Source: a bacterium (GTDB lineage: Bacteria; SZUA-182; DTGQ01). From it: a DNA stretch of 64,000 nucleotides. Every line of letters starts with the position of its first letter. Position 1 is the first letter of the stretch. The position numbers and the translations under genes were made by a program. The stretch is taken from the NCBI GenBank assembly GCA_023512255.1, contig JAILZY010000008.1, positions 3,508 through 67,507 of the forward strand. Reading direction: 5' to 3'. Positions 1-64,000 of the stretch are shown here, piece by piece. A model generated the notes under the pieces. That model did no database searches. It saw only the letters and a program-made list of their open reading frames with translations, and was not told the DNA's origin.

Positions 1-143
1 AAAGTCAAGGCGAATGAGACAGAAAAATTATACAAATTCATTGACATTGATATAGTAATAATATATCATTTTTCCTCAAACTGGGGAAATAAACTTTGTC
101 AGATGGTAAAGCAGGAGATAGGTACCAGCAGGAGAATGGGTAA

Positions 144-1028
144 ATGATTGTCAGCATGACTGGATATGGCTGCGGAACAGCGCAAGGGGATGGGGTAAGC
201 GTTGCTGTGGAGGGTCGATCTCTCAATCACAGATTCTTTGATATCAATATAAAGCTACCCCCTTCTCTTAGCAGCCTGGAAAAAAAGATCCGAGACATAG
301 TCTCATCTTCCTTTCATCGAGGAAAGATCGATCTGTATGTTTGCCTGAATAAACAGAGCGAGGGGGCACAGTTAAAGATAAACTATGAAAATGCCACCCG
401 CTATTATCAGGCGCTACTTGGATTGTGCAATCATCTTGAAATCAGAGAAGAGGTCAGCTTATCCTCAATGACTCCCTTTATTCGGGATATAATTGAGGTT
501 CAGGAAGCTGGCTTAAACGGGGAGCAGGATGTTTACTGGCCGCTTGTCGAGAAGGCCGTTCGGCAGGCGATCGCTTCGATTCAGCAGATGAGGGAAGCTG
601 AAGGGAAGCTCTTGTGCGCTGATATTCAGCAGCGGCTTAGCTATATAGAAGCTATTATCAATTCGATCGGAGAAAAGACTTCGCTATTAGTCGGGGAATA
701 TAAAAATCAGCTATCAGCTCGAATTGCTGAGCATTTTCCCCAGCTCCCTATAGATCCTGGGCGGCTAGAGCAGGAGATCGCGCTGATAGCTGAAAAGCTT
801 GATATCACCGAAGAGTTGACCAGGATCAAAAGCCATTTTAATCAGATGAAGGAGTTTTTGGTCTCTGATGGTCAGATAGGCCGGAAATTGGATTTTTTGC
901 TCCAGGAAATTTATCGGGAAGTTAACACCTTATCGTATAAATCCAATAATGCTGAAATTTCTCAAAAAGTAGTTGAAATCAAAGGTGAGCTTGAAAAAAT
1001 TCGAGAGCAGATCCAAAATATAGAATAA
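144..1028 (+). CDS. yicC: YicC-family stress-induced protein
   Basis: 294 aa. N-terminal MTGYG...[11 protein letters not shown] motif and overall layout are typical of the YicC family (YicC_N + DUF1732). It sits in the conserved position upstream of remA-gmk-rpoZ. Confidence 0.8.
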
Positions 1029-1078
1029 TTTCATTTGGTTTAGGATGCTCTCGGCAACTTGAGGTATGGAGGAATTCG

Positions 1079-1339
1079 TTGAGTAGCAACAATCAGTTAA
1101 TTAATGTCGGTTTTGGAAACATTGTTTTTGCCTCACGGATCGTGGCTATAGCAATTCCCAATTCAGCACCGATGAAACGATTCAAGGAAGATGCCAGAGA
1201 GAGCGGAAAACTGATCGATGTTACCCATGGTCGGCGGACGCGATCTATTATTATCACTGATAGCGGCCATATTATTCTTTCAGCTGTACAGCCTGAGACT
1301 ATTTCGCAGAGGATCGGCCTAGAGGCATCAAGCTTATAG
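1079..1339 (+). CDS. remA: RemA/DUF370-family regulatory protein
   Basis: 86 aa. [10 protein letters not shown]...[38 protein letters not shown] aligns almost residue-for-residue with B. subtilis RemA as recalled. Conserved yicC-remA-gmk synteny. Confidence 0.85.
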
Positions 1340-1354
1340 CTGCCTATTCACCTT

Positions 1355-1978
1355 ATGGAATTGCATCTTAAAGACTATGAATCGTCTGTTTTTGTAATCT
1401 CAGCTCCCTCAGGCGTAGGAAAGACGACGCTGCGCAATATTCTGCTCTCTCGTCTCCAAAATCTTTACTATTCGATTTCCTGCACTACCCGTCCGCCCAG
1501 GTCTGGTGAGGTGAATGGCCGGGATTACTTTTTTGTATCACCTGAGGTTTTTCAGAAAAAAATCGAGGACCATACCCTGCTTGAGTGGGCCATGGTGCAC
1601 CGAAATTTGTACGGAACGCCAAAGGAGCCTATTATTGCTGCCCTGCAGGATAAAAAAGATGTCCTTTTGGATATTGACGTTCAAGGTGCACGGACCCTAC
1701 AGCAGAGGATTAAGGGAGTAATCACGATTTTTCTCCTCCCTCCCTCCTGGCAGGTACTTGAAGAAAGGTTACGGAGTAGAAAAACAGAAACGGATGAGGA
1801 GATAGAAAATCGACTCAGGACTGCCCGTGAAGAAATCAAGAGCTGCTGGGAGTATGATTACCTGATCGTAAATAATGATTTGGAAGAAGTGGTAGAGAAG
1901 GTGAAGGCTATCATGGTAGCGGAGCATTGCAGACCCGCAAAGATGAGGTCTTTTGTCCAGAAACTTTTATGCCCATAG
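1355..1978 (+). CDS. gmk: guanylate kinase
   Basis: 207 aa. P-loop SAPSGVGKTTL and the ISCTTRPPR..E.NG.DYFFVS guanylate-kinase signature. Confidence 0.9.
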   Translation: MELHLKDYESSVFVISAPSGVGKTTLRNILLSRLQNLYYSISCTTRPPRSGEVNGRDYFFVSPEVFQKKIEDHTLLEWAMVHRNLYGTPKEPIIAALQDKKDVLLDIDVQGARTLQQRIKGVITIFLLPPSWQVLEERLRSRKTETDEEIENRLRTAREEIKSCWEYDYLIVNNDLEEVVEKVKAIMVAEHCRPAKMRSFVQKLLCP

Positions 1979-2051
1979 ATTAACACTAATTAGACGAAAC
2001 AGGTAAAAAGCGATTTATTTTAAAAATATATATATACAGGGAGGCAAGAGA

Positions 2052-2405
2052 ATGACAGAATATCCTCAGCAAGGATCCAAATCCCAGATGAACTCAAGGT
2101 TTCAACTGGTAATTGCTGCGGCTAAGAGAAGCAAGCAGATTTTGGCTGAAGCCAAGACAAGAGGCTTGAGCCCAAATCAGGTGGCGTTGGTGAGGTCTAA
2201 ATTTACTAAACCTGTTACCTTGGCTTTGGAGGAACTTAAGGCAGGAAAGGTTCGTTATGTCTGGAATAAAGATGAACCTGCTGAAGCAAGAGGTGGGGGT
2301 GATGGGGTATCGCTGCCGCCTTATCAGGAAAAAACAAGTCCAGTGGATGAAGCTATGGAACCCTTGCGGTCTGAGAAAATGGAAATAACCGAAAGCAAAT
2401 GTTAA
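2052..2405 (+). CDS. rpoZ: DNA-directed RNA polymerase subunit omega, with a C-terminal extension
   Basis: N-terminal NSRFQLVIAAAKRSKQI matches the RpoZ core (NRFDLVLVAARRARQ in E. coli). Located between gmk and coaBC as in many bacteria. Confidence 0.75.
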   Translation: MTEYPQQGSKSQMNSRFQLVIAAAKRSKQILAEAKTRGLSPNQVALVRSKFTKPVTLALEELKAGKVRYVWNKDEPAEARGGGDGVSLPPYQEKTSPVDEAMEPLRSEKMEITESKC

Positions 2406-3610
2406 CTCAAAAAGAGATCGTTCTTGGGGTGGCCGGAAGTATTGCGGCCTATAAAGCGGCCGAGATCCTGAGAGGGCTTTGCCGTCTAGGGGCTCGAGTA
2501 ACTGTGGTCATGACCAGGAATGCTACCAAATTCGTTTCTCCCCTTACCTTTCAAACCCTTTCAGGCCAAAAGACCGTTTGTGGTCTCTTTGACCCGGTGG
2601 AAGAATTCAAGCCAGAGCATATTGCTTTGGCCCAGAAGGCTGATTTATTGCTGGTGGCTCCAGCTACAGCCAATGTGATCGGGAAATTCGCTGCCGGAAT
2701 TGCTGATGATTCCCTAACCTCACTTTTTCTATCAGTGCGCTCACCCATTATGCTTGCTCCGGCCATGAATCCGGCCATGTATGCTAACCCCTTCGTTCAG
2801 AGGAATCTTCGGATCCTGGCCGATGAGGGAGTGGTGATCATCGAACCAGAGGTAGGCGAAGTGGCCTGCGGAGAGAGTGGAAAGGGGAGGCTGGCTCCGA
2901 TTGAAGATATCATCAACCAAGTGGTAGAAATACTTAGCGGTAAGAGCCCCCTTCGTCAACGGAAAGTAGTAGTTACGGCTGGTCCTACCAGAGAGTATCT
3001 TGATCCCGTCAGATACCTCAGCAATGGCTCTTCGGGGAAGATGGGCTTCGCTCTGGCCAAGGCTGCCTTCAGACGGGGGGCCAAGGTTACTCTGATCAGC
3101 GGCCCGACATCTCTCCCCCGTCCCTCTGTCGGGATCGAGTATATTCCAGTAGTAACTGCCAGCGAGATGATGCAGGCCCTTGATGAGCATTTCTCCTCCT
3201 CTTCGGTCGTCATCATGGCGGCTGCGGTTTGCGACTTCAAACCCGTCTGCAGAGCCAGTCAGAAGATTAAAAAAAGTAGCTCATCACTCACCTCTATTGA
3301 ACTAGAAACTACCCCAGACATCTTAAAGCATTTAGGCCGGATGAAAAAAGATCAAATTCTGGTTGGATTTGCCGCTGAAACTGAAAATGTCGAGGCTAAT
3401 GCTTTGGCCAAATTACAGGAAAAGAATTTAGATCTTATCTGCAGCAATGATCTTACTCAAAAGGGGGCGGGTTTTGAAGGTGATACCAATATTGTAACCA
3501 TCATTGATGCACACCGAAAGCTCCTTCATCTTCCCTTGATGAGTAAAGAGAAAGTAGCGGAAAAAATTCTTGATAAGATAGAGCAGCTACTTATAGAAAG
3601 ATTTGGTTAA
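2399..3610 (+). CDS. coaBC: bifunctional phosphopantothenoylcysteine decarboxylase / phosphopantothenate-cysteine ligase
   Basis: 403 aa. N-terminal flavoprotein motif KEIVLGVAGSIAAYKA and a C-terminal DFP/CoaB domain. The start overlaps the rpoZ stop. Confidence 0.9.
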   Translation: MLTQKEIVLGVAGSIAAYKAAEILRGLCRLGARVTVVMTRNATKFVSPLTFQTLSGQKTVCGLFDPVEEFKPEHIALAQKADLLLVAPATANVIGKFAAGIADDSLTSLFLSVRSPIMLAPAMNPAMYANPFVQRNLRILADEGVVIIEPEVGEVACGESGKGRLAPIEDIINQVVEILSGKSPLRQRKVVVTAGPTREYLDPVRYLSNGSSGKMGFALAKAAFRRGAKVTLISGPTSLPRPSVGIEYIPVVTASEMMQALDEHFSSSSVVIMAAAVCDFKPVCRASQKIKKSSSSLTSIELETTPDILKHLGRMKKDQILVGFAAETENVEANALAKLQEKNLDLICSNDLTQKGAGFEGDTNIVTIIDAHRKLLHLPLMSKEKVAEKILDKIEQLLIERFG

Positions 3611-3708
3611 GCCGTTAAATCTAATCTTTTCTCCTCTTTGAAGTGGCCCTCCTGTTTTCGATCAAATAGAACTGAAGCAGATGACCGTGGTTAGATACCA
3701 TAATTAAA

Positions 3709-4599
3709 TTAAACCTGAGTTCTTCGCCCAGTGATATAATTTTCTAGCATCTTGTTAACCCGCTCAAGCTCATTTGATTTTTCTTTGGTTTCCTTCAAAA
3801 GCTCTTCGATTCTTTGCTCGGCCAATTTCCTCTCAGTAATATCTTTGAAAACAAGGCCAATACCTATCGTCTCACCACGATCATTTTTAATGTGGGAGAA
3901 GGAGGCTAGGACAAATTTCTTTTCCTGATTCTTAGTAAGAATTTCAAATTCAAGGTCCCGTTTGGAGGTGTTGCTCTTTATCATCTCCTGAAACTTCTCC
4001 CCACCGCAGGAGTGGAACAGATCGCCAAGGTCGATGTTAGATAGCTCATCCCGCGAATAGCCAGTGATTTTTGAGGAGGCGGGATTTGCAGACAGAATCC
4101 GAGCTTCTGGGTCTAGTATAATGATCCCATCGAGTGAGGTTTCAAATAAATTTCGGTACCGCTCTTCGGACTCACGAAGTTGGCTCTCAAGCTTAGCCTT
4201 CTCCTGTTCAAAAAGCAACCGCTGTAAATTTTCCTTGATTACATAAGGAATCCGCTCAACATAGTTATCTTTCTTGATCACGTAATCAAAGGCTCCCTCC
4301 TTCATGATCTGGACAGCAATATCCTCACTTCCATGAGCAGTGATGACAATAACCGGCAAATCAGGCCGTATTTTCTTGAGGGAGCGCAGGACGCTCAACC
4401 CATCCATTTCCGGCAGGGAATAGTCAAGAAGAACGATATCAAACTCATTTTCGTTCTTAATCAGATCCAGGCATTCCTCACCAGAGGAAACATGGGTAAA
4501 GAAGTACTGTAAATTGCTTTTATCTAAAACACGCTTGATCAGCTTAGCCTGAATTAAATCATCTTCTACCAATAATAACCGGGGATTTTGAATTTGCAT
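3709..4599 (-). CDS. response regulator (receiver + PAS domain)
   Basis: Receiver motifs LLLVEDD...DIVLLDYSLPEMDG...K followed by a PAS-like region. Last gene of a three-gene two-component operon. Confidence 0.75.
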   Translation of the reverse strand: MQIQNPRLLLVEDDLIQAKLIKRVLDKSNLQYFFTHVSSGEECLDLIKNENEFDIVLLDYSLPEMDGLSVLRSLKKIRPDLPVIVITAHGSEDIAVQIMKEGAFDYVIKKDNYVERIPYVIKENLQRLLFEQEKAKLESQLRESEERYRNLFETSLDGIIILDPEARILSANPASSKITGYSRDELSNIDLGDLFHSCGGEKFQEMIKSNTSKRDLEFEILTKNQEKKFVLASFSHIKNDRGETIGIGLVFKDITERKLAEQRIEELLKETKEKSNELERVNKMLENYITGRRTQV

Positions 4600-4613
4600 A
4601 GCTTACTCTCCCT

Positions 4614-5054
4614 TCATCGGTAAAGTATCTCGTTAACCATCAGCCAATAGTGCTCGATAGAGCGGATCTTCTGATTAAATTCCTCATAATCTAATGGCTT
4701 GATAACATAGCTATTGGCATGATACTCATAGCATTTTTCCAGGTCGGCCCGATTGCTGGATGTGGTCAGGATAACTACAGGGATATGCTGCAGCTGCGGC
4801 GATTGCTTAATTCGGCGCAAGATTTCAAGCCCATTGATTTTTGGCAGATTGATATCCATAAGGATCAGATGAGGATAGACAAACTCTTCGCTCATCAATT
4901 CGCTCCTCTGATCCATATTCTGATTGAAAAGGTAATTAAACACTTCTTCTCCATCTCTGGCCACGATTAACTGATTATTAAATCCACTCTTTTTTAAAGC
5001 TCTTTCCACCAATTTAATATGAATTGGATCATCCTCAACCAATAGAATATTCAT
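4614..5054 (-). CDS. single-domain response regulator (receiver only)
   Basis: 146 aa. ILLVEDDPIH...LILMDINLPKINGLEILRRIK. Confidence 0.75.
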   Translation of the reverse strand: MNILLVEDDPIHIKLVERALKKSGFNNQLIVARDGEEVFNYLFNQNMDQRSELMSEEFVYPHLILMDINLPKINGLEILRRIKQSPQLQHIPVVILTTSSNRADLEKCYEYHANSYVIKPLDYEEFNQKIRSIEHYWLMVNEILYR

Positions 5055-5106
5055 GTGATTGTAGAATCCTATCCTTCAGGGCAATAATCTTATGATTGAT
5101 CAGCGA

Positions 5107-6201
5107 TTATCCTAACTTTTTTATAGGAATAGAAAAATAGAATGTCGAGCCCTGCCCCTTTTCAGATTCAACCCAGACCCGACCTTTGTGGCCTTCAATA
5201 ATCCTCTTAACAATGGTTAATCCGACTCCAGTGCTATTGGGATCTTTAACCTCGTTAAGGGTCTGAAAAATATCGAAAATCTTTTGGTGATATTTTCGCT
5301 CGATGCCGATTCCATTGTCTTGAACGAAGAAGACATGATAGTCGTCTTTGATCGTATGGCCAATGGCAATCCGTGGATGCTCGTTATGCTCACCCATGAA
5401 TTTGATAGCATTATTTAACAGATTGACCAGAGCGAGCACAATCATTTCCTTATCACAGAAAATAATCGGCATATCCTCGTCAATAATGAGCTGAATTCCT
5501 TTTTCTTTCAAAGGTAATTTAAGCTTATCAATCGCTTCCTGGATGATTTTTTTAGCAGGCACATCCTCTCTGCGATTTTGGCCCCTGCCGATGCGGGAAA
5601 GATCTAGCAGATCGCGCACGAGCAAGCCCAGCCGATTGACACTGTTTTTGATGTCCAGGAGGAATTCTCTCCCCTGCTCATCCAACCGATCAGAGTAATC
5701 CTCCAGCAGAGCCCCAGCCAGGCCTTGAAGCGAGACAAGGGGAGATTTAAGATCATGTGAGACGGTATAAACAAAGTTTTCCAATTCGGTATTTTTGAGC
5801 TTCAGCTCCATGTTTCTGACTCGTAACTCCTCTTCAAGATTCATCCTTTTGGTTACATTGCGGACCAGGCTGATAATTGAGCTGGTTTTCTGCTCCGCTT
5901 CTTTTGTCTTCGGATGAGCAGGTACTGAGGTTATTTCGAGCCAGTTGCCGTATTTGTCTTTTTTAACTTGTTGAAATGAGGATTTCCCCTTTTTAAAAAT
6001 CTGCTCAATTGGACAATTTCCCTCCTCGCAGGGACAGTCGCGGTCGAAAAAGATCTCAAAACAATGCTTGCCTACCTGATCTCCATAGATATCAAGGAGC
6101 GGCTGGTTAAGAAATTCTATTTCCCATCTCTCATTGTGGGCGATAACCCCATCTCCAATACTCAACAGTACGTTGCTTAAGTCATAGTTTTCTAAGTTCA
6201 T
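5107..6201 (-). CDS. sensor histidine kinase (PAS + HisKA + HATPase_c)
   Basis: H-box SHDLKSPL; C-terminal N/G1/G2 ATPase motifs (NLLNNAIKF, DNGIGI, GTGLGL). Confidence 0.8.
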   Translation of the reverse strand: MNLENYDLSNVLLSIGDGVIAHNERWEIEFLNQPLLDIYGDQVGKHCFEIFFDRDCPCEEGNCPIEQIFKKGKSSFQQVKKDKYGNWLEITSVPAHPKTKEAEQKTSSIISLVRNVTKRMNLEEELRVRNMELKLKNTELENFVYTVSHDLKSPLVSLQGLAGALLEDYSDRLDEQGREFLLDIKNSVNRLGLLVRDLLDLSRIGRGQNRREDVPAKKIIQEAIDKLKLPLKEKGIQLIIDEDMPIIFCDKEMIVLALVNLLNNAIKFMGEHNEHPRIAIGHTIKDDYHVFFVQDNGIGIERKYHQKIFDIFQTLNEVKDPNSTGVGLTIVKRIIEGHKGRVWVESEKGQGSTFYFSIPIKKLG

Positions 6202-6302
6202 GGCGTTTCCCAGGAAAGCTGCTTTGAGGCTTTTTTTGTTGTTTTTTCATAGGCTGGGATTGACTTTCTCTTAATAAATTTTGTAAGTCTTGTACTTATC
6301 AG

Positions 6303-6452
6303 TCGCTTCGCCATACATTCTGGGGCGGCCTTGCGCTGGTTCCGATAAGAAGCCCGTAGATTAACACTTCGCCATACATTCCGAGGGCGGCCTGCCGACA
6401 AGATATTTAGCGTGAAAAATCTGGACGCTTCGGCCTACATTCTGGGGCGGCC
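6303..6452. repeat. three degenerate 27-28 nt direct repeats (CGCTTCGCCATACATTCTGGGGCGGCC) separated by unique ~32-35 nt spacers; CRISPR-like geometry
   Basis: Seen directly. Copies begin at 6304, 6366 and 6426. Copies 2 and 3 carry 2-3 substitutions or an indel relative to copy 1. No cas genes in the window. Confidence 0.5.
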
Positions 6453-6626
6453 AAACAGAAGCTATCTTTGAAAGAGCTATCTTATCATCACGCTCTACTT
6501 CTTATTAAATAATATTATGCAAAGAAAGGGTAAAGTCAAATAAATAATTATAAATTTATCTTGTTATTGGCTTGATAAGCTTTTGGTGGTCTTCTCTAGG
6601 CTTCTCCCCGAGAAGAGTTACTTTCT

Positions 6627-7643
6627 TTAGCCACCAAATCGCCGTGGCTGAGTATAGCGATCAATAAAGAGAGCAACAACGTTCATGTGGAGAATAGCCG
6701 TGCACATTCCCTCGACCCTAGTTCCATAATTTCTCACGAAAAAGGTGAAAATGCCGATCCCGATACCATAGATGATTTTACCCCGTTTAGTCACCGGACT
6801 GGTAACCCAATCCGTAGCCATAAAAAAAGCTCCCAGAATTAGCCCCCCGGCCAGGATTTGAAAAATAGGATCCTTACCAAAACCAATCGATAGAAGGGCG
6901 GTGGTGATCAGGATACTGCCCGGAATATAGAGGTCGATATGCTTCTTGTAAAGGAGGTAGGCGGCGCCGAGCAGCAGAGCCAGGGATGATCCGCCGATAA
7001 CGCCTCCGATATTGCCAATCAGCAAACTCTCATATCCTGACAGAGTGCTGAAGACCGGCGAGCCTGCCCGAGCGATAGCCAAGGGAGTCGCGGCTGTAAT
7101 TCCATCTATCCTTTTCCTCGCCAGCAGATCAGTAACAATTACTCCGTTTTCGAAAAATTTAGTGGTCAAAAGCTGGGTAAAGGAATGAGATTTCCACCAC
7201 AGAGGTTTAATATATTCTTCCAACAGCGGATGCCAGACGGTAAAGACAAACAGAAAGGTTCGGGCAAACAGAGCAGGATTGAAGATATTTTTCCCCAATC
7301 CTCCAAAGAGCTCCTTGGCCACAGCAATAGCCACTATCCCGCCAAGGGCGGCCAGCCACCAGGGAGTGGTAGGTGGCAGAGAAAGGGCCAGCAGCAGCCC
7401 GGTAACCACAGCACTCCCATCGTTTAGGCTAAAAGGCCGGTCAAGAACGGCTCTGACAAAGAACTCGGTCAAAACAGTTGATAAGATGCAGACAGCAGTT
7501 ACAAATAAGGCATTAAAGCCAAAAAAATAGATGGCGACGAGCAAAGTAGGAACAAGAGCGATGATGACGTCGCGCATGGCTTCAGAAATACCTTCAGAAG
7601 TTTTTATATGCGGAGGGGGGCTGACTATTAATGATTCCTTCAT
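6627..7643 (-). CDS. rnfD: RnfD/NqrB-family membrane subunit with covalent FMN site
   Basis: Polytopic membrane protein with the FMN-attachment motif TAATPL. The start was moved to the ATG at 7643, immediately after the rnfC stop; the track ORF extends further upstream, overlapping rnfC. Confidence 0.8.
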   Translation of the reverse strand: MKESLIVSPPPHIKTSEGISEAMRDVIIALVPTLLVAIYFFGFNALFVTAVCILSTVLTEFFVRAVLDRPFSLNDGSAVVTGLLLALSLPPTTPWWLAALGGIVAIAVAKELFGGLGKNIFNPALFARTFLFVFTVWHPLLEEYIKPLWWKSHSFTQLLTTKFFENGVIVTDLLARKRIDGITAATPLAIARAGSPVFSTLSGYESLLIGNIGGVIGGSSLALLLGAAYLLYKKHIDLYIPGSILITTALLSIGFGKDPIFQILAGGLILGAFFMATDWVTSPVTKRGKIIYGIGIGIFTFFVRNYGTRVEGMCTAILHMNVVALFIDRYTQPRRFGG

Positions 7644-7648
7644 GGAAT

Positions 7649-8992
7649 TTAACCTCTCACCATTGGTTTTTTCTTTTGAGCCATAATTTGGGCCTTGGCT
7701 TTTCTGATAAACTGAATCATCGGTCTGCGGGAAGGGCAGACAAAGGCGCACGATCCACACTCCATGCAATCTAAAACTCCGCATTCGTCCGCCTCGCGGT
7801 AGCGTTCATTTTCTGAATAATACCCAATCAGGTTCGGTAACAGGAACATGGGGCAGATATCGGCACATTTTCCGCATTTCAGGCATGGCCAATATTTATT
7901 AGGATCAGGAACCATGTGCCGGGGAAAGACCACGATTCCAGAAGTTCCCTTGACAATAGGGATATCGAGGTTGGCGATGGCAAAACCAGTCATTGGTCCG
8001 CCGACCACTACTTTCCCAGGGGGGCCATCTTTCCATCCGCCGCAGAAAGAGATCAGGTGGCTGATTGGAGTTCCCAGTTTGGCCAGTATGTTTTGAGGAT
8101 TCTGAAGACCTGGCCCAGTTACAGTCAGCACCCTCTCAATTAGCGGCTTGCCGAACCTGATGGCCTCATAAATAGCCAAAATGGTTCCTACGTTTTGAAC
8201 CACGGCTCCGACCTCGCTGGGAAGTTTGCGCAAAGGGACCTCCCGATTCAACACGGCCTTGATAAGTTGCTTCTCGCACCCTTGTGGGTACTTAGTTTCC
8301 AAAGCAACTACTTGGATATTCTGAAAGCCAGATGCTTCGATGCACTTTTGAACGGCCTCAATAGCATTTGACTTGTTGATTTCTATGCCGATATAGGCAG
8401 TCTGGGCTTCGATGGTCCGCAAGACCAGACTGACCCCCTTGAGAAAATCCTCCGTTCGCTCAAGAAGGATACGATGGTCACAGGTAAGGAAAGATTCACA
8501 CTCGCAGCCATTGATAACCAGGCTGTCAATTCGTTTATCCTTCGGAGGGGAGAGTTTGATAAAGGTAGGAAAGGCAGCCCCTCCCATGCCCACAATGCCG
8601 GCCTCTTTAACCAGGGATTTGATCTTCTCAATCGGCTCAGCCTCAGGATTGGGTATCTCCTGTAAGGGTATCGATTCCTGATTTTTATCAGGAATGATGG
8701 TAATGCTCATCATCTCAGCGCCGGTGAAGTGGGGATGCGGAGCGATAGATTCAACGATACCAGAAACACTTGCATGAATTGGGGCAGAAATGAAAGCCTC
8801 GGCTTCGGCGATCTTCTCCCCAGCCTTAACTTTTTGGCCGACCTTTACCAGAGGCTTGCAGGGTGCACCAATATGCTGACTTAAGGGAAGAATAATTCGC
8901 TCGGGCAAAGGGGCTCTGACAATGGCTTTGTTTTCTGTTTCATGTTTGTGATGCGGAGGATGAATACCTCCTTGAAAGGATGACAGTCGCAT
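7649..8992 (-). CDS. rnfC: RnfC-family subunit (NADH-binding, two 4Fe-4S ferredoxin motifs)
   Basis: N-terminal GGIHPP...PL.QHIGAP..P.VKVGQKV; SLBB/NuoF-like GMGGAAFPT; two CxxCxxCxxxCP clusters. Confidence 0.85.
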   Translation of the reverse strand: MRLSSFQGGIHPPHHKHETENKAIVRAPLPERIILPLSQHIGAPCKPLVKVGQKVKAGEKIAEAEAFISAPIHASVSGIVESIAPHPHFTGAEMMSITIIPDKNQESIPLQEIPNPEAEPIEKIKSLVKEAGIVGMGGAAFPTFIKLSPPKDKRIDSLVINGCECESFLTCDHRILLERTEDFLKGVSLVLRTIEAQTAYIGIEINKSNAIEAVQKCIEASGFQNIQVVALETKYPQGCEKQLIKAVLNREVPLRKLPSEVGAVVQNVGTILAIYEAIRFGKPLIERVLTVTGPGLQNPQNILAKLGTPISHLISFCGGWKDGPPGKVVVGGPMTGFAIANLDIPIVKGTSGIVVFPRHMVPDPNKYWPCLKCGKCADICPMFLLPNLIGYYSENERYREADECGVLDCMECGSCAFVCPSRRPMIQFIRKAKAQIMAQKKKPMVRG

Positions 8993-9067
8993 ATTTTTCC
9001 CTAATTGGTTTATTGGTTTATTAATAATAAAGAAAAGGAAAAGGTATTATTGTTTTGTCAGCTTCAC

Positions 9068-9814
9068 TTAAGCTGATTCTTCAACAACCTGAGGTTCGAC
9101 ATTGAAAAGAATCAGCTTAAATAATGGCCATCCCTCCATACAGGCAATATAGGCATGAATTGTCGTGAAGATAACATAGAACCACATGATAGCCGCATGG
9201 ACTCCAGTAAAAAATTGTTCGGCCAACTCAACGGACCCAAAATATGTGGCTACACCTGCCAAGAGAAATTTAGGCCATAGGATCAAAAACCCGGTTATGC
9301 CCTGAACGATCAGCATGATCCAGAAAAGGTTATATGACAGTTTTTGCAATGAGGCATATTTAGCGATATGAGGATAGTGATCCTCAAGGAAAAGATAATA
9401 TTTCAAAACTGCCGGCGTGTTGAGAATGTCCTTTTTCCCAAAGGCAAAATCCTGATAGGTTTTTCCCTTCCCATAGAAGGCATACCAGAATCTAACCAGA
9501 AAATTAACCAGTATAACTACCATCAAGCAATAGTGATGGATTTTCATCTGCATATGCTGCGGCTTTAGCCAGTCAAACCGCAAACATAGACCGGTAAAGG
9601 TGAGCCCCACGATGCATACAAGATGGATCCAGTGCATGAGCCTGATTGGCGCCTCGATATATTCAGTCTCTGTTATTGGTTTAAAATTCCCCTTAAGAAA
9701 ACGGTTTTGAAAGCGACCACTAAGGATATTGCCCAAGAAGTGAAGAAGAATGACAAGCAGTGAGAAAATATAGAGAGGAACTGCCACCCGATCAATGATA
9801 GGATATGCCACCAT
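9068..9814 (-). CDS. di-heme b-type cytochrome membrane subunit (Ni/Fe-hydrogenase / formate dehydrogenase gamma type)
   Basis: About 5 TM helices. Conserved His in TM segments (LLHFLGN, RLMHWIHLV..GLTFTGL, KIHHY, HAAIMW...HAYIA), as in HyaC/FdnI-type cytochrome b. Immediately upstream of rnfC in the same orientation. Confidence 0.5.
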   Translation of the reverse strand: MVAYPIIDRVAVPLYIFSLLVILLHFLGNILSGRFQNRFLKGNFKPITETEYIEAPIRLMHWIHLVCIVGLTFTGLCLRFDWLKPQHMQMKIHHYCLMVVILVNFLVRFWYAFYGKGKTYQDFAFGKKDILNTPAVLKYYLFLEDHYPHIAKYASLQKLSYNLFWIMLIVQGITGFLILWPKFLLAGVATYFGSVELAEQFFTGVHAAIMWFYVIFTTIHAYIACMEGWPLFKLILFNVEPQVVEESA

Positions 9815-10325
9815 GCCTCTTATACCTCCGAAAGTTTATCGTTTTTTTGATTTTAAATTTTTACCCATTATCACAAAAAAATAAGGGTAAGGCACAAAAT
9901 CCGTAAGGGTCGCTCGAGGCTATTAGATTTCTAAGGGGTGATAAACCGGAAGATGCCTTTTCATCTATAGCATAGAGATATTTTTGCTGTCAAGGGTAAA
10001 AAGTCAGTCTAAATGAGGGGAGGAGAATAAAATCTCAAAAAGGCACAATAAAATCTCTAAGAGAGCGAAAAGTGCGGGGAGTGGGGGGAAAATGGTAAGA
10101 GTCGCTTGAGGTTAATTGAAAAATAGTTTTGAAAAGTCGGCCATCCTCTGTCTGTCTCCATTTCTTTTTTCCGAAGCATACTTGCCAAGATCTCGATAAA
10201 ATCAGAGGAAATATTTACTGTATTTTAACTGCTTTTTAACTTTATTTTATCTCATTTTTTACGCTTTTGCCTTTACCATTTGTCGCTGCTTTCAACTTTA
10301 TTCACAAGATTAGGAGGCTACCCCG

Positions 10326-11405
10326 ATGTCAGCTCAAGCAAACTCTCTCGCTAAAAACTTTTCGATAAGCTTTCCCATGAGCCGCTACGTACTGTTTTTT
10401 ATATTTTTGATTTTTTCTTTTTTAATTCTCTCTCCCCTGGCCGTATCCAATCTTCAGGCAGCCACTCCCCCACCTCAACCTCGAAGTGGACCAGGAGGAT
10501 CCGATTACCCACATGCCGCGATTATCAGCTCGGTTCATGGTCAAGGTAATTTAAAGTACTACCTTTTCGAACCAGATGAGCCAAAACCAGAATCTGCACC
10601 GCTGGTCATTTTCGCGCATGGATGGGGCGGAATAAACCCAACCGATTATGGCAGTTGGATTAACCACCTGGTCAGAAGAGGAAATATCGTTATCTATCCC
10701 GTCTATCAAACGTATACTGATATGTTTACGGGATTCTCAAAATATACTGCCAATTGCATGACAGCCATAAAGGATGCCCTCAGAGAGCTTAAGAGGCCAG
10801 GGCATGTGGCCGCGGACCTTGACAAGGTGGCCACGGTGGGGCACTCTCTCGGGGGGCTTCTGGCAGTCAATATCGCTGCCTCCTGGGCAGCAGAGCAGGA
10901 TGGGGCACCTGCCGTCAAAGCAATAATGTCGGTTGAGCCGGGAGGTGTGCCTGCTTTGCCGCTTGAGGATTTATCCCTGATTGCCGCCGACACACTCCTG
11001 CTTACCGTAGTAGGTGATCAGGACCAGATTGCAGGTAGTAGAGATGCCCGGAAAATTTTTTACCGTACCTCTCAAATTCCGCCTCAGAATAAGGATTTTA
11101 TTACCCTGGTTTCAGATCAATATGGAGAGCCTGCCTTGATTGCTGATCATTTTGCCCCAACCTGTGAATTACCAATAGGGAGCAGTTTTCTACCCAGCTT
11201 GAGCGAGGTGTTTGGCAGCTTAAAATATGCAACTAACGCTCTTGACTTTTATGGTACATGGAAATTATTCGATGCCCTAACCGAGGCTGCCTTTTATGGG
11301 AAAAACCGTGAGTATGCCCTTGGCAATACCCCCCAGCAGCGCTTTATGGGTGAGTGGAGCGACGGCAGGCCGGTACAAGAGCTTGTAGTTACCGATCAGC
11401 CGTAA
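10326..11405 (+). CDS. secreted alpha/beta-fold hydrolase (esterase/lipase-like)
   Basis: N-terminal signal peptide/TM segment; nucleophile elbow GHSLGG; HGWGG oxyanion-region motif. Confidence 0.65.
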   Translation: MSAQANSLAKNFSISFPMSRYVLFFIFLIFSFLILSPLAVSNLQAATPPPQPRSGPGGSDYPHAAIISSVHGQGNLKYYLFEPDEPKPESAPLVIFAHGWGGINPTDYGSWINHLVRRGNIVIYPVYQTYTDMFTGFSKYTANCMTAIKDALRELKRPGHVAADLDKVATVGHSLGGLLAVNIAASWAAEQDGAPAVKAIMSVEPGGVPALPLEDLSLIAADTLLLTVVGDQDQIAGSRDARKIFYRTSQIPPQNKDFITLVSDQYGEPALIADHFAPTCELPIGSSFLPSLSEVFGSLKYATNALDFYGTWKLFDALTEAAFYGKNREYALGNTPQQRFMGEWSDGRPVQELVVTDQP

Positions 11406-11459
11406 AGATGAAGATCCTACTCTAAGATAGCGCTTTTTTGTTTTGAAGTCGAAAATAAA

Positions 11460-11488
11460 CCCCGGCTGATGCAGACTATCAGCCGGGG
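11460..11488 (+). terminator. stem-loop (11-bp perfect stem CCCCGGCTGAT, 7-nt loop) about 55 bp after the hydrolase stop
   Basis: Seen directly. A T-rich tract follows on the minus strand only, so rho-independent function on the plus strand is uncertain. Confidence 0.35.
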
Positions 11489-12054
11489 TGAAAACCTAGG
11501 GCATGTCTTTGCTTCCCTTGCCGGATCCATTTTCATAACCTTGCCTTAATACTACAACGAGACTCCCAGAACATATTTCCTGCTTGAAGTAGGAATTTAT
11601 GAGGATAACGCGCGAATTTTCTCCATCGCGGGACAGATGAAATGGCTGGTATAAGGAACAATGTCTCGTTGTAATACTAAACCATAGTCTTTAAATACTA
11701 AAGCATAGTCTTAAAGCAATAGGTAATGTACCCAATCATCGTAAAGTCTCCTAAATACGAGATTGGTAATTTTAGGCAGGAACTATACTTTCACCCTTTT
11801 AGGCGCTCGATCAGCCTCTCACTACTCAATAGAGAAAACCGCGTAGTATGAGTGAGCTGTATGTAATTTGTTTAATTAAGTTACCAAGCAAATAGTCTCT
11901 CTATTAACCTAATCTCTCGTATTAACCTGTCTCGGATTTTGTGAGCTGCGCATTTTGCCTTGAAAACAATTAAAATCTATAATAGCATTATAAGTTGATT
12001 ATTTTTATCTTTGGCGGATATTTCATGATTTTCTGAACATGGAGTGAAAGCCCC

Positions 12055-13146
12055 ATGCCTTCTTCCAAAATACCAGCGGAATTTCAGCTTATCGAGCGCA
12101 TCCAGGCTATGCTTGCTTCGGCGGCAGCCGAGAAGGGGGTTATCCTTGGCATTGGAGATGACTGCGCAGTGCTTGAGGGGGCAGAGGGGAAATATTTGCT
12201 GGTTACGACTGACATGCTGATTGAGGATGTTCACTTCAGTCGGGCCTTTTCCTCTCTTCATGAAATCGGGCAAAAGGCCATGATCGTAAATATCAGTGAT
12301 ATCGCCGCTATGGGCGGTGAGCCAAGGTTTGCTTTTATCTCCTTGGCTTTCCCCTCCTCATTCTCCTTGGAGGAGTTTGATCAGCTCTGGGAGGGCATGA
12401 TCGAGGTAGCTCGGAGATATTCTCTCCTGGTCTTAGGGGGGGATACGAACGCTAGCTTTCCTCAGCTAAATGATCACGGGTTAGTAATCAACATTACTCT
12501 GATTGGAGAGGTCCAGCCTTCTGAGCTGATCAGCCGGCAGGGGGCAGGAGAAGGAGATTTAATCTTGCTGACTGGACAGATCGGAGATTCTGCCGCTGGG
12601 CTTGATCTTTTAACCATGAGTGGGCGCTTTTCTGCTCAAGCGGCTTCAGGCTCTAAGCCTGAAGATATCTGCTGCTATCAGCAGGCGGTCCACAGGCACC
12701 GGGTTCCGGTTGTTCGGCTCTCCGAATCAAGGATTATCAGTCGGCACCATCTGGCCACAGCCATGATTGATGTCAGTGATGGAGTAGCCACGGATTTGCG
12801 GCACTTGCTTTGTCCCCGGCTAGGTGGGCAAAGGGAGATGGGCGAATTAGGAGCTATTCTTTGGCCTGAGAAAATCCCTGTCTCTGAGGCTGCGGCCAAA
12901 GTCGCCCGAATGCTTGGCAAAGAGCCCTTAACTTATGCCCTGTGCGGTGGAGAGGATTATGAGCTTCTCTTTACTGCCGCCCCTGATCAAGCCTATAAGG
13001 CTAAAGAACTGATTGAGCGGCAGACTTTAACTTCGGTCAGCATCATTGGTGAAATTACCGAAAAAGTCAAAGGTATTCATCTTATTTATGGGCAGGGGCA
13101 GATCGCTCCTTTCTTGGCTGCGGGATTTGATCATTTTAAAAGGTAA
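12055..13146 (+). CDS. thiL: thiamine-monophosphate kinase (PurM/AIR-synthase-related fold)
   Basis: N-terminal EFQLIERI...GIGDDCAVLEGAEGKYLLVTTDMLIEDVHF is the ThiL signature. Longer than typical ThiL (363 aa). Confidence 0.65.
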   Translation: MPSSKIPAEFQLIERIQAMLASAAAEKGVILGIGDDCAVLEGAEGKYLLVTTDMLIEDVHFSRAFSSLHEIGQKAMIVNISDIAAMGGEPRFAFISLAFPSSFSLEEFDQLWEGMIEVARRYSLLVLGGDTNASFPQLNDHGLVINITLIGEVQPSELISRQGAGEGDLILLTGQIGDSAAGLDLLTMSGRFSAQAASGSKPEDICCYQQAVHRHRVPVVRLSESRIISRHHLATAMIDVSDGVATDLRHLLCPRLGGQREMGELGAILWPEKIPVSEAAAKVARMLGKEPLTYALCGGEDYELLFTAAPDQAYKAKELIERQTLTSVSIIGEITEKVKGIHLIYGQGQIAPFLAAGFDHFKR

Positions 13147-13305
13147 GGCTGTATTATGCTTTTGAATTTTCGTCCCTTCTGCGCAGGCGCAGAATCCACA
13201 AGTACAAAAAGTCTAAAATTATAAGCTCGTATTTTAAAAGTATAAGTTTTAAAAGTATAAGCTGGTATTAATTGTCAAAATAACGTTAAGGAGAAAAATA
13301 ACCAT

Positions 13306-14154
13306 ATGGAAGATCTCAAAAAGCAGCTTCAGCAGGCTTCAGATTTCATTCAGGGGCAAACCAGCCTGACTCCCAAGATTGGCATTATCCTGGGCACTGG
13401 CATGGGAGCGCTGATAGATCGGCTGGATGAGGCTGTGGCCATCCCCTATGCTCGGATTCCGGGCTTTCCCTGCGGTGGAGAGTCAACTGATCGGGAGCGG
13501 CTAGCCCTTGGTAGGCTTGCTCAAAAGCCTGTTCTCATCCTCTCTAAGCGCTTTCATTATTATGAGGGGTATACTTCTCAGCAGATCTCGTTTCCAATTC
13601 GGCTCATGAAGCAGCTCGGTGTTCAGATCATGATCGTTTGTAATGCTGCCGGTGGGCTCAACCCCCTCCTCAAGGCCGCAGATCTGATGGTTATTGTAGA
13701 CCACATCAACCTCCTTGGAACCAGCCCCCTGATCGGTCCGAATCCCGATTGGCTAGGGGTTCGGTTTCCTGACATGAAAGATGCCTATGACCCAAAGCTC
13801 GTCAGCCTGGCAGAGCAAGTAGCTCTCGAGGAGAGGATCCCTTTAAGAAAAGGCGTTTATGTCGCCGTACACGGACCAAATCTTGAAACTCCCGCCGAAA
13901 CCAGGTTTCTTCGGGCCATCGGGGCTGATGCAGTGGGCATGTCTACGGTCCCCGAGGTCATTGTCGGCGTTCATGCGGGTTTGCGTATTCTTGGCTTTTC
14001 GATTATTACTAACATCAATTTGCCCGATGCTTTCCAGTCAATCAGCTTTGAGGAGGTTGTGGCTGTAGCGGCCAGGACAGAAGCTACTCTGAGGTATCTG
14101 ATCGAGAAGATCGTCGCCCGGATTGAAATTTCCCCTTCAGACTCAGCAGATTGA
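13306..14154 (+). CDS. purine nucleoside phosphorylase family I/II (PunA-like); candidate methylthioinosine phosphorylase
   Basis: Strong similarity to mammalian/bacterial trimeric PNP over RFHYYEGY...NAAGGLNP...HINL...RFPDM.DAYD...GP..ETPAE.R.L...GADAVGMSTVPEVIVA.H.GLR..GFS.ITN. Confidence 0.8.
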   Translation: MEDLKKQLQQASDFIQGQTSLTPKIGIILGTGMGALIDRLDEAVAIPYARIPGFPCGGESTDRERLALGRLAQKPVLILSKRFHYYEGYTSQQISFPIRLMKQLGVQIMIVCNAAGGLNPLLKAADLMVIVDHINLLGTSPLIGPNPDWLGVRFPDMKDAYDPKLVSLAEQVALEERIPLRKGVYVAVHGPNLETPAETRFLRAIGADAVGMSTVPEVIVGVHAGLRILGFSIITNINLPDAFQSISFEEVVAVAARTEATLRYLIEKIVARIEISPSDSAD

Positions 14155-14286
14155 TGAACCTTATGCCATAACTTTCACAAAATGTGTGAGTTAACATTCT
14201 GGAAGAATATAAAGCTTTTCAGATGTTCGCTCTGGATTCAGGATGAATGATGAGCAGGCAGATGAGAGAAGAAAAATAAAGGAGAA

Positions 14287-15645
14287 ATGATCATGACAGC
14301 AATTGAACCATCAGGTCGGCAGCCAAAGCAGTCTGATGTCCTAATCATTGGCAGATGGCTTCTGTCTATGTCTGGCCAGCCTGATCCCATCGAATATGGC
14401 GCCGTGGCTATTCAGGCCGACCGAATCATTGAGACGGGCCGGGCCGATGAGCTTGAGAAAAAATATCAGGCTAGAGAAGTCTTTCATCTTCCTCACCATT
14501 TAATCATGCCGGGTTTGGTCAATGCCCATACTCATGCAGCCATGACCCTTTTTCGGGGGCTAGCGGACGATCTTCCCCTGATGGATTGGCTGCAAGGATA
14601 TATCTTCCCAGCAGAGAGGAAGCTTTCCGACAGCTTGGTTTATGCTGGCACTCAGCTTGCTTGCCTTGAGATGCTGCTTTCTGGGACAACAACCTTTTGC
14701 GATATGTATCTTTTCGAAAAATCAGCCGCCCAGGCTGCCCGGGACATGAATATGCGAGCCGTTGTGGGTGAGGTTCTATATGATTTCCCCTCGCCTAACT
14801 ATGGTCCGCTGGAGGCCGGTTTTCGGTATACTGAAGAGCTGATTCAGCAGTGGCAGGGGGATTCGCTCATTTATCCGGCTGTAGAGCCCCATTCTCCTTA
14901 CACCTGCTCGCCCGATCTTCTAAAGAAGAGTAAAGAGTTGGCTGAAAAATATAATGTTTCTTTTATTATTCACTTGGCCGAAACTAGGCAAGAAGTTCGG
15001 CTAATTCAGGAGCGGTATGGGAAAAATCCGATTCAACATCTGGCATCTCTTGGAGTGTTGGATCATCAGGTGCTGGCCGATCATTGCATCTGGCTCGAGG
15101 AGCAGGATATCGAATTGCTCAAAGAGCGCAAAGTTAGGGTAGCTCATATGCCGGAGAGCAACATGAAGCTAGCCTCAGGCGTAGCTCCCGTCCCTCGGCT
15201 GCTTGATCAGGGAATCACGGTAGGGCTTGGCACTGATGGCTGTGCCAGCAACAATAACCTGGACCTTTTTCAGGAAATGGATATGGCCGCTAAGCTCCAC
15301 AAGGTCTTTACCGCAGATCCAACGGTCATGGGGGCTAAAACGGTGCTGGAGATGGCCACCATAGGAGGAGCCAGGGCCTTTGGTCTGGAGGATGAGATCG
15401 GCAGCCTGGAGCCGGGGAAAAAGGCAGATATTATCGCCGTTGATCTAAATCAACCTCATCTGGTTCCTCTCTACAATATTTACTCTCAACTGGTTTATGC
15501 GGCACGAGGAGCTGACGTCGATAGTGTCTGGATCAATGGGGAGCTGCTGGTCAAAGAGCGGCGGCCTGTCAAGGCTGACCTTGAGAGGATTCTGGCCCAG
15601 GCCAGAGAGTTAAAAGAGCAGGTGCTCAGGTTTTTAAACCAATGA
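14287..15645 (+). CDS. mtaD: amidohydrolase, MtaD-like 5'-methylthioadenosine/S-adenosylhomocysteine deaminase (TRZ/ATZ family)
   Basis: PGLVNAHTHAAMTLFRGLADDLPLMDWL and the metal-binding HxH, His and Asp positions. Confidence 0.7.
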   Translation: MIMTAIEPSGRQPKQSDVLIIGRWLLSMSGQPDPIEYGAVAIQADRIIETGRADELEKKYQAREVFHLPHHLIMPGLVNAHTHAAMTLFRGLADDLPLMDWLQGYIFPAERKLSDSLVYAGTQLACLEMLLSGTTTFCDMYLFEKSAAQAARDMNMRAVVGEVLYDFPSPNYGPLEAGFRYTEELIQQWQGDSLIYPAVEPHSPYTCSPDLLKKSKELAEKYNVSFIIHLAETRQEVRLIQERYGKNPIQHLASLGVLDHQVLADHCIWLEEQDIELLKERKVRVAHMPESNMKLASGVAPVPRLLDQGITVGLGTDGCASNNNLDLFQEMDMAAKLHKVFTADPTVMGAKTVLEMATIGGARAFGLEDEIGSLEPGKKADIIAVDLNQPHLVPLYNIYSQLVYAARGADVDSVWINGELLVKERRPVKADLERILAQARELKEQVLRFLNQ

Positions 15646-15689
15646 ACTTTTTTTGAGGAGAGGCGAAGCAGAAATCTGAGGAAAAGACA

Positions 15690-17012
15690 ATGCAGAAAGC
15701 AGACCTATTGATTTGCGGTGGGATAATACTGACCCTCGATGAGCAGGATTCGGTTATTGATCCAGGAGATATTGCCATCAGGGGAGATACTATTTTGGAC
15801 ATCGGGCCAAATCTGTCGGATAAATATCAAGCCTCCACCCTTCTTGAGGCCAAAGGCCATCTGGTTATGCCAGGGCTCATCAATGCTCATACCCATGCGG
15901 CTATGACCCTATTTCGTGGGCTGGCTGATGATCTTGCCTTGATGGATTGGTTGAAAAATTATATCTTTCCGGCTGAAGCTCGGTTTATGAGCCCAGAGCA
16001 TGTCTATCTTGGAACCATGCTAGCCTGTCTTGAAATGATAAAATCTGGCACTACTACCCTGAGCGATGCCTATTTCTTCGAGCCAGAGGCTGCCCGGGCA
16101 GCTAATGATGCCGGTCTTCGGGCTGTGGTGGCTCAAGGTATCATTGATTTTCCCTCTCCTGACGCTCCTGATCCCAAGGAGAGCTTGAGGCTGGCCGAAG
16201 AGTTTATCTGCCAATGGAAGTGGTCTGATCGGATCAGCCCAGCTATCTTTTGTCACTCGGCCTATACTTGTAGCCCTCAGACGATTCAGAAGGCCAAGAG
16301 GATGGCTGAGCGACATGCTGTCCCCTTTGGCCTTCATCTTGCCGAAACCCAGCAGGAGGTCCAGGAGATTGTACATCGGTACGGGAAGCGGCCAGTGCAG
16401 CATCTGGCTGATCTTGGGGTCCTGGATGAGACAGTTATGGCTATTCATTGTGTATGGCTTGATCAGCGGGAGATCGACCTGCTTCAAGAATTGCAGGTTA
16501 AGGTAGTGCATGTGCCAGAGAGCAACATGAAGCTGGCCTCTGGCATCGCCTCCATTCCTCGGTTGCTTGAGCGGGGAATCACTGTGGGGCTTGGCACTGA
16601 TGGCTGTGCCAGTAATAATGACCTTGATATGTTCAGGGAAATGGATACTGCGGCCAAGCTACACAAGGTTTTCAGCCAGGATCCGACCGCTCTCAAGGCT
16701 AGGCAACTCGTTCGCATGGCCACAAGGGAAGGGGCGGCGGTTTTGGGTCAAGGCCACAGGATCGGCTCGCTGGAAGTTGGCAAAAAGGCAGACCTGATTA
16801 TCCTCGACCTCCAAAAACCCCACCTTCTGCCAGTATACAATTTTTATTCTCACCTGGTTTATACTTTCAGTGGCGCTGATGTCGATAGCGTGATCGTCAA
16901 TGGAGCCCTGCTTATGCGGAACCGAAAGGTTTTGCACTTAGAGGAAGAAAAGCTCATTGAGCGCATCGTTGATCTGTCCAGACAGATTCAGGGACAGATG
17001 CGGGGAAGATGA
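15690..17012 (+). CDS. second MtaD-like deaminase (tandem paralog)
   Basis: PGLINAHTHAAMTLFRGLADDLALMDWL; same length class and motif layout as the upstream gene. Confidence 0.7.
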   Translation: MQKADLLICGGIILTLDEQDSVIDPGDIAIRGDTILDIGPNLSDKYQASTLLEAKGHLVMPGLINAHTHAAMTLFRGLADDLALMDWLKNYIFPAEARFMSPEHVYLGTMLACLEMIKSGTTTLSDAYFFEPEAARAANDAGLRAVVAQGIIDFPSPDAPDPKESLRLAEEFICQWKWSDRISPAIFCHSAYTCSPQTIQKAKRMAERHAVPFGLHLAETQQEVQEIVHRYGKRPVQHLADLGVLDETVMAIHCVWLDQREIDLLQELQVKVVHVPESNMKLASGIASIPRLLERGITVGLGTDGCASNNDLDMFREMDTAAKLHKVFSQDPTALKARQLVRMATREGAAVLGQGHRIGSLEVGKKADLIILDLQKPHLLPVYNFYSHLVYTFSGADVDSVIVNGALLMRNRKVLHLEEEKLIERIVDLSRQIQGQMRGR

Positions 17013-17270
17013 GCCAATAGTGGCGATGGTAGGTTGGAGGCTTTTATTCACCCTCACTAACACTAAAGCCTTCCCATCAAGGGGTAGGATGGGTATGAGG
17101 TTTGCCAATAAAAAATAGGGAACATTTAAAAAAATGACCATTTTGATTTGACAGCCTGATTTCAGGCTAGTTATACTTAATAATAAAGACTTTACTTATT
17201 ATATATTCATATTTTTGCATATTTATACTACTTTCTGTATATTTATACTATCTCTTATTAAAATTCGCTC

Positions 17271-17738
17271 TCATATATCAGACACCAGAGTGAGTCCTTT
17301 GTGGTGAAAGAATAATGAGTAAAAAAGGTTCATGAGTGTGGCAATAAAATCTTTAACATTCTGCAATGTCGAGTTTAAGATAAACATAGATCGTTCAAAA
17401 GCAGTCAAATTGCGATGATTACGCTGGAATTGAAATACCTTAGCATAATCAGGCAGGTATTCTTGGGATACCCCTCTGAAAGGGAGTATAAAGAGCAGCC
17501 AAGACAACCAAAGGCTCTCGGCACGGTTCTCATGTACATCTCCTCGAACATACTCTTTTTGGCTATGGTTGACCGTCTCGTGCTTATAGCCCGCTTTTCC
17601 CAAAAAGCTATAGCAAGAGGCAGTATCACTGTAAATGGTACTACCCTTTTCCACCCGCTTCTCAAAGGCCGCTCTCAAAGTCTCCTCTTTTACATCTGGG
17701 AGAACCTCTACCACTACTTCGCCTTGACGATTGGCCAT
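17271..17738 (-). CDS. IS1595-family transposase, C-terminal DDE part
   Basis: ISXO2-like DDE region in a different frame from the N-terminal piece. Combined length about 326 aa, equal to an intact IS1595 transposase. Confidence 0.6.
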   Translation of the reverse strand: MANRQGEVVVEVLPDVKEETLRAAFEKRVEKGSTIYSDTASCYSFLGKAGYKHETVNHSQKEYVRGDVHENRAESLWLSWLLFILPFRGVSQEYLPDYAKVFQFQRNHRNLTAFERSMFILNSTLQNVKDFIATLMNLFYSLFFHHKGLTLVSDI

Positions 17739-17786
17739 GCCCTTAATTACAGGGGAATCCTTCTGGGCCGATCCTCTTCCAGGCCC

Positions 17787-18302
17787 CTATTTCTTTCCTC
17801 TCCTGCGAGCAGGCCGATTCACGGCGATAGGATCATTCGCAGGACGACCAGCCTTATGCCCCGATGTCTGATAAATTTCATCCACTTCAATGACTCCGGA
17901 CAACCGTCTGTCTTGCTCCAATTTAATCTCCCGATTCCTTATGATCCGTACAGCTCTCAAGGCTGTGAGATAATTGCAGGGAATCTCTCGGGCAATCTGC
18001 AATGTTGTTTTCCCCAACTCTACCAGGTACATTACCAAAAACCAGGCAGACAAAGGAAGCTTGCTCTTTTCGAAGATAGTACCAGTACGGTCATTGAATT
18101 CTTTCCCACAACTATAGCAATGGTACCTATGGCACGCACTCTCCCAGGGAACAGTCCAGGGACCTGTCACCCCGCTCTGTCCACAGTATGGGCAGCGGAT
18201 AATCCCATCGGACCATCGATGGTTGCGAAGGACTCTGTAGCAGGCTCCTTCATCCAGCAAACTCTGAAATGTGTCTTTTCGACCGCAACACATGGCTTTC
18301 AT
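17787..18302 (-). CDS. IS1595-family transposase, N-terminal zinc-ribbon part
   Basis: CPYCG...CYSCGKEF zinc-ribbon transposase motif. Ends at a TAG, followed by a frame change into the DDE part. Confidence 0.65.
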   Translation of the reverse strand: MKAMCCGRKDTFQSLLDEGACYRVLRNHRWSDGIIRCPYCGQSGVTGPWTVPWESACHRYHCYSCGKEFNDRTGTIFEKSKLPLSAWFLVMYLVELGKTTLQIAREIPCNYLTALRAVRIIRNREIKLEQDRRLSGVIEVDEIYQTSGHKAGRPANDPIAVNRPARRRGKK

Positions 18303-18427
18303 AATTTATCAACTCCCTTTTCTATTTTATCACAGCGATGGCGTCTAATAAATTGAGAGCGATTTTTATACGAATCGACCTGGTACCCTATTTGGCATAA
18401 AATTAGGAGTAAAACAATGCGGCTTCG

Positions 18428-19213
18428 CTATCTCTGGGGCTTTGTTGTCTGCTTTCGCAGCATGAGCAGCTCATCGTCCAACCCGTGGCGGAGAAGATCG
18501 AGTCTGGATGACGCAGCCACGAGGCTTTCGGCGTGGACCGGCTTGATCCGGAACGGGAAGAGGCTCGGGCTGTCGATCAGATCTTTCAGCGGAGCCGAAC
18601 AGCTGGCCCGGGCGTGGAGGGACGCTTCGGCCAGCCAGGCGATCAGTCGGGAATCCTCAACAGCCAGCGTTGTCCCGGCAGAGTAAATGCCCTTTGCGCC
18701 GCTCTCCTGAAGCACGCCCCAGTCGAGGTACGAACGCAGCACGCGGCGGGCTGCTCGGGAAACGGTCTCCCGCTCGCCGTATTGCTCGCGAACCCTGCGC
18801 TGGACATGAGCCGCGGCAGCGGAGCCCTGAAGCCTCAGAAGACGGCCGGTCTGAGTGGCTACACACGACCAGAACGGGTAGACGGCCATGACCATCCCCC
18901 AGTGGATGGCTAGGCGCAAGTTATGAGGACTGAGGACTGAGTACTGAGTAGAAAGAAAGGCAAGACCGTCGTTTCGCAACGGAATGAGATCCTCTGGTGT
19001 AGTTACCCAAATCTTGCGCATGATAGAGATAATTTTATTACGATTACATCCCTTCGCCTGGCCGCCTATGGAAACCTTGTCCTTTAGTAGCTCTTGCAAG
19101 GCATCATTGATCGCAGCCTTGTCATTCCCTGCCAAGACCAGGTTGGCTGTCTGCTCAAGCCATTCCAGACGCACCCGCTGACTGAATCCGATATGGTTTC
19201 TCCTGTATGTCAT
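18428..19213 (-). CDS. hypothetical protein; candidate BrxA-like terminal gene of the BREX-like cluster
   Basis: Last gene in the same orientation, downstream of pglZ, as expected for brxA in BREX type 3. I cannot verify the DUF1819 fold by eye. Contains an in-frame partial heptad repeat (LSTQYSVLSPHNL). Confidence 0.3.
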   Translation of the reverse strand: MTYRRNHIGFSQRVRLEWLEQTANLVLAGNDKAAINDALQELLKDKVSIGGQAKGCNRNKIISIMRKIWVTTPEDLIPLRNDGLAFLSTQYSVLSPHNLRLAIHWGMVMAVYPFWSCVATQTGRLLRLQGSAAAAHVQRRVREQYGERETVSRAARRVLRSYLDWGVLQESGAKGIYSAGTTLAVEDSRLIAWLAEASLHARASCSAPLKDLIDSPSLFPFRIKPVHAESLVAASSRLDLLRHGLDDELLMLRKQTTKPQR

Positions 19214-19228
19214 TCAGAATTCCTCTTA

Positions 19229-19337
19229 CGGGTTACGAGTTATGGGTTACGAGTTACGAGTCATTAAACTCACAACTCACAACTCACAACTCTCAACTCG
19301 TAACTCATCATTACCCAGTCCTCATCACTCATCACTT
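19229..19337. repeat. palindromic array of heptanucleotide units (GTGAGTT / ACGAGTT / GGGTTAC, then GTGATGA GTGATGA GGACTG) in the pglZ-brxA intergenic spacer
   Basis: Seen directly. About 14 heptad units; the two halves are approximate reverse complements. Confidence 0.7.
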
Positions 19338-21428
19338 CCCCACGCCTCGCATCTCGATATGTACCAGAGGGACGATGAGTTCCTCGACTGAAACGCCGCC
19401 ATGGCTCACGATGCGCTGCTTTTCCTGGACAAACGTCTGCCGAGCGGGGGCCAGCAGGGCGAGGTAGTCCTCCGGGAGACCAACGGTTCCCCATTCCATC
19501 GCGGCGGGAAAGCGTTCCTTCACCTTGGCGCGTAGGGCCGCGTCGGGATAGATGCGGACCCGTTCGCCGCGCAGGTCTGCCACAGCCCCTTCGGATGGAC
19601 GACCGCAGCCTTCCGCCTCGATGTTGCCATGATCAGAGGTCAAATAAACAAGGAAGCCCCGATCCAAGAGCAGATCGAGGAGTGTGTTCAGATACGGCTG
19701 CTTGGCCCACTGGCGCACCTGGTTGTGCATCCCGGCGGTGCCCATTTCCATCCCATGCATGATCCTGTCGACCTTGTCCACGACCAGCCCGACGACCCTT
19801 GCCTTGGTATGAGAAAGCGCTTCGGAAACGCTTTCCAGGCCGCCGTCGCCCAGACCCTTGAGGTAGACGACCTCGTTTGGTGCGAGGCCCTGATCTGCCC
19901 AGAACTGCGCCCAAAGTGCTGGTTCCTTGTCCGTGGTCTGGATGCTGTTCGGGAAAAAGATGGGAGCCTTGCCGGCAAAAGTTGCCTGGCGTGAGACTGA
20001 GGTAAGCGAAGGAATCCAGGCAAAGACCGCCTGCTCCCGGAATCGCAGTCCGGGCTGCTTTGCGGCAAGTGCTTCGCGGATCACCAGCCATTGGTCCAGG
20101 GCAAGGCCGTCGATCACCAACAAAGCGAGCTTTGTTGGTGATCGCAGTGATGAGTGATGAGGACCGGGTAGTGAGTTGGCCAAAAAGAGCGGGATATGAT
20201 GAACCATGGCCGGCGGATTTGGAGGCAACTGGATAAGTCCTGCATATCGCCTCTGTATCCAAGATAGAAATCGCTGATCGACCCTTCGTGTAAGTGCATC
20301 GATACGATCATTCTGTCTTTCACTCAGTCCCCAGTCCTCATTACTCATTACTTTCAATTCCGCCCATCCGCGGGCAAAGTGGAGCCAGTCCGTGTGCTTC
20401 GCGTCCTTGGCCGGGATGGATGCCTCTAGGCTGTCGATGAGCTTGGCCAGACGACGGGACCTGTCCTCTGTGGGAGCCGCTCTAACGCCGATGCCTACCC
20501 AGGTTTTGGACAGGGTTTCCGCATACTCGTGTGGGACTGGATGCAGCACACCCTCGACGAACAGGTTGTCGATGTAGACCCGGATGTCATGGTGGTCGAA
20601 GGGAAGTTCGACAGGTCCCTTGATGGATAGACCGTAGGGCTTCTCTTCCTCACGAACGACTGCCTGTGCCGTGCCCGGCACGGCAGACAGGCCTGCCTGT
20701 TCCGAGGCTTCGGCAGGCCTGCCGGACGCCCCTTTGGCTGCCTCACGGTCAAGAAAGATCGGCCAGCGCTCTTGGAGGAACGCGAAGAAGGCTTCCCTGT
20801 CCGCCACCAGTGTCTCAAGTGGCCATTCGTCGAAGATGTTAGTCTGGCGCAGAAGCTGGATGAACCGCTCGTCGAGGATAGCAGGGATGCGTTGTCCGCG
20901 GTAGTGACGGCGCAGGAGTACCCGCAGGAGGTCCGATGGCTGTTTGATCAGCTCGGGAGCGATTTCAAAGACGTGCCGGAGGACGAACTCCTTGGTGGCG
21001 TTGTCGCTAAGCTGGCCAGGTGCATGTCGGATCGAAGCCTGATACAAGGCATCGAGATCTCCTCTGTCCAGGGCGCTCACAACCGGGCAGCTTAGGTTCG
21101 GAAAGATTTCGCCGAGGTTGAAGGAGAGTTTGCGACCGGCCTGGAGTAGATCATAGGGTAACCCGCTGAGGTCGCTTGCTTGGGAGCGCAATACCACAAC
21201 GAGGTCCGTGTGCTCCCCGCGGTCCCAGCGGGAGCGAAACTTCGATTCATAGGCGTAGCGGAACGCGATACGGTCTTCGAACGGGATCAGCTCAAAGCCA
21301 CGCTCGCGGATGCCTTCGAGAATGCCTTCTTCGAGGAGCAGTCCGTCCGGATCGGCCACTAGGGTGAGTCGAGCGACCTTCGGAGTGAATTCCTTCAGGA
21401 TTTGATCGCGCCAGCTACTCATGGCCAC
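19332..21428 (-). CDS. pglZ: PglZ-domain protein (alkaline-phosphatase superfamily; BREX/Pgl core component)
   Basis: PglZ signature LALLVIDGLALDQW...SLTSVSR...TSDHGN, about 700 aa. Confidence 0.8.
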   Translation of the reverse strand: MAMSSWRDQILKEFTPKVARLTLVADPDGLLLEEGILEGIRERGFELIPFEDRIAFRYAYESKFRSRWDRGEHTDLVVVLRSQASDLSGLPYDLLQAGRKLSFNLGEIFPNLSCPVVSALDRGDLDALYQASIRHAPGQLSDNATKEFVLRHVFEIAPELIKQPSDLLRVLLRRHYRGQRIPAILDERFIQLLRQTNIFDEWPLETLVADREAFFAFLQERWPIFLDREAAKGASGRPAEASEQAGLSAVPGTAQAVVREEEKPYGLSIKGPVELPFDHHDIRVYIDNLFVEGVLHPVPHEYAETLSKTWVGIGVRAAPTEDRSRRLAKLIDSLEASIPAKDAKHTDWLHFARGWAELKVMSNEDWGLSERQNDRIDALTRRVDQRFLSWIQRRYAGLIQLPPNPPAMVHHIPLFLANSLPGPHHSSLRSPTKLALLVIDGLALDQWLVIREALAAKQPGLRFREQAVFAWIPSLTSVSRQATFAGKAPIFFPNSIQTTDKEPALWAQFWADQGLAPNEVVYLKGLGDGGLESVSEALSHTKARVVGLVVDKVDRIMHGMEMGTAGMHNQVRQWAKQPYLNTLLDLLLDRGFLVYLTSDHGNIEAEGCGRPSEGAVADLRGERVRIYPDAALRAKVKERFPAAMEWGTVGLPEDYLALLAPARQTFVQEKQRIVSHGGVSVEELIVPLVHIEMRGVGK

Positions 21429-24369
21429 CGCCCTCCACCCGAATCACAACCAGCGGCACCATGTCGGGATAGGTGTGAGCCTTCTGATCGAGCTGCTCAT
21501 GGAAGCTCCGCTCCTCTTGGGTCAGGAGGTTCAGGCGATAGTTGCGGACCTGGGGCAGGCCAATTCGCTCGATGGTTTTGCGGCGTGCGGCAAAGGCGTA
21601 GTCTGCCTTCTCACGCTCGCGTGCGATGCGGCCCCGATGCTCTTGCAGGAGCGCTTCGTAGATAGGTTTCCCGTGTTCCTCTGCGGCGCTTTGCAGCTTT
21701 GCTAAAGAGGCTTGGGAGACCTTGGCGTCAAGGACGGACCGGACCTTTATGTTTGCTGCGAGGAGCTGATCCCACACGTGTCTGGCCGTCGGCATATAGA
21801 CCATGCCGTTGTCGGCCAAAAAGAGAGGCATGATCCGCCTGCGGCGGGTCTCCGGTCCTGGGCCCAAGGTCACGGGGCCGTCCCACCGACTCGCGACCCG
21901 CGACCCGTTACTCACAATCGAGATTTGCCACAAGGACCAGATGCCCTGGACCTCCCCGGAGAGACCGGGGATTGATACGATAGGAACCGGCTGGCCCGGC
22001 GCAAAGCGGGGAAGTCGCATGGCCAGTTCGCGAATCCTAGGCTCTTCAAGGGTAAGATGCCGGGCGGTCGGAAGCCTCTCGGCTTCCTTGCCGGTGAAGA
22101 CTACATTCTCGTAGGTCTCACCGTCGGGCCAGGTGAGGTTCCAGCTCTGGCGTCTTTTCTCGGCCTGGCCGCCGTGCGCCTTCAGGTAGCTCACGGTCAT
22201 ACGCTCGATCCAATGGGGCAAGGGGTGAGTCAGCAGCCGCTGGGCTTCGCCAGGCTCCAGATCCTCGGTCGCGCCAAGTACCGATGCGGTCGTGCGCGCC
22301 TCGCGAGCCTGCTCCTGCAAGCGGGCAATCACGCTCTCCACGGATTCCTCCACCTTTTCGGGGTTGAGGATCGCCTCGACATACATCTCGTCGAACATGT
22401 GGCTCGCCTGGGCCGAGTCAAGGACGTCGCCGGTCTTGTCAATGCCGAACTCCTCGAAGATGACGGCGAGCTTCTGCTCCAGTACTTCAAGGACCCGATG
22501 CTCAACCGATCCTTCGAGGACCAAGTTAACCGCACGCACCGTATGAGCTTGGCCGATACGATCCACCCGACCAATCCGCTGTTCGAGTCGCATCGGGTTC
22601 CAGGGGATGTCGTAGTTGATCACCACGTGGCAGAACTGGAGGTTCAAACCCTCCCCGCCGGCGTCGGTGGAGATGAGAATCCGGACATCCTTGGCGAATG
22701 CCTCCTGGGCCCGCTTACGCTCTTCCATGTCCATAGAGCCATTCAGGCAGACGACTGAAAACCCGCGCTCTGTTAGGAACCAACGCAACATCTCTTGGGT
22801 GGGAACGAACTCGGTGAACACCAGTACCTTAAGCTCAGGGTCGCTCTCCTCGGCCTGGAGGCGGTAGAGCCAGTCTAGCAGTGCCTCGGCCTTGGCGTCT
22901 GGTCCGATCTGCTCGCAGCGAGCCGCGGCCTCCAAGAGCATCTTTACCTCGGCGCGCTCGTTCTTGAGCGCCTTGAGGCGGGTGCGAAGCAACACCTCGA
23001 TCTGCTCCTGGCCGTCCAAGTCAGCCCATTCCTCTTCGGAGTTGAGGGGGAACAGGGTCAGTTGTTCCTGAGGTGCGGCGAGCGCCTCGAGCCGCCTTTC
23101 AAGCGTAATGCGGATAGCTCTTGTGCTGGAGACCACAAGGCGCTGCATCAGGATCATCAGAAAGCCGATATAGCTGCGTTTCTCCCGCATGGCCTGGTTG
23201 TAGCCTTCGCGTACGTATTCTGTGACCGCCTCGTAGAGGAGCTGCTGATCGCGGTGCCGCTCTTTCCATGAGACCGGAGCAAGCTGTGTGCGCCGCGGCT
23301 TGAACAGCGGGTTTCCCTCTACGTCAATGGCGCGGCGCTTTTCGGTGCGGATGACATGCGGTTGGACTCGCTCGCGGGTGACGCTGCTCGTGTCCGGGAA
23401 TTCCTGGGTGTCGATAAGGGAAACGAGCCGATGAAAGGCGTCGGTCTTGCCCTGGTGCGGGGTCGCCGAAAGCAGCAGGAGATATGGCGCGGACTCGGCC
23501 AGCCCCTGGCCCAGTTTGAAGCGGGCCACCTGGTCGGTGCTGCCGCCCAGACGGTGCGCTTCGTCCACGATGACCAGGTCCCAGCCGGCGGAGATCAGGT
23601 CCTCGAACCGTTCGCGGGCCGCCGCGCCGCCGCTTCCCGCCGCAGGTTTGACGGAATCCATGGGAACCACAATCTGATCTAATATCCGAAAAGGATTCTG
23701 TGCGTCTCGGCGGAGTACTGAGGACTGAGTGCTGAGGACTAAGCGGTTTTCTTCATACTCAGTCCTTAGTCCTCGTGCCTCAGTCCTGTGGATTGCCGAG
23801 ATGCGCTTCAAGGTGCGGTAGTCTTCCGTAAGAACTTGATGGAACCGTTCATTGAAGTGCATTGCCATCTCGGCAATCCACTGCGTGACCAGCCCCTTTG
23901 GGGCGATGACCAGCGTCCGCTTGACCAGTCCGCGAAGCTTAAGTTCCCGCATAATGAGCCCAGCCTCGATGGTCTTGCCCAGGCCGACCTCGTCCGCCAG
24001 GAGATAGCGCACCCGGTCGCTGCTAATGGCGCGGGATAAAGCATGGATCTGGTGAGGAAGCGGAATGACGGAGGACTCAATGGGTGCGAGCAGGACGTCC
24101 TGTGTCAGTGCATCTGCTACCCGCGCGGCCGCAGCAATGTAGGCGATATGGTCCGCCGAACCGGTACCTGCACTATCCAGTGGTTTAAGTCTGGAAGCCG
24201 CCGGGATGCGGACCACCGAGTCGCTCCCGGGCAGCCAGACATGGCAGGTCGTCTCGCCCCAGAGCGTCTGGACTTCGATGACCTGACAAAGCTGCCCGTG
24301 GTCCGGGGAATACAACCACGAATGAACACGAATGGACTCAAATAAGTTCATAGGACAAGTCTCTCCCAT
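21415..24369 (-). CDS. SNF2-family superfamily-2 helicase (BrxHII-like)
   Basis: Motif I LADEVGLGKTIEAGL; DEAH box IVDEAHRL; C-terminal helicase domain; 984 aa. Confidence 0.8.
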   Translation of the reverse strand: MGETCPMNLFESIRVHSWLYSPDHGQLCQVIEVQTLWGETTCHVWLPGSDSVVRIPAASRLKPLDSAGTGSADHIAYIAAAARVADALTQDVLLAPIESSVIPLPHQIHALSRAISSDRVRYLLADEVGLGKTIEAGLIMRELKLRGLVKRTLVIAPKGLVTQWIAEMAMHFNERFHQVLTEDYRTLKRISAIHRTEARGLRTEYEENRLVLSTQSSVLRRDAQNPFRILDQIVVPMDSVKPAAGSGGAAARERFEDLISAGWDLVIVDEAHRLGGSTDQVARFKLGQGLAESAPYLLLLSATPHQGKTDAFHRLVSLIDTQEFPDTSSVTRERVQPHVIRTEKRRAIDVEGNPLFKPRRTQLAPVSWKERHRDQQLLYEAVTEYVREGYNQAMREKRSYIGFLMILMQRLVVSSTRAIRITLERRLEALAAPQEQLTLFPLNSEEEWADLDGQEQIEVLLRTRLKALKNERAEVKMLLEAAARCEQIGPDAKAEALLDWLYRLQAEESDPELKVLVFTEFVPTQEMLRWFLTERGFSVVCLNGSMDMEERKRAQEAFAKDVRILISTDAGGEGLNLQFCHVVINYDIPWNPMRLEQRIGRVDRIGQAHTVRAVNLVLEGSVEHRVLEVLEQKLAVIFEEFGIDKTGDVLDSAQASHMFDEMYVEAILNPEKVEESVESVIARLQEQAREARTTASVLGATEDLEPGEAQRLLTHPLPHWIERMTVSYLKAHGGQAEKRRQSWNLTWPDGETYENVVFTGKEAERLPTARHLTLEEPRIRELAMRLPRFAPGQPVPIVSIPGLSGEVQGIWSLWQISIVSNGSRVASRWDGPVTLGPGPETRRRRIMPLFLADNGMVYMPTARHVWDQLLAANIKVRSVLDAKVSQASLAKLQSAAEEHGKPIYEALLQEHRGRIAREREKADYAFAARRKTIERIGLPQVRNYRLNLLTQEERSFHEQLDQKAHTYPDMVPLVVIRVEGGGHE
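23714..23790. repeat. ~77 bp imperfect-palindrome repeat element built from GAGGACT-type heptads, in-frame inside the helicase gene
   Basis: The 3' 30 nt are identical (one mismatch) to the copy at 28617-28696. Translated in-frame as RTEARGLRTEYEENRLVLSTQSSVL. Confidence 0.7.
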
Positions 24370-24731
24370 TCGAGTTTTGGCTTTTTGAAATTGAGGATAA
24401 GGCCGACTTTGAGCTGGGTAATCTTCAGGTAGTTGAGCATCTGGCCACGTTCAACATCCGTAATACGGTCAATCGTCTTGGCGTCGACCACGATCTTATC
24501 AAAGGCAATCAAATCGGGAATGTAATCGCCCACCTTGACACCTTTGTAAATTACATCGAAGCGCGGCTGCTGCTTGTAAGGGATTCCTCTCAGGCCAAAT
24601 TCAACAACGAGTGCATTTTCATACGGCTTTTCCAGCAACCCATGCCCAAGCGTATTGAACACCTCCATGGCGCAGCCAACGATCTGGAATACCTCATCTT
24701 TGAACAGTAATTTGTGTTCCTTCGTGTCCAT
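24348..24731 (-). CDS. GxxExxY-family small protein (PD-(D/E)xK nuclease-like fold)
   Basis: 127 aa. VGCAMEVFNTLG matches the GxxExxY motif, with downstream D/E-x-K-type residues. Overlaps the helicase start by 22 nt. Confidence 0.65.
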   Translation of the reverse strand: MDTKEHKLLFKDEVFQIVGCAMEVFNTLGHGLLEKPYENALVVEFGLRGIPYKQQPRFDVIYKGVKVGDYIPDLIAFDKIVVDAKTIDRITDVERGQMLNYLKITQLKVGLILNFKKPKLEWERLVL

Positions 24732-24740
24732 TCGTGGTTC

Positions 24741-25667
24741 TCACTCCTCCCCCGCTCGAGTAACCGCCTGGTCGTACCACATGAGGAGCTTGGGGTCTTT
24801 CTGGAGGACGTTCTCAGGAATTTTGCGGGCCACAGCGATGATGGTGGCATAGTCGCGCTCCTGCCATGCCTTCTTGAATCCGGCCCGGACCGCCTCAAGG
24901 CGGAAGACCTTCAGTTTCCGCTGGCTGGAAGCCAGCGCCACACTGGAAGCCAGCGCCACATATTCTTGAAATTCCTTGAGCAGGGACCGCTCGCGCAGCT
25001 TCTCCAGGTCGATGGCCTTGTTCGGGTCAGGCACATACCAGCGGTCCTTGGCTTCGCGAAGCAGTCTCGGGTCCTGAGTCTCGAGTCCCGAGTCTTCTGA
25101 TCCGTCACCCGCGACCCGCGACTCGCGACTGATCAACTCCCGCCATGTAGCACTCTGCTTCATCCACGAGACGATTTGTTTTGGAATAGGCCCCTTGCCG
25201 TCATAGCGCAAGAAGTTCTGCTCCAGCAGCTCGGAAAGCTCCAGCAGCCTCTCGTGCTTATGCCAGCCGCTGATCTCCTTGAGGAATTGGGGGTGCAGTT
25301 CCTGGAAGGTCTGTGGCTTCCGTGTGAGCTGCTGTTTGAGCCACTCGATGGCTGAGGCCTCATCCGTGACAAAGAGCGGAAGCTGCACAAAGAGCGGAAG
25401 CTGCACAAAGAGCGGAAGCTGCAGCAACTTTCGGACAGCCATCCGCTTTTTGTCATACTCAGCCACCTGCTCGGGCAGGAAGTACATCCCGTCCCGTTCT
25501 GGGAAACGCTGGGCCAGCCCAGCGTAAAACTCCCCAGCGGATATCGGAACCATCACCCCACGCTGCACATGAAAGGCCACCATGCGGTCAAAGAGTAGGT
25601 AATTCTGGCGCTCGGCGATGATTTCCAAGGTGGAGCCTGCATCTTGCAGGCTATCTTCTTGCTGCAC
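24741..25667 (-). CDS. hypothetical protein, possibly the frameshifted C-terminal portion of the PglX-like methyltransferase
   Basis: Follows methyltransferase piece 2 after 10 nt in another frame. The three pieces sum to about 1255 aa (PglX-like size). Contains two in-frame 18-bp tandem repeat arrays. Confidence 0.35.
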   Translation of the reverse strand: MQQEDSLQDAGSTLEIIAERQNYLLFDRMVAFHVQRGVMVPISAGEFYAGLAQRFPERDGMYFLPEQVAEYDKKRMAVRKLLQLPLFVQLPLFVQLPLFVTDEASAIEWLKQQLTRKPQTFQELHPQFLKEISGWHKHERLLELSELLEQNFLRYDGKGPIPKQIVSWMKQSATWRELISRESRVAGDGSEDSGLETQDPRLLREAKDRWYVPDPNKAIDLEKLRERSLLKEFQEYVALASSVALASSQRKLKVFRLEAVRAGFKKAWQERDYATIIAVARKIPENVLQKDPKLLMWYDQAVTRAGEE

Positions 25668-25677
25668 CGGCTGACTT

Positions 25678-26910
25678 TTATTTTTGTTTAGCCTGCTGGA
25701 AGCAGGCTCTACTTTGCTTAGCCTGCTGGAAGCAGAACTCAGCCTGCTGGAAGCAGGCTCTCACAAATACCGGCAGTTGCTTCAGGTGAGTGCGGACAAA
25801 GTCCCAAACGCCTTGCTCCGTCCCCGCTTCGAGCTTGAAGCGTTCCTCTAGGCCACCGTTTGGCTTGTAGCAGGAGATGATGAGGTCCTGTTTGACCGCG
25901 GATGCTGAAGTTACCTGCTTGAAAGAACCTTGCTGCTTGTCCAGCGTGCGCACATCAGCAATGACAAAGCACGCGGCCTGCAGGGCCTCCTGGATCGCGT
26001 TCCAGACCGCGTTCTTGGAGTTGTGAAATTCCACCGTCATCCAGTGGCCCGGCTTGAGCACCCGGTAGTATTCTTTGAAACATTCGGTCATGAGCTTCTG
26101 GTATTCTGGCAGCCCTTTGCCCTGGGCGGTGTTTTCGATGGCCTCAGGCTTGTTGTTGGTAAAAACCTTAAGCCACGCCTCCCAGAGGAAATTCAGCTCA
26201 GAATACATCAGGTTGCCACCAAAGGGTGGGTCGGTGAAGATGTAGTCGATGGATTCGCCTGGTATTGGGAATACTGAAGAATCACAACAACCAATGGATG
26301 CCACCTTGATCTCGCCAAACCGTGGAGCTTCATGTTTTATGAGTCTCTGCAATTTACCGGTAAGAATGTAACCGGAAGACACTTCTACCTGTTGCGAACC
26401 GACGTATAACGTGCCACTAAGATACCGGTTTACTTGCGAAAAATGAGTAGGGACATACCGCGATATTTTCGCGAATCCCAGCGCCGCATACTGTATGAAA
26501 AACAAGCTCAATTTGTGCCGTGCCTTAAATGCCTTATCATACATCCCCCCCAGCACCCACAGATTCCGTCTGGTATAGAAATGGTGCACATGGGTGATGC
26601 CGTGGGAAACTTTAGGTTGCTCCGTGTTATAGCCCTCCGGCATACGATCCGTCGGAAACCAATATGGTATTTCCATCTGCTCAATTTTTTCGATAAGTGC
26701 TAGATCGAAGGCGTCGGGCGTCTTTTCGAATCGCTGCTTTCCCACGCTATAGTTGATGAGCACCGGCACTTGTTTGGCTTGCCTGATGGTCTGATTAATA
26801 GCCTTATCAAATTTGGTAACCCAAGCCCGTTCCATTAGGCGTTTGGTGAGCAGGGTGCCGCAGTGGGGGCAGGGAAATTTGTCATGGATTTTGCCCGCTT
26901 CCTTATTCAC
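25678..26910 (-). CDS. DNA methyltransferase fragment (amino-methyltransferase catalytic motif DPPF), piece 2; in-frame continuation of 26920..28533 across a TAG
   Basis: Catalytic motif IV IFTDPPFGGN. Begins with a CPHCG half zinc ribbon. Starts at GTG three codons after the TAG of the upstream piece, in the same frame. Confidence 0.7.
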   Translation of the reverse strand: MNKEAGKIHDKFPCPHCGTLLTKRLMERAWVTKFDKAINQTIRQAKQVPVLINYSVGKQRFEKTPDAFDLALIEKIEQMEIPYWFPTDRMPEGYNTEQPKVSHGITHVHHFYTRRNLWVLGGMYDKAFKARHKLSLFFIQYAALGFAKISRYVPTHFSQVNRYLSGTLYVGSQQVEVSSGYILTGKLQRLIKHEAPRFGEIKVASIGCCDSSVFPIPGESIDYIFTDPPFGGNLMYSELNFLWEAWLKVFTNNKPEAIENTAQGKGLPEYQKLMTECFKEYYRVLKPGHWMTVEFHNSKNAVWNAIQEALQAACFVIADVRTLDKQQGSFKQVTSASAVKQDLIISCYKPNGGLEERFKLEAGTEQGVWDFVRTHLKQLPVFVRACFQQAEFCFQQAKQSRACFQQAKQK

Positions 26911-26919
26911 GGCAGCCTC

Positions 26920-28533
26920 CTAGAAGACTACCTCTTGGGTGCAGTTTGGGCAGACAAAGACATCGGACCAGACGGTATAGTTGATTTTTCCCAGTGGAGC
27001 CGGCTTCCAGCCGGCTGAAACCAATTCTTTTGCTACATACCGCCATTCATAATCCAGCGGCCGCCTTACCAGGCCAGCTTTGACCGGGTTATGGTTTACA
27101 TAAGCCAGTGTGGCCATCAGTTCTTTGCTATCGCGGATGATTCGATCATAGCTTTCCGTCTGCCATACTGTAGTCCCAGTTTTTTGCTCCAATTTATTCA
27201 CTTCATTGGCTGAATAGCTTTTAACACTGTGAAGAATCTCAGATAGATCCCAGGGTGCGTCTTTTTGTTTTTCGAGAGGTTTGGCCACGATATGAACATG
27301 ATCTGGCATAACCACCGCAGTGAACACCTTCCAGCGCTTTTGATCCCAGAATAAAATCGCATCCAGAACAATTTTCCTGGCTGGTTCACTGAGAACGCGC
27401 AGGTCGTGTGTTCTGAATGTAACAAAATAAGTGGCCCCGGGAACCTGGATGTGGGGTAGGTTATCTTTTCTGAAGGTTGATTCGTTTGTCTGAAATGGAT
27501 TGCAGGGCTCGAAGTTTATTGCTGATATAAGCCTGCTGGAAGCAGGCTCTACATGCAGGGTCTCATACATCCAGCCGCATTCGGCTTCCACTTCCTTCAG
27601 GATGCGCCTGGCTTCACGCTCAAAGGCCACGACATCCACCGGGGTGTTGTAGTTATAGGCGATGAAGGTGGCAGCAGGCGACAGGTCATTCAAGACAGCC
27701 CGCCGCGCGCCAAGTTTCGAAAATGGTTTCCAGATGGTTTTGCCGCTCTCTTCGGTTTCCTTCTGATAGATCACCCCGTCCTTATCCACCCGGTAGCCCA
27801 GCGCCTCGACCGCTGCTTTATCCCCGCACATCTGCGCTGCTACGCCGGTCATCCCTGTCCCGCAGAAGCCGTCGAAAACGATATCCCCAGGCTCGGTGTA
27901 ATGCAGGATGTAGCGCATTACGGCCTTGTGCGGCACCTTAGTGTGGTAGGAGTGGGCATTGTAGATCGGATCGTTCTTGCCCTCGCTCACATCCGCGGCA
28001 AAGGGCTCGCGGTGATAGGGTTTATCCACAAAGGCACACGAAGCCCCACCAAGAGATTTCTCTTGTTCGTACATCTTCGTGTCCTTCGTGGATTCCCAAT
28101 ACCTTACCATGTCGGCGATGAAGGGATTGGGGCAGGCGGTGTAGTAGGGTGGGTCGGATAGTGCCAGGATGTCCTCGTCGCTGCCGTGCGGGAAGCCGAC
28201 CTCGTCCTTGTAAAGGCTGAGGAGGTCTCGGGGCACGGGTCGTGAGTCGCGGGTCGATGATGCAGCGTGGGCGATGCGTCCTGCCAGGTAGCGGATTTGC
28301 TCGTCATTGCCCAGCAGCCAATGCTCGAGGGATTTCAGCCGCTGGTAAGTATCTTCGAGACTCGTAAAGGGGACGGAAAGCTTTTCTCGCATCTCCTGCA
28401 AGCCTGCTCGCAAAATGCCGAGAAAAGCTTTCTGCCGCTCTTCGTCGTTCGGGAACGTTAGCCCCAAGCAGGTCACGGGTTTATGGTGTTTGATTTCTGG
28501 TTTCTCGTTGTCGAATAGGATGTCCATGTTCAT
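26920..28533 (-). CDS. DNA methyltransferase N-terminal module fused in-frame to an IS200/IS605-type Y1 HUH transposase domain, piece 1
   Basis: Methyltransferase motifs SDPPYY (aa 127-132) and FDGFCGTGMTG (aa 220-230). Y1 transposase domain at aa ~362-495 with HUH motif PDHVHIV and catalytic-Tyr motif VWQTESYDRIIRD. C-terminal CPNC half zinc ribbon, then TAG. Confidence 0.75.
   Translation of the reverse strand: MNMDILFDNEKPEIKHHKPVTCLGLTFPNDEERQKAFLGILRAGLQEMREKLSVPFTSLEDTYQRLKSLEHWLLGNDEQIRYLAGRIAHAASSTRDSRPVPRDLLSLYKDEVGFPHGSDEDILALSDPPYYTACPNPFIADMVRYWESTKDTKMYEQEKSLGGASCAFVDKPYHREPFAADVSEGKNDPIYNAHSYHTKVPHKAVMRYILHYTEPGDIVFDGFCGTGMTGVAAQMCGDKAAVEALGYRVDKDGVIYQKETEESGKTIWKPFSKLGARRAVLNDLSPAATFIAYNYNTPVDVVAFEREARRILKEVEAECGWMYETLHVEPASSRLISAINFEPCNPFQTNESTFRKDNLPHIQVPGATYFVTFRTHDLRVLSEPARKIVLDAILFWDQKRWKVFTAVVMPDHVHIVAKPLEKQKDAPWDLSEILHSVKSYSANEVNKLEQKTGTTVWQTESYDRIIRDSKELMATLAYVNHNPVKAGLVRRPLDYEWRYVAKELVSAGWKPAPLGKINYTVWSDVFVCPNCTQEVVF
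27049..27450 (-). other. embedded IS200/IS605-family Y1 (HUH) transposase-like domain within the methyltransferase ORF
   Basis: GATYFVTFRT...PDHVHIV...TVWQTESYDRIIRD...HNPVKAGLV carries all hallmark motifs of TnpA(IS200)/RAYT. Confidence 0.7.
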
Positions 28534-29072
28534 TCCGTCCCTGGCGTAACAATTAAAAAATCGTGAACTGGATATCGTCTGTATTCTGGGTGATCCGGCG
28601 TCGCATAGACCAAATAGAGTGATGAGGACTGAGTGATTAGTGCTGAGTCTTCGGACGTCTCTGACTCAGTCCTCAGTCCTCGTGCCTCAGTCCTGATTTT
28701 GCCGCTCCAAGCCGCGACCACCGTCTTGTTCCGCGAGAGCCTCTGCAGAAGCCGCAACGGGTCCTGCTTGAGAGAGACATCGAAGAGGACCTCGATGTTG
28801 TCCAGCAAAACCACATCGGCTGCGGATGCGCCCACGATATCTGCAAGGAGGCGGGGCAACTGCAAGGCCCGCTGGCGCTCGGTGAGGTCGAGCATTCGCC
28901 GGGAAAGCTCGAGGTTGACGTTGACCAGAGGAGCCGCCGTGCGCTCATGGACATCCTGGAGAGCGGCGGTCTTGCCCGCACCAGCCGGGGCCACCAACAT
29001 GACAAGCCGGTGGTACAGCTCGGCAGCCTGGCCAATTCTCTTTATGACTCTATCGGCGAGTGGCTCCGCCAT
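28530..29072 (-). CDS. P-loop NTPase, BrxF-like (BREX type 3)
   Basis: Walker A LVAPAGAGKTAAL. Small size and first position in the cluster fit BrxF. The likely start is MAEPLADR at 29072; the track ORF extends to 29132. The C-terminus carries an in-frame repeat-element insertion. Confidence 0.5.
   Translation of the reverse strand: MAEPLADRVIKRIGQAAELYHRLVMLVAPAGAGKTAALQDVHERTAAPLVNVNLELSRRMLDLTERQRALQLPRLLADIVGASAADVVLLDNIEVLFDVSLKQDPLRLLQRLSRNKTVVAAWSGKIRTEARGLRTESETSEDSALITQSSSLYLVYATPDHPEYRRYPVHDFLIVTPGTE
28617..28696. repeat. second copy of the same palindromic heptad element, in-frame near the C-terminus of the BrxF-like gene
   Basis: Shares GATGAGGACTGAGTG...ACTCAGTCCTCAGTCCTCGTGCCTCAGTCCTG with the copy at 23714-23790. 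Encodes IRTEARGLRTESETSEDSALITQSSSL. Confidence 0.7.
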
Positions 29073-29097
29073 TAGCGATCTCTCTTCCCGAACCAAG

Positions 29098-29241
29098 CTA
29101 ATTCGCCCGCGTTTTTTCAAGCCAATGGTCAATGGCTCCTTTCTGGAAACGCCAGTGTCGGCCGATTCTCTGGGAGAGGATCTTGGCTTCCCGAACGAGC
29201 TTGTAGAGTGTTGACTTCGGCATTTTCAGGTAGGCGGCCAA
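29098..29241 (-). CDS. small excisionase/AlpA-family HTH DNA-binding protein
   Basis: Found by manual translation; not in the ORF track because under 60 aa. LSIEELAAYLKMPKSTLYKLVREAKILSQRIGRHWRFQKGAIDHWLE matches the excisionase-family HTH consensus. The start codon is uncertain: TTG at 29241 or ATG at 29223. Confidence 0.5.
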   Translation of the reverse strand: MAAYLKMPKSTLYKLVREAKILSQRIGRHWRFQKGAIDHWLEKTRAN

Positions 29242-30031
29242 CTCTTCGATGCTCAGTACATCACCTGGTTTTTTTCATCCATCAAGCGCATCTTTCTGGT
29301 CTTAACAAGCTCATCTTTCTGGTCTTAAGGCAAAGTTCGACCCAGCATGCCTCATATCAAGCTCATAATTTAAAGTTATTGGTAGTTGATGTCAAGCGCT
29401 TTTGAAGCGCAGAGGGGCCTAAACCCAACATTTGTGACACCAAGGGCACTAAGAGTTTAACCCTCTTCACCAAGATGTTCCCCATCTTTAAATTTGAAGG
29501 ACGATTTACTACCTCCTCCCTTAAACTTTAATAAATTATGAGAACATGGTTAATATTTAGTTTAACACTTTTTTCCGATAAAGTCTATTTTTCAAGGCAG
29601 ACATAAAAAGGGGGAGGAGCCGGAAAGAGGAGGGCTAGGCTTTGTGGTCATTACCTTTTTTGTTCATTACTCTTCCGGCTCTCTCCCAAGGGGAAGTAGG
29701 GAAGCGCTCCGTGCAGGGGAAAAGTTATTTGGGCAAGGGACGATCCTTGTGATCGTCCCATTTCAAGCGCACCCTGCAGGGGAAAAAAGAGCTATCTTTG
29801 ATCCTCATTTAAGAGGATCTTTGAGATGAGCGAGCTAATGTTATCTTATCCGAAATTATCATCCCCTCGGAATCCCCTGATGGTCCCGCACTGTGTGGGT
29901 GGACTGTGGCTTACTGCTTCCGGTGTCTGCTCTTAGGCCTAATATTCCTCCCTACCTAGAGATCCCGAGGGGTAGCATCTGAAATAACTATCGCTGCTCA
30001 TTATTCGGATTCTAAAAAATCCTCAACCCGG

Positions 30032-30391
30032 TCAATTTCGCAACTTCCGGCACCTGATTCGACAGCCAGGCATGACCATTGTCGGATTAGGTAAATCTCC
30101 CGCCAGATAAGCCGAGATGACCTCCTCCACATTTCCAGCAATGAAAGATATTATCTTGATCCCATATGCAGTCAGTAAATTGGCCAGGGGTTTGGAAATA
30201 GCTCCACAGAGCAGCGTTTCCACCCCCATCTCGGATAATCTGGCTGCCCTTCTTACCGGGTCATGCTCATCCAACCTCTGGCTACTTTTGGCAACAATAG
30301 TTCCGTTTTCGATATCTAAAAGGAGAATCTGCCGGGAGACATCAAACACCGGCGAAATCCTCCCATTCCAAATTGCTAAGGCTGTTCTCAT
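30032..30391 (-). CDS. dinitrogenase FeMo-cofactor-binding domain protein (NifX/NifB-C-terminal-like)
   Basis: MRTALAIWNGRISPVFD...LLCGAIS...GIKII matches the Nitro_FeMo-Co family. The track ORF extends upstream to 30568, but the domain starts at the Met near 30391. Confidence 0.6.
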   Translation of the reverse strand: MRTALAIWNGRISPVFDVSRQILLLDIENGTIVAKSSQRLDEHDPVRRAARLSEMGVETLLCGAISKPLANLLTAYGIKIISFIAGNVEEVISAYLAGDLPNPTMVMPGCRIRCRKLRN

Positions 30392-30648
30392 AGGGAACAT
30401 TTTTCTCCGATTTGATGCTTTCTTAATATGAGTAATAAGCATCCGATATGCCATCTGAGGAAGAATAAAGGTACAAGGAGAGATAAAGCAGTCAAATAAA
30501 CGACTTGTCGTTTTGGCAGATGGCAGCCGCCACCTTATTGAGTAGCAGAAAAGCAACTTTATAGACAAAATGAAGTCGCTTTTTTGCTCCTATTCCTACT
30601 AATGGCTGGGCAACCGTCTCTTGTCTGTTTTTTTCAGTCTGTTCTTTT

Positions 30649-32127
30649 TCAGCCGCGATAGCGTCCGTCTCTTTCAGGCAGGCTGATGCCAAGGGACTTG
30701 ATCTTGCGAAACAGGGTACTTTTGTGGATGCCGAGCTCCCGGGCTGTGGCCAGGCGGTTAAAGTGGTTTCGCTGGAGCGCTTGGCGAATTGTCTGAGCCT
30801 CTACTGCCCTGATGGCGGTAGCTATTTCACCACTCCTAGGAGGCAGCAGATCGCGGGCGACAAATTCATCCGGCAGGTGGCAAGGCTCGATCAGGCCCTG
30901 GTTACAGAGAACAAAGGCATATTCGATAATATTTTCCAGCTCCCGGATATTGCCAGGATAGTCATAGGCCATGAGAAAGGCCATAACCTGTGAGCTGACG
31001 CCGGAGATGGATTTGCCTTGCGTGCGGTTGAACCGAGATATGAAATGATCAACCAGAAGGGGAATATCCTCCTTGCGTTTTCGCAGAGGCGGAAGCTCCA
31101 TTCTGACCACGTTGATCCGATAGTACAAATCCTGGCGAAACAGTCCCTTTTTAACCTGGACCTCGAGATTGCGGTTAGTGGCGGCGATTATTCGCACATT
31201 GGCCTTGATGGATATGGTGCCGCCAAGCGGTTCATAGACTCTTTCCTGTAAAACCCGCAGCAGCCGAACCTGTAAGGCTGGGCTCACTTCGGCAATTTCA
31301 TCAAGAAACATGGTCCCACCTTCGGCCAGGGCAAATCGGCCTGGCTTATCCCTATCCGCACCAGTGAAAGCACCTGCCTTATAGCCAAAGAGCTCTGATT
31401 CCAGTAAGGTATCAGGCAGAGCCCCACAGTTTATGGCTATAAAGGGTTTGATAGCCCGCGGGCTGAGGTTATGCAAGGTGCGGGCTAGCAATTCCTTGCC
31501 TGTTCCGGTCTCACCCTGGATAAGTACAGTGCTGTCACTGGCAGCCACCTGGGGCAAGACATCGAATATGCGGCGCATTGAGGCGCTTCGGCTCACCAGA
31601 TCGCCTGCCTGAAAGCGGCCCTCAAGCTCTTTGCGAAGCTCCTCAACCAGGCTCAAATCACGAAAGGTTTCTGCTCCACCGATAACCTGTCCCTTTTCAT
31701 TTCGCAAAAGAGCCGTAGATAAACTGATGGGAATGCGCCTTCCCCGAGCATCGACAATAAAGGCAGATCTATTGATGATCGGCGCTCCTGTCTCTAGGGT
31801 ACAGCGCAAAGCGCAATCCACCTCACACATGCTGGAGCGAAAGACCTCAGAACATAGCCTGCCAATGGCTTCCCGGCGGTCAATGCCCATGATTTCCTCT
31901 GCAGCCCGATTAAAGGAGGTGATTCGCCACTCTCTGTCTACGGTAAATACACCGTCTGAAATACTTTCTAGGATGATTTTCGTCGGGTTGGAAGCAGAAA
32001 ATGGCAATCTTGGTTCATTATTCTCGGCTGTCTTTTTCATAATCTTATGATATTTGATATTTTTTAAAAATCTACACTTTTGCAGAACTCTCCCCATGCC
32101 TTGAACTTCTTGAAAATTATCTTTCAT
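30649..32127 (-). CDS. sigma-54-dependent transcriptional activator (PAS + AAA+ + HTH)
   Basis: GETGTGKELLARTLH Walker A; GAFTGA loop; C-terminal Fis-type HTH. The true start may be the Met at about 32040. Confidence 0.85.
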   Translation of the reverse strand: MKDNFQEVQGMGRVLQKCRFLKNIKYHKIMKKTAENNEPRLPFSASNPTKIILESISDGVFTVDREWRITSFNRAAEEIMGIDRREAIGRLCSEVFRSSMCEVDCALRCTLETGAPIINRSAFIVDARGRRIPISLSTALLRNEKGQVIGGAETFRDLSLVEELRKELEGRFQAGDLVSRSASMRRIFDVLPQVAASDSTVLIQGETGTGKELLARTLHNLSPRAIKPFIAINCGALPDTLLESELFGYKAGAFTGADRDKPGRFALAEGGTMFLDEIAEVSPALQVRLLRVLQERVYEPLGGTISIKANVRIIAATNRNLEVQVKKGLFRQDLYYRINVVRMELPPLRKRKEDIPLLVDHFISRFNRTQGKSISGVSSQVMAFLMAYDYPGNIRELENIIEYAFVLCNQGLIEPCHLPDEFVARDLLPPRSGEIATAIRAVEAQTIRQALQRNHFNRLATARELGIHKSTLFRKIKSLGISLPERDGRYRG

Positions 32128-32292
32128 ACCAAACCCACTAAAATCAAGGGTTCAGAGAAAAAGTGCAAAAGTATAGTAAAAATCTTTACGCTTTTATTTA
32201 TTAGCTACCATTGAGAGACATAACCCTAATAAGAGCCTAAACCCCTTCATCTGATATAGGGTTTATGGTGTCTGATATATAAGAGCGAATCT

Positions 32293-33228
32293 TTAAGCCC
32301 TAAAGAGAAAGAAACGCCGGATCTGTTTCCACAGTTTTTTCCTCCTGATCTCCCCGATAGCCTCTCGGGCTGCCCCCTCTCCCTCACGGATACATTCTTT
32401 GGCCCGGGAAAAGTCAGCCCAATTAACCTCACCCACCTTAGGGCAAATCAGGACATCAGCCTCCTTAAGTTGATGATTCCGAAGATAAAACAGGGTAATA
32501 TCATAGGAGCGTATAATCACCTCAAGACCGCTTTTGAGCGGCTTTAGAGGAGCTAAGCGGCTCTTGCCTACATTGCAGGCGATAACCAAATCCGCTCCCA
32601 GCCGTCGTGCCGCCTGGATGGGCACAAGGCTGACGCAGCCTCCATCAACCAGGATCTTGCCGTCAATGCAGACTGGCGGCATAACCGACGGTATGGCACA
32701 AGAGGCAGCCACAGCCTCTCTAATCAGCCCACGGCTCAGGATGGCCTCAGTACCTGAGCCGATATCAGTGGCTATCAGGTAGAGCGGGATACGACTCTCA
32801 TGAAATTTAGAGTCGCCAAAAAGATAGCGGCTGTTCTCACGGACAATATCAGGAGAAATAAACGACAGCCGAGTCAATGACCGACTCAAGAAAATACCCT
32901 TTTCCAGAAAACCAGTAGGGATAAGTGGCAAGAGCCACCTTCTGGACCGATTGCTATTTTCTTTGGCCTTATCCTGATGAAAAGAATCTATACGCAGTTT
33001 TCTAAACGGTTCACTCTCAAGGTACTCCAGGACCCTCTTCTCCAGTCTTTCAGCCCTTGGATCAAGAGCATAAAGCCCGCCGATAATGGCACCGATGCTG
33101 GTGCCAACAATCAGATCAACTTTAATCTTCTCTTCTTCCAGCACCTTGAGGACCCCGATATGGGCTAAGCCGCGGGCTGCTCCCCCTCCCAGGGCTAGTG
33201 CAATTTTTATTGCCATCGGTAAGCTCAC
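32293..33228 (-). CDS. patatin-like phospholipase
   Basis: Oxyanion GGGAARG; nucleophile GTSIG; DGG catalytic Asp motif. Confidence 0.8.
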   Translation of the reverse strand: MSLPMAIKIALALGGGAARGLAHIGVLKVLEEEKIKVDLIVGTSIGAIIGGLYALDPRAERLEKRVLEYLESEPFRKLRIDSFHQDKAKENSNRSRRWLLPLIPTGFLEKGIFLSRSLTRLSFISPDIVRENSRYLFGDSKFHESRIPLYLIATDIGSGTEAILSRGLIREAVAASCAIPSVMPPVCIDGKILVDGGCVSLVPIQAARRLGADLVIACNVGKSRLAPLKPLKSGLEVIIRSYDITLFYLRNHQLKEADVLICPKVGEVNWADFSRAKECIREGEGAAREAIGEIRRKKLWKQIRRFFLFRA

Positions 33229-33253
33229 GGTTGCGCTAGTATTCTGCTTGCGC

Positions 33254-33589
33254 TCAAATCGCCCTCTTCAGCTTTTTTTCCCGGTCAATACGGATTACCT
33301 GCTCCCGGACCACTTCGGGCGGTGAGCAGGATAAAAAGATTTTTAAACCAACTATCAAGGCAATAAGGTCATCAAATCCCCCGATCACGGGCAGGAGAAA
33401 ATCTGGCACCAAATCAATCGGGCTGATGATATAGAGGAAAATTCCGATCAAAAATAATTTTAGGTAAACAGGAACGCGACTGTCTAGAAAAAGACGAAAG
33501 AAGAGCTTGAGAAAATCGGGCACATGCCACAGGAGTCGAAAAAAGTGTAAAGGGTTTAGTAACTTCAAACCAAAGGGGTTTTCTAACAT
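33254..33589 (-). CDS. DUF1232/YkvA-family membrane protein
   Basis: DLVPDFLLPVIGGFDDLIALIVGLK motif. Confidence 0.55.
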   Translation of the reverse strand: MLENPFGLKLLNPLHFFRLLWHVPDFLKLFFRLFLDSRVPVYLKLFLIGIFLYIISPIDLVPDFLLPVIGGFDDLIALIVGLKIFLSCSPPEVVREQVIRIDREKKLKRAI

Positions 33590-33622
33590 CTTTTTTCCCT
33601 TCTCCCCTAAATCCTGCGAATT

Positions 33623-34966
33623 TTAACTGCCCTCATCAAGCTGACTGCCAATATATTGCCGTATCTCTTCTCTCCCTTCAAGATGGGGATAACTTTTCAG
33701 ATAAAGATTCCACCAGTGAGCAGCCTGCTCCCTTTGTCCTAACTTTTCATAGACCATGGCTAGAGCTGCCTGACATTCAGGATAATCAGGGTTGATGGCC
33801 AGTGCCTGGTTAAACTCCCCTACTGCCTCTTCGATATTCCCCTTCTCGGCATAAAGAGTTCCCAGATAGTAATGCAGATCCGCATAGTGAGGTTGGGCAG
33901 CAATGGCCCGATGCAGCGTGTCGATGCTTTGATCCAGCGCCCCTGTTTTCAGATAGGTCAGGGCCAGGCCGATCATGGCTTGAATATAGCCTGGGTTAAT
34001 CTTGAGAGCTTGCAAAAAGCTTTCAATAGCTTGCTGATTAAGTCTCTTTTTGGCATAATACATCCCAAGCCGATAGTGAAGATCAGCATAGTTTGGATTA
34101 AGTTGCACGGCCTTTTCGTAAAACAGAATGGTTTTGTAGATAACATCTTCTCCCTCGGCAAGTTTAACCGCAGGGCCAAATGGCCGGGCTATATCAATCG
34201 GTGGTGTGGCAAAAGCTCTTGAAAATTCATCAATTAAATTTTGACAACCGGTTTTTGGATTATTCTGCTGCCCGCTTTGGCAGTGTTGCTCAATGAGAGC
34301 GATCTTTTCCCTAGCATCAAAATAGTGGGGATTGATATCGAGCGCCTGCTGGAATTCCTCTTTAGCTAGATCTAACTGCTGCCAGAGGCCATAGAGGCAG
34401 CCAAGGAGGTAGTGGTAATCAGCATAGCGGGGATTGATTTCTATGGCCTTGCGGTAGCATTCTGCCGCCTCACTAAGCCGGTGAAGTTTAACATAGGTAA
34501 ATCCTAAAAGCGCAAGTGCCGCTGTATAGCTTGGATTTAGCTTTAGTGCTTGGCTAAGTTCCTCTTTCGCTCGGTCAAATTGTTCAAGAAAGCATAAACA
34601 AAGACCAAGATGATAGCGGATATCAGGATAGTGGCCACTGATTTTGGCAGCCGCGGCAAAATACTCTGCTGCCTGCTTATATATTCCCAGATGCTCGTAA
34701 GCGAACCCTAGCTGCAGATATGATTCTTTGAGATAAAAGAGAGAAAGGTTATAAAAAACACCTGCCTTTTGAGGCTGGGAAACAATCTTGCAGAATCCCT
34801 CAATCGCCTGCTCGAAATTTCCCTGCCTATAGTGCTCAACAGCCTTTGAATAGGTACTGTTGTGGCCAAGAAATGGGAGCTTGCCGATAATCTGATTCAT
34901 AGAGCAAACTATAGAGTATCTCAGCCCAAAAGTCAAGGGGAGGGGATTTTGGTTGGAATAAACCAT
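33623..34966 (-). CDS. tetratricopeptide (TPR) repeat protein
   Basis: Repeated A..Y/ALELNP..A.A..L TPR units throughout. Confidence 0.8.
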   Translation of the reverse strand: MVYSNQNPLPLTFGLRYSIVCSMNQIIGKLPFLGHNSTYSKAVEHYRQGNFEQAIEGFCKIVSQPQKAGVFYNLSLFYLKESYLQLGFAYEHLGIYKQAAEYFAAAAKISGHYPDIRYHLGLCLCFLEQFDRAKEELSQALKLNPSYTAALALLGFTYVKLHRLSEAAECYRKAIEINPRYADYHYLLGCLYGLWQQLDLAKEEFQQALDINPHYFDAREKIALIEQHCQSGQQNNPKTGCQNLIDEFSRAFATPPIDIARPFGPAVKLAEGEDVIYKTILFYEKAVQLNPNYADLHYRLGMYYAKKRLNQQAIESFLQALKINPGYIQAMIGLALTYLKTGALDQSIDTLHRAIAAQPHYADLHYYLGTLYAEKGNIEEAVGEFNQALAINPDYPECQAALAMVYEKLGQREQAAHWWNLYLKSYPHLEGREEIRQYIGSQLDEGS

Positions 34967-35281
34967 TTTAGTTGGAAGGAACCCTTATTCAATAAGGGTT
35001 CCAAACTATCCTCCTAAAACTTTAATATTAAAATACTAAAGTTTTAGGAAAGGGGTTAGCTAGGGGAAAACCCTTTTTCAAAAGGGTTTTCCCCTATAAG
35101 AAAACCCCTCTTCTATTATTAAACTTCTATTATTAAAATCAATATGTCTATGGCTAATTTAACATTGTCAAGTTATTTTACTTGATTTTTCCTCCCTTCA
35201 ATATCATTATAATAGAGAGATAACCTTTTCTGCTTAATTAGCCTCATAGCTATAACAATAAGAAATTTATGGGAGGTCAAG

Positions 35282-36952
35282 ATGAAAGAAATTCTTCCCT
35301 CTCTTTTATCTTCATTGGTGGCAGCCTCAGATAATTTTCGTCCGGCCCTGGCCGGGACCATGAGACAGATCGGCCAGTATCTAGCTTTAAATAGGATTTA
35401 TGTTGTTGCGCTTCAGCCTCAGGAAGATTCTCTGGGTATTTTACATGAGTGGGTCGCCCCAGGTCTCTCATCCTCCAGGCATCATAAGTGGTGGCAGACA
35501 AATTCGACAAGTTCTCTACCTGAGTGGATGAGCCCTTTGAGAAAAAATCAGCATATTGTCTTTCCGTGGGGAAAGGGTGGGGCTGAGCAGGCAGCGGGAA
35601 TTTATCCTTTCGGGGATTTAGGAATTCAGGCTATTTTGATCATCCCTTTGTGGGCTTTTAATCGATTTTTTGGTTTTATCAGTTTTGAGGATTTAACCAG
35701 CCCACGCGACTGGCGGTCTGAGGACATCGAGTCTCTGCGACTTTTAGCTGGAATCATCGGTCAGATAAAATTCGCCCAGCAGACCGAAGAGGAGCTACGG
35801 AAGACCAAAAATCAACTGGAGGCGGTATTTAACTGCATTGCCGATCCGCTCAATATTCAGGACCGCTCACTTACTATCTTGATGTGTAATCCGGCCAGAG
35901 CATCGCTCTATAACCTTCAGGTACAGGATATAGTCGGCAGAAAATGCTACGAGGCTTTCCAAAATCGGACCGAACCCTGTCTCTCCTGTGCGATTATTGA
36001 TGTTTTTCAGACTGGAAAGCCTGCCTATCGTTTGCGGTATAGGGAAGGCAATGAGCAGCGGTCAGCCTCCTGGGCTGAGGTTTTTGCTTTCCCGATCCGC
36101 AATGCCGAGGGCGAGGTGATTCAGGCGGTTGAGTTTTCCAGAGACATTACCCAGCGTAAGCAGGCCGAGGATGAAATCAGGAAGCTTTATGCAGAACTTG
36201 AACGGAAGGTGGAAGAGCGAACCGGACAGCTGCAGAAGATTCAGGAGGAGATGGTTCATAAGGAGAAATTAGCTGTTATCGGGCAGCTAATCGGCAGTGT
36301 AGGGCATGAGTTTCGCAGTTCCCTGACCATTTTGTCGGGTATATTATATCTTCTCAAAAATCGGGGCGAGAATGAAGATATTGAAGAATTCATTGATACC
36401 CTGGAAGAGGAAATCCACAAAATGAGCCGGTTCGTCGAGGACCTTCTGGATTTCTCCCGCACCTCACCCCCTCATTTTCAGCAGGTCGATTTGGAGAAGA
36501 TATTGCAAAAGTTGCTGCAAAAGATCAATATCCCCTCTAATATTCAGGTTATTATCGACTATCCGCAAGAGCTCCCCAAGGCCTTTGTCGATCCAGACCA
36601 CGCTGAGCAAATTTTCCACAACATTATCTCTAACGCTATTCAGGCTATGCCTTCGGGTGGCAAGCTAACGATCCGGGGAAGTTGTGAAGGCTCAAAGCTT
36701 ATGCTCTCCTTTACCGATACCGGCGTAGGTATATCTCCGATCAATATCCGCAAAATCTTTACTCCCCTTTTCACTACTAAGGCCAAGGGGACCGGACTGG
36801 GGCTGGCAATTGTCAATATGTTGATCAAGAAAAACAAGGGGACAGTTGCGGTTGAAAGTGTACCGAATCAGGGGACTACCTTTACCCTGTCTTTCCAAAT
36901 CTCTCCCGCAGCAGTGGAGAAAGAGCCGACCTCAGGGGGCAGCCTGGCATAA
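35282..36952 (+). CDS. sensor histidine kinase (GAF + PAS + HisKA + HATPase_c)
   Basis: H-box GSVGHEFRSSL; G1/G2 boxes DTGVGI and GTGLGL. Confidence 0.85.
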   Translation: MKEILPSLLSSLVAASDNFRPALAGTMRQIGQYLALNRIYVVALQPQEDSLGILHEWVAPGLSSSRHHKWWQTNSTSSLPEWMSPLRKNQHIVFPWGKGGAEQAAGIYPFGDLGIQAILIIPLWAFNRFFGFISFEDLTSPRDWRSEDIESLRLLAGIIGQIKFAQQTEEELRKTKNQLEAVFNCIADPLNIQDRSLTILMCNPARASLYNLQVQDIVGRKCYEAFQNRTEPCLSCAIIDVFQTGKPAYRLRYREGNEQRSASWAEVFAFPIRNAEGEVIQAVEFSRDITQRKQAEDEIRKLYAELERKVEERTGQLQKIQEEMVHKEKLAVIGQLIGSVGHEFRSSLTILSGILYLLKNRGENEDIEEFIDTLEEEIHKMSRFVEDLLDFSRTSPPHFQQVDLEKILQKLLQKINIPSNIQVIIDYPQELPKAFVDPDHAEQIFHNIISNAIQAMPSGGKLTIRGSCEGSKLMLSFTDTGVGISPINIRKIFTPLFTTKAKGTGLGLAIVNMLIKKNKGTVAVESVPNQGTTFTLSFQISPAAVEKEPTSGGSLA

Positions 36953-37009
36953 GGATCAGGGGCAGCCTGGCGTAAGGATAATGAAAGATTTTTTAAGAAG
37001 GATAGCCCC

Positions 37010-38653
37010 TCAGGTCATCTCTCCTAGCCAGAGCTCAAGCTTTTGGGGTGATTTTTTAAGTTTTTTGTTTTCTGCCGGCTTCTTTTCAGGCTGGGTGGTG
37101 TTTTCCCTATCTCTGCTGCCGTCATCATCTTTGACCTCTTCCTGTGTTTTCCCCTGACTGTTAGTGTTCTGGTTATTGTCTGTCCCTTCTGGTAACTTTT
37201 TATTCGGCCGCGGCCCCCTGCCTTGATGATTTTGGCTATCTTGATGATTCTGAGGACTTGGGCTATGTTCTTTATCCGTAATAATAGACTGTCCGGCAGT
37301 AACCAGCCGTGGAGTGAGGAGGACAACCAGCTCCTTCCTCTGGTTTTGGGTCGAGGATTTGGAAAAGAAAAGAGCCCCTAGGATTGGGATTTTTCCCAGC
37401 AGAGGGAGCCGCTCTCGAGCCTTTATCTCTGAATTGCGGATCAGTCCGCCGATAAAAACAGTCTCTCCTGCCTTAACCATAATCGAGGTGGTAACTGAGG
37501 TAGTAGTCTTTTGCGGCAATCCGCTACTTAGAGACCCGTCGCTTACCTCAGGGTGGATATCCATCAGGATGTTGCCATCTTCAGTTATATGGGGAGTCAA
37601 CTGGAGTTGAATACCGATATCCAGAAATTCAACGCTTTGCAGGGTACTGGTTTGGGTCGAGGTGGTTAGATAGTAGCCCAATTTGCCACCGATGAGAATC
37701 TGGGCCGGCTTTCCATCAAGGACCATGATGCGCGGCTTGGCCAGGGTTTTTACATTACCTTTTTTTTCTAGGGCATTCAGTTTGAGATAGAAATGGGGCC
37801 GGCTGATGCCAAAGAAGAATTGCGGAGAAGAATCTCCAGGTCGAGGTGGAGGAGAAAGCCACGATCCGGGCGAGTTGATCCTGCCCTCGGTATTTTCCCC
37901 CTGAGAGAAGGTAGCGCCCCAGTCGATCCCATAGGCCAGATCATCACTGAGGTTAATTTCCAGGATTTGGGCTTCGATTAGAGCCTGTTTGGGAGGAATA
38001 TCTAGCGACTGGATCAGGCGCTGGGCAGCTTTAAGTTCTTTCTCGGTGCCGTCAACCAGGAGCATTCCTTCCTGGGGATAGGCGCTGATTCTGGCCTGCT
38101 CCAAAGACCATTGAATCACCTTGGATAATTCCTTAAGATCAGCATAATTGATCCGAAAAACTCTGACTGATTTGGAAGCCTCTCTCTCCCCCTGGGGCTC
38201 TTCCTTCTGCTTGCTATTATTTTGAACATCCTGCTGGCTGCTACGGCTAGCCTTCTCTTGAGCTGCTTGCCCACCACTTCCACCCTCAGGGCTGAGAATA
38301 TACACTGAGCCCTCCTTGGTCCAGGTCAGTCCCATAATCCTGGCAATAGCCGTCAGGGTATCCTCAAGGCTTGCCCGTTTAAGATTCAAGCTAATTCGGC
38401 CGCTAACCTCAGGAGTGCTAATGATGTTAACATTATGCTTTATGGCCAGGGCCTTGAGCAAGGTATTGATATCCATATCCCGGATGTAGAGGGAAGATGA
38501 CTCTCCTCCATCGTCCGTGCCTTTTCCCTGCGGGGTTAAAGGTAGGCCTTCTTCAGCCTTGCTTGATCTGGTTACTATCATTAGAAAAAGACCAATGGTA
38601 AGCAGAATAAGACCTATGGTTCGTTTATTCATATCTGGCGATCGTGGACTCAT
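37010..38653 (-). CDS. pilQ: type IV pilus secretin
   Basis: Signal peptide, N0/secretin domains, C-terminal secretin motif (VLLTPRLV). Last gene of the pilMNOPQ run. Confidence 0.8.
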   Translation of the reverse strand: MSPRSPDMNKRTIGLILLTIGLFLMIVTRSSKAEEGLPLTPQGKGTDDGGESSSLYIRDMDINTLLKALAIKHNVNIISTPEVSGRISLNLKRASLEDTLTAIARIMGLTWTKEGSVYILSPEGGSGGQAAQEKASRSSQQDVQNNSKQKEEPQGEREASKSVRVFRINYADLKELSKVIQWSLEQARISAYPQEGMLLVDGTEKELKAAQRLIQSLDIPPKQALIEAQILEINLSDDLAYGIDWGATFSQGENTEGRINSPGSWLSPPPRPGDSSPQFFFGISRPHFYLKLNALEKKGNVKTLAKPRIMVLDGKPAQILIGGKLGYYLTTSTQTSTLQSVEFLDIGIQLQLTPHITEDGNILMDIHPEVSDGSLSSGLPQKTTTSVTTSIMVKAGETVFIGGLIRNSEIKARERLPLLGKIPILGALFFSKSSTQNQRKELVVLLTPRLVTAGQSIITDKEHSPSPQNHQDSQNHQGRGPRPNKKLPEGTDNNQNTNSQGKTQEEVKDDDGSRDRENTTQPEKKPAENKKLKKSPQKLELWLGEMT

Positions 38654-39252
38654 TCTTCCTCCTGATCGAGGGTCAGGATAATGTCCCGGCCGTTTTTTGA
38701 AAGCACTACCTCCTTGTCCCTTACCTCACGTAGTTGATAGCCCATTATGCTTTGGCCTGGCATCATGGGCTGATCGTTAATTACGGCCATTGGGGTTCCT
38801 CCGGTTAGGGTAGCCTCCAGTTTAAGTCTGGGGGGCTGTGGCCAGCTCAGGGCAGGCTCTTCGCTGTTTCGCTGCTTATTATTCTTTAGCGGGCCATCAC
38901 TTCTGGTGGCCGTAGCTGCTGCGGACTGCTGTCTATAGCTACTTGAGGATTGAAATTTGAAAATATCACGCTCAACCCTATCTGGCCATTCCTGATTAGC
39001 TTTAAGTATTTGGTCCAAGGGTGGGATAGAAAGCTCCTCGCTGATGATTCGGCTGATCTCAGAAAGCGACGCCCTGGCCCCTTTTGGCCCATCGGAGAAG
39101 GTTGCAGATTGGGTTTGCCTGTCCTGCTGAAGCTGCGTTTTCCAGGAAGCGACAATTCCTTTGATTTTCCCGTTAAAGAGCAGGACCACGAGCAAGATGG
39201 CCGTCAGGATAGTTAGCTTGATCCTGTCTGATTTTGATATTTTTGTGTCCAT
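38650..39252 (-). CDS. PilP-like pilus assembly protein
   Basis: Assigned by position between pilO and pilQ; N-terminal TM/lipoprotein-like segment. No strong motif. Confidence 0.4.
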   Translation of the reverse strand: MDTKISKSDRIKLTILTAILLVVLLFNGKIKGIVASWKTQLQQDRQTQSATFSDGPKGARASLSEISRIISEELSIPPLDQILKANQEWPDRVERDIFKFQSSSSYRQQSAAATATRSDGPLKNNKQRNSEEPALSWPQPPRLKLEATLTGGTPMAVINDQPMMPGQSIMGYQLREVRDKEVVLSKNGRDIILTLDQEEE

Positions 39253-39396
39253 GAGCTGAGATTTCTCCTTGTCTTTTCTGCTTCTTAGCCTTTTATTTTT
39301 TTAGCCTTTCACTTTATCTTTTACTTACCCTATATCTTTATATTTCATCTTATCTCTATATCTATCTCATCTCATAATCTCATTTTTCACTTCTCT

Positions 39397-40113
39397 TTAC
39401 CTCCCCTCTTCTACCTCATTAGATGAGGGCAGGGTGAGAAGATCAAATCGAACCTCTTCCAGGTATTTCTCCCCCGCCACCGGGGGCCGAGTATCATGGG
39501 CGGCAGGCAGGGAGAGTTCGGTAGAGTCGGTTTGGCTTATTATGGGTGGGAGAGCCTCGGTCTGCTGTAGCTGGTCAGGTTGAATTTGTGGCCGCGACTT
39601 AGTTTCTGTAGGTTGAGTAGGTTGAGATGCATCGGGTTGGGCTTCGATTTTAAGGGAATTTGCCTTCAGGCCAGGAGTAGATTTTTCAAACTTGGCCAGG
39701 AAGCGATAGAATGAGGGAAAATCGCCGCTTAGCCTGATTAGGAGTGAATTTTGCTGGCTCTGGCCAGCTTCTGGTTTTCCTTCAGGCTGCACTAGAGCAA
39801 CGGCAAGGCCGGCTTCTTCAGCTAGTCGGCTTAAGGTTTGCATCAGGTCCCAGAGGTGATCAGAGCAAGAGAATCTGGCCTCAAGTAATTTAATTTCCTG
39901 ACTGAGGCTAGCTTTTATCTGATTTAGCTGGTTCAACTTCGATTCCATGATTTCTGTCGAGGGACCAGCGCTCAGTGAAATCTCTTTGATCTCAGAGCGT
40001 AACCCACCGAGTTTGGCATTTATCGGCCTCTGAAACAGGAAGACATAGCCGATAATTATGAGCGCTCCTGTGGCGGCAAAGATAATATCAATCTGGCGTT
40101 GATTCAGTTGCAT
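39397..40113 (-). CDS. pilO: PilO-like pilus assembly protein
   Basis: Single N-terminal TM segment, coiled coil, position after pilN. Confidence 0.5.
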   Translation of the reverse strand: MQLNQRQIDIIFAATGALIIIGYVFLFQRPINAKLGGLRSEIKEISLSAGPSTEIMESKLNQLNQIKASLSQEIKLLEARFSCSDHLWDLMQTLSRLAEEAGLAVALVQPEGKPEAGQSQQNSLLIRLSGDFPSFYRFLAKFEKSTPGLKANSLKIEAQPDASQPTQPTETKSRPQIQPDQLQQTEALPPIISQTDSTELSLPAAHDTRPPVAGEKYLEEVRFDLLTLPSSNEVEEGR

Positions 40114-40747
40114 GGTATGCGCCTTTTTGGTAAAAAACTTTTTCAGCCCCTGCTTGGTTTTGTCCTGCCTGCTGCTTATAGATTAAGGCTATCTCGAAGC
40201 TGATCGAAGGGCTCTCCTGCTCATGGCCATCCGATCTGATCAGCCTGATTTGCTGAAAGGATTGGTTTTGCTGAAGATTTAGGAGAAAGGTGCTAAGGTT
40301 CTGGTAAGATCGGCTTATGCCAGATAATTTAAGGCTATAGTAATCTTGAATCTCTTTTTGTGGTGTGCTGACCATTTCTCTTTCGATTTGGAGGCTAGAG
40401 AGTCTGGTATGCGGATCGAGAGCCTCGGCTAGATTGAACAGAACCGGCGCAAGGCACTGGTTTTGTGATCTGCCGAGCAGGACCTGTCGCTTTTGTAAGA
40501 GCTCTTTGACCTCTTGATAGGCCAGAAGCAGCCTGCTCTCTATCTGCTTGGTCTGGCGAGTGCGTCGGCGAAGCGTATCGGCCTGGCTCTCTAGCCTCTT
40601 TAGATAGCCATAAAAAGATGTTCCCAGAAGACAGAAGCAGATAATCTGGCAAAGAAGCAGGATCGACCACTTCCTAATCCTTTGCCGGATCATTCTTTGG
40701 GTGAGGATCTCAGTTGGAATTAGGTTAATTTCATGAAAGCCGGGCAT
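40088..40747 (-). CDS. pilN: PilN-like pilus assembly protein
   Basis: N-terminal INLIP motif, TM segment, coiled coil. Confidence 0.6.
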   Translation of the reverse strand: MPGFHEINLIPTEILTQRMIRQRIRKWSILLLCQIICFCLLGTSFYGYLKRLESQADTLRRRTRQTKQIESRLLLAYQEVKELLQKRQVLLGRSQNQCLAPVLFNLAEALDPHTRLSSLQIEREMVSTPQKEIQDYYSLKLSGISRSYQNLSTFLLNLQQNQSFQQIRLIRSDGHEQESPSISFEIALIYKQQAGQNQAGAEKVFYQKGAYHATESTPD

Positions 40748-41876
40748 GGGTCAAAAGGTCCTCGTGAAGGATGAGCGGCTGGCTGGGCACACCCTCCCTG
40801 ATGCCGCGCAGGGCAAGGCCCAGAGCGACATCGAAAAAGGTGTTAGAGTAAGTTGATTCTCCGATTGGTGCTATGCTAGGTAAGGCCATGACCTGAATTC
40901 CGGTCCTCTGGTGAATAAATCGGTCTAAGAAGCGGATTTTGGCTCCCTCACCGAGCAGGATTGCTCGGTCAATTACCCGCTGTTGGATGAGGGAAACACA
41001 ATATGAGAGGACTTTTTGGATTTCCTGGCAGAGTTCTTCCAGAATCGGACTGAGTACCTCATAGATCACCTGGCCAAGCTCACCTTCATCTAAAAAGGAG
41101 CCGGTGGCTCTCCCCCGGTCTAACCTAGTCGACTTTCCCGGATCTACTCCAATTGTGTGGAGAATTCGATCCACTTTTTCCCCAGTCAGTCCCAATATTT
41201 TTCCCATTCGTGCTCTGATAGCACCTGTCCCCCAGGCTATCTCCCGTACCACCAAAATCTGCTCATCTACCACTGTTAGGAACATGGTACAGTTTTCTTC
41301 TACAGATAAGATGAACTGATCCGGCAGGCGCTCTCCCTGCCGGGCCCATTTGACTGCTCGAAACAGCGCACAGTAGCGGGGTTCGATGACCGAAGGATCA
41401 AGCCCCACCTCTCTTAGCAGATCGAGGCAGCTTATTATATCCTCCCTTCTGCTGGCTATCAGCAGGGCGGCTTTTGCTGACCTTTGCTCACTGAGGGGAA
41501 GATTGAGGTAATCAATAACCCCCTTCTCAAGGGGAAAAGAAAGGTAGTTGTTGGCTTCCCGAAGAATAGCCTGATCCATATCCTCCCCTTCCTTGAGCGA
41601 GAATCGAATCGGGATAGTGGTAACCATATGATTCGGCAAGGCAGCGATAGTCTGCTTTCCTTTAAATTTCCCTTTGGCTAAAAGCTTTCTCAGCGCGCTG
41701 CTAAGCCCTGCCCCATCTTGGCCGCCAATTTTCTCAGCCGGTGGGGCAACTTCAGCCTGGGCAGCCTCCTGGATTGAGAGAGTCCCTTTTTGCCATTTTA
41801 GTTGCAGAAGTTTTATTCTGTCTGGGACAATGTCAAGGCCGATGGCTGAATAGGTAGCTCTTGCGCCTATCATCAA
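40731..41876 (-). CDS. pilM: type IV pilus assembly ATPase-like protein PilM (actin fold)
   Basis: SAIGLDIVPDRIKLLQL N-terminus and FtsA/actin-like fold motifs. Confidence 0.75.
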   Translation of the reverse strand: MMIGARATYSAIGLDIVPDRIKLLQLKWQKGTLSIQEAAQAEVAPPAEKIGGQDGAGLSSALRKLLAKGKFKGKQTIAALPNHMVTTIPIRFSLKEGEDMDQAILREANNYLSFPLEKGVIDYLNLPLSEQRSAKAALLIASRREDIISCLDLLREVGLDPSVIEPRYCALFRAVKWARQGERLPDQFILSVEENCTMFLTVVDEQILVVREIAWGTGAIRARMGKILGLTGEKVDRILHTIGVDPGKSTRLDRGRATGSFLDEGELGQVIYEVLSPILEELCQEIQKVLSYCVSLIQQRVIDRAILLGEGAKIRFLDRFIHQRTGIQVMALPSIAPIGESTYSNTFFDVALGLALRGIREGVPSQPLILHEDLLTHARLS

Positions 41877-42847
41877 GGCCTCCTTGAGTCTAGGTAGTAG
41901 ATGACTAATTTGGGCCGAAGGGTAGGGTTGTCCGAATAGCTGCTGCTGCGGAATTTATATTCATTATTTCCTGCCCGGATATCTGTCTCCAAGATAAGGC
42001 CATAGTTTTGGGCTGGATATTTCAGCCAGAAGCGAACCAGGTTTGTGGTTCGCCACCTTTGCCAGCCTAGAGTAGTAAAGATTTTGCTATCTTCATAGCT
42101 TGGATCGAAAGCACCGCCAGGGGCTGACCAGGCAAGGTGCAGATTTTTATTTCGTTCTTTCCAGGTTGTTGCAGAGGGCAGCCAATCTTGGATAATCCGG
42201 TGAATCCGATAGATATCAGGGATAAAACCTTCCTTTGGTATCTGATAAAGATACATTGAGAAAAAGCTTGACACGATCTTGGCATCAGGCGGGAGTGAGC
42301 ATTTGCTGAAGTTGAACCGAGCCAGGGTGCGACATCTTTTCCCCCCACCTTCCTCGCTGTCTAGGAGGAGCTCACTCTTGTCGTCAAAAACAGTATCCGG
42401 CTCCCCCTTTTTAATGTAGGTATCAGCCTCTTTAGTATCGCTGGTATAGGGCGGCTGGATCACCAGCCAATGAACGGTTCTGCGGGCGCTGGATTTGGCC
42501 CCGCCAACCACAGACTGGCTGTCGATCACTATTTTTCGCCCAAGCGTATCCTCGGAAAAAGAAACCGTGTAGGAGCCGTCCCCCAAGGGAAGATCAGCCA
42601 TTTGTACTCTCCAGTCCGGGTTATTCTCAAGCCGCCACAGCCCATGAGCAAGGCCAGCTTCGGCCAAATACCGAGCCTTCAATTTCTGGATTCGGTTGAA
42701 GGCCGCTTTTGTCTGAACGCCCCTAGTTTGGGCTAGAAAAAAGCAGATAAGCTCAAGGATAAGAACAGTGGTCATGACCATGACCAGAGCAAAGCCGGAT
42801 TGATTTTTTAATCTTGATTCACGGACAAAGAGGTTTTCTTTCCTCAC
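41873..42847 (-). CDS. PilX-like pilus assembly protein (PilX_N-type N-terminus)
   Basis: N-terminal SGFALVMVMTTVLILE hydrophobic segment typical of the PilX_N domain. Confidence 0.45.
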   Translation of the reverse strand: MRKENLFVRESRLKNQSGFALVMVMTTVLILELICFFLAQTRGVQTKAAFNRIQKLKARYLAEAGLAHGLWRLENNPDWRVQMADLPLGDGSYTVSFSEDTLGRKIVIDSQSVVGGAKSSARRTVHWLVIQPPYTSDTKEADTYIKKGEPDTVFDDKSELLLDSEEGGGKRCRTLARFNFSKCSLPPDAKIVSSFFSMYLYQIPKEGFIPDIYRIHRIIQDWLPSATTWKERNKNLHLAWSAPGGAFDPSYEDSKIFTTLGWQRWRTTNLVRFWLKYPAQNYGLILETDIRAGNNEYKFRSSSYSDNPTLRPKLVIYYLDSRRP

Positions 42848-43710
42848 CTGCCGATACCCTTGAGATAGATGCTGGCTCTCATAACGACCTCCTCCCCATC
42901 GGGAGTTAATACCCCGAGGACCAGGCTGAAACCAGAAGCGCCGCTGCCTGATTCCGCGCGGGTAACCTGAAAGGTGTTTACTCGCTCCAGGATAATCTCA
43001 GGCTGTCCGCCAGTATAATACCTTTCCGTTAAATTCCCGTTGGGATCAAGATAATAGACCCAATACTCAACCGGATCCTCATCAATCAGGCCATCCTCAT
43101 CATCATCTTTGAAATCACCTTCATCAATTAACCCATCGCCATCATCATCCTTACCAGCTATCCCTGGATAACCGTCATTGTTTATATCTGCGCGCCAATC
43201 CTCATCAATGAAGCCATCGCCGTCATTGTCCAATCCATCTATCCAATCCTCATCTACCCGCAGCCAACACATAAGCCAAAATCCATCCTCATCATCGTCC
43301 CTGGCAGTAGTCTCATCAATGCGGCCATCAGCATCATCGTCGATGCCCAAAATTCCCGCTGCGCCATCAGCAGTAATCTCCACCCCTGGATCCTCATCGA
43401 TTAGGTCATCTCCATCGGTGTCGATCATAGCTGAAAAGGCCAATACCTGCTGAGGCTGATTTGAGCCTACACTCTTTAGCGGCAGCAGGATGCGGTTTGA
43501 TGATCTTGCCCGACTCAAGATATGGTCCATCGCCCAGCAGACACTGTGCATGGCTTCACTTTGATGCCGGCTGTAATCCCATGATTCTAAGGCTGTGGCC
43601 AGAACCCTTGAAGTTACCCCGGCCAGAAGCGACATAATGCTCATGGCCACAAGCAGCTCAAGCAAGGTCAGACCGGCATTTTTTTCCCACCTGCGCACCT
43701 GGCGACACAT
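42844..43710 (-). CDS. prepilin-type minor pilin with Asp-rich calcium-binding-like repeats (PilW/PilY1-like)
   Basis: Prepilin N-terminal motif GLTLLELLVAMSI, followed by about 7 DxDxDGxIDED repeats. Confidence 0.6.
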   Translation of the reverse strand: MCRQVRRWEKNAGLTLLELLVAMSIMSLLAGVTSRVLATALESWDYSRHQSEAMHSVCWAMDHILSRARSSNRILLPLKSVGSNQPQQVLAFSAMIDTDGDDLIDEDPGVEITADGAAGILGIDDDADGRIDETTARDDDEDGFWLMCWLRVDEDWIDGLDNDGDGFIDEDWRADINNDGYPGIAGKDDDGDGLIDEGDFKDDDEDGLIDEDPVEYWVYYLDPNGNLTERYYTGGQPEIILERVNTFQVTRAESGSGASGFSLVLGVLTPDGEEVVMRASIYLKGIGR

Positions 43711-43720
43711 AATTAAAGCC

Positions 43721-44098
43721 TTAGAGCGCCCTAAATCTTAGGGTCTCAAGCTGGATATCTCCTGCCTTGAGCCGGATATACTTTAAGTCTGGCTCCCCAA
43801 TCGAGTCTCCATCTCCATCATAGAGGGAAACCGTTACCTGCCAGGGGATATTCACCCCCAAAATCTCAGTGCCGCTGGCATTGGCCATAAGATCAAACTC
43901 CTGGGCTAGGATCTCCTCCATCTTAGCCTGGGCAAGATAGCATTGGCTAGCGAGCCGCTGGCCATCAAAGCCGATATTCAGGCTCCCAGAAAGGCTCTGA
44001 GCTATTGGGATCATAGCCAGGGAGAGAATGGTCATGGCCAAAACCACCTCAAGGAGTGAAAACCCCTGCTGATGCTGATATAGATACTGGTTGTTCAT
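43721..44098 (-). CDS. prepilin-type minor pilin (PilV-like)
   Basis: GFSLLEVVLAMTILSL class III signal-peptide motif. Confidence 0.6.
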   Translation of the reverse strand: MNNQYLYQHQQGFSLLEVVLAMTILSLAMIPIAQSLSGSLNIGFDGQRLASQCYLAQAKMEEILAQEFDLMANASGTEILGVNIPWQVTVSLYDGDGDSIGEPDLKYIRLKAGDIQLETLRFRAL

Positions 44099-44199
44099 CT
44101 TATGAATATCATCATAATAAATATCAATAACATCAATAAGATCATAAGCATCAATAATGTTTATAAATAATGCCTAGCATAATTGTATATTGCCTGGGG

Positions 44200-44778
44200 C
44201 TATTCAACCCTTAGCCTGCCGATCCGACTAATGACAATAGTCTGAGCGGATGAGGCTCCGGCCAGGGTAATTCGGCCTTGCTGGTTTGGCTCTCCAAGGG
44301 AATTGAATTCTACCCACGAGTTTCCTCCGAAATTAGCCTCAGTCAGCTTGGCATCGTGAGATAACTCCTCCTGATCAATGGTGATCAGGTAGGGTTTTTG
44401 GGTTAAAGGATTCCTGAGCACATTATTGGGATCAATAATCGGCTGCCCTTGCGAATCATACCCTATGGCCCGGTAGCAGGTAACCTTCTGGCGTCCTTCG
44501 GTCAGATCACAAAAGAGGCCTAAGGTGGTATTTTGGTTGATAGCCTGCTGCTGGACCCAGGCCAAAGCCATGAAGATCTCACTGGCCTTTTTTTCTAATG
44601 CCATCTGAAACATGGCTCCTGAAAATTGTGGCCCTACCGCTGACAGCAAAATAGCCAGGATGAACAATACCCAAAGGAGCTCCAAGAGGGTAAAGCCGCA
44701 AGATCCGCAAGTCAGTGTAGGCGATCCACGATAAATCGTAACTTTTGCCAAAGCAGGAATCCACTTTCTTGTAAGCAT
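44200..44778 (-). CDS. GspH/FimT-family minor pilin
   Basis: GFTLLELLWVLFILAILL prepilin motif. Confidence 0.55.
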   Translation of the reverse strand: MLTRKWIPALAKVTIYRGSPTLTCGSCGFTLLELLWVLFILAILLSAVGPQFSGAMFQMALEKKASEIFMALAWVQQQAINQNTTLGLFCDLTEGRQKVTCYRAIGYDSQGQPIIDPNNVLRNPLTQKPYLITIDQEELSHDAKLTEANFGGNSWVEFNSLGEPNQQGRITLAGASSAQTIVISRIGRLRVE

Positions 44779-44821
44779 TACTTGTATGCATTAAATAAGG
44801 GTTACACCCTTACACCCACTC

Positions 44822-45337
44822 TCAATATTGGTCATAGTCGGGATGATTGGCAATGAACTCACCAGTCTTGGCTACATATTTCCAGCCGGCAGCATTTGGA
44901 TCTTCAGCCGCTGAAACCTTACCAATTTCTGAGATATTTTTATCAATCTCAACCTGATCTGCTTTGGCTTCGTTCTGAGGAATCGGATTTTTGGGAAATC
45001 CCTGCTTGAGATAAGGACCATATTTATGAGTTTCATCCTTGGTGTTGCTTATATTTCCGCTCTGATCCGTGTACTTTAGAAGAGCGGCTGTAAAATTATT
45101 GGGATCGGGATAGGTGCTGTTATGCTGGACATAGTAGAGCTCCAGGGCTCCCCGGATGCTGTTTAGATTTGATTTTAAGGCCGATACCTTGGCATCTTGG
45201 GATGAAGATGAAAATTGAGGGATGACCACCGCAGCTAAGATCCCAAGAATAATAACCACCATCAACAGCTCAATCAGGGTAAAGCCATTATCATTTAACC
45301 AAAATCTTTTCCCCAAGGGTTTGTGGTTTCTCATCAT
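44822..45337 (-). CDS. pilA: type IV major pilin
   Basis: GFTLIELLMVVIILGILAAVVIPQF, the canonical type IVa pilin N-terminus. Confidence 0.8.
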   Translation of the reverse strand: MMRNHKPLGKRFWLNDNGFTLIELLMVVIILGILAAVVIPQFSSSSQDAKVSALKSNLNSIRGALELYYVQHNSTYPDPNNFTAALLKYTDQSGNISNTKDETHKYGPYLKQGFPKNPIPQNEAKADQVEIDKNISEIGKVSAAEDPNAAGWKYVAKTGEFIANHPDYDQY

Positions 45338-45437
45338 AGTATCTTCTCCTTAAAAATTAATTTGACAGGTTTTATCGAATCATTTTTCTATGCCTTGACT
45401 TTTCTCTTAATCCAGCAAGCTAAATATCACCCCCTTG

Positions 45438-46580
45438 CTAATGGGCTCCGCTCGACAGGCGAAAGATCGGGATAATAATTGATAAAACAATGATGCCGAC
45501 CAAAACTCCCATAAAGATGATGATCACTGGCTCAAGGATGCCACAGAATGACTCCATCCCTTTCCGAAACTCCTGACTATAATGCTCTCCGAGGCGAATA
45601 ATAACCTGGTTCAGACTGCCGGTTTCCTCTCCAGTCTGGATCATTTCCTTGACGGCCGCAGGCAGAAATGACTGCTTTCGGAAAGGAGGAGAAAACCCCT
45701 TTCCTTTTTCTACACTTTCGATCAACTCCTGAATGAAGTTGCGGTATAGGGCATTTCGGACCAGGGACCTGGTGATCAAAAGTCCGTCAAGAAGCGGCAC
45801 TCCAGCGCTCATTAGAAATCCCAGGGTTGACAGAAAATGAGAGGTATAGAACTGGATCAGCATCCGGTTAACAATAGGGATATTCATTTGCTGTCGTTCA
45901 AAAAAGGCCACTGCCTTATGATTCTTTCCCAAGGCTCTGATCCCAAAAGCCAAGGCTGCTAGCCCCAGGAAGATGAGATACCAGTAATTTTTCAGCAAAT
46001 GACTCAATCCCATGAGCAGACGGGTACTCCAGGGCAAAAGAGCTTCCTTCCCCTCTAGGAATATGGCCAGTTTGGGAAAAACATAGGCAATGACAAAAAA
46101 GACGACTAAAATGGAGAAGGCCGTCAGAATTATGGGATAGGTCAGGGCCTTTCGGATCGCACTGATATACTCTTCTCGCTGTCGATAGTAGTCGGCTAGC
46201 TGTTTCATCATCTGCTTGAGCAGACCGCCGCTTTCTCCAGCCCTGATCATACTGATAAAGAGAGGGGAGAAGACCTTGGGATATTTCCCCAGCGCCTCAG
46301 AAAAGAGCTGGCCTGATTCGATCTGCTCCAGAACTTTTTCAATGATCTCTTTGAAGTAAGGATTTTGAATCTGAGGAACCATGACCCCGAGAGCACGATT
46401 TAAGGGATTGCCTGTCTCCAGCATGAGCGACATTTGAGAAGTAAACAGCATCAGTTCTTTCCCCTTTACCCGCCTGCTCCAGGAGAGCGAGGAAAACAGG
46501 TCTTTAGGTTTTTGTGAGCTTTTCTCTTTGATTTTCAGCTTTGGTTGACTGATGCTTACCGCCATAGAATCAATCCCCAA
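45438..46580 (-). CDS. pilC: type IV pilus platform protein PilC (GspF family)
   Basis: Two GspF repeats; three TM segments. Confidence 0.85.
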   Translation of the reverse strand: MGIDSMAVSISQPKLKIKEKSSQKPKDLFSSLSWSRRVKGKELMLFTSQMSLMLETGNPLNRALGVMVPQIQNPYFKEIIEKVLEQIESGQLFSEALGKYPKVFSPLFISMIRAGESGGLLKQMMKQLADYYRQREEYISAIRKALTYPIILTAFSILVVFFVIAYVFPKLAIFLEGKEALLPWSTRLLMGLSHLLKNYWYLIFLGLAALAFGIRALGKNHKAVAFFERQQMNIPIVNRMLIQFYTSHFLSTLGFLMSAGVPLLDGLLITRSLVRNALYRNFIQELIESVEKGKGFSPPFRKQSFLPAAVKEMIQTGEETGSLNQVIIRLGEHYSQEFRKGMESFCGILEPVIIIFMGVLVGIIVLSIIIPIFRLSSGAH

Positions 46581-48285
46581 TCAATACTGCCCGGTTGACC
46601 TCTTCAATCGTGCTGATTCCCTCTTTGACTTTCTTTAAGCCTTCATCCTTCAGCGTTCGCTCTCCCTTTTTGACCATCAACTCCCGAAACTGGTTAATTC
46701 CGGCATTCTCAAGGATGAGACGCTGATAATCAGCATCAATTTCAAGGAGCTCGTATATGCCTATCCGTCCCTTATAGCCTGAATCGTAGCAGGCAGGACA
46801 GCCTTCGCCTTTTGCCAATTGTAGATTCTTCTCTTCTTCCCAGCCGAGTGAGGCGAGAATATTCTTGTGGGGATAGTAGAGGGTTCGACATTCAGGACAG
46901 ACCTTGCGAATCAACCTTTGGGCTAAAACCGCAGTCAGGGATGAGGAGATAAGACAGGATTCAATACCCATATTTAACAGCCTGGTAATGGCTCCTGGGC
47001 TATCATTGGTGTGGAGAGTTGACAAGACCAGATGTCCGGTTAGCGAGGCCTGGATGGCGATTTCAGCCGTCTCCCGATCTCTGATTTCCCCAACCATGAT
47101 GATGTCTGGATCCTGCCGCAGGGTGTGCTTCAGGATGCGGGCAAAGGTTAGGTTAATGGCCTCATTGGTCTGGTTTTGGTTGATAATCTCCATATGATAT
47201 TCAACCGGATCTTCAATGGTAACGATATTTTTTTCCATGGTGTTGAGAAAGTTAAGCGCAGAATACAAGGTGGTGGTCTTGCCACTGCCTGTTGGTCCGG
47301 TAACCAGGATCAGGCCAAAGGTGTTTTTGAGTATTTTTTTGAATCGTCTGAGCTGATCGGGATCAAAACCAAGTTGATTGATATCCAGAATAGCTCTCTT
47401 GCGATCCAGAATTCGCAGGACCACCTTCTCCCCCAAAATACCCGGAAGTGAGGAGAAGCGAAGGTCGATCATCCTGCCTTCGGCCTTGATCTGAATACGG
47501 CCATCTTGCGGCTGTCTGCGTTCGGCAATATCCAGATTGGCCATGATCTTCAGCCGGGAGATGACGGCTGGAAAAAGATCAGCCCGTGGAGTCATTACCT
47601 GATATAGTACGCCGTCGATCCGGTAGCGTACCCGAAACTTGTTTCGGTCCGGCTCAAGGTGAATATCACTGGCTCCATCCTGAACTGCCTTGAGGATGAT
47701 CATGTTAACCAGGTTGATGATCGGGCTGTCCTCGGCCTGAGCCGAGATGCTCTGATAATCCTTGTCCAGGGGGTTTTCCACAAGCTGTAGGTCAGCCTCT
47801 TCAAGATCAGCCAGAAAGTCATCCACCTGAACATGCTCCCGCTCCTGATAATACTCATCGATCGCGGCCAGAATATCATCAGCTCGGCAAACTACCGGAT
47901 TGATTTGACAGCCGGTCATCTTGGCTAGGGTGTCAAAAACGAAAATGGCCTGCGGATCAGCCGTAGCCACAGTGAGTGTGTTTTTGACCTTGAACATAGG
48001 GATAACCTGGTAAAGTCTGGCCTTATCCTGCGGGATGATATTAACAATCTTGGTATCAATGAGCCCCTTGCGCAGCCAGACATGGGGTATGCCAAGCTGC
48101 TCGCTGAGGATCGTATCCAGTGCTTCTTCGGAAATGAGCTTCTTTTCAAGGAGTATCCGGCCAAGCCTCTTGCCGGTCTCTTTTTGGATCCTCAAGGCAT
48201 CATCCAGTTGATCTTTACTGATTAATCCGGCTTCAACCAGACATTCTCCAAGCTTTTTTCTTCGCAGCCCATTGATTGCCCTCAT
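46570..48285 (-). CDS. pilB: type IV pilus assembly ATPase PilB (GspE family)
   Basis: T2SSE N-terminal domain, Walker A GPTGSGKTTT, Asp/His boxes, tetracysteine motif. Confidence 0.9.
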   Translation of the reverse strand: MRAINGLRRKKLGECLVEAGLISKDQLDDALRIQKETGKRLGRILLEKKLISEEALDTILSEQLGIPHVWLRKGLIDTKIVNIIPQDKARLYQVIPMFKVKNTLTVATADPQAIFVFDTLAKMTGCQINPVVCRADDILAAIDEYYQEREHVQVDDFLADLEEADLQLVENPLDKDYQSISAQAEDSPIINLVNMIILKAVQDGASDIHLEPDRNKFRVRYRIDGVLYQVMTPRADLFPAVISRLKIMANLDIAERRQPQDGRIQIKAEGRMIDLRFSSLPGILGEKVVLRILDRKRAILDINQLGFDPDQLRRFKKILKNTFGLILVTGPTGSGKTTTLYSALNFLNTMEKNIVTIEDPVEYHMEIINQNQTNEAINLTFARILKHTLRQDPDIIMVGEIRDRETAEIAIQASLTGHLVLSTLHTNDSPGAITRLLNMGIESCLISSSLTAVLAQRLIRKVCPECRTLYYPHKNILASLGWEEEKNLQLAKGEGCPACYDSGYKGRIGIYELLEIDADYQRLILENAGINQFRELMVKKGERTLKDEGLKKVKEGISTIEEVNRAVLIGD

Positions 48286-48617
48286 AGGAAACTCCGGTAC
48301 GCCTTTTCCTGATCAGAGAAGATTTCAAAGGTATTACTCATCCTGGTAGCCAAAAGGATATCCATGACCAGTGGGCTAGCCTGAGCCAGTTTTAAGCTGC
48401 CGTTTACCTTGCGAAACTTCATGAGAGCATCCCATAAGAGCTCAAGCCCAGCACTATCAATAAGAGGAACCTCTTTTAAATCAATGAGTACCCGGATATC
48501 ACCGCTATTGAGGCACCGCTCCAGCCTCTCTCTCAGGAGGCCGGTGTGCTCCTCGACCAGAGGCCCGACTAGAGAGAGAATGGAAATCAGGCCCAACTTG
48601 GTTTCTTTAATTTTCAT
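48282..48617 (-). CDS. STAS-domain anti-sigma-factor antagonist
   Basis: 111 aa STAS fold with LIDSAGLELL. Confidence 0.65.
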   Translation of the reverse strand: MKIKETKLGLISILSLVGPLVEEHTGLLRERLERCLNSGDIRVLIDLKEVPLIDSAGLELLWDALMKFRKVNGSLKLAQASPLVMDILLATRMSNTFEIFSDQEKAYRSFL

Positions 48618-50233
48618 CCTACTCCCCCTCCTTCTGGTTGTCGCTCCAGTTTCAGCAACTCTTCCTTATGGGATTCGGCCACCTCCAAAAATACCCGGAC
48701 AATATCTGGATCGAGTTGTGTTCCTGCGACTCTTTTGATTTCAGCCACAGCTTCTTGATGAGAGCGGCCCTGCCGGTAGGCCCGATCACTGGTGATAGCA
48801 TCATAGGTATCACCAACAGCAATGATGCGGGCACTCAAAGGGATATCCTTCCCTTTTAGCCCCTGGGGGTAGCCGTGCCCATCATACCGCTCCTGGTGGA
48901 AGCGCACACCGTCCAAAGATGACTGAAATCCCTGAATAGGCTTGAGGATAACGTAGCCTCGTTCGGGATGTTTCTTAATCTCGGCATATTCTTCATCGGT
49001 CAGCTTGCCCGGTTTGGTCAGAATTTTTTCTGGAATGCCGATCTTGCCGATGTCGTGAAGAATAGAGGCCCAGTTGAGACTTTCTTTGACCGCGGGGGGC
49101 AGATTCATATGCTCGGCGATAAGCATCGAGATATGGTTGACCCGCTCGGAGTGCCCACGGGTGTACATATCCTTGGCCTCTATAGCCGAGACAAGACACT
49201 TGACTACGTTCACCAGAAACGTCTTCAGATTATGATAAAGCTCGGTATTGCTAAGCAGGATGGAAATAACTTCAGCCATGGATTGAAGAAGCCGCACGTC
49301 GCTGGCCGTAAACTTCTTCCCTCGCGGCTCATCATGCAGGAAGAAAGCCCCAAGGACTCCCTGGCGAAGGCTGTTCATATTTACCGGAACGGCTATTAGA
49401 CTCACCGCGGCAGGATAGGGGAAATGGGCCTTTAAGAGCCAGCAGCTGTTAATCTGGTCGCAGATAATAAAATCATCATTGGCCAGACTGCTCAGAAGAT
49501 CATTTCCTAAGCGCTCAAGGTGGCTTCTGGCGCCGCCATTATTTTCCCAGCTTTCAAAACATCCACTCATAGTCAAGATGTTTTTGCCGGGAAGGCTGAT
49601 AAAACTATGATCAACCTCAAGGGTATCGCTAATTTTATCAATAATTAACTGGATGCTCTCATCTGATTCCTGAACCCCCCTAAGCCACTGTCCCACATCA
49701 TAAAATAGGTTCAGCTCCTCATATCGGCTGGCCAGCTCTTCCGAAAGGCTCATGATCTCAAGCTGAGTGAGGCATTCTTTGGCGATCATGTCTGCCAGAT
49801 GCTGATAAATCTTCAAATCCAGATCCTTAGCTTGCTTATACTTGGCCAGCTTTAGGCTGTCTCCTCCTGCTCGTGAGCCTGCGCCCGCATCTTGCCGACG
49901 GCAGCCAAGCAGAACCCCTATCAAGGAGTCATCTTTCAGAATCGGCACTGCGGTCAGATGGTGGCTTTGATCAAGACTGATTTGCTGTATCCTCCCCTGG
50001 CTTAGTTCCCTCTGGAGAAGATCGCGATATTCTTGATCGCTAAGCATAGGGATCTGCGACTTAGGGCAGGATAAGACAACCTCTCCTTTAGAGTTTCGTA
50101 ACTCAAGATCTTGGTTTAAGAATTTTTGTCCGCGTTTTAGCAGGCTAAATAGGGGCGCAAAATCGAGTCGAGAAAATATTTCTTCGGATAATCGGAGCCT
50201 TTCCATAATGTGCTCAGCCGCAATATTGGTCAA
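48614..50233 (-). CDS. GAF-domain HD-GYP phosphodiesterase
   Basis: HD...HDIGKIGIPEKIL...G.L.DEEYAEIKKHP...GY signature. Confidence 0.8.
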   Translation of the reverse strand: MTNIAAEHIMERLRLSEEIFSRLDFAPLFSLLKRGQKFLNQDLELRNSKGEVVLSCPKSQIPMLSDQEYRDLLQRELSQGRIQQISLDQSHHLTAVPILKDDSLIGVLLGCRRQDAGAGSRAGGDSLKLAKYKQAKDLDLKIYQHLADMIAKECLTQLEIMSLSEELASRYEELNLFYDVGQWLRGVQESDESIQLIIDKISDTLEVDHSFISLPGKNILTMSGCFESWENNGGARSHLERLGNDLLSSLANDDFIICDQINSCWLLKAHFPYPAAVSLIAVPVNMNSLRQGVLGAFFLHDEPRGKKFTASDVRLLQSMAEVISILLSNTELYHNLKTFLVNVVKCLVSAIEAKDMYTRGHSERVNHISMLIAEHMNLPPAVKESLNWASILHDIGKIGIPEKILTKPGKLTDEEYAEIKKHPERGYVILKPIQGFQSSLDGVRFHQERYDGHGYPQGLKGKDIPLSARIIAVGDTYDAITSDRAYRQGRSHQEAVAEIKRVAGTQLDPDIVRVFLEVAESHKEELLKLERQPEGGGVG

Positions 50234-50588
50234 TGATTTTCAGCAGTTCCTTAGGGCTAAATGGTTTTTCGAGAAATACGGTCTTATCCAGCGATTGAGC
50301 CCAATCACGGTCAGCCTTGTCAACGCTTGAGGTAATGACAATAGTCAGAAACCCTTGCTCTTGTTTGAAGGGAATGGCTCGCAGGCAAAGCTCCTTGCCG
50401 CCCAATTTAGGCATATTGACATCGCTGATTACAACATCGGGTCTCATGGCCTCGATCTTCTGGAGAGCCTCAAGGCCATTAGAGGCAGTAATCACCTCAT
50501 AGCCTGCATTAGCAAGCTTCAGTTTTACTACCCGAATGACATAAGGCTCATCATCAACAATCAGCACTTTTTTCTTTTCCGCTCCCAT
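50214..50588 (-). CDS. response regulator receiver protein
   Basis: VLIVDDEPYV...DVVISDVNMPKLGG. Confidence 0.75.
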   Translation of the reverse strand: MGAEKKKVLIVDDEPYVIRVVKLKLANAGYEVITASNGLEALQKIEAMRPDVVISDVNMPKLGGKELCLRAIPFKQEQGFLTIVITSSVDKADRDWAQSLDKTVFLEKPFSPKELLKIIDQYCG

Positions 50589-50610
50589 CTCAAGCTCCTC
50601 TCTTCCCCTT

Positions 50611-52518
50611 TCAAATATAAACCTCTTCCTTGGGCAGGATGATGGTAAAAGAGCTGCCGCTTCCCCATTTACTCTCCACCTTGATGTCGCCTTTATGTAA
50701 TTGCACTATATTCATAGCCAAAGATAGGCCTAAGCCATTTCCCTGCTCTTTCTTGATTTCTTCTTTGCTTGACCGGAAGAACTTATCAAAGATATGGTTG
50801 AGCTCATCTTCAGGAATTCCGTAGCCTGAATCAGTAACCCTAATCAGAACGCTCTCCTCCTCAACGATTCCCTGCAAGGTAACTTTGCCCATGGCCGGAG
50901 TATACTTGATAGCATTGGTCAGGAGGTTTAAGATAGCTACCTCGATTAGGTCCTTATCCAAGAGCAGATTAGGCATTTTATCAGCCAGATCCATCGTAAA
51001 GTCGATCCCTTTATTCAAGGCTTGAGCCCGCACGGTCTGATAGCAATCCCGTAGCAGTTTATCCACCTTGATAAGCGTTCGGTTGATCTTCAGGCATCCC
51101 ATCTCGATCTTTGATATGTTGAGCAGGTTATTGATCAGCCGCGACAGACGGATAGCCTCCTCGTTGATACTATTGAAAAATTCCCGTTTGGTTTGCTCAT
51201 CATTTACCTCCCCCTCAAGGAGCATCTCACTATAAGATACCAAGGTATTGAGCGGAGTCTTGAGCTCATGGGCCACATGATTTACAAATTCATACTTTGA
51301 CAGCTCTGACTGCTTTTGCGAGGTGATATCGCTGATCATCCAGAGAAAGCCTAGCGGGCTATCCTCTCCATTTAGCAGATATGAGCAGGTGTGGTGAAAT
51401 ATGGCCAGATTGCTCCCTTCGTTTTTTTGGATTTCCACAGAATCATGGCCATAGATATTCCCCTTATCATAAAACCTGGTAAAAACCGGAACCAGGTCTG
51501 GCTCATGGTCATGGAGAAAATCTTTCCAGGGCTTGCCTAGGTAATCCTGGAGCTCCTCCCTCAAGAAGTGGCCAGCAAGCTTGTTAGCCAAAATGGTTCT
51601 GCCGGTAGTATCAATGACAATAATCCCTATATTCAGGTTATCGAGAATAGCCCTCAGCCTGATCTTTTCATAGAGCAGGACCTTGTTTGATATTTCTAGC
51701 TCAGCATTAATCTCCTCCTGCCTGCGGCTTCTCATGTTTTGGGTTGAGAGCACATGATTAAGCTGCTGGGCTATTTGCCCGATCTCGCCACGGAAAGAAA
51801 TCTCTATTTTCGGAAATTCCTCCTCTCCCGTGATTATCCGCTTCAGTTGGCAGTTTATTTGGTGCAGTGGAGAAAAAAGCCTCTTTAGCAGATAATAGAA
51901 GAGAAATACCAGCCCGAAAATCGAAAGAGCAATCCCGCCAAAAAGAAAGCCTATCTCCTGGTTAAAGTGTATATAATCAGATAAGGCCAGCCCGATTTTG
52001 ACCAGGCCAGCTCTCTTCCCCTCACGGTAAATCGGCTTTGAGAATTCGTAGATAACCTCGCCGTTTTGGTTTTCAAGGCGCTTTTGAGTCAGCAGGTGTT
52101 CAGCCTGCTGATTATTCTCTGCCTTGAATTTGCAGCCCTCTTCGGGCATCTGTCTGCCGAGACGAACAAGAGTCTCCCCTTCGGCATCTTCAGCCAGACA
52201 GTAAACTATTCCCTTCTCCCTGACCACATAGTCGAGCAGATTAAGGTTGCGCTTTTGGGTCTCCATTTGAAACTCATGTTGAATGAGATCAGCGATCAGG
52301 CTGCACAGGCTAAAGCCATCTTTGACCAAGCGCCTCTCTCCAGCTCTTTTTTCATAGGAATAGAATGAAAACAGGATCAGCAAGATCGCAATGGCCGCAA
52401 TACCAATGATCAGTAAGCCTAGCCGATTGAAGATATTCGAACTATCCCAAGTTTTCTTTTCCTCATCCTGAAACTTGCCGGAAATCTCCTGCTGTTGTTT
52501 TCTTTTTTGGATAATCAT
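50611..52518 (-). CDS. sensor histidine kinase (TM, HAMP, PAS, HisKA, HATPase_c)
   Basis: H-box VAHELKTPLNTL; GYGIP and GNGLGL ATPase boxes. Confidence 0.85.
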   Translation of the reverse strand: MIIQKRKQQQEISGKFQDEEKKTWDSSNIFNRLGLLIIGIAAIAILLILFSFYSYEKRAGERRLVKDGFSLCSLIADLIQHEFQMETQKRNLNLLDYVVREKGIVYCLAEDAEGETLVRLGRQMPEEGCKFKAENNQQAEHLLTQKRLENQNGEVIYEFSKPIYREGKRAGLVKIGLALSDYIHFNQEIGFLFGGIALSIFGLVFLFYYLLKRLFSPLHQINCQLKRIITGEEEFPKIEISFRGEIGQIAQQLNHVLSTQNMRSRRQEEINAELEISNKVLLYEKIRLRAILDNLNIGIIVIDTTGRTILANKLAGHFLREELQDYLGKPWKDFLHDHEPDLVPVFTRFYDKGNIYGHDSVEIQKNEGSNLAIFHHTCSYLLNGEDSPLGFLWMISDITSQKQSELSKYEFVNHVAHELKTPLNTLVSYSEMLLEGEVNDEQTKREFFNSINEEAIRLSRLINNLLNISKIEMGCLKINRTLIKVDKLLRDCYQTVRAQALNKGIDFTMDLADKMPNLLLDKDLIEVAILNLLTNAIKYTPAMGKVTLQGIVEEESVLIRVTDSGYGIPEDELNHIFDKFFRSSKEEIKKEQGNGLGLSLAMNIVQLHKGDIKVESKWGSGSSFTIILPKEEVYI

Positions 52519-52784
52519 TATAATTTACTATTAAATTTCCTATATAAATATAATAAATAAATAAAAATAAGCGGGGATAATTTATGCCCTGTGAGCCTGA
52601 AAAGTACAGGCTTACCAAAATTCCCTACTTGGTGGTATTTATTTAGCTATCATGTATTATTTAGCTATCATATTGTAATTAATAACTATTGATGCTGATC
52701 AGTAAGTAGAGCTGCCTTTTGTTTTTTTATCGGTGAAATAAATCCTGTCTATCGGGAAGGTCAGGGCTTGAACAGCAGAGGTCT

Positions 52785-53549
52785 CTACCTGATCATTATT
52801 CCCCTGATCCAGGCAGAGTAGGCTAGAGTGAAGAGGGCGCAGTTACCTAAGATATGGATGATGATCGGGGTCAGGAGATTCTCAGAGGATTCAAAGGCTA
52901 GGGTAAAGATTAGGCCGCCGATAAACTGAGTAGCTGGAATACCCCGGACATTGTGGAGCAGAGCAAACAGCAGAGAGACTCCCAAGATAGCCCACAGAGG
53001 AGAGAGCTTTCGGCGAAGAGAGTTATACAGACAGCCAACAAAGAAGGAATCCTCAACCATCGGAGCAAAGGTCCCCCCGACCAAAAGGAGCAGCCAAAAG
53101 GAGAAGGGATAAGGAGAGAAAATTAGGAGTTGGCCGAAATTGACCCGAAAGGCAAAGAAGGCGACAGCCCAGATGAGCATAACCGTCAGGCCAAAGACAA
53201 AGCTCCAGGTGAGCCCTGTGCGTATTCCACGCCGCCACTCTTTCGGTCTGATCCCAATGGCTGATATCCCGTATCCGGACCGAAAGGCAAAGAGCAGAAT
53301 GAGACCAAGGTCAATGAGCCTAAGTAGAGCCGTGAGCCAGAGTTCCTCATCCCAGAGTGCCTTACCATTGGCTGCCACCAGCAGAAGGCGAGAGAAGAGG
53401 CGGCTGCCCCCGATTTCGACCAAAACGATCAGAACAAGGAGGCACAAAGCAGAAGGGATAGACAGGGCTGGCCGCAGGCAGCCAGCTTTGCTTGAGCAGC
53501 CCGGCTCTTGGCAAAGCGGCTCTTGATCTGCCTTTTGGCTGATCATCAT
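52785..53549 (-). CDS. CPBP-family (CAAX) intramembrane metalloprotease
   Basis: Polytopic; EE..WR/FR and FALLHN motifs. Confidence 0.6.
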   Translation of the reverse strand: MMISQKADQEPLCQEPGCSSKAGCLRPALSIPSALCLLVLIVLVEIGGSRLFSRLLLVAANGKALWDEELWLTALLRLIDLGLILLFAFRSGYGISAIGIRPKEWRRGIRTGLTWSFVFGLTVMLIWAVAFFAFRVNFGQLLIFSPYPFSFWLLLLVGGTFAPMVEDSFFVGCLYNSLRRKLSPLWAILGVSLLFALLHNVRGIPATQFIGGLIFTLAFESSENLLTPIIIHILGNCALFTLAYSAWIRGIMIR

Positions 53550-55177
53550 TGCTGCCAGCCTTTTTCTTTGAGCGCACAGTAAACCTTCATCTTTAGATAC
53601 CAGGGCCGGTCAGTGCGCAGGATATCGAGCAGAAGATCTTTGGCTCGCTGGCCAGGATACTTACTAACAGACTCAGCAGCCGTGTAGACGACATTGATGT
53701 TTGAATCCTCAAGGAGTGAAAGCAGGAGGGAAAAAGCCCACTCTTCTTCTGAGCTTGCCAGTTTGTCAAGTAGTTTGGCCGCCAATCTCCGCACTACCGG
53801 ATTCTTGTCTCTGGCCAGGTTAGCGATATCCTCCTGGTGAGCACGGCAGCTTTGGGCATCGAGTGTGTCATTGAGCCGCTTGAGAGCGCCGATCCTATCA
53901 CCCGACTCTCGTGCTCTAGCTATTTGCCACAATCCAAAACGGGACTCAGGGAGCCTAGATTTTACCTTAAAGCGGGCATTGATCGCCAGGAACAGCGTCA
54001 GGATGATCCCCAGGGCAAGGACAGTTTCTTTCAGCCTCCCTAACTTGATCTCGGCCAGTAAAAGCGCTTGCCTGATTAACCATATACAGCCGACAAACAG
54101 GAAAAAAGCAGCGGCCAGAGGGAGAATGAAAAATAGGCCTATCCCGCACCCTGTTCGCAGCAGCAGATAGGTATCTGCAGCTAGGCTATACTTTTCGAGA
54201 TGTTTTGATGGCTCTTTTATAAATTCCTGCCAAGAGATACGGTAGATGGGATTGGCCTGGCGCATCCAGCTATTTTTCACGGGCTGCTCTTTGCTCCAGT
54301 AAAACAGAATTTCATCCTGGGCCTGGCTGTAGCTAAGTGCGGCCTGCAAACGGCCATTTAATTCACTTGGGACCGCAAACCAGTCCTGCGCTCTCAAGGC
54401 TGACTGTATGGCCAAGAGCCGCTCCCTGGGGAATCGTTCATGATCTATCGCTATAGCATTCTGGAGTCGGTAGCAGAGTGGTTGAACCAGGCGAGCCGGA
54501 TAAAGGGTATAGCGATAGTAGAAGTCATCAATTTGGCGCCCTACCCTGCTTGGTAGCAGAATTCGGTCTCGGATGTCAATAAAATCAAGTTGCCGAAAGG
54601 TTACCCAAAGGAGTATGGAAAAGATCACAAAGAGAAATCCATATCTGCCAACATCGGATAGCCTAATCCTAGCCTTGGCCAGCAGAGGAAAAGAGAGCGC
54701 GTAGATAGTCAGGGGAAAGAGGAGAAGAAAAATGAGGACCTTATTGTCCGTGCCTCTTCCCTGCCAGATCAAGATGGCAGACATAATAACGATAGGAAGG
54801 AGCCGTAGGTAGTGGTGCCATCTTTTTCGGTATAGAGAGAAAATCCACAGGATGAGCCCCCAGAAGAATCCGCAGCCAAGCCCGATTGACAGGGCAAAGA
54901 AAATACCACCAGCCAGATAGGTGGATTTGGCTGTCATCTCCTGATACAGAAAGCGGCCTGGGATAGCTAAATACCCAAGACGGGCGATCGACTCTTGCTC
55001 GGTCATGAGCTGATGATTGCTGGCCGCAACTAGCACTGTCCCCAGGAGCTGCCCTCCTAGGATGCCAAGCAGGGTAGAGAGAAGGAGAAAAAGAACTACT
55101 CTGGCCGCACTCTTGGGATTTTCTTTTTCTTCCCTGCACTCAGCCTTAGTTATTTCATTGCACTTAGCCTCGTCCAT
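53546..55177 (-). CDS. polytopic membrane protein with C-terminal HEAT repeats
   Basis: 10 or more TM helices followed by HEAT-like repeats (DKNPVVRRLAAKLL). Confidence 0.45.
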   Translation of the reverse strand: MDEAKCNEITKAECREEKENPKSAARVVLFLLLSTLLGILGGQLLGTVLVAASNHQLMTEQESIARLGYLAIPGRFLYQEMTAKSTYLAGGIFFALSIGLGCGFFWGLILWIFSLYRKRWHHYLRLLPIVIMSAILIWQGRGTDNKVLIFLLLFPLTIYALSFPLLAKARIRLSDVGRYGFLFVIFSILLWVTFRQLDFIDIRDRILLPSRVGRQIDDFYYRYTLYPARLVQPLCYRLQNAIAIDHERFPRERLLAIQSALRAQDWFAVPSELNGRLQAALSYSQAQDEILFYWSKEQPVKNSWMRQANPIYRISWQEFIKEPSKHLEKYSLAADTYLLLRTGCGIGLFFILPLAAAFFLFVGCIWLIRQALLLAEIKLGRLKETVLALGIILTLFLAINARFKVKSRLPESRFGLWQIARARESGDRIGALKRLNDTLDAQSCRAHQEDIANLARDKNPVVRRLAAKLLDKLASSEEEWAFSLLLSLLEDSNINVVYTAAESVSKYPGQRAKDLLLDILRTDRPWYLKMKVYCALKEKGWQQ

Positions 55178-55275
55178 AGAGAACCTTACCTTGTTGTTGG
55201 GAGACCCTTGCTGACTAAAGATGCCAGCCCAGAGATGCCCCCTACTTCATTTTTTTGTTCATATTTCTTCGCTTA

Positions 55276-56298
55276 TCACAGCCCATCCTTCCTCTTTAGG
55301 CCGAAATGCTCATAGGCCAAGACTGTAGCCACTCGACCTCGGGGAGTTTTCTGCAGATACCCCTCCTGGAGAAGGTATGGCTCATAGACATCCTCAATAG
55401 TGTCCTTTTCCTCATTGATTACCGCTGACAGGGTTTCAAGACCAACCGGTCCGCCGTCAAATTTTTCAATGATCGAAAGCAGGAGCAGTCGGTCCATTTT
55501 ATCAAACCCAGCCTTATCTATTTCGAGCATCTCAAGGGCCTGATCAGCAATTTCCCGACTGATCCGGCCATCGGCCTTGACCTGGGCAAAGTCTCGGACC
55601 CGCTTGAGGATCCGATTGGCAATTCGTGGGGTGCCCCGGGATCGTCTGGCGATTTCCATCGCTCCATCAGGATCGATCTGAATGTTTAAAATTCTTGCTG
55701 ACCGCAGGACAATAGCCTGTAGCTCTGCCGGAGAGTAAAACTCAAGGCGGCTGATAACTCCAAAGCGATCTCGCAAGGGGGAGGTAAGCAGTCCAGCTCG
55801 GGTAGTGGCCGCCACCAAGGTAAATCGGGGAAGGTCAATCTTGATTGATCGGGCGCTCGGTCCCTGGCCAATGATAATGTCCAGTTTGAAATCTTCCATA
55901 GCTGGATAGAGAATCTCTTCCACTGCGGCCGGAAGCCGGTGAATCTCATCAATGAACAGGACATCAAGATCTTTGAGATTGGTCAAAATCGCGGCTAGAT
56001 CTCCGGGCCGCTCGATCACTGGCCCAGATGTTGTCCGCAGGTTAGTGCCCATTTCGCGGGAGATGATGTAGGCAAGTGAGGTCTTGCCCATGCCGGGTGG
56101 CCCGTAGAAAAGACAATGGTCGAGGGCTTCAGAGCGCCTTTTGGCTGCCTGAATAAAGACCTGAAGGTTTCCCTTGACCCGCTCCTGCCCTAGATATTCC
56201 TGAAAGTTTTGAGGCCGAAGGCTGAGATCAAGAGATAGGTCCTCGCCGCGCAGCTCCGCGCTGATGATTCGTTTTTCAATCTCTTTGGTGTTTATCAT
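55276..56298 (-). CDS. ruvB: Holliday junction branch-migration ATPase RuvB
   Basis: LRPQ.F.EYLGQE; Walker [12 protein letters not shown]. Confidence 0.95.
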
Positions 56299-56321
56299 AA
56301 AAATTTATCCCATTTGGAGTA

Positions 56322-56984
56322 TTACCCAGCTAGTCTGTTGAGCGCCTTCTTGATTAGCTCTTCGATCGAAAGCTGCTCTCCAGCGCCAAAGATGACCTGA
56401 TTGACGGCCCGCTCGGCCTGTAGCCGGCTGTATCCCAGGCTGATCAGGGCCTCGACGGCATCGCTGGCTACCCTGTCGCTATCCGATAGCCACACCTCGG
56501 GCTGCTTAGCCTCTTCCCCTTCTGTGGTCTGCTTTTGGCCTGTCGATCCAGCAGCCGTTATGGAGTTAGCATCCTCTCTTTTTGGGAATACCTTGTCTTT
56601 TAACTCCAGAATAAGCCTTCGGGCAGTCTTATCACCGATACCAGGAACAGACCGCACTCTAGCTACATCTTGGGACAGGATGGCTAATCGCAGTTCTTCA
56701 GCAGAGATATGAGAGAGGATATTTCTGGCCAATCTAGGGCCGATCTTGCTCACCCCTAGCATCAGCTCAAAAAGCTCTTTTTCCTCAATCGAGCAGAAGC
56801 CGAATAACTGCCATGAGCTGTCACGGATCACAGTGGAAATAAACAATCTGACCTCTTTCCCCACCTCGGGCAGTTGGTAGAAGGTGGACAGGGGGATGAA
56901 CACCAGGTAGCCGACGCCGTGGATATCAATGACGATCTGCTCGCTGCTTTTGGTCTTGAGCTCTCCGTGCAGATAGGCGATCAT
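56322..56984 (-). CDS. ruvA: Holliday junction DNA-binding protein RuvA
   Basis: MIAYLHGEL...GVGY.V N-terminus; HhH motifs. Confidence 0.9.
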   Translation of the reverse strand: MIAYLHGELKTKSSEQIVIDIHGVGYLVFIPLSTFYQLPEVGKEVRLFISTVIRDSSWQLFGFCSIEEKELFELMLGVSKIGPRLARNILSHISAEELRLAILSQDVARVRSVPGIGDKTARRLILELKDKVFPKREDANSITAAGSTGQKQTTEGEEAKQPEVWLSDSDRVASDAVEALISLGYSRLQAERAVNQVIFGAGEQLSIEELIKKALNRLAG

Positions 56985-57535
56985 GGATCATAAGCCTTTT
57001 TTGATGGGTCTTTTGGTATCTTGCCCGCCTCGCCCTGGAGGGCAAGATTTGAAAGCAGCCGCCGCAGGCCCAATGAGTGGCAGTGACATACAGCGACGGC
57101 CAGAGCATCCGAGGCATCATTGTGAACTTTCAGCTCCTTGAGGTTGAGGAGGGTCTGAACCATCCGCCTGACCTGATCCTTGGTTGCCCTTCCATAGCCA
57201 ACAATAGCTTCCTTGACCTGCAAGGCAGTGTATTCATATATGGCCACTTGGCACCTTGTGGCTACATATATAGCTACTCCTCTCGCCTCACCCAGCTTCA
57301 GAGCCAGCCGTGGGCTGGTGGCTATAAAAATATCTTCGACCGCGGCTTCAGAAGGTTGATATTTTTCAATCAGCTCTTGTAGCGAATTGCCAATTTTTTT
57401 CAAACGCTCGGCAAAATTGGTTTTCGATGAAGTAGTGATAATACCAGCCTCACAGAGAGACAACTCTTGGCTTTGGCTGTCGATTACTGCATAGCCGGTA
57501 TGGGCAATACCCGGGTCAATGCCCATAATCCGCAT
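56981..57535 (-). CDS. ruvC: crossover junction endodeoxyribonuclease RuvC
   Basis: MRIMGIDPG..HTGYAV. Confidence 0.9.
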   Translation of the reverse strand: MRIMGIDPGIAHTGYAVIDSQSQELSLCEAGIITTSSKTNFAERLKKIGNSLQELIEKYQPSEAAVEDIFIATSPRLALKLGEARGVAIYVATRCQVAIYEYTALQVKEAIVGYGRATKDQVRRMVQTLLNLKELKVHNDASDALAVAVCHCHSLGLRRLLSNLALQGEAGKIPKDPSKKAYDP

Positions 57536-57600
57536 CTTTTGTCATTTCCTTGAAGCCCTAAGGGCTTTTTCAAGCTTCTCCCGCCTCATCTTGATGAGGC

Positions 57601-58350
57601 CTATTCGCCAAGCCGCTCCATGATCTCATTCGGGATGTCGAAGTTGGCAAAGACGTGCTGCACATCATCATGCTCTTCTAACTGTTCCATAAGCTTGATC
57701 ATCTGCTCGGCTGATTTGCCTTCTAGTCTAACCGTAGTTTTAGGAATCCGACTGACTTCAGCGCTCGCGATCTCAATCCCCTGCTTTTCGATCTCCTCCC
57801 GCACCGTGTGCAGATCTTCCGGCAGGGTGATGATTTCAAACACGTCGTCATTTCGCCTCATGTCTTCGGCTCCGGCATTCAAGGCGATTTCCATCAGCTT
57901 GTCTTCATCAGCCTTGTCCGCATCGACCACGATCAGGCCCTTTTTGTCAAACATCCAAGCCACACAGCCACTTTCGCCGAGGTTGCCGTTATGCTTTGAG
58001 AAAATATGGCGCATTTCCGCTACCGTACGGTTTTTGTTATCAGTCATGGTCTCAAGTATCATCGCCACTCCGCCTGGGCCATACCCCTCGTAGGTAACTT
58101 CCTCGTAAGTTACTCCGGGGAGCTCTCCGGTGCCTTTCTTAATGGCCCGGATAACGTTCTCCTGAGGCATATTCACGGCTTTGGCATTAGCAATGGCTGC
58201 CCGCAGCCGGGGATTGCCTGCCGGATCCCCGCCTCCCATTCTCGCGGCGACGGTAATTTCCTTGATGACCGCCGTAAATGCTTTGCCCTTTTTGGCATCA
58301 AGGGCAGCTTTTTTATGTTTGATTGAGCTCCATTTTGAATGTCCTGACAT
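57601..58350 (-). CDS. yebC: YebC/PmpR-family transcriptional regulator
   Basis: [17 protein letters not shown]-terminus. Confidence 0.9.
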
Positions 58351-58377
58351 CGATGATTTCTCCTCCTTAAGAAGTAG

Positions 58378-60474
58378 TTATCGCTCTTCAGTTTCTTTCT
58401 CTTTTTTGGCTTCAGCGACGATCTTATCTATAAGATGAGCGGGCACTTCATCATAGTGAGAAAACTCCATGGTAAAGCTCCCGCGGCCTCCGGTCATTGA
58501 AATAAGATCTGGGGCATATTTTAGCATTTCAGCCATAGGCACTTCCGCCCGAATGATTTGATAGCGTCCTTTGGTATCGATGCCCTGGATTCGTCCCCGC
58601 CGCGAATTAAGATCTCCCATGATATCACCCATCGACTCTTCTGGAACAACTACAGACACCTTCATGATCGGCTCAAGAAGCGTGGGCTTACATTCCATAA
58701 ATCCCTTCTTGAAGCCCATCGAGGCCGCAATCTTAAAAGCCATTTCCGAAGAGTCTACGGCGTGAAAGGAGCCGTCATAGAGAGTTACCTTGACGTCCGT
58801 AACCGGATAGCCGGCCAGTATCCCCTCTTCCATAGCTCCTAAAATTCCCTTTTCCACAGCTGGAATATACTGCTTGGGGATAACCCCTCCTACAATCTTA
58901 TCGACAAATTCAAACCCTCCGCCCTTGGGGAGAGGCTCGATTTCGAGCCAGGTATCGCCGTACTGGCCTCTTCCTCCTGACTGTCTCTTGTATTTACCCT
59001 GCACTTTAGTTGAGCCCTTGATGGTTTCCTTGTAGGGAATCTTGGGCGTTTTGAGGATGACCTCGGTCCCGAACTTTCTCTTCATTCGGTCAACGATCAC
59101 CTCGACATGGATCTGGCCCATACCGGAGATAATAAATTCCTTGGTCTGAGGATCGCGCGACACCTGCAAGGTCGGATCCTCTTCCTTCAGCCGCTGGAGC
59201 GCATTGCTGACCTTGTCCTCGTCTCCCTTGGCCTTGGGCTCAATGGCAAAAGAGATAATCGGGGAGGGAAAGACAAGGGGCGGAAAGATAATCGGGTCTT
59301 GCTCAGCGCTCAAGGTATCACCAGTAGAGGTTTCCTTCAGTTTAACGAAAGCGGCAATATCTCCTGCCTTGACTCGATCGTAGTTTTGGTGACTTTTCCC
59401 CATCAGAGCAAAGATCTGGCCGACCTTTTCCTTGCATTCTCTAGTCGTGTTATAGACGATCGAGTCTGAACTTAAAGATCCAGAAAAGACCCGAAAGAGC
59501 GTCAATTTACCTGAGTAGGGGTCTGCAATGGTTTTAAATACAAAAGCAGAAAAAGGCTCATCCTCTCTGGCCGTGCGCACAACCTCCTCTCCAGCCTTGT
59601 TCTTCCCAACCACTGGCGGCCGGTCAGCAGGAGAGGGAAGAAAGTCAACAATCATATCCATCAGAGGCTGAACCCCGATATTTTTAAGCGCTGAACCACA
59701 CAGAACCGGGCTGAATTTCATACTCTGAATCCCCTTGCGAAGGCCTGCTTGCAGCTCCTCACGACTTAGTTCCTCTCCCTCGAGGTATTTTTTCAAAAGG
59801 CTGTCATCTGCCTCAGCAATAGTTTCAATCATTTTTTGGCGAAACTCTTCTACCCGCTTCTCCTGATCCGCGGGGATAGCTACTTCCTGGTATTCACCGC
59901 TATCGTCCCCTTTATAAATGTACGCCTTCTGATTGAAAAGATCAATAATACCTGCAAAATTTTGCTCCGAGCCGATCGGAAGATGTAAAACCAAGGGATT
60001 CATCTCAAGGGCGCTGGGCAGGTCTTCTACCGTGCGGTAGAAGTCAGCTCGCTCACGGTCCAGCTTATTGATAAACACTAGGACAGGGATTTTCAATTCC
60101 CTGGCCTGCGACCAGAAATTTTCCGTCTGCACCTTTACTCCGGAAACAGCACTGATGACCAGGATGCCTCCGTCGATTACCCTCAGGGCTCCTTTGGCAT
60201 CGCCAATGAAGTTGATATCCCCAGGGATATCTATGATATTGATTTTATGTTTTTTCCACTCAGCGTAGGCCACGCTGGCATTAATGGTTAATTTCCTTGA
60301 GATTTCATCAGGCTCATAGTCCAGGTTGGATGATCCATCATCGACCTTGCCTAGTCTGTTCACCATCTTGGCATCAAAGAGCATAGCCTCGGCTAGCGAG
60401 GTTTTCCCCTCACCCCCATGAGACAGCAATCCTATGTTCCTTAACTTATCAATCTGGTATTCTTTAACACTCAT
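58378..60474 (-). CDS. elongation factor G family GTPase (EF-G paralog)
   Basis: GTPase G1-G4 motifs plus EF-G domains II-V. The G1 motif GLLSHGGEGKTS diverges from canonical EF-G. Confidence 0.75.
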   Translation of the reverse strand: MSVKEYQIDKLRNIGLLSHGGEGKTSLAEAMLFDAKMVNRLGKVDDGSSNLDYEPDEISRKLTINASVAYAEWKKHKINIIDIPGDINFIGDAKGALRVIDGGILVISAVSGVKVQTENFWSQARELKIPVLVFINKLDRERADFYRTVEDLPSALEMNPLVLHLPIGSEQNFAGIIDLFNQKAYIYKGDDSGEYQEVAIPADQEKRVEEFRQKMIETIAEADDSLLKKYLEGEELSREELQAGLRKGIQSMKFSPVLCGSALKNIGVQPLMDMIVDFLPSPADRPPVVGKNKAGEEVVRTAREDEPFSAFVFKTIADPYSGKLTLFRVFSGSLSSDSIVYNTTRECKEKVGQIFALMGKSHQNYDRVKAGDIAAFVKLKETSTGDTLSAEQDPIIFPPLVFPSPIISFAIEPKAKGDEDKVSNALQRLKEEDPTLQVSRDPQTKEFIISGMGQIHVEVIVDRMKRKFGTEVILKTPKIPYKETIKGSTKVQGKYKRQSGGRGQYGDTWLEIEPLPKGGGFEFVDKIVGGVIPKQYIPAVEKGILGAMEEGILAGYPVTDVKVTLYDGSFHAVDSSEMAFKIAASMGFKKGFMECKPTLLEPIMKVSVVVPEESMGDIMGDLNSRRGRIQGIDTKGRYQIIRAEVPMAEMLKYAPDLISMTGGRGSFTMEFSHYDEVPAHLIDKIVAEAKKEKETEER

Positions 60475-60653
60475 TGAAAAATCTCCTTAATCAAAGTGTG
60501 GATGCTCACCAACCTATGCTTTTTGGCTCATTTCCCCATAGGCCTGATTCCGCTAAGGTAACAGAAAAAAAACTTACTGTCAAGCAATGATACATTCGTT
60601 ATGACAAATACATACCAGAGTTATCCTCAAGTTTTCTCACTTGCCTAATCCTT

Positions 60654-61433
60654 TTAATTCTCCTTCCGTGAGAGCTCCTGCAATCTTTTTACCTCCAAGG
60701 GCGTAAGAAGCCGCCACTGTCCTGGCTGCAACCCTTCGAGACTCAAAAAAGCAAATCGGGTACGTTTTAATTTCAACACAGGATGGCCAAGAGCCTCAAA
60801 TATTCTCCTGACCTCTCTATTTTTCCCTTCATGGAGGACGACTGACAGCCAACTATTTTTTGAGGTAGTCTTAATTAGGGAGACAGAGTCAACCCTCAGG
60901 TGTTCCTGACCAAGATGGATACCCTCTTTTTTCAGCCGGCTGACAGCCTCTTTTTCCTCAATGATTCCCTTTACCTTGACCAGATAGCCCTTGGGAATCT
61001 CGTGGCTGGGATGAGTCAGGGCATGGGCCAATTCGCCATCATTTGTCAGGAGGATCAGCCCTTCGGTATTATAGTCCAGTCTGCCGACCGGAAAGACTCT
61101 CTGGGGCAAGGGTGGCAGGAGATTCATGATCGTAGGCCGACCTTCCTCATCATGGAGAGAGGTAATAAACCGCCGCGGTTTATAGAGTAGAATATAGACC
61201 TTGGCTATCTTCGCCGGGGGAGGAAGTCGCTTACCCTTGTAGGAGATAACATCCTTCTGAGGGTTTACTTTGGTCCCAAGCTCAGTTACCACTTTACCGT
61301 TGACCCGCACCTCACCCTCAAGAATCAGTCGCTCGCACTGCCGACGCGAGCCAAGACCAGCCTGAGCTAATACTTTCTGTAGCCTTACGGTATTGCTGAT
61401 GGGAGTCATCTTTTCTGTGCCAAGGAAGGCCAT
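60654..61433 (-). CDS. rluB: RsuA/RluB-family 23S rRNA pseudouridine synthase
   Basis: S4 domain RLQKVLAQAGLGSRR; catalytic GRLD. Confidence 0.8.
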   Translation of the reverse strand: MAFLGTEKMTPISNTVRLQKVLAQAGLGSRRQCERLILEGEVRVNGKVVTELGTKVNPQKDVISYKGKRLPPPAKIAKVYILLYKPRRFITSLHDEEGRPTIMNLLPPLPQRVFPVGRLDYNTEGLILLTNDGELAHALTHPSHEIPKGYLVKVKGIIEEKEAVSRLKKEGIHLGQEHLRVDSVSLIKTTSKNSWLSVVLHEGKNREVRRIFEALGHPVLKLKRTRFAFLSLEGLQPGQWRLLTPLEVKRLQELSRKEN

Positions 61434-61458
61434 CTCTATCCTGTGTGGGAATCTTGGC

Positions 61459-62022
61459 TCATTGCTCTTCTATAACTTGGTTGACTTCATGAAGCGGCGG
61501 CAGATCGGAAAGATCGCGCAGCCCAAAATGAGCCAGAAAATCTTCGGTGGTACAATAAAGAATAGGGCGGCCTGGGACGTTTTTCCTTCCCCCCATTTTG
61601 ATCAATCGCGCTTGCAGGAGACTTCGAATTACCCCACCACTTTCAACCCCACGGATAGCTTCAATCTCAACCTTAGTGATCGGCTGCTTGTAGGCGATGA
61701 TCGACAGGGTTTCAAGAGCTGGTTTTGAGATTTTTTTGCTTCTTGAGTGCGTGAGGAGTCTTTGAACATACTCCTCGTACTGCTTCTTGGTGCACATTTG
61801 GAACCCATTTGCAATTTCAATAACTTGAATTCCTCTCTGCTCCGCCTTATACTCCTCCATCAGCTCATACACGATGGTCCTGATCTCCCCTTCTTCCAGC
61901 TCCGGAATGACCTCTTCGATCTTTTTCACCGTCAGGGGCTTATCCTGGGTAAATAATAGGGATTCAATAATAGGTTTTGTTTTCTCTTTACTGATCATCG
62001 AATACTGCTCGATACTGCCCAA
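61459..62022 (-). CDS. scpB: segregation and condensation protein B
   Basis: Two winged-helix ScpB repeats. Confidence 0.85.
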   Translation of the reverse strand: MGSIEQYSMISKEKTKPIIESLLFTQDKPLTVKKIEEVIPELEEGEIRTIVYELMEEYKAEQRGIQVIEIANGFQMCTKKQYEEYVQRLLTHSRSKKISKPALETLSIIAYKQPITKVEIEAIRGVESGGVIRSLLQARLIKMGGRKNVPGRPILYCTTEDFLAHFGLRDLSDLPPLHEVNQVIEEQ

Positions 62023-62567
62023 TCTCCATAAAAAATTACAGAGTTATATTAACATAAAATACTAATTTGTTCAATAATCTCCCATTCCTGATGGATGTTT
62101 CACTACCGGACACTTTTTATTGTCATGCCAGCGAAAGTGATAATCCATAGTATAATTGCAGCAACCCTCTGGATTCACGCTCACGCGAGAATGACATGAA
62201 ATGCCTGCACTTAGGAAGGCATATACAAAACCGGAAGATAAAATGTGTCCGGTAGCAAGATAGATGTTTGCTATCTTTTGGGTGAGACTTCTCCATGCCG
62301 CTTTCTTCCTCATCCCCTTGATGAGGGAGGCTTTAGCGGAGGGTGAATAAAAGCCTCCCCCTTCCCATCGCCCCCTCCTTAAGAGGTGGGGAAGTGTAGG
62401 GACATCTGTGCATCCCTAAAATGGGAAAGGATTTAAGGAAATGGGAAAATAGAATTTTTGTCAGCCTCATGAGCAAAAGGGCTTAAATTATCAATAGCTT
62501 GATCAATAGATTGCGATTGCCGCGCAGAACCGGTTAGTCTCATAAGCAAGAAGTTAAAACTCTCTTT

Positions 62568-63863
62568 TCAGGCCGCTCTGCTTTTAGGTAAAGAGCGGCT
62601 TAGAGCCCGCTGGCCAATGTCTTTGCGGTAGTGCATTCCCTCAAAGCTGATTTTGGCTACCGCAGCATAGGCCCGCGAGATAGATTCGGCAATTGTCTCA
62701 CCCAGGGCGCTTACCCCAAGAACCCTTCCTCCGCTGGTCAGGAGCCTCCCCTCCTGCCGAGTGGTTCCCGCATGAAAGAGAACCACTCCATCTACCCTGG
62801 CCGCCTCTTCTAGCCCTATGATTTCTTTCCCGCTCTGATAGGAGTCAGGATAGCCTGCCGAGGCCAGGACTACACAGGTTGAGGCCTCCTGCCGCCAGTC
62901 TAGGCGCACCTCATGGAGTCTGGTTTGAAGCACCTTTTGAATCACCAATACCAAGTCAGTCTCAAGCCGCCTGATAATAGTCTGGGTTTCAGGATCGCCA
63001 AATCGGGCGTTAAATTCAAGGAGCATGGGTTCATTGTCCTGAATCATTAAGCCCGCATAGAGGACCCCGCGATAAGTGATCCCAAGCCGAGCCAGCCCCT
63101 CAATTGCCGGCGCCATGATCTTGGTCATGATTTTCTGCTGCATCTGCTCAGAAATGACCGGTGCCGGAGAGTAGGCCCCCATACCCCCAGTATTCGGCCC
63201 CCGATCGCCATCATAGACGGTCTTATGGTCTTGGGAAGAGGCCAGGGGAATAATTGATTGCCCATCAGTAAAGGCAAGAAAAGAAGCCTCTTCTCCAGAT
63301 AGGTACTCTTCGATGATAATCTGCTTCCCTGCCTGCCCAAAGACCTGCTTGACCATGATAAGTTCAATGGCTTTTAGAGCCTCCTCGGGCTGCTGACAAA
63401 TCACTACTCCTTTGCCAGCCGCAAGGCCATCGGCTTTGATTACCAAAGGCCGCCCAATGTGCCGTACATACTCTTTGGCTTTTTGGGGATCGGAAAATAC
63501 CTCATAGGAGGCCGTAGGAATATTATTTTCCTTCATCAGCCTCTTAGCAAAAACCTTACTTGATTCAATGGCCACTGCCTCACGGCATGGACCAAAGACA
63601 GCCAATCCCTGAGCTTCAAACTCATCAACAATTCCGAGGGAAAGAGGCAATTCCGGGCCGACAATAGTCAGATCAATTCCCTTTTCCCTGGCCAGCCTGC
63701 TCAGTCCAGCGATATCGGATACCTGAAGCGGGATACATTCGGCGATCTCCGCTATGCCTGCATTGCCCGGTGCGGCATAGATTGCTGACACTTCCCTGTT
63801 TTGATGAATTTTCCAGGCCAGGGCATGTTCCCTGCCTCCTCCTCCCACTATTAATATCTTCAT
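62568..63863 (-). CDS. purD: phosphoribosylamine-glycine ligase
   Basis: MKILIVGGGGREHALAWK N-terminus; ATP-grasp fold. Confidence 0.9.
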   Translation of the reverse strand: MKILIVGGGGREHALAWKIHQNREVSAIYAAPGNAGIAEIAECIPLQVSDIAGLSRLAREKGIDLTIVGPELPLSLGIVDEFEAQGLAVFGPCREAVAIESSKVFAKRLMKENNIPTASYEVFSDPQKAKEYVRHIGRPLVIKADGLAAGKGVVICQQPEEALKAIELIMVKQVFGQAGKQIIIEEYLSGEEASFLAFTDGQSIIPLASSQDHKTVYDGDRGPNTGGMGAYSPAPVISEQMQQKIMTKIMAPAIEGLARLGITYRGVLYAGLMIQDNEPMLLEFNARFGDPETQTIIRRLETDLVLVIQKVLQTRLHEVRLDWRQEASTCVVLASAGYPDSYQSGKEIIGLEEAARVDGVVLFHAGTTRQEGRLLTSGGRVLGVSALGETIAESISRAYAAVAKISFEGMHYRKDIGQRALSRSLPKSRAA

Positions 63864-64000
63864 AAGGCCCTCACAAATCTCCTTGTTTGTCTTTATTTTT
63901 GTCTTTACTACTGTGGCATTATTGTTGCTATTGTGCTTGTCTTTACTACTATGGATGCTATACTACTATGGATGCTATGGCATTATTGATGGATGCTATG

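What the first reader, a model, noticed from the sequence alone, without database searches (positions are those of the whole stretch)
6627..9814. Minimal cytochrome b - RnfC - RnfD operon without rnfG/E/A/B
The three genes are contiguous and co-oriented (cyt b 9814-9068; rnfC 8992-7649; rnfD 7643-6627, whose start abuts the rnfC stop). They end at a 220-bp spacer, with no rnfGEAB or nqr partners. RnfC supplies NADH/FMN/FeS; RnfD supplies covalent FMN in the membrane; a di-heme cytochrome b typically exchanges electrons with quinone. This combination suggests an undescribed compact NADH (or ferredoxin):quinone oxidoreductase, rather than a canonical Rnf or Nqr complex.
Basis: partly seen in the sequence, partly recalled or inferred. 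Interest (0 to 1): 0.55.

Follow-up and report, generated by a model that had tools for sequence, protein, structure and literature searches.

The report
Cytochrome b–RnfC–RnfD half-Rnf module
Three adjacent genes join the NADH-handling half of the Rnf respiratory complex (RnfC and RnfD) to a two-haem membrane cytochrome b, and this trio is conserved across an uncultured bacterial lineage, so it probably forms a compact, undescribed link between NADH and the membrane quinone pool.

Summary
On the minus strand lie a Ni_hydr_CYTB-family cytochrome b (9814-9068), a full-length rnfC (8992-7649) and rnfD (7643-6627, 5 nt after the rnfC stop). No RnfA/E/G/B or Nqr homologue occurs in the 64-kb window. 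One detail is wrong: the downstream spacer is 425 bp, not 220.

The trio is not chance. rnfC follows the cytochrome b in 19 of 20 related loci with at least 50% identical cytochrome b, down to about 50% protein identity. None has rnfGEAB within 8-10 kb. All three genes are under purifying selection.

All cofactor motifs are intact:
- four haem-ligand histidines in the HyaC/FdnI pattern;
- the RnfC NADH/FMN domain and two 4Fe-4S motifs;
- the RnfD flavinylation threonine, invariant in the clade.

More distant relatives of the cytochrome b sit next to periplasmic multihaem cytochromes c or [NiFe] hydrogenase. The RnfD nearest the trio clade lies in rnfC-rnfD-fdnG-fdnH, also without rnfGEAB. RnfCD therefore looks like a portable NAD(H)-linked transmembrane wire.

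Best reading (about 0.5): an NADH:menaquinone oxidoreductase. Whole genomes could not be checked for rnfGEAB elsewhere. Novelty: a new variant of known partial-Rnf systems.

The parts
9964..9993 (-). Putative sigma-70-type promoter of the trio: TTGACA, 18 nt, TATAGA, about 150 nt upstream of the cytochrome b start codon
   Evidence: The block TTGACAG.AAAAATA....ATGCTATA.A is conserved in the window, L005, L001 and L007, inside otherwise diverged intergenic DNA. The simple scan did not report it because the -10 hexamer ends in A. Promoter function is inferred, not shown.
9068..9814 (-). Dihaem cytochrome b of the HyaC/FdnI type (248 aa). It has an extra N-terminal transmembrane helix (residues 3-31) followed by the four-helix core
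   Evidence: Pfam PF01292, E=5e-21. TIGR02125, the hydrogenase cytochrome b model, scores 69 bits, below its 121.5 cut-off. H61, H94, H206 and H220 are invariant. The only PDB sequence hit is E. coli HyaC 4gd3, E=7e-4, and the four histidines align. The AF2 model has pLDDT 82.7 and five long helices. The best Foldseek PDB hit is 4gd3_A, probability 1.00, E=0.033. Between strains there are 10 synonymous and 0 nonsynonymous differences.
9155..9634 (-). Span holding the four predicted haem-ligand histidine codons: H61 (9634-9632), H94 (9535-9533), H206 (9199-9197), H220 (9157-9155)
   Evidence: These columns are invariant in A1. They align with the corresponding HyaC histidines (RIWHW, LIHF, SWHRL, GHVY). 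Assigning H61/H220 to the cytoplasmic-side haem and H94/H206 to the periplasmic-side haem is an inference from FdnI/HyaC topology (own knowledge).
7649..8992 (-). rnfC (447 aa): NADH/FMN-binding subunit with two [4Fe-4S] clusters
   Evidence: TIGR01945, 529 bits. Pfam RnfC_N, Complex1_51K (positions 1-150 of 150), SLBB and Fer4. It aligns over residues 1-437 to C. tetanomorphum RnfC 7zc6_C, E=1e-129. The motifs CLKCGKCADICP (7888-7853) and CMECGSCAFVCP (7768-7733), and GMGGAAFP, are read directly from the translation.
6627..7643 (-). rnfD (338 aa): polytopic membrane subunit carrying covalent FMN and riboflavin
   Evidence: TIGR01946, 295 bits. PDB RnfD 9eri_D E=3e-69 and 7zc6_D E=2e-66. The flavinylation motif is D180-G-I-T-A-A-T186 (codon 7088-7086). 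D180, A185 and T186 are conserved in 33 of 33 trio-clade sequences. It lacks the NqrB-type N-terminal extension: the alignment to NqrB starts at NqrB residue 148.
6511..6539 (-). Conserved sigma-70-like promoter (TTGACT, 16-17 nt, TAATAT) downstream of rnfD, presumably for the kinase/regulator operon
   Evidence: Found by the scan. It is conserved in the window, L024, L005 and L001, although the surrounding spacer has diverged.
6304..6452 (-). Three 27-nt direct repeats at an exact 61-nt period, lying between that promoter and the kinase gene. Probably not part of the respiratory module
   Evidence: The sequences between the repeats differ between strains. No Rfam match.
3709..6201 (-). Conserved neighbours: PAS-histidine kinase (6201-5107), stand-alone receiver (5054-4614) and receiver-PAS protein (4599-3709). 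Candidate regulators of the trio
   Evidence: Pfam. The same three genes follow rnfD in L001, L003, L005, L009, L033 and L034, partly in L007, L008, L010 and L012, and precede the cytochrome b in L011. Three cysteines in the kinase PAS domain are conserved. The regulatory link is inferred from synteny only.

Best explanation
The three genes encode one membrane complex: half of an Rnf complex, in which a cytochrome b replaces RnfG, RnfE, RnfA and RnfB.

Proposed path:
1. RnfC oxidises NADH in the cytoplasm on its FMN and passes the electrons through its two [4Fe-4S] clusters.
2. RnfD carries them across the membrane, from its riboflavin on the cytoplasmic side to its covalently bound FMN (on T186) on the periplasmic side.
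3. There, the outer haem of the HyaC/FdnI-type cytochrome b takes the electrons, in place of RnfG's FMN.
4. The inner haem brings them back to a menaquinone site on the cytoplasmic side.

The net reaction is NADH:menaquinone oxidoreduction along an out-and-back path like that of Na+-NQR. RnfCD acts here as a portable NAD(H)-linked transmembrane wire.

Shown: gene content, conservation of the trio, intact cofactor motifs, and absence of the other rnf genes nearby.

Inferred: the physical complex, quinone as partner, the direction of flow, and whether any ion is pumped. Since the RnfA/E/G core is missing, I expect little or no pumping.
For: - **Conserved, coupled gene order.** rnfC follows the cytochrome b directly in 19 of 20 loci whose cytochrome b is at least 50% identical. 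rnfD follows rnfC wherever the contig continues, with two exceptions: it is absent from the locus in L011 and is separated by an inserted toxin-antitoxin pair in L013. Identity falls to about 50% across the set. The rnfC-rnfD gap is 5 nt.
- **Purifying selection.** Between strains, pN/pS is 0 for the cytochrome b, 0.10 for rnfC and 0.08 for rnfD.
- **One RnfD clade.** Trio RnfDs form a single clade nested within canonical RnfD.
- **Cofactor sites kept.** These are the four haem histidines, the RnfC NuoF-like domain with two 4Fe-4S motifs, and T186 of RnfD in 33 of 33 sequences.
- **No rnfA/E/G/B nearby.** None occurs in the window or in any trio locus, and the positive control works.
- **Relatives of the cytochrome b are quinone-pool anchors that serve a periplasmic partner.** That partner is a multihaem cytochrome c at 47-49% and 35% identity (L039, L040, L030) and [NiFe] hydrogenase at about 30% (L015). 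The Q of the HyaC 'NPxxQ' loop aligns with invariant Q157.
- **A second RnfCD-only arrangement.** L029, next to the trio clade in the tree, has rnfC-rnfD-fdnG(Sec, Tat signal)-fdnH and lacks both fdnI and rnfGEAB. RnfCD can therefore serve a periplasmic partner directly.
- **Published structures fit.** They place the FMN of RnfD at the periplasmic face and the riboflavin towards RnfC. The NQR quinone site is built by NqrB N-terminal helices that RnfD lacks (PMC12174285). A separate quinone-binding subunit is therefore needed.
Against: - No direct evidence shows that the three proteins interact. No complex model could be made or inspected with these tools.
- Whole MAGs could not be searched, so rnfGEAB, nuo, nqr, apbE and menaquinone synthesis genes remain unknown.
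- Trio RnfD differs from canonical RnfD at only about six clade-specific positions. That is also what one would expect if it still worked inside a full Rnf complex.
- In one MAG rnfD has moved away from cytb-rnfC (L011/L020). In L014 the cytochrome b has no rnfC downstream. The linkage is therefore not absolute.
- Structural similarity of the cytochrome b model to HyaC is modest (TM 0.41/0.54, E=0.033).
- With NADH as donor, electrons would run through RnfD in the direction that, in canonical Rnf, consumes the ion gradient.
Confidence: 0.5

Rival explanations
1. The cytochrome b is a hub or adaptor for a periplasmic low-potential dehydrogenase encoded elsewhere, such as a [NiFe] hydrogenase or a formate dehydrogenase. 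Electrons would flow inward from the periplasm through the outer haem and the RnfD FMN to RnfC, reducing NAD+. This would be an energy-conserving redox loop (H2 or formate to NAD+), with quinone as at most a side branch.
For: - PF01292 cytochromes b are the docking anchors of periplasmic hydrogenase and FDH-N (L015; PDB hit HyaC).
- L029 links RnfCD directly to a Tat-exported, selenocysteine-containing FdnG plus FdnH.
- A preprint names such an 'FdhAH-RnfCD' complex (bioRxiv 10.1101/2025.07.15.664484).
Against: - No hydrogenase or FDH gene lies in the 64-kb window or next to any trio locus.
- The cytochrome b keeps the conserved cytoplasmic loop and the Q157 position that align with the HyaC quinone-side loop. 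This argues that quinone chemistry is retained.
Confidence: 0.2
2. It is a split canonical Rnf. rnfG, E, A and B lie elsewhere in the genome, and the six subunits still assemble into a ferredoxin:NAD+ oxidoreductase. The cytochrome b would be an accessory output subunit, analogous to the multihaem cytochrome c added to Rnf in Methanosarcina.
For: - Trio RnfC and RnfD are close to canonical ones: 44-50% identity to RnfD of full operons, with only about six clade-specific substitutions.
- Rnf complexes with an extra cytochrome subunit are known (PMC12174285).
- Whole genomes could not be searched.
Against: - Every canonical relative examined keeps rnfCDGEAB contiguous (L021, L022, L023, L028).
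- None of about 13 trio loci with flanks has any of the four missing genes within 8-10 kb.
- Where rnfD moved (L020), it moved alone.
- The neighbouring lineage L029 also lacks them.
Confidence: 0.15
3. It is a decaying remnant of an rnf operon that happens to lie next to an unrelated cytochrome b, with no joint function.
For: Only the incompleteness of the operon.
Against: - The order is conserved down to about 50% identity.
- pN/pS is 0-0.10.
- The ORFs are intact and all cofactor motifs are present.
- A promoter block is conserved upstream of the cytochrome b.
Confidence: 0.03

Closest known systems
Rnf complex (RnfABCDGE, ferredoxin:NAD+ oxidoreductase; structures 7zc6, 9eri, 8ahx)
   Same: RnfC and RnfD are ordinary members of their subunit families. 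They align full-length to solved RnfC and RnfD, and keep the NADH/FMN domain, two 4Fe-4S motifs and the flavinylation threonine.
   Different: RnfG, RnfE, RnfA and RnfB are not encoded nearby in any of the loci. These subunits form the ferredoxin side and the proposed ion-coupling core. A dihaem cytochrome b is encoded in their place.
Na+-NQR (NqrABCDEF)
   Same: The proposed overall reaction (NADH to quinone) is the same. So is the proposed out-and-back electron path using the NqrB/RnfD flavins (PMC12174285).
   Different: - There are no NqrC-F subunits.
- The NqrA homologue here is a cofactor-bearing RnfC.
- RnfD lacks the N-terminal helices of NqrB that form the quinone site.
- Quinone binding would be provided by a cytochrome b, which NQR does not have.
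Nqr/Rnf-like two-subunit system (Méheust et al. 2021, PMC8238504; PMC10979944)
   Same: It is also a partial Rnf/Nqr, which keeps only one of the two transmembrane paths and uses NAD(P)H as the cytoplasmic substrate.
   Different: That system is an RnfD-like domain fused to an NqrF-type NAD-binding domain, plus an RnfG-like FMN protein, and its RnfD-like part has lost the flavinylation threonine. Here RnfC is a separate, canonical subunit, the threonine is kept, and the partner is a cytochrome b.
FdhAH-RnfCD (named in bioRxiv 10.1101/2025.07.15.664484; example found here: L029)
   Same: RnfC and RnfD occur without rnfGEAB and are coupled to another redox module. The L029 RnfD is the nearest neighbour of the trio clade in the tree.
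   Different: The partner there is a Tat-exported selenocysteine formate dehydrogenase with its FeS subunit, and there is no cytochrome b.
HyaC/HydC/FdnI membrane anchors and Cbc-type bc cytochromes (CbcBA, CbcL of Geobacter)
   Same: The cytochrome b belongs to the same Pfam family, with a four-helix dihaem core and the four histidines. Its nearest non-trio relatives sit next to multihaem cytochromes c, as in Cbc clusters.
   Different: No hydrogenase, FDH or cytochrome c partner is encoded beside it. It has an extra N-terminal helix carrying the near-invariant motif HFLGN..GRF..RF. It scores below the equivalog cut-offs for hydrogenase and FDH cytochromes b.

Membership tests
Canonical Rnf complex (RnfABCDGE) | RnfC subunit with NuoF-like NADH/FMN domain and two [4Fe-4S] clusters | tested here: met
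   TIGR01945 scores 529 bits against a cut-off of 246. The Complex1_51K match covers positions 1-150 of 150. There are two CxxCxxCxxxCP motifs. The protein aligns full-length to 7zc6_C.
Canonical Rnf complex (RnfABCDGE) | RnfD subunit with the ApbE flavinylation motif (D..[ST][GA]AT) | tested here: met
   TIGR01946 scores 295 bits against a cut-off of 207. The motif reads DGITAAT186, and T186 is conserved in 33 of 33 clade members.
Canonical Rnf complex (RnfABCDGE) | RnfA and RnfE (PF02508), RnfG (FMN_bind) and RnfB encoded with C and D | tested here: not met
   tblastn with RsxA/B/G/E finds nothing in the 64-kb window or in any trio locus with 8-10 kb flanks. The same queries detect these genes in L028. 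Whether they occur elsewhere in the genomes could not be tested with these tools.
Na+-NQR | NqrA without cofactors, NqrB with an N-terminal quinone-site extension, and NqrC-F present | tested here: not met
   NqrA models score 25-58 bits against cut-offs of 321-505, and NqrB models 108-144 bits against 350-792. The alignment to NqrB starts at NqrB residue 148. There are no NqrC-F genes.
Ni_hydr_CYTB dihaem cytochrome b (HyaC/FdnI type) | Four-helix core with four conserved haem-ligand histidines, two of them 14 residues apart in the last helix | tested here: met
   PF01292 scores 75.7 bits against a cut-off of 30.1. H61, H94, H206 and H220 are invariant and align to the HyaC histidines. The AF2 helices are consistent with this. 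Haem binding itself was not tested.
Ni_hydr_CYTB dihaem cytochrome b (HyaC/FdnI type) | Encoded with its periplasmic hydrogenase or formate dehydrogenase partner (equivalog level) | tested here: not met
   TIGR02125 scores 69 bits against a cut-off of 121.5, and TIGR01583 scores 16.8 against 115.85. There are no hydrogenase or FDH genes in the window.
Nqr/Rnf-like two-subunit system (PMC8238504) | RnfD-like domain fused to a PF00175 NAD-binding domain, an adjacent FMN_bind protein, and loss of the flavinylation threonine in the RnfD-like part | tested here: not met
   RnfD here is a stand-alone 338-aa protein with only PF03116. There is no FMN_bind gene. T186 is present.
Respiratory NADH:quinone oxidoreductase (functional class) | NADH oxidation coupled to quinone reduction by one membrane complex | not testable with these tools
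   This needs biochemistry or at least a cofactor-containing complex model. Only the gene context and the contexts of homologues support it.

The most novel reading that the evidence does not exclude
RnfCD is a portable, NAD(H)-linked transmembrane electron wire that evolution has plugged into different partners. With a HyaC-type cytochrome b it forms a further class of respiratory NADH:quinone oxidoreductase, beside complex I, NDH-2 and Na+-NQR. With FdnGH it forms a periplasmic formate:NAD+ oxidoreductase. The cytochrome b version might also show how an Rnf-type machine can be rewired towards quinone.
Probability: 0.4. Interest if true: 0.75.

Novelty: new variant of a known kind. Interest (0 to 1): 0.6.

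Why it matters
Few enzyme types are known to feed NADH electrons into quinone pools: complex I, NDH-2 and Na+-NQR. A three-subunit enzyme built from half of Rnf and a dihaem cytochrome b would add another.

It would also show that the RnfC-RnfD pair works as an independent module, which bears on two questions:
- Where ion coupling resides in Rnf and NQR. If the trio pumps without RnfA/E/G, RnfD must hold the ion path. If it does not pump, that supports the RnfA/E-centred models.
- How Rnf-type complexes can be rewired towards quinone.

In practice, automatic annotation labels these genes 'RnfABCDGE subunit C/D'. Metabolic reconstructions of these uncultured sediment and spring lineages would then wrongly infer a ferredoxin:NAD+ Rnf complex.

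Tried and rejected
- **Futalosine (menaquinone) pathway next to the trio.** I suspected this from the Amidohydro, PNP_UDP_1, AIRS and radical-SAM Pfam labels. NCBIfam instead gives purine-nucleoside phosphorylase, TRZ/ATZ-type deaminases and ThiL, so I rejected it.
- **A trio-specific insertion in RnfD.** The roughly 33-residue insertion before the flavinylation site is also present in canonical RnfD (P0051, P0053, E. coli RsxD, A. vinelandii 8ahx). Rejected.
- **Taxonomy.** All carriers are labelled only 'bacterium', or loosely 'Deltaproteobacteria' or 'Pseudomonadota bacterium'. EF-G falls from 64-99% identity within the lineage to about 60% against Nitrospinota, Syntrophorhabdaceae, NC10 and Thermodesulfobacteriota. 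This points to a deep unclassified lineage, and no phylum name could be assigned.
- **Complex modelling.** No multimer prediction is offered, and model coordinates are not exposed. I therefore did not attempt a fused-chain model.
- **Repeat array in the spacer.** It has no Rfam match. Three inter-repeat sequences have no exact match in viral contigs.
- **Literature.** Searches for rnfCD, 'RnfC and RnfD', and Rnf plus cytochrome b found no description of this trio.


Full report
**1. The observation**

- *Cytochrome b, 9814-9068 (248 aa).* It matches Pfam PF01292 (Ni_hydr_CYTB) at E=5e-21.
- *rnfC, 8992-7649 (447 aa).* It scores 529 bits on TIGR01945 and carries RnfC_N, the NuoF-like Complex1_51K domain, SLBB and a dicluster ferredoxin domain.
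- *rnfD, 7643-6627 (338 aa).* The mechanical ORF reaches back to 7784. The ATG at 7643 is preceded by GAGAGG and gives the N-terminus shared by homologues and by solved RnfD structures. rnfD therefore starts 5 nt after the rnfC stop.

tblastn with E. coli RsxA, B, G and E finds nothing in the whole window. The same queries readily find these genes in a canonical operon (L028).

One stated detail is wrong. The spacer to the next gene is 425 bp, not 220 bp.

**2. The trio is not chance and not decay**

The cytochrome b belongs to a small subfamily.
- A word-indexed search of 5.8 billion proteins returned 23 clusters.
- An exhaustive profile search of 1.84 billion representatives gave only 32 hits at E<=1e-30.

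I fetched the genomic context of these proteins from species-representative genomes, metagenomes and assemblies.
- rnfC lies directly downstream of the cytochrome b in 19 of 20 loci whose cytochrome b is at least 50% identical and which have downstream sequence.
- rnfD follows rnfC wherever the contig continues.
- Protein identities fall to about 50-55% across these loci. EF-G identity falls in step, to 64-69%. The arrangement is therefore old and vertically kept in an unclassified lineage.

The exceptions are informative rather than damaging.
- In one MAG, cytb-rnfC remain together and rnfD sits alone on another contig (L011/L020).
- In L013 a DUF433/PIN toxin-antitoxin pair is inserted between rnfC and rnfD.
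- In L014 the cytochrome b is followed by unrelated genes.

Against a 97%-identical strain, the counts are as follows:

| Gene | Synonymous differences | Nonsynonymous differences | pN/pS |
|---|---|---|---|
| cytochrome b | 10 | 0 | 0 |
| rnfC | 24.5 | 8.5 | 0.10 |
| rnfD | 13 | 3 | 0.08 |

None of the trio loci has an RnfA/E/G/B homologue within the 8-10 kb flanks.

A promoter-like block, TTGACA-18 nt-TATAGA (9993-9964), is conserved upstream of the cytochrome b in four species, although the rest of the intergenic region has diverged.

**3. The parts**

*Cytochrome b.*
- Twenty-one homologues share invariant H61, H94, H206 and H220. The last two are 14 residues apart in one helix.
- The only solved relative by sequence is E. 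coli hydrogenase-1 cytochrome b (HyaC, 4gd3; E=7e-4). All four histidines and Q157 align to HyaC residues.
- An AF2 model (pLDDT 82.7) has five long helices. These are the four-helix core plus an extra N-terminal helix with a near-invariant HFLGN..GRF..RF motif.
- The best PDB fold match is again HyaC, and it is modest.

*RnfC.* It aligns end to end with C. tetanomorphum and A. woodii RnfC (E=1e-130 and 1e-118) and keeps GMGGAAFP and both CxxCxxCxxxCP motifs.

*RnfD.*
- It aligns with the three solved RnfDs.
- The flavinylation motif D-G-I-T-A-A-T186 is present, and D180, A185 and T186 are invariant in all 33 clade members.
- Only about six positions separate the trio clade from canonical RnfD.
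- RnfD lacks the N-terminal helices with which NqrB forms the NQR quinone site (PMC12174285).

**4. Relatives**

*RnfD tree.* In a neighbour-joining tree of 127 RnfDs, the trio sequences form one clade nested among canonical RnfDs. RnfDs of 44-50% identity sit in ordinary rnfCDGEAB operons (L021, L022, L023, L028).

*The sequence next to the trio clade (L029).*
- It lies in a different RnfCD-only cluster: rnfC-rnfD-fdnG-fdnH.
- fdnG has a Tat signal (SRRTFLK) and an in-frame TGA at the selenocysteine position.
- FdnH has a C-terminal membrane helix.
- There is no fdnI cytochrome b and no rnfGEAB.
- A 2025 preprint names such an 'FdhAH-RnfCD complex' in passing.

*Cytochrome b relatives outside the trio.*

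| Identity to the window cytochrome b | Loci | Neighbouring partner |
|---|---|---|
| 47-49% | L039, L040 | 254-aa multihaem cytochrome c immediately upstream |
| 35% | L030 | NapC/NirT-like and other multihaem cytochromes c |
| about 30% | L015 | third gene of a [NiFe] hydrogenase operon |

In all of these, the cytochrome b is the membrane anchor that connects a periplasmic redox partner to the quinone pool. Established examples are HyaC/HydC, FdnI and the Geobacter Cbc cytochromes (own knowledge).

**5. Mechanism**

Published Rnf structures give the following path (PMC12174285): NAD(H), RnfC FMN, two [4Fe-4S] clusters, RnfD riboflavin on the cytoplasmic side, covalent RnfD FMN on the periplasmic side, then RnfG FMN.

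In the trio the first half of this path is intact and everything after the RnfD FMN is missing. The one extra protein is a cytochrome b of a type whose outer haem normally accepts electrons at the periplasmic face.

The simplest reading is that the outer haem (H94/H206) replaces RnfG as partner of the RnfD FMN. The inner haem (H61/H220) would then deliver electrons to menaquinone at a cytoplasmic-side site. That site would be formed by the highly conserved loop 118-158 (NTPxVLKYYL, AKYASLQK), as in FdnI/HyaC.

The net reaction would be NADH:menaquinone oxidoreduction along an out-and-back path like that of NQR.

The gene-level facts are shown. The contact, the quinone and the direction are inferred. 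With RnfA/E/G absent, I expect weak or no ion pumping, but this is open. I put this model at about 0.5.

**6. Rivals**

- *(a) Relay for a periplasmic dehydrogenase, about 0.2.* The cytochrome b relays electrons from a periplasmic hydrogenase or FDH encoded elsewhere into RnfCD and NAD+. L029 makes this credible. No such partner gene lies near any trio.
Against it, canonical relatives keep six contiguous genes, and rnfD moved alone in L020.
- *(c) A remnant, about 0.03.* Conservation and purifying selection exclude this.

**7. Comparison and novelty**

RnfC and RnfD are true members of their subunit families. The system fails the membership tests for:
- a canonical Rnf (four subunits are missing locally);
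- Na+-NQR;
- the published two-subunit Nqr/Rnf-like system, which has an RnfD-NqrF fusion, an RnfG-like partner and no flavinylation threonine.

I found no paper describing a cytochrome b-RnfC-RnfD unit. Partial Rnf/Nqr modules and an FdhAH-RnfCD arrangement are already in the literature. I therefore rate this a new variant of a known kind, not a new category.

Interest is 0.6. It is a well-conserved, testable candidate for a further type of NADH:quinone oxidoreductase. It is also a natural experiment on which Rnf/NQR subunits carry ion coupling. All functional claims are still inference.

**8. Surroundings**

- The trio is followed in most species by a PAS histidine kinase with three conserved cysteines, a stand-alone receiver and a receiver-PAS protein. 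These lie behind their own conserved promoter (6539-6511) and may regulate the trio.
- Between that promoter and the kinase, this species carries three 27-nt repeats at a 61-nt period, with strain-variable sequences between them.
- The rest of the window holds housekeeping genes, a strain-specific PglZ/SNF2/methylase island and a type II secretion/type IV pilus-like cluster. It holds no other respiratory genes.

Noticed in passing
window 6304-6452 (minus strand), between rnfD and the histidine kinase gene: Three 27-nt direct repeats (GGCCGCCCCAGAATGTAKGSCGAAGCG) lie at an exact 61-nt period. In 97%-identical strains (L024-L026) the repeats are kept, one roughly 34-nt inter-repeat sequence is replaced, and the shared one is shifted by one slot. 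This resembles spacer turnover in a mini-CRISPR array. No cas genes were seen, there is no Rfam match, and there are no exact matches in viral contigs. Sister species L005 and L001 lack the array.
   Followed up: partly
L029 3628-9912 (JGI 3300025471, Ga0209508_1000041): This is a second kind of RnfCD-only cluster: rnfC-rnfD-fdnG-fdnH. fdnG has a Tat signal and an in-frame TGA for selenocysteine, and fdnH has a C-terminal membrane helix. There is no fdnI cytochrome b and no rnfGEAB. Its RnfD keeps the flavinylation threonine. It suggests a periplasmic formate:NAD+ oxidoreductase.
   Followed up: partly
window 3709-6201 (minus strand): A PAS-histidine kinase, a stand-alone receiver and a receiver-PAS protein are syntenic with the trio in most species. 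The kinase PAS domain has three conserved cysteines, HC..(10-11)..C..(3-5)..C, and may be a redox or metal sensor. Neither regulator has a recognisable DNA-binding output domain.
   Followed up: partly
window 17020 to about 29130: Synteny with the 97%-identical strain contigs L024 and L026 stops at 17019. Beyond it lies a region with GC 0.55-0.61, against about 0.45 in the flanks. It encodes a PglZ-domain protein, an SNF2/ResIII helicase and two N6/N4 DNA methylases, one of which carries an IS200-like Y1 transposase domain. This looks like a strain-specific BREX-like defence island.
   Followed up: partly
L039 2562-4105; L040 1463-2976; L030 1703-5415: The closest cytochrome b relatives outside the trio (47-49% and 35% identity, with the same extra N-terminal helix) are paired with multihaem cytochromes c, like Geobacter Cbc-type quinol:cytochrome c modules.
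   Followed up: partly
L011 9920-12054 and L020 6001-7020 (same MAG, JBLIRR01); L013 7801-8479: These are rearranged versions of the trio. In one MAG, cytb-rnfC is followed by an IclR-family regulator and rnfD stands alone on another contig, between biotin-synthesis genes and FTCD_C/FolD-type folate genes. In L013 a DUF433/DUF5615-PIN toxin-antitoxin pair is inserted between rnfC and rnfD.
   Followed up: partly
window 37010-48285 (minus strand): A type II secretion/type IV pilus-like cluster: secretin, PilM/PilN/T2SSM-like proteins, prepilin-type N-methylation proteins, GspH, and the GspF and GspE ATPase. It appears unrelated to the finding.
   Followed up: no
L004 6782-8642: A 45%-identical cytochrome b that lacks the N-terminal helix follows tatA, tatC and a 71-aa ORF with no Pfam match. 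There is no rnfC or rnfD. Its partner is unknown.
   Followed up: no

What the first reader, a model, noticed from the sequence alone, without database searches (positions are those of the whole stretch)
18428..29250. BREX type-3-like defense island lacking brxC, headed by an excisionase-type HTH gene and flanked by an IS
The gene order on the minus strand is: small AlpA/excisionase HTH; BrxF-like P-loop; PglX-like methyltransferase (in three pieces); GxxExxY PD-(D/E)xK-like protein; SNF2 helicase (BrxHII-like); PglZ; BrxA-like. This matches brxF-[brxC]-pglXI-brxHII-pglZ-brxA of BREX type 3, but the ~1200-aa BrxC ATPase, normally universal in BREX, is missing. A GxxExxY protein and an HUH domain are present instead. 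The island sits between housekeeping genes (mtaD side and nifX-like side) and abuts an IS1595 element, which is consistent with horizontal acquisition. It is either a new PglZ-based system variant or a decaying BREX locus.
Basis: partly seen in the sequence, partly recalled or inferred. Interest (0 to 1): 0.75.

Follow-up and report, generated by a model that had tools for sequence, protein, structure and literature searches.

The report
Decayed type-3 BREX island missing brxC
This is a horizontally acquired type-3 BREX phage-defence operon that has lost its brxC ATPase gene by a clean deletion and carries a broken methyltransferase gene, so it is most likely a dead relic and not a new kind of defence system.

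Summary
On the minus strand of 18428-29282 lie an HTH_17 gene, brxF, pglXI in three pieces, a GxxExxY gene, brxHII, a BREX-3 pglZ and brxA. No brxC is present anywhere in the 64 kb.

The "new PglZ variant" reading does not hold. About 120 related loci were informative. In 68 of 72, brxC starts about 50 nt after brxF. In 3 only brxC fragments follow, and in 1 nothing is recognised. pglXI never follows brxF directly. In the window, brxF's last codons and stop come from the pglXI leader, which is the scar of a deletion of about 4 kb.

Four further lesions are present:
- In pglXI, a TAG replaces a tryptophan found in the two closest relatives, inside the zinc finger.
- In pglXI, a cluster of inserted palindromes shifts the reading frame.
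- The HTH gene has a +2 frameshift (A7 where relatives have A5).
- The HTH gene has a premature TAG.

An independent assembly reproduces the brxF-pglXI junction exactly. Sister strains at about 96% identity lack the island at both flanks.

The "HUH domain" is a REP-associated tyrosine transposase (RAYT) inserted in frame in pglXI. The same insertion occurs in at least 11 other PglXI proteins. Close relatives of this RAYT sit inside ValRS, AlaRS, LeuRS, DnaK, PriA, RecG and PurH. That side observation is the most interesting result here.

The parts
17259..18368 (-). IS1595-family insertion sequence bounded by 15-nt inverted repeats. Its transposase is broken into two ORFs (17787-18302 Zn-ribbon, 17271-17738 DDE). 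It marks the left edge of the strain-specific segment.
   Evidence: Pfam PF12760 and PF12762. Inverted repeats at 17259-17273 and 18354-18368. Collinearity with sister strains stops at 17265.
18428..19213 (-). brxA (BREX-3 BrxA homologue, 261 aa), an intact ORF with a short in-frame heptamer-array insertion at 18924-18948.
   Evidence: PADLOC PDLC02444 BrxA 331 bits, no Pfam hit. 80-86% identical to the gene after pglZ in relatives. Insertion shown.
19332..21428 (-). pglZ (BREX-3 type), an intact ORF. NCBI calls it at 696 aa. It is 23 residues longer than the Syntrophus buswellii copy (L006), with in-frame palindromic insertions at 20658-20720 and 20130-20147.
   Evidence: NF033449 849 bits, PF08665, PADLOC PglZ 992 bits. 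Homologues. Insertions.
21415..24351 (-). brxHII (SNF2/RapA-like helicase; 978 aa from the ATG at 24351), an intact ORF. GLGKT and DEAH motifs are present. It carries in-frame heptamer hairpin insertions at about 23698-23788 and 21844-21907.
   Evidence: PADLOC PDLC02500 1503 bits; PF00176, PF00271. Sequence. Insertions. Exact 978-aa product on record.
24348..24731 (-). GxxExxY / PDDEXK_3 small gene bracketed by 30-nt inverted repeats (24314-24343 and 24710-24739). It is a passenger cassette, not a BREX component.
   Evidence: TIGR04256 133 bits, PF13366 124 bits. Inverted repeat I2. In relatives the homologue sits at a different junction, between brxHII and pglZ (L009, L030, L038, L083).
24741..28533 (-). 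pglXI (BrxXI methyltransferase) pseudogene in three ORFs: 26920-28533, 25678-26910 and 24741-25667.
   Evidence: PADLOC PglXI and MTase_II models cover positions 1-306, 387-771 and 782-1067 in the three pieces. Intact relatives are single ORFs of 944-1141 aa.
26920..26922 (-). In-frame TAG in pglXI. It replaces a residue that is W in the two closest relatives and most others (L in some), and lies between the two CxxC pairs of the zinc finger in the DNA-recognition (TRD) insert.
   Evidence: Sequence ...EVVF*EAAVNKEAGKIHDKFPCPHCG, against L085 EVVFWEAAVDK, L083 DVVFWDVAYD and L009 EVVFLDEALD. Zn-finger context from PMC12839542.
25634..25765 (-). Cluster of REP-like palindromes (AGCCTGCTTCCAGCAGGCT and variants) inserted after ...THLKQLPVFV. 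It ends in a stop and shifts the frame. This is the second lesion of pglXI.
   Evidence: Sequence. Pattern search: all 6 sites in the window lie inside pglXI, 0.03 expected. Hairpin folds. Relatives read through (L085, L083), and L009 has an in-frame insert at the same site.
26994..27550 (-). REP-associated tyrosine transposase (RAYT) module inserted in frame in the pglXI TRD insert. It is flanked by two REP hairpins in inverted orientation (27530-27548 and 26998-27016), which are translated as EPASSRL and AGWKPAP.
   Evidence: NF047646 96 bits (cut-off 80), PF01797. Hairpins. Same site and same flanking peptides in 11 other PglXI proteins, HUH and Tyr motifs conserved.
28530..29132 (-). brxF (probable start ATG 29072, 180 aa). 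It carries a 23-codon in-frame heptamer-hairpin insertion (28614-28682) and a chimeric 3' end: the last codons and the stop derive from the pglXI leader. This is the brxC deletion scar at about 28530-28545.
   Evidence: NF033453 181 bits; PADLOC BrxF 236 bits. Alignment A1. Junction comparison. Logan contig 100% identical across the junction.
29098..29282 (-). HTH_17 (excisionase/MerR-type) first gene of the operon, now a pseudogene. An A7 run at 29269-29275 stands where relatives have A5 (+2 frameshift). A TAG at 29098-29100 stands where relatives have a glutamate codon followed by 7 more codons.
   Evidence: PF12728 46 bits, TIGR01764. Comparison with 11 relatives. A homologue lies directly upstream of brxF in 28 of 68 loci.
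29283..29603 (-). Island-specific upstream region. A 23-nt tandem duplication (29283-29328) lies immediately 5' of the HTH start and may be an operator or promoter region. The right edge of the strain-specific segment is at about 29603.
   Evidence: Tandem repeat. Collinearity with sister strains resumes at 29604.

Best explanation
The locus is a type-3 BREX operon with the order HTH regulator, brxF, [brxC], pglXI, brxHII, pglZ, brxA. It arrived by horizontal transfer in one strain of this organism and has since been inactivated.

Shown:
- A deletion of about 4 kb removed brxC and both of its spacers. It runs from the last few codons of brxF to the ribosome-binding region of pglXI, so brxF now ends on a stop codon supplied by the pglXI leader.
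- pglXI is broken twice. One lesion is a nonsense codon (tryptophan in the closest relatives, TAG here) in the zinc finger of its DNA-recognition insert. The other is a frameshift caused by a cluster of REP palindromes.
- The palindromes belong to the RAYT transposase that lives in frame inside pglXI.
- The HTH gene is frameshifted in an A-run and truncated.

Inferred:
- In studied type-1 BREX systems, the BrxC ATPase and the methyltransferase are both required for host methylation, and all components are generally required for restriction. On that basis this locus can neither methylate nor restrict.
- The still-open brxF, brxHII, pglZ and brxA reading frames are remnants that have not yet accumulated stops.
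For: Component identity.

Canonical architecture in relatives:
- brxC (PF19557/DUF6079, PADLOC BrxC about 1930-2000 bits) lies between brxF and pglXI.
- Of 72 loci with at least 300 nt after brxF, 68 have the brxC N-terminus next (median gap 50 nt), 3 have brxC fragments, 1 has nothing recognised, and none has pglXI next.
- Of 49 loci with at least 700 nt before pglXI, 41 have brxC there, 8 have other cargo, and none has brxF directly adjacent.
- There is no BrxC-like sequence in the window.

Deletion scar: the brxF C-terminus departs from the relatives' ...PEAVA* exactly where similarity begins to the pglXI leader GAGGAATGAAAACGATGG of L098, L007 and L129.

Other lesions:
- pglXI.
- HTH.

Not an assembly artefact: Logan contig L169 is 100% identical over window 27842-29588. 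The 410-aa middle piece of pglXI is on record with identical ends in a Logan contig (P0001).

Strain-specific island.

Literature:
- All BREX types encode PglZ and BrxC (PMC12205998).
- Type-3 has six core components including the BrxC-MTase-PglZ tripartite core (PMC12839542).
- BrxC is required for methylation in Acinetobacter type-1 BREX (PMC9122589).
- Restriction generally requires all components (PMC13326643 abstract).
Against: - brxF, brxHII, pglZ and brxA (about 6 kb) are still open reading frames, and every palindromic insertion in them is in frame. All four point lesions fall in the first 4.5 kb. If lesions were spread evenly this would have a probability of about 0.04 (my own estimate), so some selection on the distal genes cannot be excluded.
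- The excess of private substitutions at otherwise invariant columns is modest (7 in PglZ, 10 in BrxHII). Apparently intact relatives such as L009 and L085 show similar numbers.
- The requirement for BrxC has been shown experimentally only for type-1 BREX, not type 3.
- Only 64 kb of the genome is visible, so a brxC elsewhere cannot be ruled out.
Confidence: 0.85

Rival explanations
1. This is a functional BrxC-less variant of type-3 BREX. BrxF, BrxHII, PglZ and BrxA work without the large ATPase. The methyltransferase is either dispensable or is expressed by read-through and frameshifting.
For: Four of the six core ORFs are intact, and all of their insertions are in frame. The deletion kept operon continuity, leaving an ATGA overlap. 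PglZ is reported to be a nuclease in type-1 BREX (PMC12205998), so an effector is still encoded.
Against: The architecture is unique among about 120 informative relatives. The junction is a deletion scar, not an ancestral arrangement. pglXI and the HTH gene carry nonsense and frameshift mutations. TAG is used as an ordinary stop by host genes. Other loci with partial brxC deletions (L131, L133, L164) are plainly degraded. L133, for example, has no pglXI, brxHII or pglZ match in the 10 kb downstream of brxF.
Confidence: 0.04
2. The locus is complemented in trans. A brxC (or a second complete BREX system) elsewhere in the genome supplies the missing ATPase and methyltransferase, and this locus contributes extra helicase, PglZ and BrxA.
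For: Only 64 kb of the genome is visible. The distal genes remain open.
Against: Nothing BrxC-like lies in the 64 kb. In relatives brxC is always encoded in cis, directly after brxF. Sister strains lack the island altogether, so no resident partner system is implied.
Confidence: 0.05
3. This is a reversible OFF state (phase variation) of an otherwise working system. Slippage in the A-run of the HTH gene and changes in palindrome or heptamer copy number switch genes on and off.
For: Disrupted pglX genes are frequent, and phase variation of pglX is known in BREX/Pgl (PMC9122589 introduction). The HTH lesion lies in a homopolymer. The pglXI frameshift lies in a tandem cluster of repeats. Heptamer arrays (a period not divisible by 3) are 3.5 times denser inside BREX-3 genes than in their flanks.
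Against: The brxC deletion and the TGG-to-TAG change are not reversible by slippage. The heptamer arrays inside ORFs are all in frame here and are not the cause of any lesion.
Confidence: 0.03
4. This is an assembly artefact. The brxF-pglXI join and the stops come from mis-assembly of a metagenome bin.
For: The locus is full of short repeats. It also sits where two host segments meet that lie on different contigs in sister strains, next to an IS, so the contig as a whole could be chimeric at the IS.
Against: A contig built by a different assembler (Logan) is 100% identical over 1747 nt spanning the HTH lesions and the brxF-pglXI junction. The pglXI middle ORF with the same ends is on record from Logan. 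The junction itself contains no long repeat.
Confidence: 0.03

Closest known systems
Type-3 BREX (brxF-brxC-pglXI-brxHII-pglZ-brxA; Goldfarb et al. 2015 classification as summarised in PMC12839542)
   Same: Five of the six core genes are present in the canonical order, with subtype-specific model hits (BREX_3_BrxF, BREX_PglZ_3, PglXI, BrxHII, BrxA). PglZ is 80-87% identical to annotated BREX-3 PglZ proteins. An HTH_17 gene leads the operon, as in 28 of 68 relatives.
   Different: brxC is deleted. pglXI is a pseudogene (amber codon plus frameshift). The HTH gene is frameshifted. The genes carry numerous in-frame palindromic and heptamer insertions, and there is a RAYT inside pglXI.
Degraded or phase-off BREX loci with disrupted pglX (noted in the BREX literature, PMC9122589 introduction)
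   Same: The methyltransferase gene is interrupted while the other genes look intact.
   Different: Here the universal ATPase gene is also gone, and that loss is irreversible. Related metagenome loci (L131, L133, L164, L115, L097) show other partial brxC deletions, but none shows a clean brxF-pglXI fusion of the operon.
REP-associated tyrosine transposases (RAYT / TnpA-REP) with their REP/REPIN hairpins
   Same: There is a full-length match to the NCBIfam equivalog. The HUH (HVH) and Y..NP motifs are present. The gene is flanked by two copies of a 19-nt palindrome in inverted orientation, with further copies nearby.
   Different: It is not a free-standing gene in an intergenic REP cluster. The RAYT and its REPs are translated in frame as part of the PglXI protein. 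The closest relatives of this RAYT are likewise embedded in housekeeping proteins.
DUF499/DUF1156 'BREX-related' systems (PMC12839542)
   Same: They share a homologous ATPase, methyltransferase and SNF2 helicase.
   Different: Those systems lack PglZ and keep the ATPase. Here PglZ is present and the ATPase is missing. The methyltransferase pieces score only weakly against DUF1156 models (37 bits, cut-off 1000).

Membership tests
BREX type 3 | PglZ of the BREX-3 subtype | tested here: met
   NF033449 849 bits (cut-off 250), PF08665 88 bits, PADLOC PglZ 992 bits.
BREX type 3 | BrxC/PglY large ATPase (DUF6079, PF19557), encoded between brxF and pglXI | tested here: not met
   No tblastn hit with E<1 in 64 kb using three BrxC queries. 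The brxF stop overlaps the pglXI start. brxC is present in 68 of 72 relatives at that position.
BREX type 3 | PglXI/BrxXI methyltransferase (PF01555 with internal TRD insert and 4-Cys zinc finger), intact | tested here: not met
   Homology is clear (PADLOC PglXI 400/576/427 bits). The gene is nevertheless split by a TAG inside the zinc finger and by a frameshift.
BREX type 3 | BrxHII SNF2-type helicase | tested here: met
   PADLOC PDLC02500 1503 bits over 14-981; PF00176 and PF00271.
BREX type 3 | BrxF small P-loop (iSTAND) protein | tested here: met
   NF033453 181 bits (cut-off 50); PADLOC BrxF 236 bits; GAGKT motif present; alignment A1.
BREX type 3 | BrxA homologue after pglZ | tested here: met
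   PADLOC PDLC02444 331 bits over the full length. No Pfam hit, which also holds for the orthologous genes in relatives.
BREX type 3 | Site-specific host methylation and exclusion of unmethylated phage DNA | not testable with these tools
   This needs a methylome and a phage challenge. Loss of function is predicted from the lesions.
RAYT (REP-associated tyrosine transposase) | Y1 HUH transposase fold with HUH motif and catalytic Tyr, scoring above the equivalog cut-off | tested here: met
   NF047646 96.1 bits (cut-off 80), model positions 4-145 of 146. MPDHVH and YVNHNP motifs are conserved in alignment A2.
RAYT (REP-associated tyrosine transposase) | Flanked by REP palindromes in inverted orientation | tested here: met
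   The sites are 27530-27548 and 26998-27016. The pattern has 6 sites in the window against 0.03 expected, and they fold as hairpins.
RAYT (REP-associated tyrosine transposase) | Free-standing gene in extragenic REP clusters | tested here: not met
   It lies in frame inside pglXI with no start or stop of its own. The same holds in 11 other PglXI proteins.
IS1595 family | Zn-ribbon plus DDE_Tnp_IS1595 transposase between terminal inverted repeats | tested here: met
   PF12760 and PF12762. Inverted repeats of 15 nt, 1110 bp apart end to end. The transposase is split into two ORFs, so the element is probably inactive.
GxxExxY protein (TIGR04256 / PDDEXK_3) | Full-length match to the family model | tested here: met
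   TIGR04256 133 bits (cut-off 35); PF13366 124 bits.

The most novel reading that the evidence does not exclude
In this lifestyle a clade of RAYTs lives, together with its REP hairpins, in frame inside host protein-coding genes.

Evidence in PglXI:
- Here and in at least 11 other PglXI proteins, the RAYT sits at one precise site in the DNA-recognition insert.
- At that site it is bounded by translated hairpins (EPASSRL ... AGWKPAP).
- In L009 the whole 1141-aa fusion is an intact ORF.

Evidence elsewhere:
- 45 of the 150 closest representatives of this RAYT are 400 aa or longer.
- Of the 19 checked, 18 proved to be housekeeping proteins (ValRS, AlaRS, LeuRS, DnaK, PriA, RecG, PurH) with the RAYT inside; one (P0411) gave no Pfam match.
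- The same host families recur.

This pattern is intein-like homing without any splicing motif. In the present locus, extra REP copies from this element caused the frameshift that helped to kill pglXI.
Probability: 0.45. Interest if true: 0.7.

Novelty: new member of a known kind. Interest (0 to 1): 0.3.

Why it matters
For the finding as stated, the result is mainly a caution. A PglZ island without brxC is not evidence of a new system unless relatives share the architecture. Here they do not, and the locus is a relic.

It does give a well-documented snapshot of how a BREX-3 operon decays:
- clean loss of brxC;
- methyltransferase knock-outs;
- regulator frameshift;
- colonisation by small selfish elements.

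It also shows that brxC loss recurs in related degraded loci.

The by-product could matter more. RAYT/REP modules, and heptamer hairpin arrays, are tolerated in frame inside defence genes. For the RAYT clade the same holds inside essential housekeeping genes across phyla. This would extend what is known about how HUH transposases persist.

Tried and rejected
- Exact look-ups of the first pglXI piece (537 and 535 aa) found nothing. The brxF look-up then gave the Logan contig that confirms the junction.
- The first attempt at the representative search used the wrong frame.
- The tRNA scan and Rfam scan of the island and its edges were empty, so no integration-site tRNA or known RNA element is present.
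- No direct repeats flank the island.
- TAG reassignment or pyrrolysine read-through was considered as a rescue of pglXI. It was rejected because TAG terminates ordinary host ORFs and because a frameshift follows anyway.
- The RAYT or the GxxExxY protein as a replacement for BrxC was rejected. Both are passengers also found in loci that keep brxC, and neither sits at the brxC position.
- The relative-rate and private-substitution test for relaxed selection on pglZ, brxHII and brxA gave only a weak signal. Some intact relatives show the same signal, so it is not used as evidence.
- Literature searches for in-frame RAYTs or heptamer hairpin insertions in BREX genes found nothing relevant.
- Host taxonomy could not be resolved beyond 'MAG: bacterium'.

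Full report
WHAT IS THERE

The segment 18.4-29.3 kb has 55-61% G+C against 43-50% around it. On the minus strand it carries nine reading frames. Profile searches identify them without ambiguity:
- a 47-aa HTH_17/excisionase-type ORF (29098-29241);
- BrxF (28530-29132; NCBIfam BREX_3_BrxF 181 bits, cut-off 50);
- three consecutive ORFs that together cover a PglXI methyltransferase (26920-28533, 25678-26910, 24741-25667; PADLOC PglXI 400, 576 and 427 bits);
- a GxxExxY/PDDEXK_3 protein (24348-24731);
- the SNF2 helicase BrxHII (21415-24369; 1503 bits);
- a BREX-3 PglZ (19332-21428; NF033449 849 bits, cut-off 250);
- BrxA (18428-19213; PADLOC 331 bits).

The brxF stop overlaps the pglXI start codon (ATGA). 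No other ORF of 700 aa or more exists in the 64 kb. That IS has inverted repeats at 17259-17273 and 18354-18368, and its transposase is split in two.

IS THE LACK OF brxC A FEATURE OF A FAMILY OR AN ACCIDENT OF THIS LOCUS?

PglZ has thousands of close homologues. They are 80-87% identical in Syntrophus, Dehalococcoides, Synergistota, Hydrogenedentes and many metagenomes, which points to a widely transferred island.

I fetched three sets of related loci:
- 80 loci around PglZ homologues from species-representative genomes;
- 80 loci around BrxF homologues from metagenomes;
- the nearest PglZ relatives with long contigs.

In these loci the order is HTH_17, brxF, brxC, [0-4 kb of variable cargo], pglXI, [cargo], brxHII, [small GxxExxY or 23S-rRNA-IVP gene], pglZ, brxA. 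The gene after brxF is a 1240-1300-aa DUF6079 protein that scores about 1930-2000 bits on the PADLOC BrxC model.

Counting gives the following.
- Of 72 loci with at least 300 nt visible after brxF:
  - 68 have the brxC N-terminus next, at a median distance of 50 nt;
  - 3 have only brxC fragments (L131, L133, L164, all visibly degraded);
  - 1 has nothing recognisable;
  - none has pglXI next.
- Of 49 loci with at least 700 nt visible before pglXI:
  - 41 have brxC there;
  - 8 have other cargo;
  - none has brxF directly adjacent.

Three BrxC proteins used as tblastn queries find nothing in the window (best E 1.4). The closest relative with context (L083, PglZ 86%) has a complete set including a 1296-aa BrxC and an intact 944-aa PglXI.

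THE JUNCTION IS A DELETION SCAR

BrxF in the window is complete apart from an in-frame 23-residue insertion (alignment A1). Its last residues (...IVTPGTE*) depart from the ...V(N/S)PEAVA* of its relatives. The DNA from that point on (GGAATGAAC-ATGGACATCCTATTC) resembles the leader and start of pglXI in L098, L007 and L129 (GAGGAATGAAAACGATGGGCGACCTTTTC). So a deletion ran from the last codons of brxF to the ribosome-binding region of pglXI. It removed brxC and both spacers (about 4 kb), and brxF now terminates on a TGA supplied by the pglXI leader.

The junction is not an assembly artefact. A 1747-nt contig built by a different pipeline from run SRR15214128 is 100% identical to window 27842-29588.

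FURTHER INACTIVATING LESIONS

(a) pglXI piece 1 ends at an in-frame TAG (26920-26922). Here L085 and L083 have tryptophan (VVFWEAAVDK, VVFWD) and L009 has leucine. The codon lies between the two CxxC pairs of the zinc finger that crowns the TRD insert described for BrxXI (PMC12839542).

(b) After ...THLKQLPVFV, a cluster of 19-nt palindromes (AGCCTGCTTCCAGCAGGCT and variants) runs into a stop. The reading frame resumes one base off.

(c) The HTH gene has A7 where eleven relatives have A5 (ATGGATGAAAAACCAGG...). This gives MDEKNQVMY* instead of MDEKPGDVL(T/S)IEEL....

(d) The HTH gene also has a TAG where relatives have a glutamate codon followed by seven more codons.

TAG is an ordinary stop in host genes. 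The middle pglXI ORF with the same ends is on record from an independent assembly (P0001).

WHAT THE 'EXTRA' GENES ARE

The GxxExxY gene is bracketed by 30-nt inverted repeats. In relatives it lies at another junction, between brxHII and pglZ (L009, L030, L038, L083). 23S-rRNA-IVP genes occupy similar intergenic slots (L001, L083, L085, L086). These genes are passengers and do not substitute for BrxC.

The HUH domain is a full-length REP-associated tyrosine transposase (NF047646 96 bits, cut-off 80). It lies in frame within pglXI and is flanked by two copies of the palindrome in inverted orientation. These copies are translated as EPASSRL and AGWKPAP. All six copies of that palindrome in the 64 kb lie inside pglXI, against 0.03 expected. 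The copies at the second lesion are the direct cause of the frameshift.

HORIZONTAL ORIGIN AND CONTEXT

Contigs from sister strains, at about 96% nucleotide identity, are collinear with window 5783-17265 and with window 29604-46946. They carry neither the IS nor the BREX genes. In those strains the two flanks lie on different contigs and have other neighbours: a radical-SAM gene and pilMNOPQ after the amidohydrolase, and AhpC-like and FMN-reductase genes before the NifX-like gene.

The strain-specific segment is therefore 17266-29603. It sits at a rearrangement joint, or conceivably at a chimeric join at the IS. No tRNA, Rfam family or flanking direct repeat marks an integration site.

HOW IT MOST LIKELY WORKS, OR RATHER DOES NOT

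Reviews and recent work agree that PglZ and BrxC are the two universal BREX genes (PMC12205998). Type 3 has six core components built around the BrxC-MTase-PglZ core (PMC12839542). [quoted passage not shown] Restriction generally needs all components (PMC13326643 abstract).

By extension, which is inference because no type-3 system has been dissected, a locus without brxC and with a truncated methyltransferase can neither mark the host genome nor restrict phage. I put the relic interpretation at 0.85.

The main reservation is that brxF, brxHII, pglZ and brxA remain open. All their insertions are in frame, and the GLGKT and DEAH motifs are present in BrxHII. The private-substitution test shows only a mild excess, which some intact relatives share.

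The rivals together get about 0.15. They are a working BrxC-less variant, complementation in trans, a reversible OFF state and an assembly artefact.

COMPARISON AND NOVELTY

The locus works like, and descends from, type-3 BREX. As a system it fails two defining features that were tested: BrxC is absent and PglXI is not intact. I therefore file it as a degraded member, not as a variant. Disrupted pglX genes are a known feature of BREX loci (PMC9122589). Partial brxC deletions recur among the metagenome relatives (L097, L115, L131, L133, L164). The finding as stated is ordinary.

WHAT I NOTICED BEYOND THE FINDING

(1) The RAYT insertion is not a one-off.
- Eleven other PglXI homologues carry it at exactly the same site with the same flanking peptides and conserved HUH and Tyr motifs. 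Those that carry a source name include Deltaproteobacteria bacterium TL4 and Rubrobacteraceae.
- In L009 the fusion is one intact 1141-aa ORF.
- A search of 1.84 billion representatives with the RAYT segment gave 45 hits below 1e-30. 45 of the best 150 are 400 aa or longer.
- Of the 19 I scanned, 18 are housekeeping proteins with the RAYT inside: ValRS, AlaRS, LeuRS, DnaK, PriA, RecG and PurH. The nineteenth (P0411) gave no Pfam match. Some carry names such as 'DnaK/REP element-mobilizing transposase RayT', and the PriA cluster contains a member seen on 48 contigs.
- No intein motifs are evident.
- I found no paper describing this.

(2) Tandem heptamer arrays arranged as hairpin pairs pepper the BREX genes of the window and of many relatives, but not their flanks. 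There are 110 arrays in 1.01 Mb of BREX spans against 26 in 0.85 Mb of flanks. L085 has 12 against 0 and L083 has 10 against 0. Inside ORFs they are in frame.

Noticed in passing
window 26994-27550 (-); L009:1197-4622; proteins P0242-P0260, P0400-P0503: The RAYT in pglXI belongs to a clade that is often embedded in frame in host proteins. It sits at the same site in 11 other PglXI proteins. Of 19 long representatives scanned, 18 are housekeeping proteins carrying the RAYT inside: ValRS, AlaRS, LeuRS, DnaK, PriA, RecG and PurH. The remaining one (P0411) had no Pfam match. 45 of the best 150 RAYT representatives are 400 aa or longer. No intein motifs were seen, and no paper describing this was found.
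   Followed up: partly
window 18924-28694 (for example 28614-28682, 23705-23795, 19226-19307, 25063-25129, 28224-28256); L083, L085, L086, L038, L071, L080: Heptanucleotide tandem arrays occur as hairpin pairs, (AGGACTG)n ... (CAGTCCT)n and variants. They are found only inside the BREX genes of the window and are 3.5 times denser inside BREX-3 spans than in flanks over 168 loci. Within ORFs they are in frame, giving peptides such as RTEARGLRTE...TQSS. Their origin is unknown: inheritance within the island lineage or targeted insertion.
   Followed up: partly
window 17266-29603; L170-L172 and L174-L176: Sister strains (about 96% identity) lack the IS1595 and the BREX island. In them the left flank (amidohydrolases) and the right flank (NifX-like gene, sigma-54 activator) lie on different contigs with other neighbours. 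The island therefore sits at a large rearrangement or deletion joint, or the contig is chimeric at the IS.
   Followed up: partly
window 24314-24739; L083:2404-2772 and 9545-9946; L085:3008-3388 and 6442-6819; L086:73-453; L001:8640-9020: Small GxxExxY (PDDEXK_3) and 23S-rRNA-IVP (four-helix-bundle) genes occupy different intergenic junctions of BREX-3 operons in different relatives. In the window the GxxExxY gene is framed by 30-nt inverted repeats, which suggests a mobile cassette.
   Followed up: no
L037:4153-5976, L041:4355-6100, L065:799-3635, L002:12036-13204, L083:5614-6699: The spacers brxC-pglXI and pglXI-brxHII are cargo slots in relatives (0-4 kb). Contents include Schlafen/AlbA_2-HATPase_c_4 regulators, AbiEi/AbiEii, DUF3644, and toxin-antitoxin or DUF1016-like genes. 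These look like embedded accessory defence genes.
   Followed up: no
window 29283-29328: A perfect-to-96% 23-nt tandem duplication (CAAGCGCATCTTTCTGGTCTTAA) lies immediately upstream of the HTH start. One copy corresponds to the conserved sequence preceding the ATG in relatives. It may be an operator or promoter duplication.
   Followed up: no
window 28240-28400 (pglXI residues about 45-100): The window's PglXI has a private insertion of about 52 residues (…QEMREKLSVPFTSLEDTYQRLKSLEHWLLGNDEQIRYLAGRIAHAASSTRDSRPVPRDLLSLYKDEV) where all 13 aligned relatives have REKLKDPEFRKIE. Its origin was not examined.
   Followed up: no
L001 (GCA_020062745.1, JAGUVT010000104.1): In this locus brxF, a split brxC and a split pglXI are followed directly by a type-III CRISPR-like RAMP gene cluster, not by brxHII-pglZ-brxA. 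This is another rearranged or degraded BREX-3 relative.
   Followed up: no

What the first reader, a model, noticed from the sequence alone, without database searches (positions are those of the whole stretch)
19229..19337. Heptanucleotide tandem-repeat palindrome in the pglZ-brxA intergenic spacer
Read on the minus strand, the pglZ stop is followed immediately by GTGATGA GTGATGA GGACTGG..., then ATGAGTT ACGAGTT GAGAGTT GTGAGTT GTGAGTT GTGAGTT, then its approximate reverse complement (AACTCGTAACTCGTAACCCATAACTCGTAACCC). A 7-bp unit is not a multiple of 3, so such arrays are classic substrates for slipped-strand phase variation and for forming long hairpins. Here it could act as an attenuator or phase-variable switch for the last gene of the defense operon. 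BREX loci are known to phase-vary.
Basis: seen in the sequence. Interest (0 to 1): 0.6.

Follow-up and report, generated by a model that had tools for sequence, protein, structure and literature searches.

The report
Heptad-repeat hairpin splitting pglZ and brxA
The 7-base repeats and their mirror image are real, but they are one copy of a scattered family of heptad repeats that has invaded this already broken phage-defence operon, splitting two genes that overlap in almost every relative, and nothing shows that they act as an on/off switch.

Summary
The 118-nt pglZ-brxA spacer (19214-19331, minus strand) consists almost entirely of 7-nt units. Two inverted arrays fold into a 34-bp stem-loop (-39 kcal/mol, z -8.8).

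The interpretation needs revising.
- In about 145 of 154 related type 3 BREX loci, pglZ and brxA overlap (133 by ATGA). The spacer is therefore a lineage-specific insertion. Four relatives carry shorter heptad spacers of 20-38 nt, scattered across the brxA tree.
- The same heptad family (GAGKNNN) occurs about ten more times in this island, mostly in frame inside BREX genes. It does not occur in the other 51 kb of the window.
- Across 163 related loci, period-7 arrays number 99 inside BREX genes and 16 in the flanks.
- Similar heptad hairpins fill the intergenic spacers of uncultured phage contigs. Long arrays of one unit occur in filamentous cyanobacteria.
- The spacer has no terminator-like site, promoter-like site or Rfam family.
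- There are only three perfect copies. An independent assembly shows the same copy number, and comparable arrays in near-identical contigs have no indels.
- pglXI here is a pseudogene.

Best reading: an STRR-like heptad microsatellite/hairpin insertion, probably neutral or selfish. Its incidental effects would be to uncouple brxA translation and to place a long double-stranded RNA stem in the operon mRNA. Phase variation is untested and unsupported.

The parts
19332..21428 (-). pglZ (698 aa). Its stop TGA at 19334-19332 lies inside the first GTGATGA heptad.
   Evidence: PADLOC PglZ 2.1e-299 and Pfam PglZ 1.1e-24. Sequence read.
19308..19335 (-). Forward heptads GTGATGA GTGATGA GGACTGG GTAATGA. 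They carry TGA stops in several frames and GAGG (Shine-Dalgarno-like) cores. Short versions of this part are shared with relatives L082, L004, L005 and L100.
19267..19303 (-). Left arm of the stem: UUACG A GUUG A GAGUUGUG A (GUUGUGA)n, including three perfect heptads.
   Evidence: TRF array 19267-19307. Fold.
19263..19266 (-). Loop UAAU.
19226..19262 (-). Right arm: inverted heptads GACUCGU AACUCGU AACCCAU AACUCGU AACCCGUAA. With the left arm it forms 34 bp, 7 of them G.U wobble pairs that exist only in the sense-strand RNA.
   Evidence: TRF array 19226-19261.. The minus-strand RNA folds at -42.6 kcal/mol against -30.4 for the plus strand, over the same 141 nt.
19211..19227 (-). New ribosome-binding region AAGAGGA (19227-19221, its first two bases in the foot of the stem), a 7-nt spacer, then the brxA ATG (19213-19211).
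   Evidence: Read from the sequence. In relatives the Shine-Dalgarno GGAGG lies inside the pglZ 3' end and the ATG overlaps the pglZ stop.
18428..19213 (-). brxA (261 aa), the last gene of the operon. It carries an in-frame heptad array at 18924-18950 (STQYSVLSPH).
   Evidence: PADLOC BrxA 1.1e-99..
20146..20352 (-). Two in-frame heptad arrays inside pglZ: 20146-20161 and 20325-20352.
21887..21907 (-). In-frame heptad array in brxH (aa ~822-842), CGGGTCG CGGGTCG CGAGTCG.
23690..23790 (-). In-frame 30-aa insertion in brxH (aa 193-222) made of an inverted pair of heptad arrays (GGACUAA GGACUGA ... CUUAGUC CUCAGCA CUCAGUC). It folds at -35.3 kcal/mol, z -3.9.
25063..25130 (-). In-frame heptad arrays (GAGUCGC / GACUCGG types) in the C-terminal fragment of pglXI.
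28224..28256 (-). Heptad array inside a 52-aa insertion in the N-terminal fragment of pglXI.
28617..28694 (-). Inverted heptad arrays (GGACUGA... / ...CUCAGUC CUCAUCA) in the 3' part of the brxF ORF. In one unit TGA is replaced by CGA, which keeps the frame open.

Best explanation
The spacer is a lineage-specific insertion of heptanucleotide simple-sequence repeats. They are of the kind long known as STRR or 'long SSR' heptamers in cyanobacteria and some other bacteria. The insertion landed in a junction that was ancestrally a 4-nt ATGA overlap, with pglZ and brxA translationally coupled.

Proposed history (inferred):
- Growth began with a short array of forward units (GTGATGA / GGACTGA). These units carry stop codons and GAGG cores. 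Four relatives have short spacers of this kind.
- In this lineage the spacer then gained an inverted pair of arrays (GAGTTAC/GAGTTGT and its complement). Whole-unit slippage or strand-switching replication is the likely route.
- Three units of the left arm were later homogenised.

The element belongs to a family of heptad arrays and heptad hairpins that pervades this clade of type 3 BREX genes. Inside ORFs the arrays are kept in frame and purged of stops. The family is absent from the rest of the window.

I read the element as neutral or selfish DNA, tolerated in an operon that is decaying here (pglXI is a pseudogene).

Likely consequences (inferred, not shown):
- brxA is no longer translationally coupled to pglZ. 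It now depends on a new AAGAGGA ribosome-binding site at the foot of the stem.
- The polycistronic mRNA carries a 34-bp G.U-rich stem, which would be a plausible RNase III substrate or barrier to 3' exonucleases.

Copy number varies between lineages. It is not shown to vary within the population.
For: Ancestral overlap: of 154 related loci, 133 have the ATGA overlap, 7 have a 1-nt overlap and 5 apparent gaps of 29 nt are alignment artefacts. Heptad spacers occur only in the window (118 nt), L004 (31), L005 (20), L082 (24) and L100 (38).

Repeated gain or loss: the spacer-bearing loci are scattered in the brxA tree. L082 (spacer) and L083 (overlap) are 96.3% identical in brxA.

Family membership: GAGKNNN x3 has 12 hits, all between 18925 and 28688, against 0.11 expected. 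In-frame arrays in brxA, pglZ, brxH, pglXI and brxF coincide with insertions relative to homologues. Across 163 loci, period-7 arrays number 99 inside BREX against 16 in flanks of similar size. CTCA[GT]-type arrays number 49 against 0. Periods 5, 6 and 8-11 are not enriched.

Same architecture elsewhere: phage contig L172 has heptad arrays, often as inverted pairs, between a stop codon and the next Shine-Dalgarno plus ATG. Long CTCAGTC arrays occur in Coleofasciculus and Trichocoleus.

Structure: 34 bp, -39.1 kcal/mol, z -8.8.

No dedicated signal: no terminator-like or promoter-like site in the spacer and no Rfam family.

Stability: identical in independent assembly L001, and 0 indels in arrays of near-identical contig pairs.

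Decay: pglXI has a TGG>TAG nonsense codon, a RAYT+REP insertion and a frame change.

Literature: heptamers are the most abundant long SSR class in most prokaryotic genomes (Mrazek 2007 as summarised in PMC4679880 and PMC4692102). Forward TAACTGA repeats overlap stop codons and lie just upstream of start codons (PMC4679880).
Against: - Neutrality is inferred, not shown.
- All seven non-Watson-Crick positions kept in the stem are G.U pairs on the sense strand. On the other strand they would be A.C mismatches. This hints at selection on the RNA fold, but because the units were copied it amounts to only about two independent changes.
- A new Shine-Dalgarno sits at a correct distance from the ATG, and brxA and pglZ remain intact. 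Expression of brxA may therefore still be under selection.
- The strong enrichment of heptads inside BREX genes of many hosts, whose flanks lack them, is not fully explained by a neutral-junk reading.
- No read-level data were available, so population heterogeneity is untested.
Confidence: 0.6

Rival explanations
1. A selected intercistronic RNA element. The transcribed stem-loop would be cut by RNase III or would block exonucleases. This would set different stabilities for the pglZ and brxA parts of the mRNA and lower or uncouple BrxA synthesis. It would work like REP stem-loops in operons, or like the hmw1A 5'-UTR hairpin without the switching.
For: A 34-bp stem with z -8.8. All wobble positions pair only in the sense RNA: -42.6 kcal/mol against -30.4 for the antisense strand. 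A Shine-Dalgarno sits at the foot of the stem at proper spacing. The hmw1A precedent is a heptamer hairpin processed by RNase III (PMC12721329). Phage contig L172 places such hairpins systematically before Shine-Dalgarno plus ATG.
Against: The element is unique to this one locus among 154, so there is no conservation or covariation to test. Similar hairpins sit inside ORFs, where no such role applies. The operon is already inactivated in pglXI. There is no experimental evidence.
Confidence: 0.2
2. A phase-variable (contingency) switch. Slipped-strand gain or loss of heptads would change the hairpin and so turn brxA expression up or down reversibly within a population.
For: The 7-nt unit, tandem arrays and length differences at this junction among relatives. 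Heptamer SSR phase variation is documented for hmw1A (PMC8262952, PMC12721329). From general knowledge, some BREX/Pgl systems phase-vary.
Against: Only 3 perfect units, against at least 11 in natural hmw1A alleles (PMC12721329). There is no reading-frame or promoter-spacing consequence. The copy number is identical in an independent assembly that differs by 8 SNPs nearby. Comparable arrays show 0 indels between contigs 99.8-100% identical. None of 34 frame changes in related BREX genes lies at an array.
Confidence: 0.08
3. A small mobile palindromic element of MITE, REP or RPE type, inserted by a transposase. One candidate is the Y1/RAYT transposase encoded in the same island.
For: The palindromic architecture. 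Several hairpin insertions in the island, some in frame in ORFs as with Rickettsia palindromic elements. A possible GTAA on both sides of the 88-nt hairpin segment. A RAYT gene in the island. The same ~33-nt cassette CTCAGTCx3-CTCATCACTTG occurs in brxA and in brxH of relatives.
Against: The copies are not near-identical. Each site uses different 3-nt variable parts, and only the GAGK core and the 7-nt period are shared. The RAYT is flanked by its own canonical REPs (GTAG + AGCCTGCTTCCAGCAGGCT), which are unrelated to the heptads. In L172 every spacer has its own unit, which fits local repeat growth better than transposition.
Confidence: 0.09
4. An intrinsic (Rho-independent) terminator or attenuator that ends transcription before brxA.
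For: A strong stem-loop between two cistrons.
Against: No U-run follows the stem (CCCGUAAGAGGAAUUCUGAAUG). The terminator scan found no site in 19214-19331. The stem is AU/GU-rich (11 G-C/C-G pairs of 34) and is followed by a functional-looking Shine-Dalgarno and an intact brxA.
Confidence: 0.03

Closest known systems
Heptanucleotide long simple-sequence repeats / STRR of cyanobacteria (Calothrix and Nostoc STRRs; Mrazek 2007 'LSSR'; GGGAATC repeats of Xanthomonas and GGGGAYT of Nostoc, PMC4692102)
   Same: Tandem, imperfect 7-nt units with a conserved core and variable positions. Arrays are mostly 3-6 units long and intergenic, and are sometimes arranged as inverted pairs able to form stem-loops (PMC4692102 describes such inverted pairs). 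Length and sequence vary between related genomes. Long arrays of one unit found here (CTCAGTC) occur in Coleofasciculus and Trichocoleus.
   Different: The host here is an unclassified anaerobe-like lineage, not a cyanobacterium. Within the 64-kb window the arrays are confined to a horizontally acquired BREX island rather than dispersed. Many copies sit in frame inside genes.
TAACTGA direct repeats of marine Beggiatoaceae, cyanobacteria and Bacteroidetes (PMC4679880)
   Same: Heptamers ending in TGA that give stop codons in several frames. They overlap the stop codon of the upstream gene and lie just upstream of the next start codon. Reverse-orientation copies are tolerated in frame in ORFs, mostly at protein peripheries. 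Horizontal spread is suspected.
   Different: The units differ (GTGATGA / GGACTGA / GAGTTGT). Here there is a Shine-Dalgarno and an inverted array forming a long hairpin. The association is with one operon family rather than with a whole genome.
hmw1A/hmw2A 5'-UTR heptamer repeat of Haemophilus influenzae (PMC8262952, PMC12721329)
   Same: A transcribed heptamer array upstream of a gene folds into a long hairpin. It is the only characterised case where such a hairpin (cut by RNase III) sets expression. This is what the window element could work like.
   Different: hmw has at least 11 perfect ATCTTTC units pairing with a G-rich arm, and length polymorphism within populations is proven. Here there are 3 perfect units, both arms are heptad arrays, no polymorphism has been seen, and the position is intercistronic rather than in a 5'-UTR.
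REP/REPIN-RAYT systems and in-frame palindromic elements such as Rickettsia RPEs (REPINs: PMC3116915; RPEs from general knowledge)
   Same: Short palindromic intergenic elements that form mRNA stem-loops. RPE-like elements can sit in frame in ORFs. A RAYT with canonical REPs is present in the same island.
   Different: Heptad elements lack the GTAG-plus-hairpin signature and lack near-identical copies. The local REPs have a different sequence.

Membership tests
Heptanucleotide SSR / STRR-like repeats | Head-to-tail copies of a 7-nt unit, more than expected by chance | tested here: met
   TRF arrays of 5.1, 5.9 and 2.3 copies. Strict period-7 arrays number 4 against 0 in 50 shuffles. GAGKNNN x3 has 12 hits against 0.11 expected.
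Heptanucleotide SSR / STRR-like repeats | Many arrays dispersed through the host genome, mainly intergenic | tested here: not met
   Within the 64-kb window all arrays lie in the 10.7-kb BREX island and most are inside ORFs. The rest of the genome was not available.
Heptanucleotide SSR / STRR-like repeats | Same unit types found as long arrays in known heptamer-rich taxa | tested here: met
   Translated CTCAGTC arrays match small ORFs of Coleofasciculus and Trichocoleus. There are 32 IMG/VR loci with CTCAGTC x3 and 2 with GAGTTGT x3.
SSR contingency locus (phase variation) | Long perfect tract (typically many units) prone to slippage | tested here: not met
   The longest perfect run is 3 units (GTGAGTT x3); the other units are variants.
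SSR contingency locus (phase variation) | A change in tract length alters the reading frame or promoter spacing of a gene | tested here: not met
   The array is intergenic, and no promoter-like site lies in or next to it. Only the hairpin length could change.
SSR contingency locus (phase variation) | Length polymorphism among near-identical strains or within reads | tested here: inconclusive
   One independent assembly (L001) is identical in the spacer. Analogous arrays show no indels at 99.8-100% identity. Raw reads could not be examined.
Intrinsic terminator / attenuator | G+C-rich stem followed by a U-run | tested here: not met
   No terminator-like site in 19214-19331. The stem has 11 G-C/C-G pairs of 34 and is followed by GAGGAAUUCUGAAUG.
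REP/REPIN (RAYT-dependent) | GTAG-type 5' tetranucleotide plus a short imperfect palindrome, in near-identical copies, with a cognate RAYT | tested here: not met
   The island's RAYT is flanked by GTAG+AGCCTGCTTCCAGCAGGCT REPs (4 copies). The heptad hairpin shares no sequence with them.
MITE / RPE-like inserted palindromic element | Multiple near-identical copies with terminal inverted repeats and target-site duplication | tested here: inconclusive
   Inverted arms are present. A possible GTAA on both sides is too short to judge. Copies in the island share only the period and the core. A shared ~33-nt cassette in brxA and brxH of relatives hints at copying.
hmw1A-type heptamer hairpin (RNase III-dependent) | Transcribed heptamer array forming a long hairpin | tested here: met
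   In silico only: 34 bp, -39.1 kcal/mol, z -8.8 on the operon's sense strand. Transcription is inferred from its position inside the operon.
hmw1A-type heptamer hairpin (RNase III-dependent) | RNase III cleavage and repeat-number-dependent expression | not testable with these tools
   This needs RNA end mapping and reporter assays.
Type 3 BREX operon (context) | brxF, brxC/pglY, pglXI, brxHI/HII, pglZ and brxA in one operon | tested here: inconclusive
   BrxF, PglXI (in three fragments), BrxHI, PglZ and BrxA all match strongly. No brxC was seen, and pglXI is interrupted by a nonsense codon, a RAYT and a frame change.

The most novel reading that the evidence does not exclude
Heptad (GAGKNNN)n arrays and heptad hairpins may be more than leftovers of a heptamer-rich donor. 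They could be a self-propagating or functionally selected feature that travels with one clade of type 3 BREX operons across phyla.

The arrays occupy about 27 distinct in-frame sites and gene junctions. They are strongly enriched over host flanks (99 against 16; one sub-type 49 against 0). Units turn over as whole units, and the same ~33-nt cassette occurs in different proteins.

If real, this would point either to an unknown copy-and-paste or templated-repeat mechanism acting on defence genes, or to a role of the arrays in BREX expression, diversification or self-recognition.
Probability: 0.12. Interest if true: 0.65.

Novelty: new member of a known kind. Interest (0 to 1): 0.35.

Why it matters
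For this finding the main value is corrective. A feature that looked like a dedicated phase switch is one instance of a dispersed heptad-repeat family, inserted into a gene junction that overlaps in almost all relatives, in an operon whose methyltransferase is already dead.

Two side results may be useful:
- The pglZ/brxA ATGA overlap is a near-universal feature of type 3 BREX, so translational coupling is probably part of how the system is expressed.
- Period-7 repeats are specifically and strongly enriched inside this BREX gene family across many phyla, including in-frame copies.

If this enrichment is not just inheritance from a heptamer-rich donor, it gives a tractable case for the old open question of how and why bacterial heptamer repeats arise and spread.

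Tried and rejected
- Rfam scan of 17-30 kb at a permissive threshold: only two chance miRNA-hairpin hits, far below their gathering scores.
- Promoter and terminator scan: nothing in the spacer.
- Cyanobacterial origin of the window: rejected. EF-G places the host in an unclassified lineage about 60% identical to Syntrophorhabdaceae, Nitrospinota and NC10.
- Link between the heptads and the RAYT in the island: rejected, because the RAYT has its own canonical REPs.
- Frameshift alleles at in-ORF arrays as evidence of phase variation: 34 frame changes were found in related loci, none at an array. Most are in a few assemblies with several frame changes each, which I take to be indel errors.
- BREX-specificity of the CTCAGTC unit: rejected. 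32 IMG/VR loci without BREX genes carry it, and cyanobacteria carry long arrays.
- Finding the host of phage contig L172: no match in the phage collection.
- Covariation test of the hairpin: impossible, because no other locus has it.
- The first attempt at the peptide search failed because the query was under the minimum length. One batch fold failed because a sequence was over the length limit.

Full report
**1. What is at the coordinates**

On the minus strand the pglZ ORF (19332-21428) ends with TGA at 19334-19332, and brxA (18428-19213) starts with ATG at 19213-19211. PADLOC identifies both genes (PglZ 2e-299, BrxA 1e-99). It also identifies the rest of a type 3 BREX operon running from 29132 down to 18428: brxF, pglXI in three ORFs, a PD-(D/E)XK_3 ORF, brxHI, pglZ and brxA.

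The 118-nt spacer keeps a single 7-nt register. It reads GTGATGA GTGATGA GGACTGG GTAATGA, then TGAGTTA CGAGTTG AGAGTTG (TGAGTTG)x3, the loop, and the inverted array GACTCGT AACTCGT AACCCAT AACTCGT AACCCGT. An AAGAGGA follows, 7 nt before the ATG. TRF finds the three arrays, and the inverted arms are reported.

**2. Is it more than chance?**

Yes.
- Strict period-7 arrays number 4 in the window against 0 in 50 shuffles; periods 5, 6 and 8-11 give none.
- GAGKNNN x3 has 12 matches against 0.11 expected.
- The 91-nt core folds into a 34-bp stem with loop UAAU at -39.1 kcal/mol. Shuffles give -14.8 +/- 2.8, so z is -8.8.
- Seven of the pairs are G.U. They exist only in the sense transcript, which folds better (-42.6 kcal/mol) than the antisense RNA (-30.4) or the DNA strand (-15.2).

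**3. The junction in relatives**

BrxA homologues at 60-92% identity occur in many phyla and even in Methanothrix. I fetched 164 related loci. Of the 154 that hold both genes, 133 have a 4-nt ATGA overlap of the pglZ stop and the brxA start. Seven have a 1-nt overlap, and five apparent 29-nt gaps are alignment artefacts with the same ATGA. Heptad spacers occur in only five loci: the window (118 nt), L100 (38), L004 (31), L082 (24) and L005 (20).

The short spacers share the forward units GTGATGA, GGACTGA and GGAATGA and a GAGGAA just before the ATG. Only the window has the inverted arrays.

In a brxA tree the five loci are scattered within one clade. L082 (spacer) and L083 (overlap) are 96.3% identical in brxA. 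Heptads have therefore been gained or lost at this junction several times, and the window carries the largest expansion.

**4. The element is not specific to this junction**

Period-7 arrays also lie at 18924-18950 (brxA), 20146-20161 and 20325-20352 (pglZ), 21887-21907 and 23713-23740 (brxH), 25063-25130 and 28224-28256 (pglXI), and 28617-28694 (brxF). All are read in frame. Most coincide with insertions relative to homologues.

Some are themselves inverted pairs that fold: the brxH aa 193-222 insertion gives -35.3 kcal/mol, z -3.9. Three heptads make 21 nt and encode the same cyclic peptide in every frame. In the orientation that carries TGA, the in-ORF copies have variant units (CGA, TGG) that keep the frame open. 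No such array lies in the other 51 kb of the window.

The island is 55-61% G+C against 42-50% for its surroundings. EF-G places the host in an unclassified lineage.

**5. The family across loci**

- In 163 non-redundant loci, period-7 arrays number 99 inside BREX genes (878 kb) and 16 in flanks (934 kb).
- CTCA[GT]-type arrays number 49 against 0.
- Periods 5, 6 and 8-11 are not enriched inside BREX.
- Arrays occupy about 27 sites in the proteins, often with different units at the same site in different loci.
- The brxA array is shared by a whole clade. It differs between members by whole-unit replacements (CTCAGTC against CTCATCA) at constant length.
- The cassette CTCAGTCx3-CTCATCACTTG (TQSSVLSPHHLS) also occurs at brxH aa ~60 in some loci.

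**6. The same kind of repeat outside BREX**

CTCAGTC x3 occurs in 32 IMG/VR loci that have no BREX genes. Phage contig L172 (GP7 capsid, 56% G+C) has heptad arrays, often inverted pairs, in the intergenic spacers I read (3050-4960). They sit between the stop codon and the next Shine-Dalgarno plus ATG. This is the same architecture as the window spacer, and its units include GACTCGT, AACCCAT and AACCCGT. Long CTCAGTC arrays translate into small hypothetical proteins of Coleofasciculus and Trichocoleus.

The literature describes related cases:
- Heptamers as the most abundant long SSR class, with polymerase slippage as the proposed cause (Mrazek 2007, as summarised in PMC4679880 and PMC4692102).
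- Inverted heptamer pairs in Xanthomonas (PMC4692102).
- TAACTGA repeats that overlap stop codons, precede start codons and are tolerated in reverse orientation in ORFs (PMC4679880).

**7. Tests of a switch or attenuator**

- No terminator-like or promoter-like site lies in the spacer, and there is no Rfam family.
- The longest perfect run is three units.
- The independent Logan assembly of SRR15214128 (L001) starts inside the spacer at 19329. It is identical through the arrays while differing at 8 positions downstream.
- Contig pairs 99.8-100% identical that span about 18 comparable arrays show no indels.
- None of 34 frame changes in related BREX genes lies at an array.

The closest working precedent is hmw1A of H. 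influenzae. There a heptamer array in the 5'-UTR forms a long hairpin cut by RNase III. It relies on at least 11 perfect repeats and on demonstrated population polymorphism (PMC12721329).

**8. State of the operon**

pglXI is a pseudogene here. It has TGG>TAG at 26920-26922 and an in-frame RAYT gene flanked by inverted canonical REPs at 26994-27552. It also has two further REPs with a frame change at 25690-25763. No brxC was seen. The island also carries a private 18-nt tandem repeat. This is a locus accumulating repeats, probably under relaxed selection.

**9. Conclusion**

The spacer is an STRR-like heptad microsatellite with an inverted duplication. It was inserted into an ancestrally overlapping, translationally coupled junction. 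Shown:
- the anatomy;
- the predicted fold;
- the ancestral overlap;
- membership of the heptad family;
- the lack of terminator and promoter signals;
- the absence of any observed copy-number variation.

Inferred:
- growth by whole-unit slippage or strand switching;
- loss of translational coupling, with reliance on the new Shine-Dalgarno;
- possible RNase III or exonuclease effects on the mRNA;
- neutrality.

Phase variation remains untested at read level and is unlikely on present evidence. The unexplained residue is the strong, period-7-specific enrichment of such arrays inside this BREX gene family across hosts.

Noticed in passing
window 24741-28533 (minus strand): pglXI is split into three ORFs and looks like a pseudogene. 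It has a TGG>TAG nonsense codon at 26920-26922 (VVFW in relative L084, VVF* here). It also has a frame change at about 25680-25760, caused by inserted palindromes.
   Followed up: yes
window 26994-27552, 25690-25763: A REP-associated tyrosine transposase (Y1_Tnp/RAYT) gene is inserted in frame inside pglXI. It is flanked by inverted canonical REPs (GTAG + AGCCTGCTTCCAGCAGGCT). Two more REP copies lie 1.3 kb downstream. The window has four copies in total, all in the BREX island.
   Followed up: partly
window 24348-24731; L084 4188-4571 and 7564-7941: A small PD-(D/E)XK_3 ORF sits between pglXI and brxH. In relative L084, 23S_rRNA_IVP (four-helix-bundle) ORFs occupy the pglXI/brxH and brxH/pglZ junctions. 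Small selfish-looking ORFs seem to colonise the junctions of this operon family.
   Followed up: no
154 related loci (L002-L165), pglZ/brxA junction: The pglZ stop and brxA start overlap as ATGA, preceded by GGAGGGG, in 133 of 154 type 3 BREX loci from many phyla. This near-universal arrangement implies translational coupling.
   Followed up: yes
163 related loci; window 18924-28694: Period-7 tandem arrays are strongly and specifically enriched inside type 3 BREX genes (99 inside against 16 in flanks of similar size; CTCA[GT]-type 49 against 0). Periods 5, 6 and 8-11 are not. The arrays occupy about 27 in-frame sites.
   Followed up: partly
brxA aa 88-98 (window 18924-18950); brxH aa ~60 in L084, L154, L149, L157, L104: The same ~33-nt cassette CTCAGTCx3-CTCATCACTTG, encoding TQSSVLSPHHLS, is present in two different BREX proteins. 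This suggests copying between sites. In brxH it replaces, rather than adds to, the ancestral 84 nt.
   Followed up: partly
L172 (IMG/VR UViG_3300041955_001923), e.g. 3090-3160, 4092-4238, 4700-4930: An uncultured phage contig (GP7 major capsid, 56% G+C) carries a different heptad array, often an inverted pair, in nearly every intergenic spacer just upstream of the Shine-Dalgarno and start codon.
   Followed up: partly
window 25369-25423: A perfect 18-nt tandem repeat (3.1 copies) encodes QLPLFV x3 inside the pglXI C-terminal fragment. Relatives have a single copy.
   Followed up: no
window 18400-29200 against the rest: The BREX island is 55-61% G+C against 42-50% around it. BrxA homologues at 80-92% identity occur in Acidobacteriota, Spirochaetota, Planctomycetota, Nitrospirota, Desulfobacterota and Synergistota, and more distant ones (65-71%) in Methanothrix. 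This is a recently and widely transferred system.
   Followed up: partly
window 28530-29132 and upstream: brxF is followed directly by pglXI, and no brxC/pglY-like gene (about 1200 aa) is present anywhere in the window. The brxF ORF runs through inverted heptad arrays and overlaps the pglXI start.
   Followed up: no
window 17787-18302; L001: An IS1595-type zinc-ribbon transposase fragment lies just downstream of brxA. All 8 differences between the window and the independent assembly L001 lie in the 17328-18212 stretch that contains it, which suggests strain-level variation or multiple IS copies.
   Followed up: no
window 29283-29328: A 23-nt direct repeat (2 copies, 95% identical) lies just upstream of brxF, at the edge of the island. 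It was not examined.
   Followed up: no
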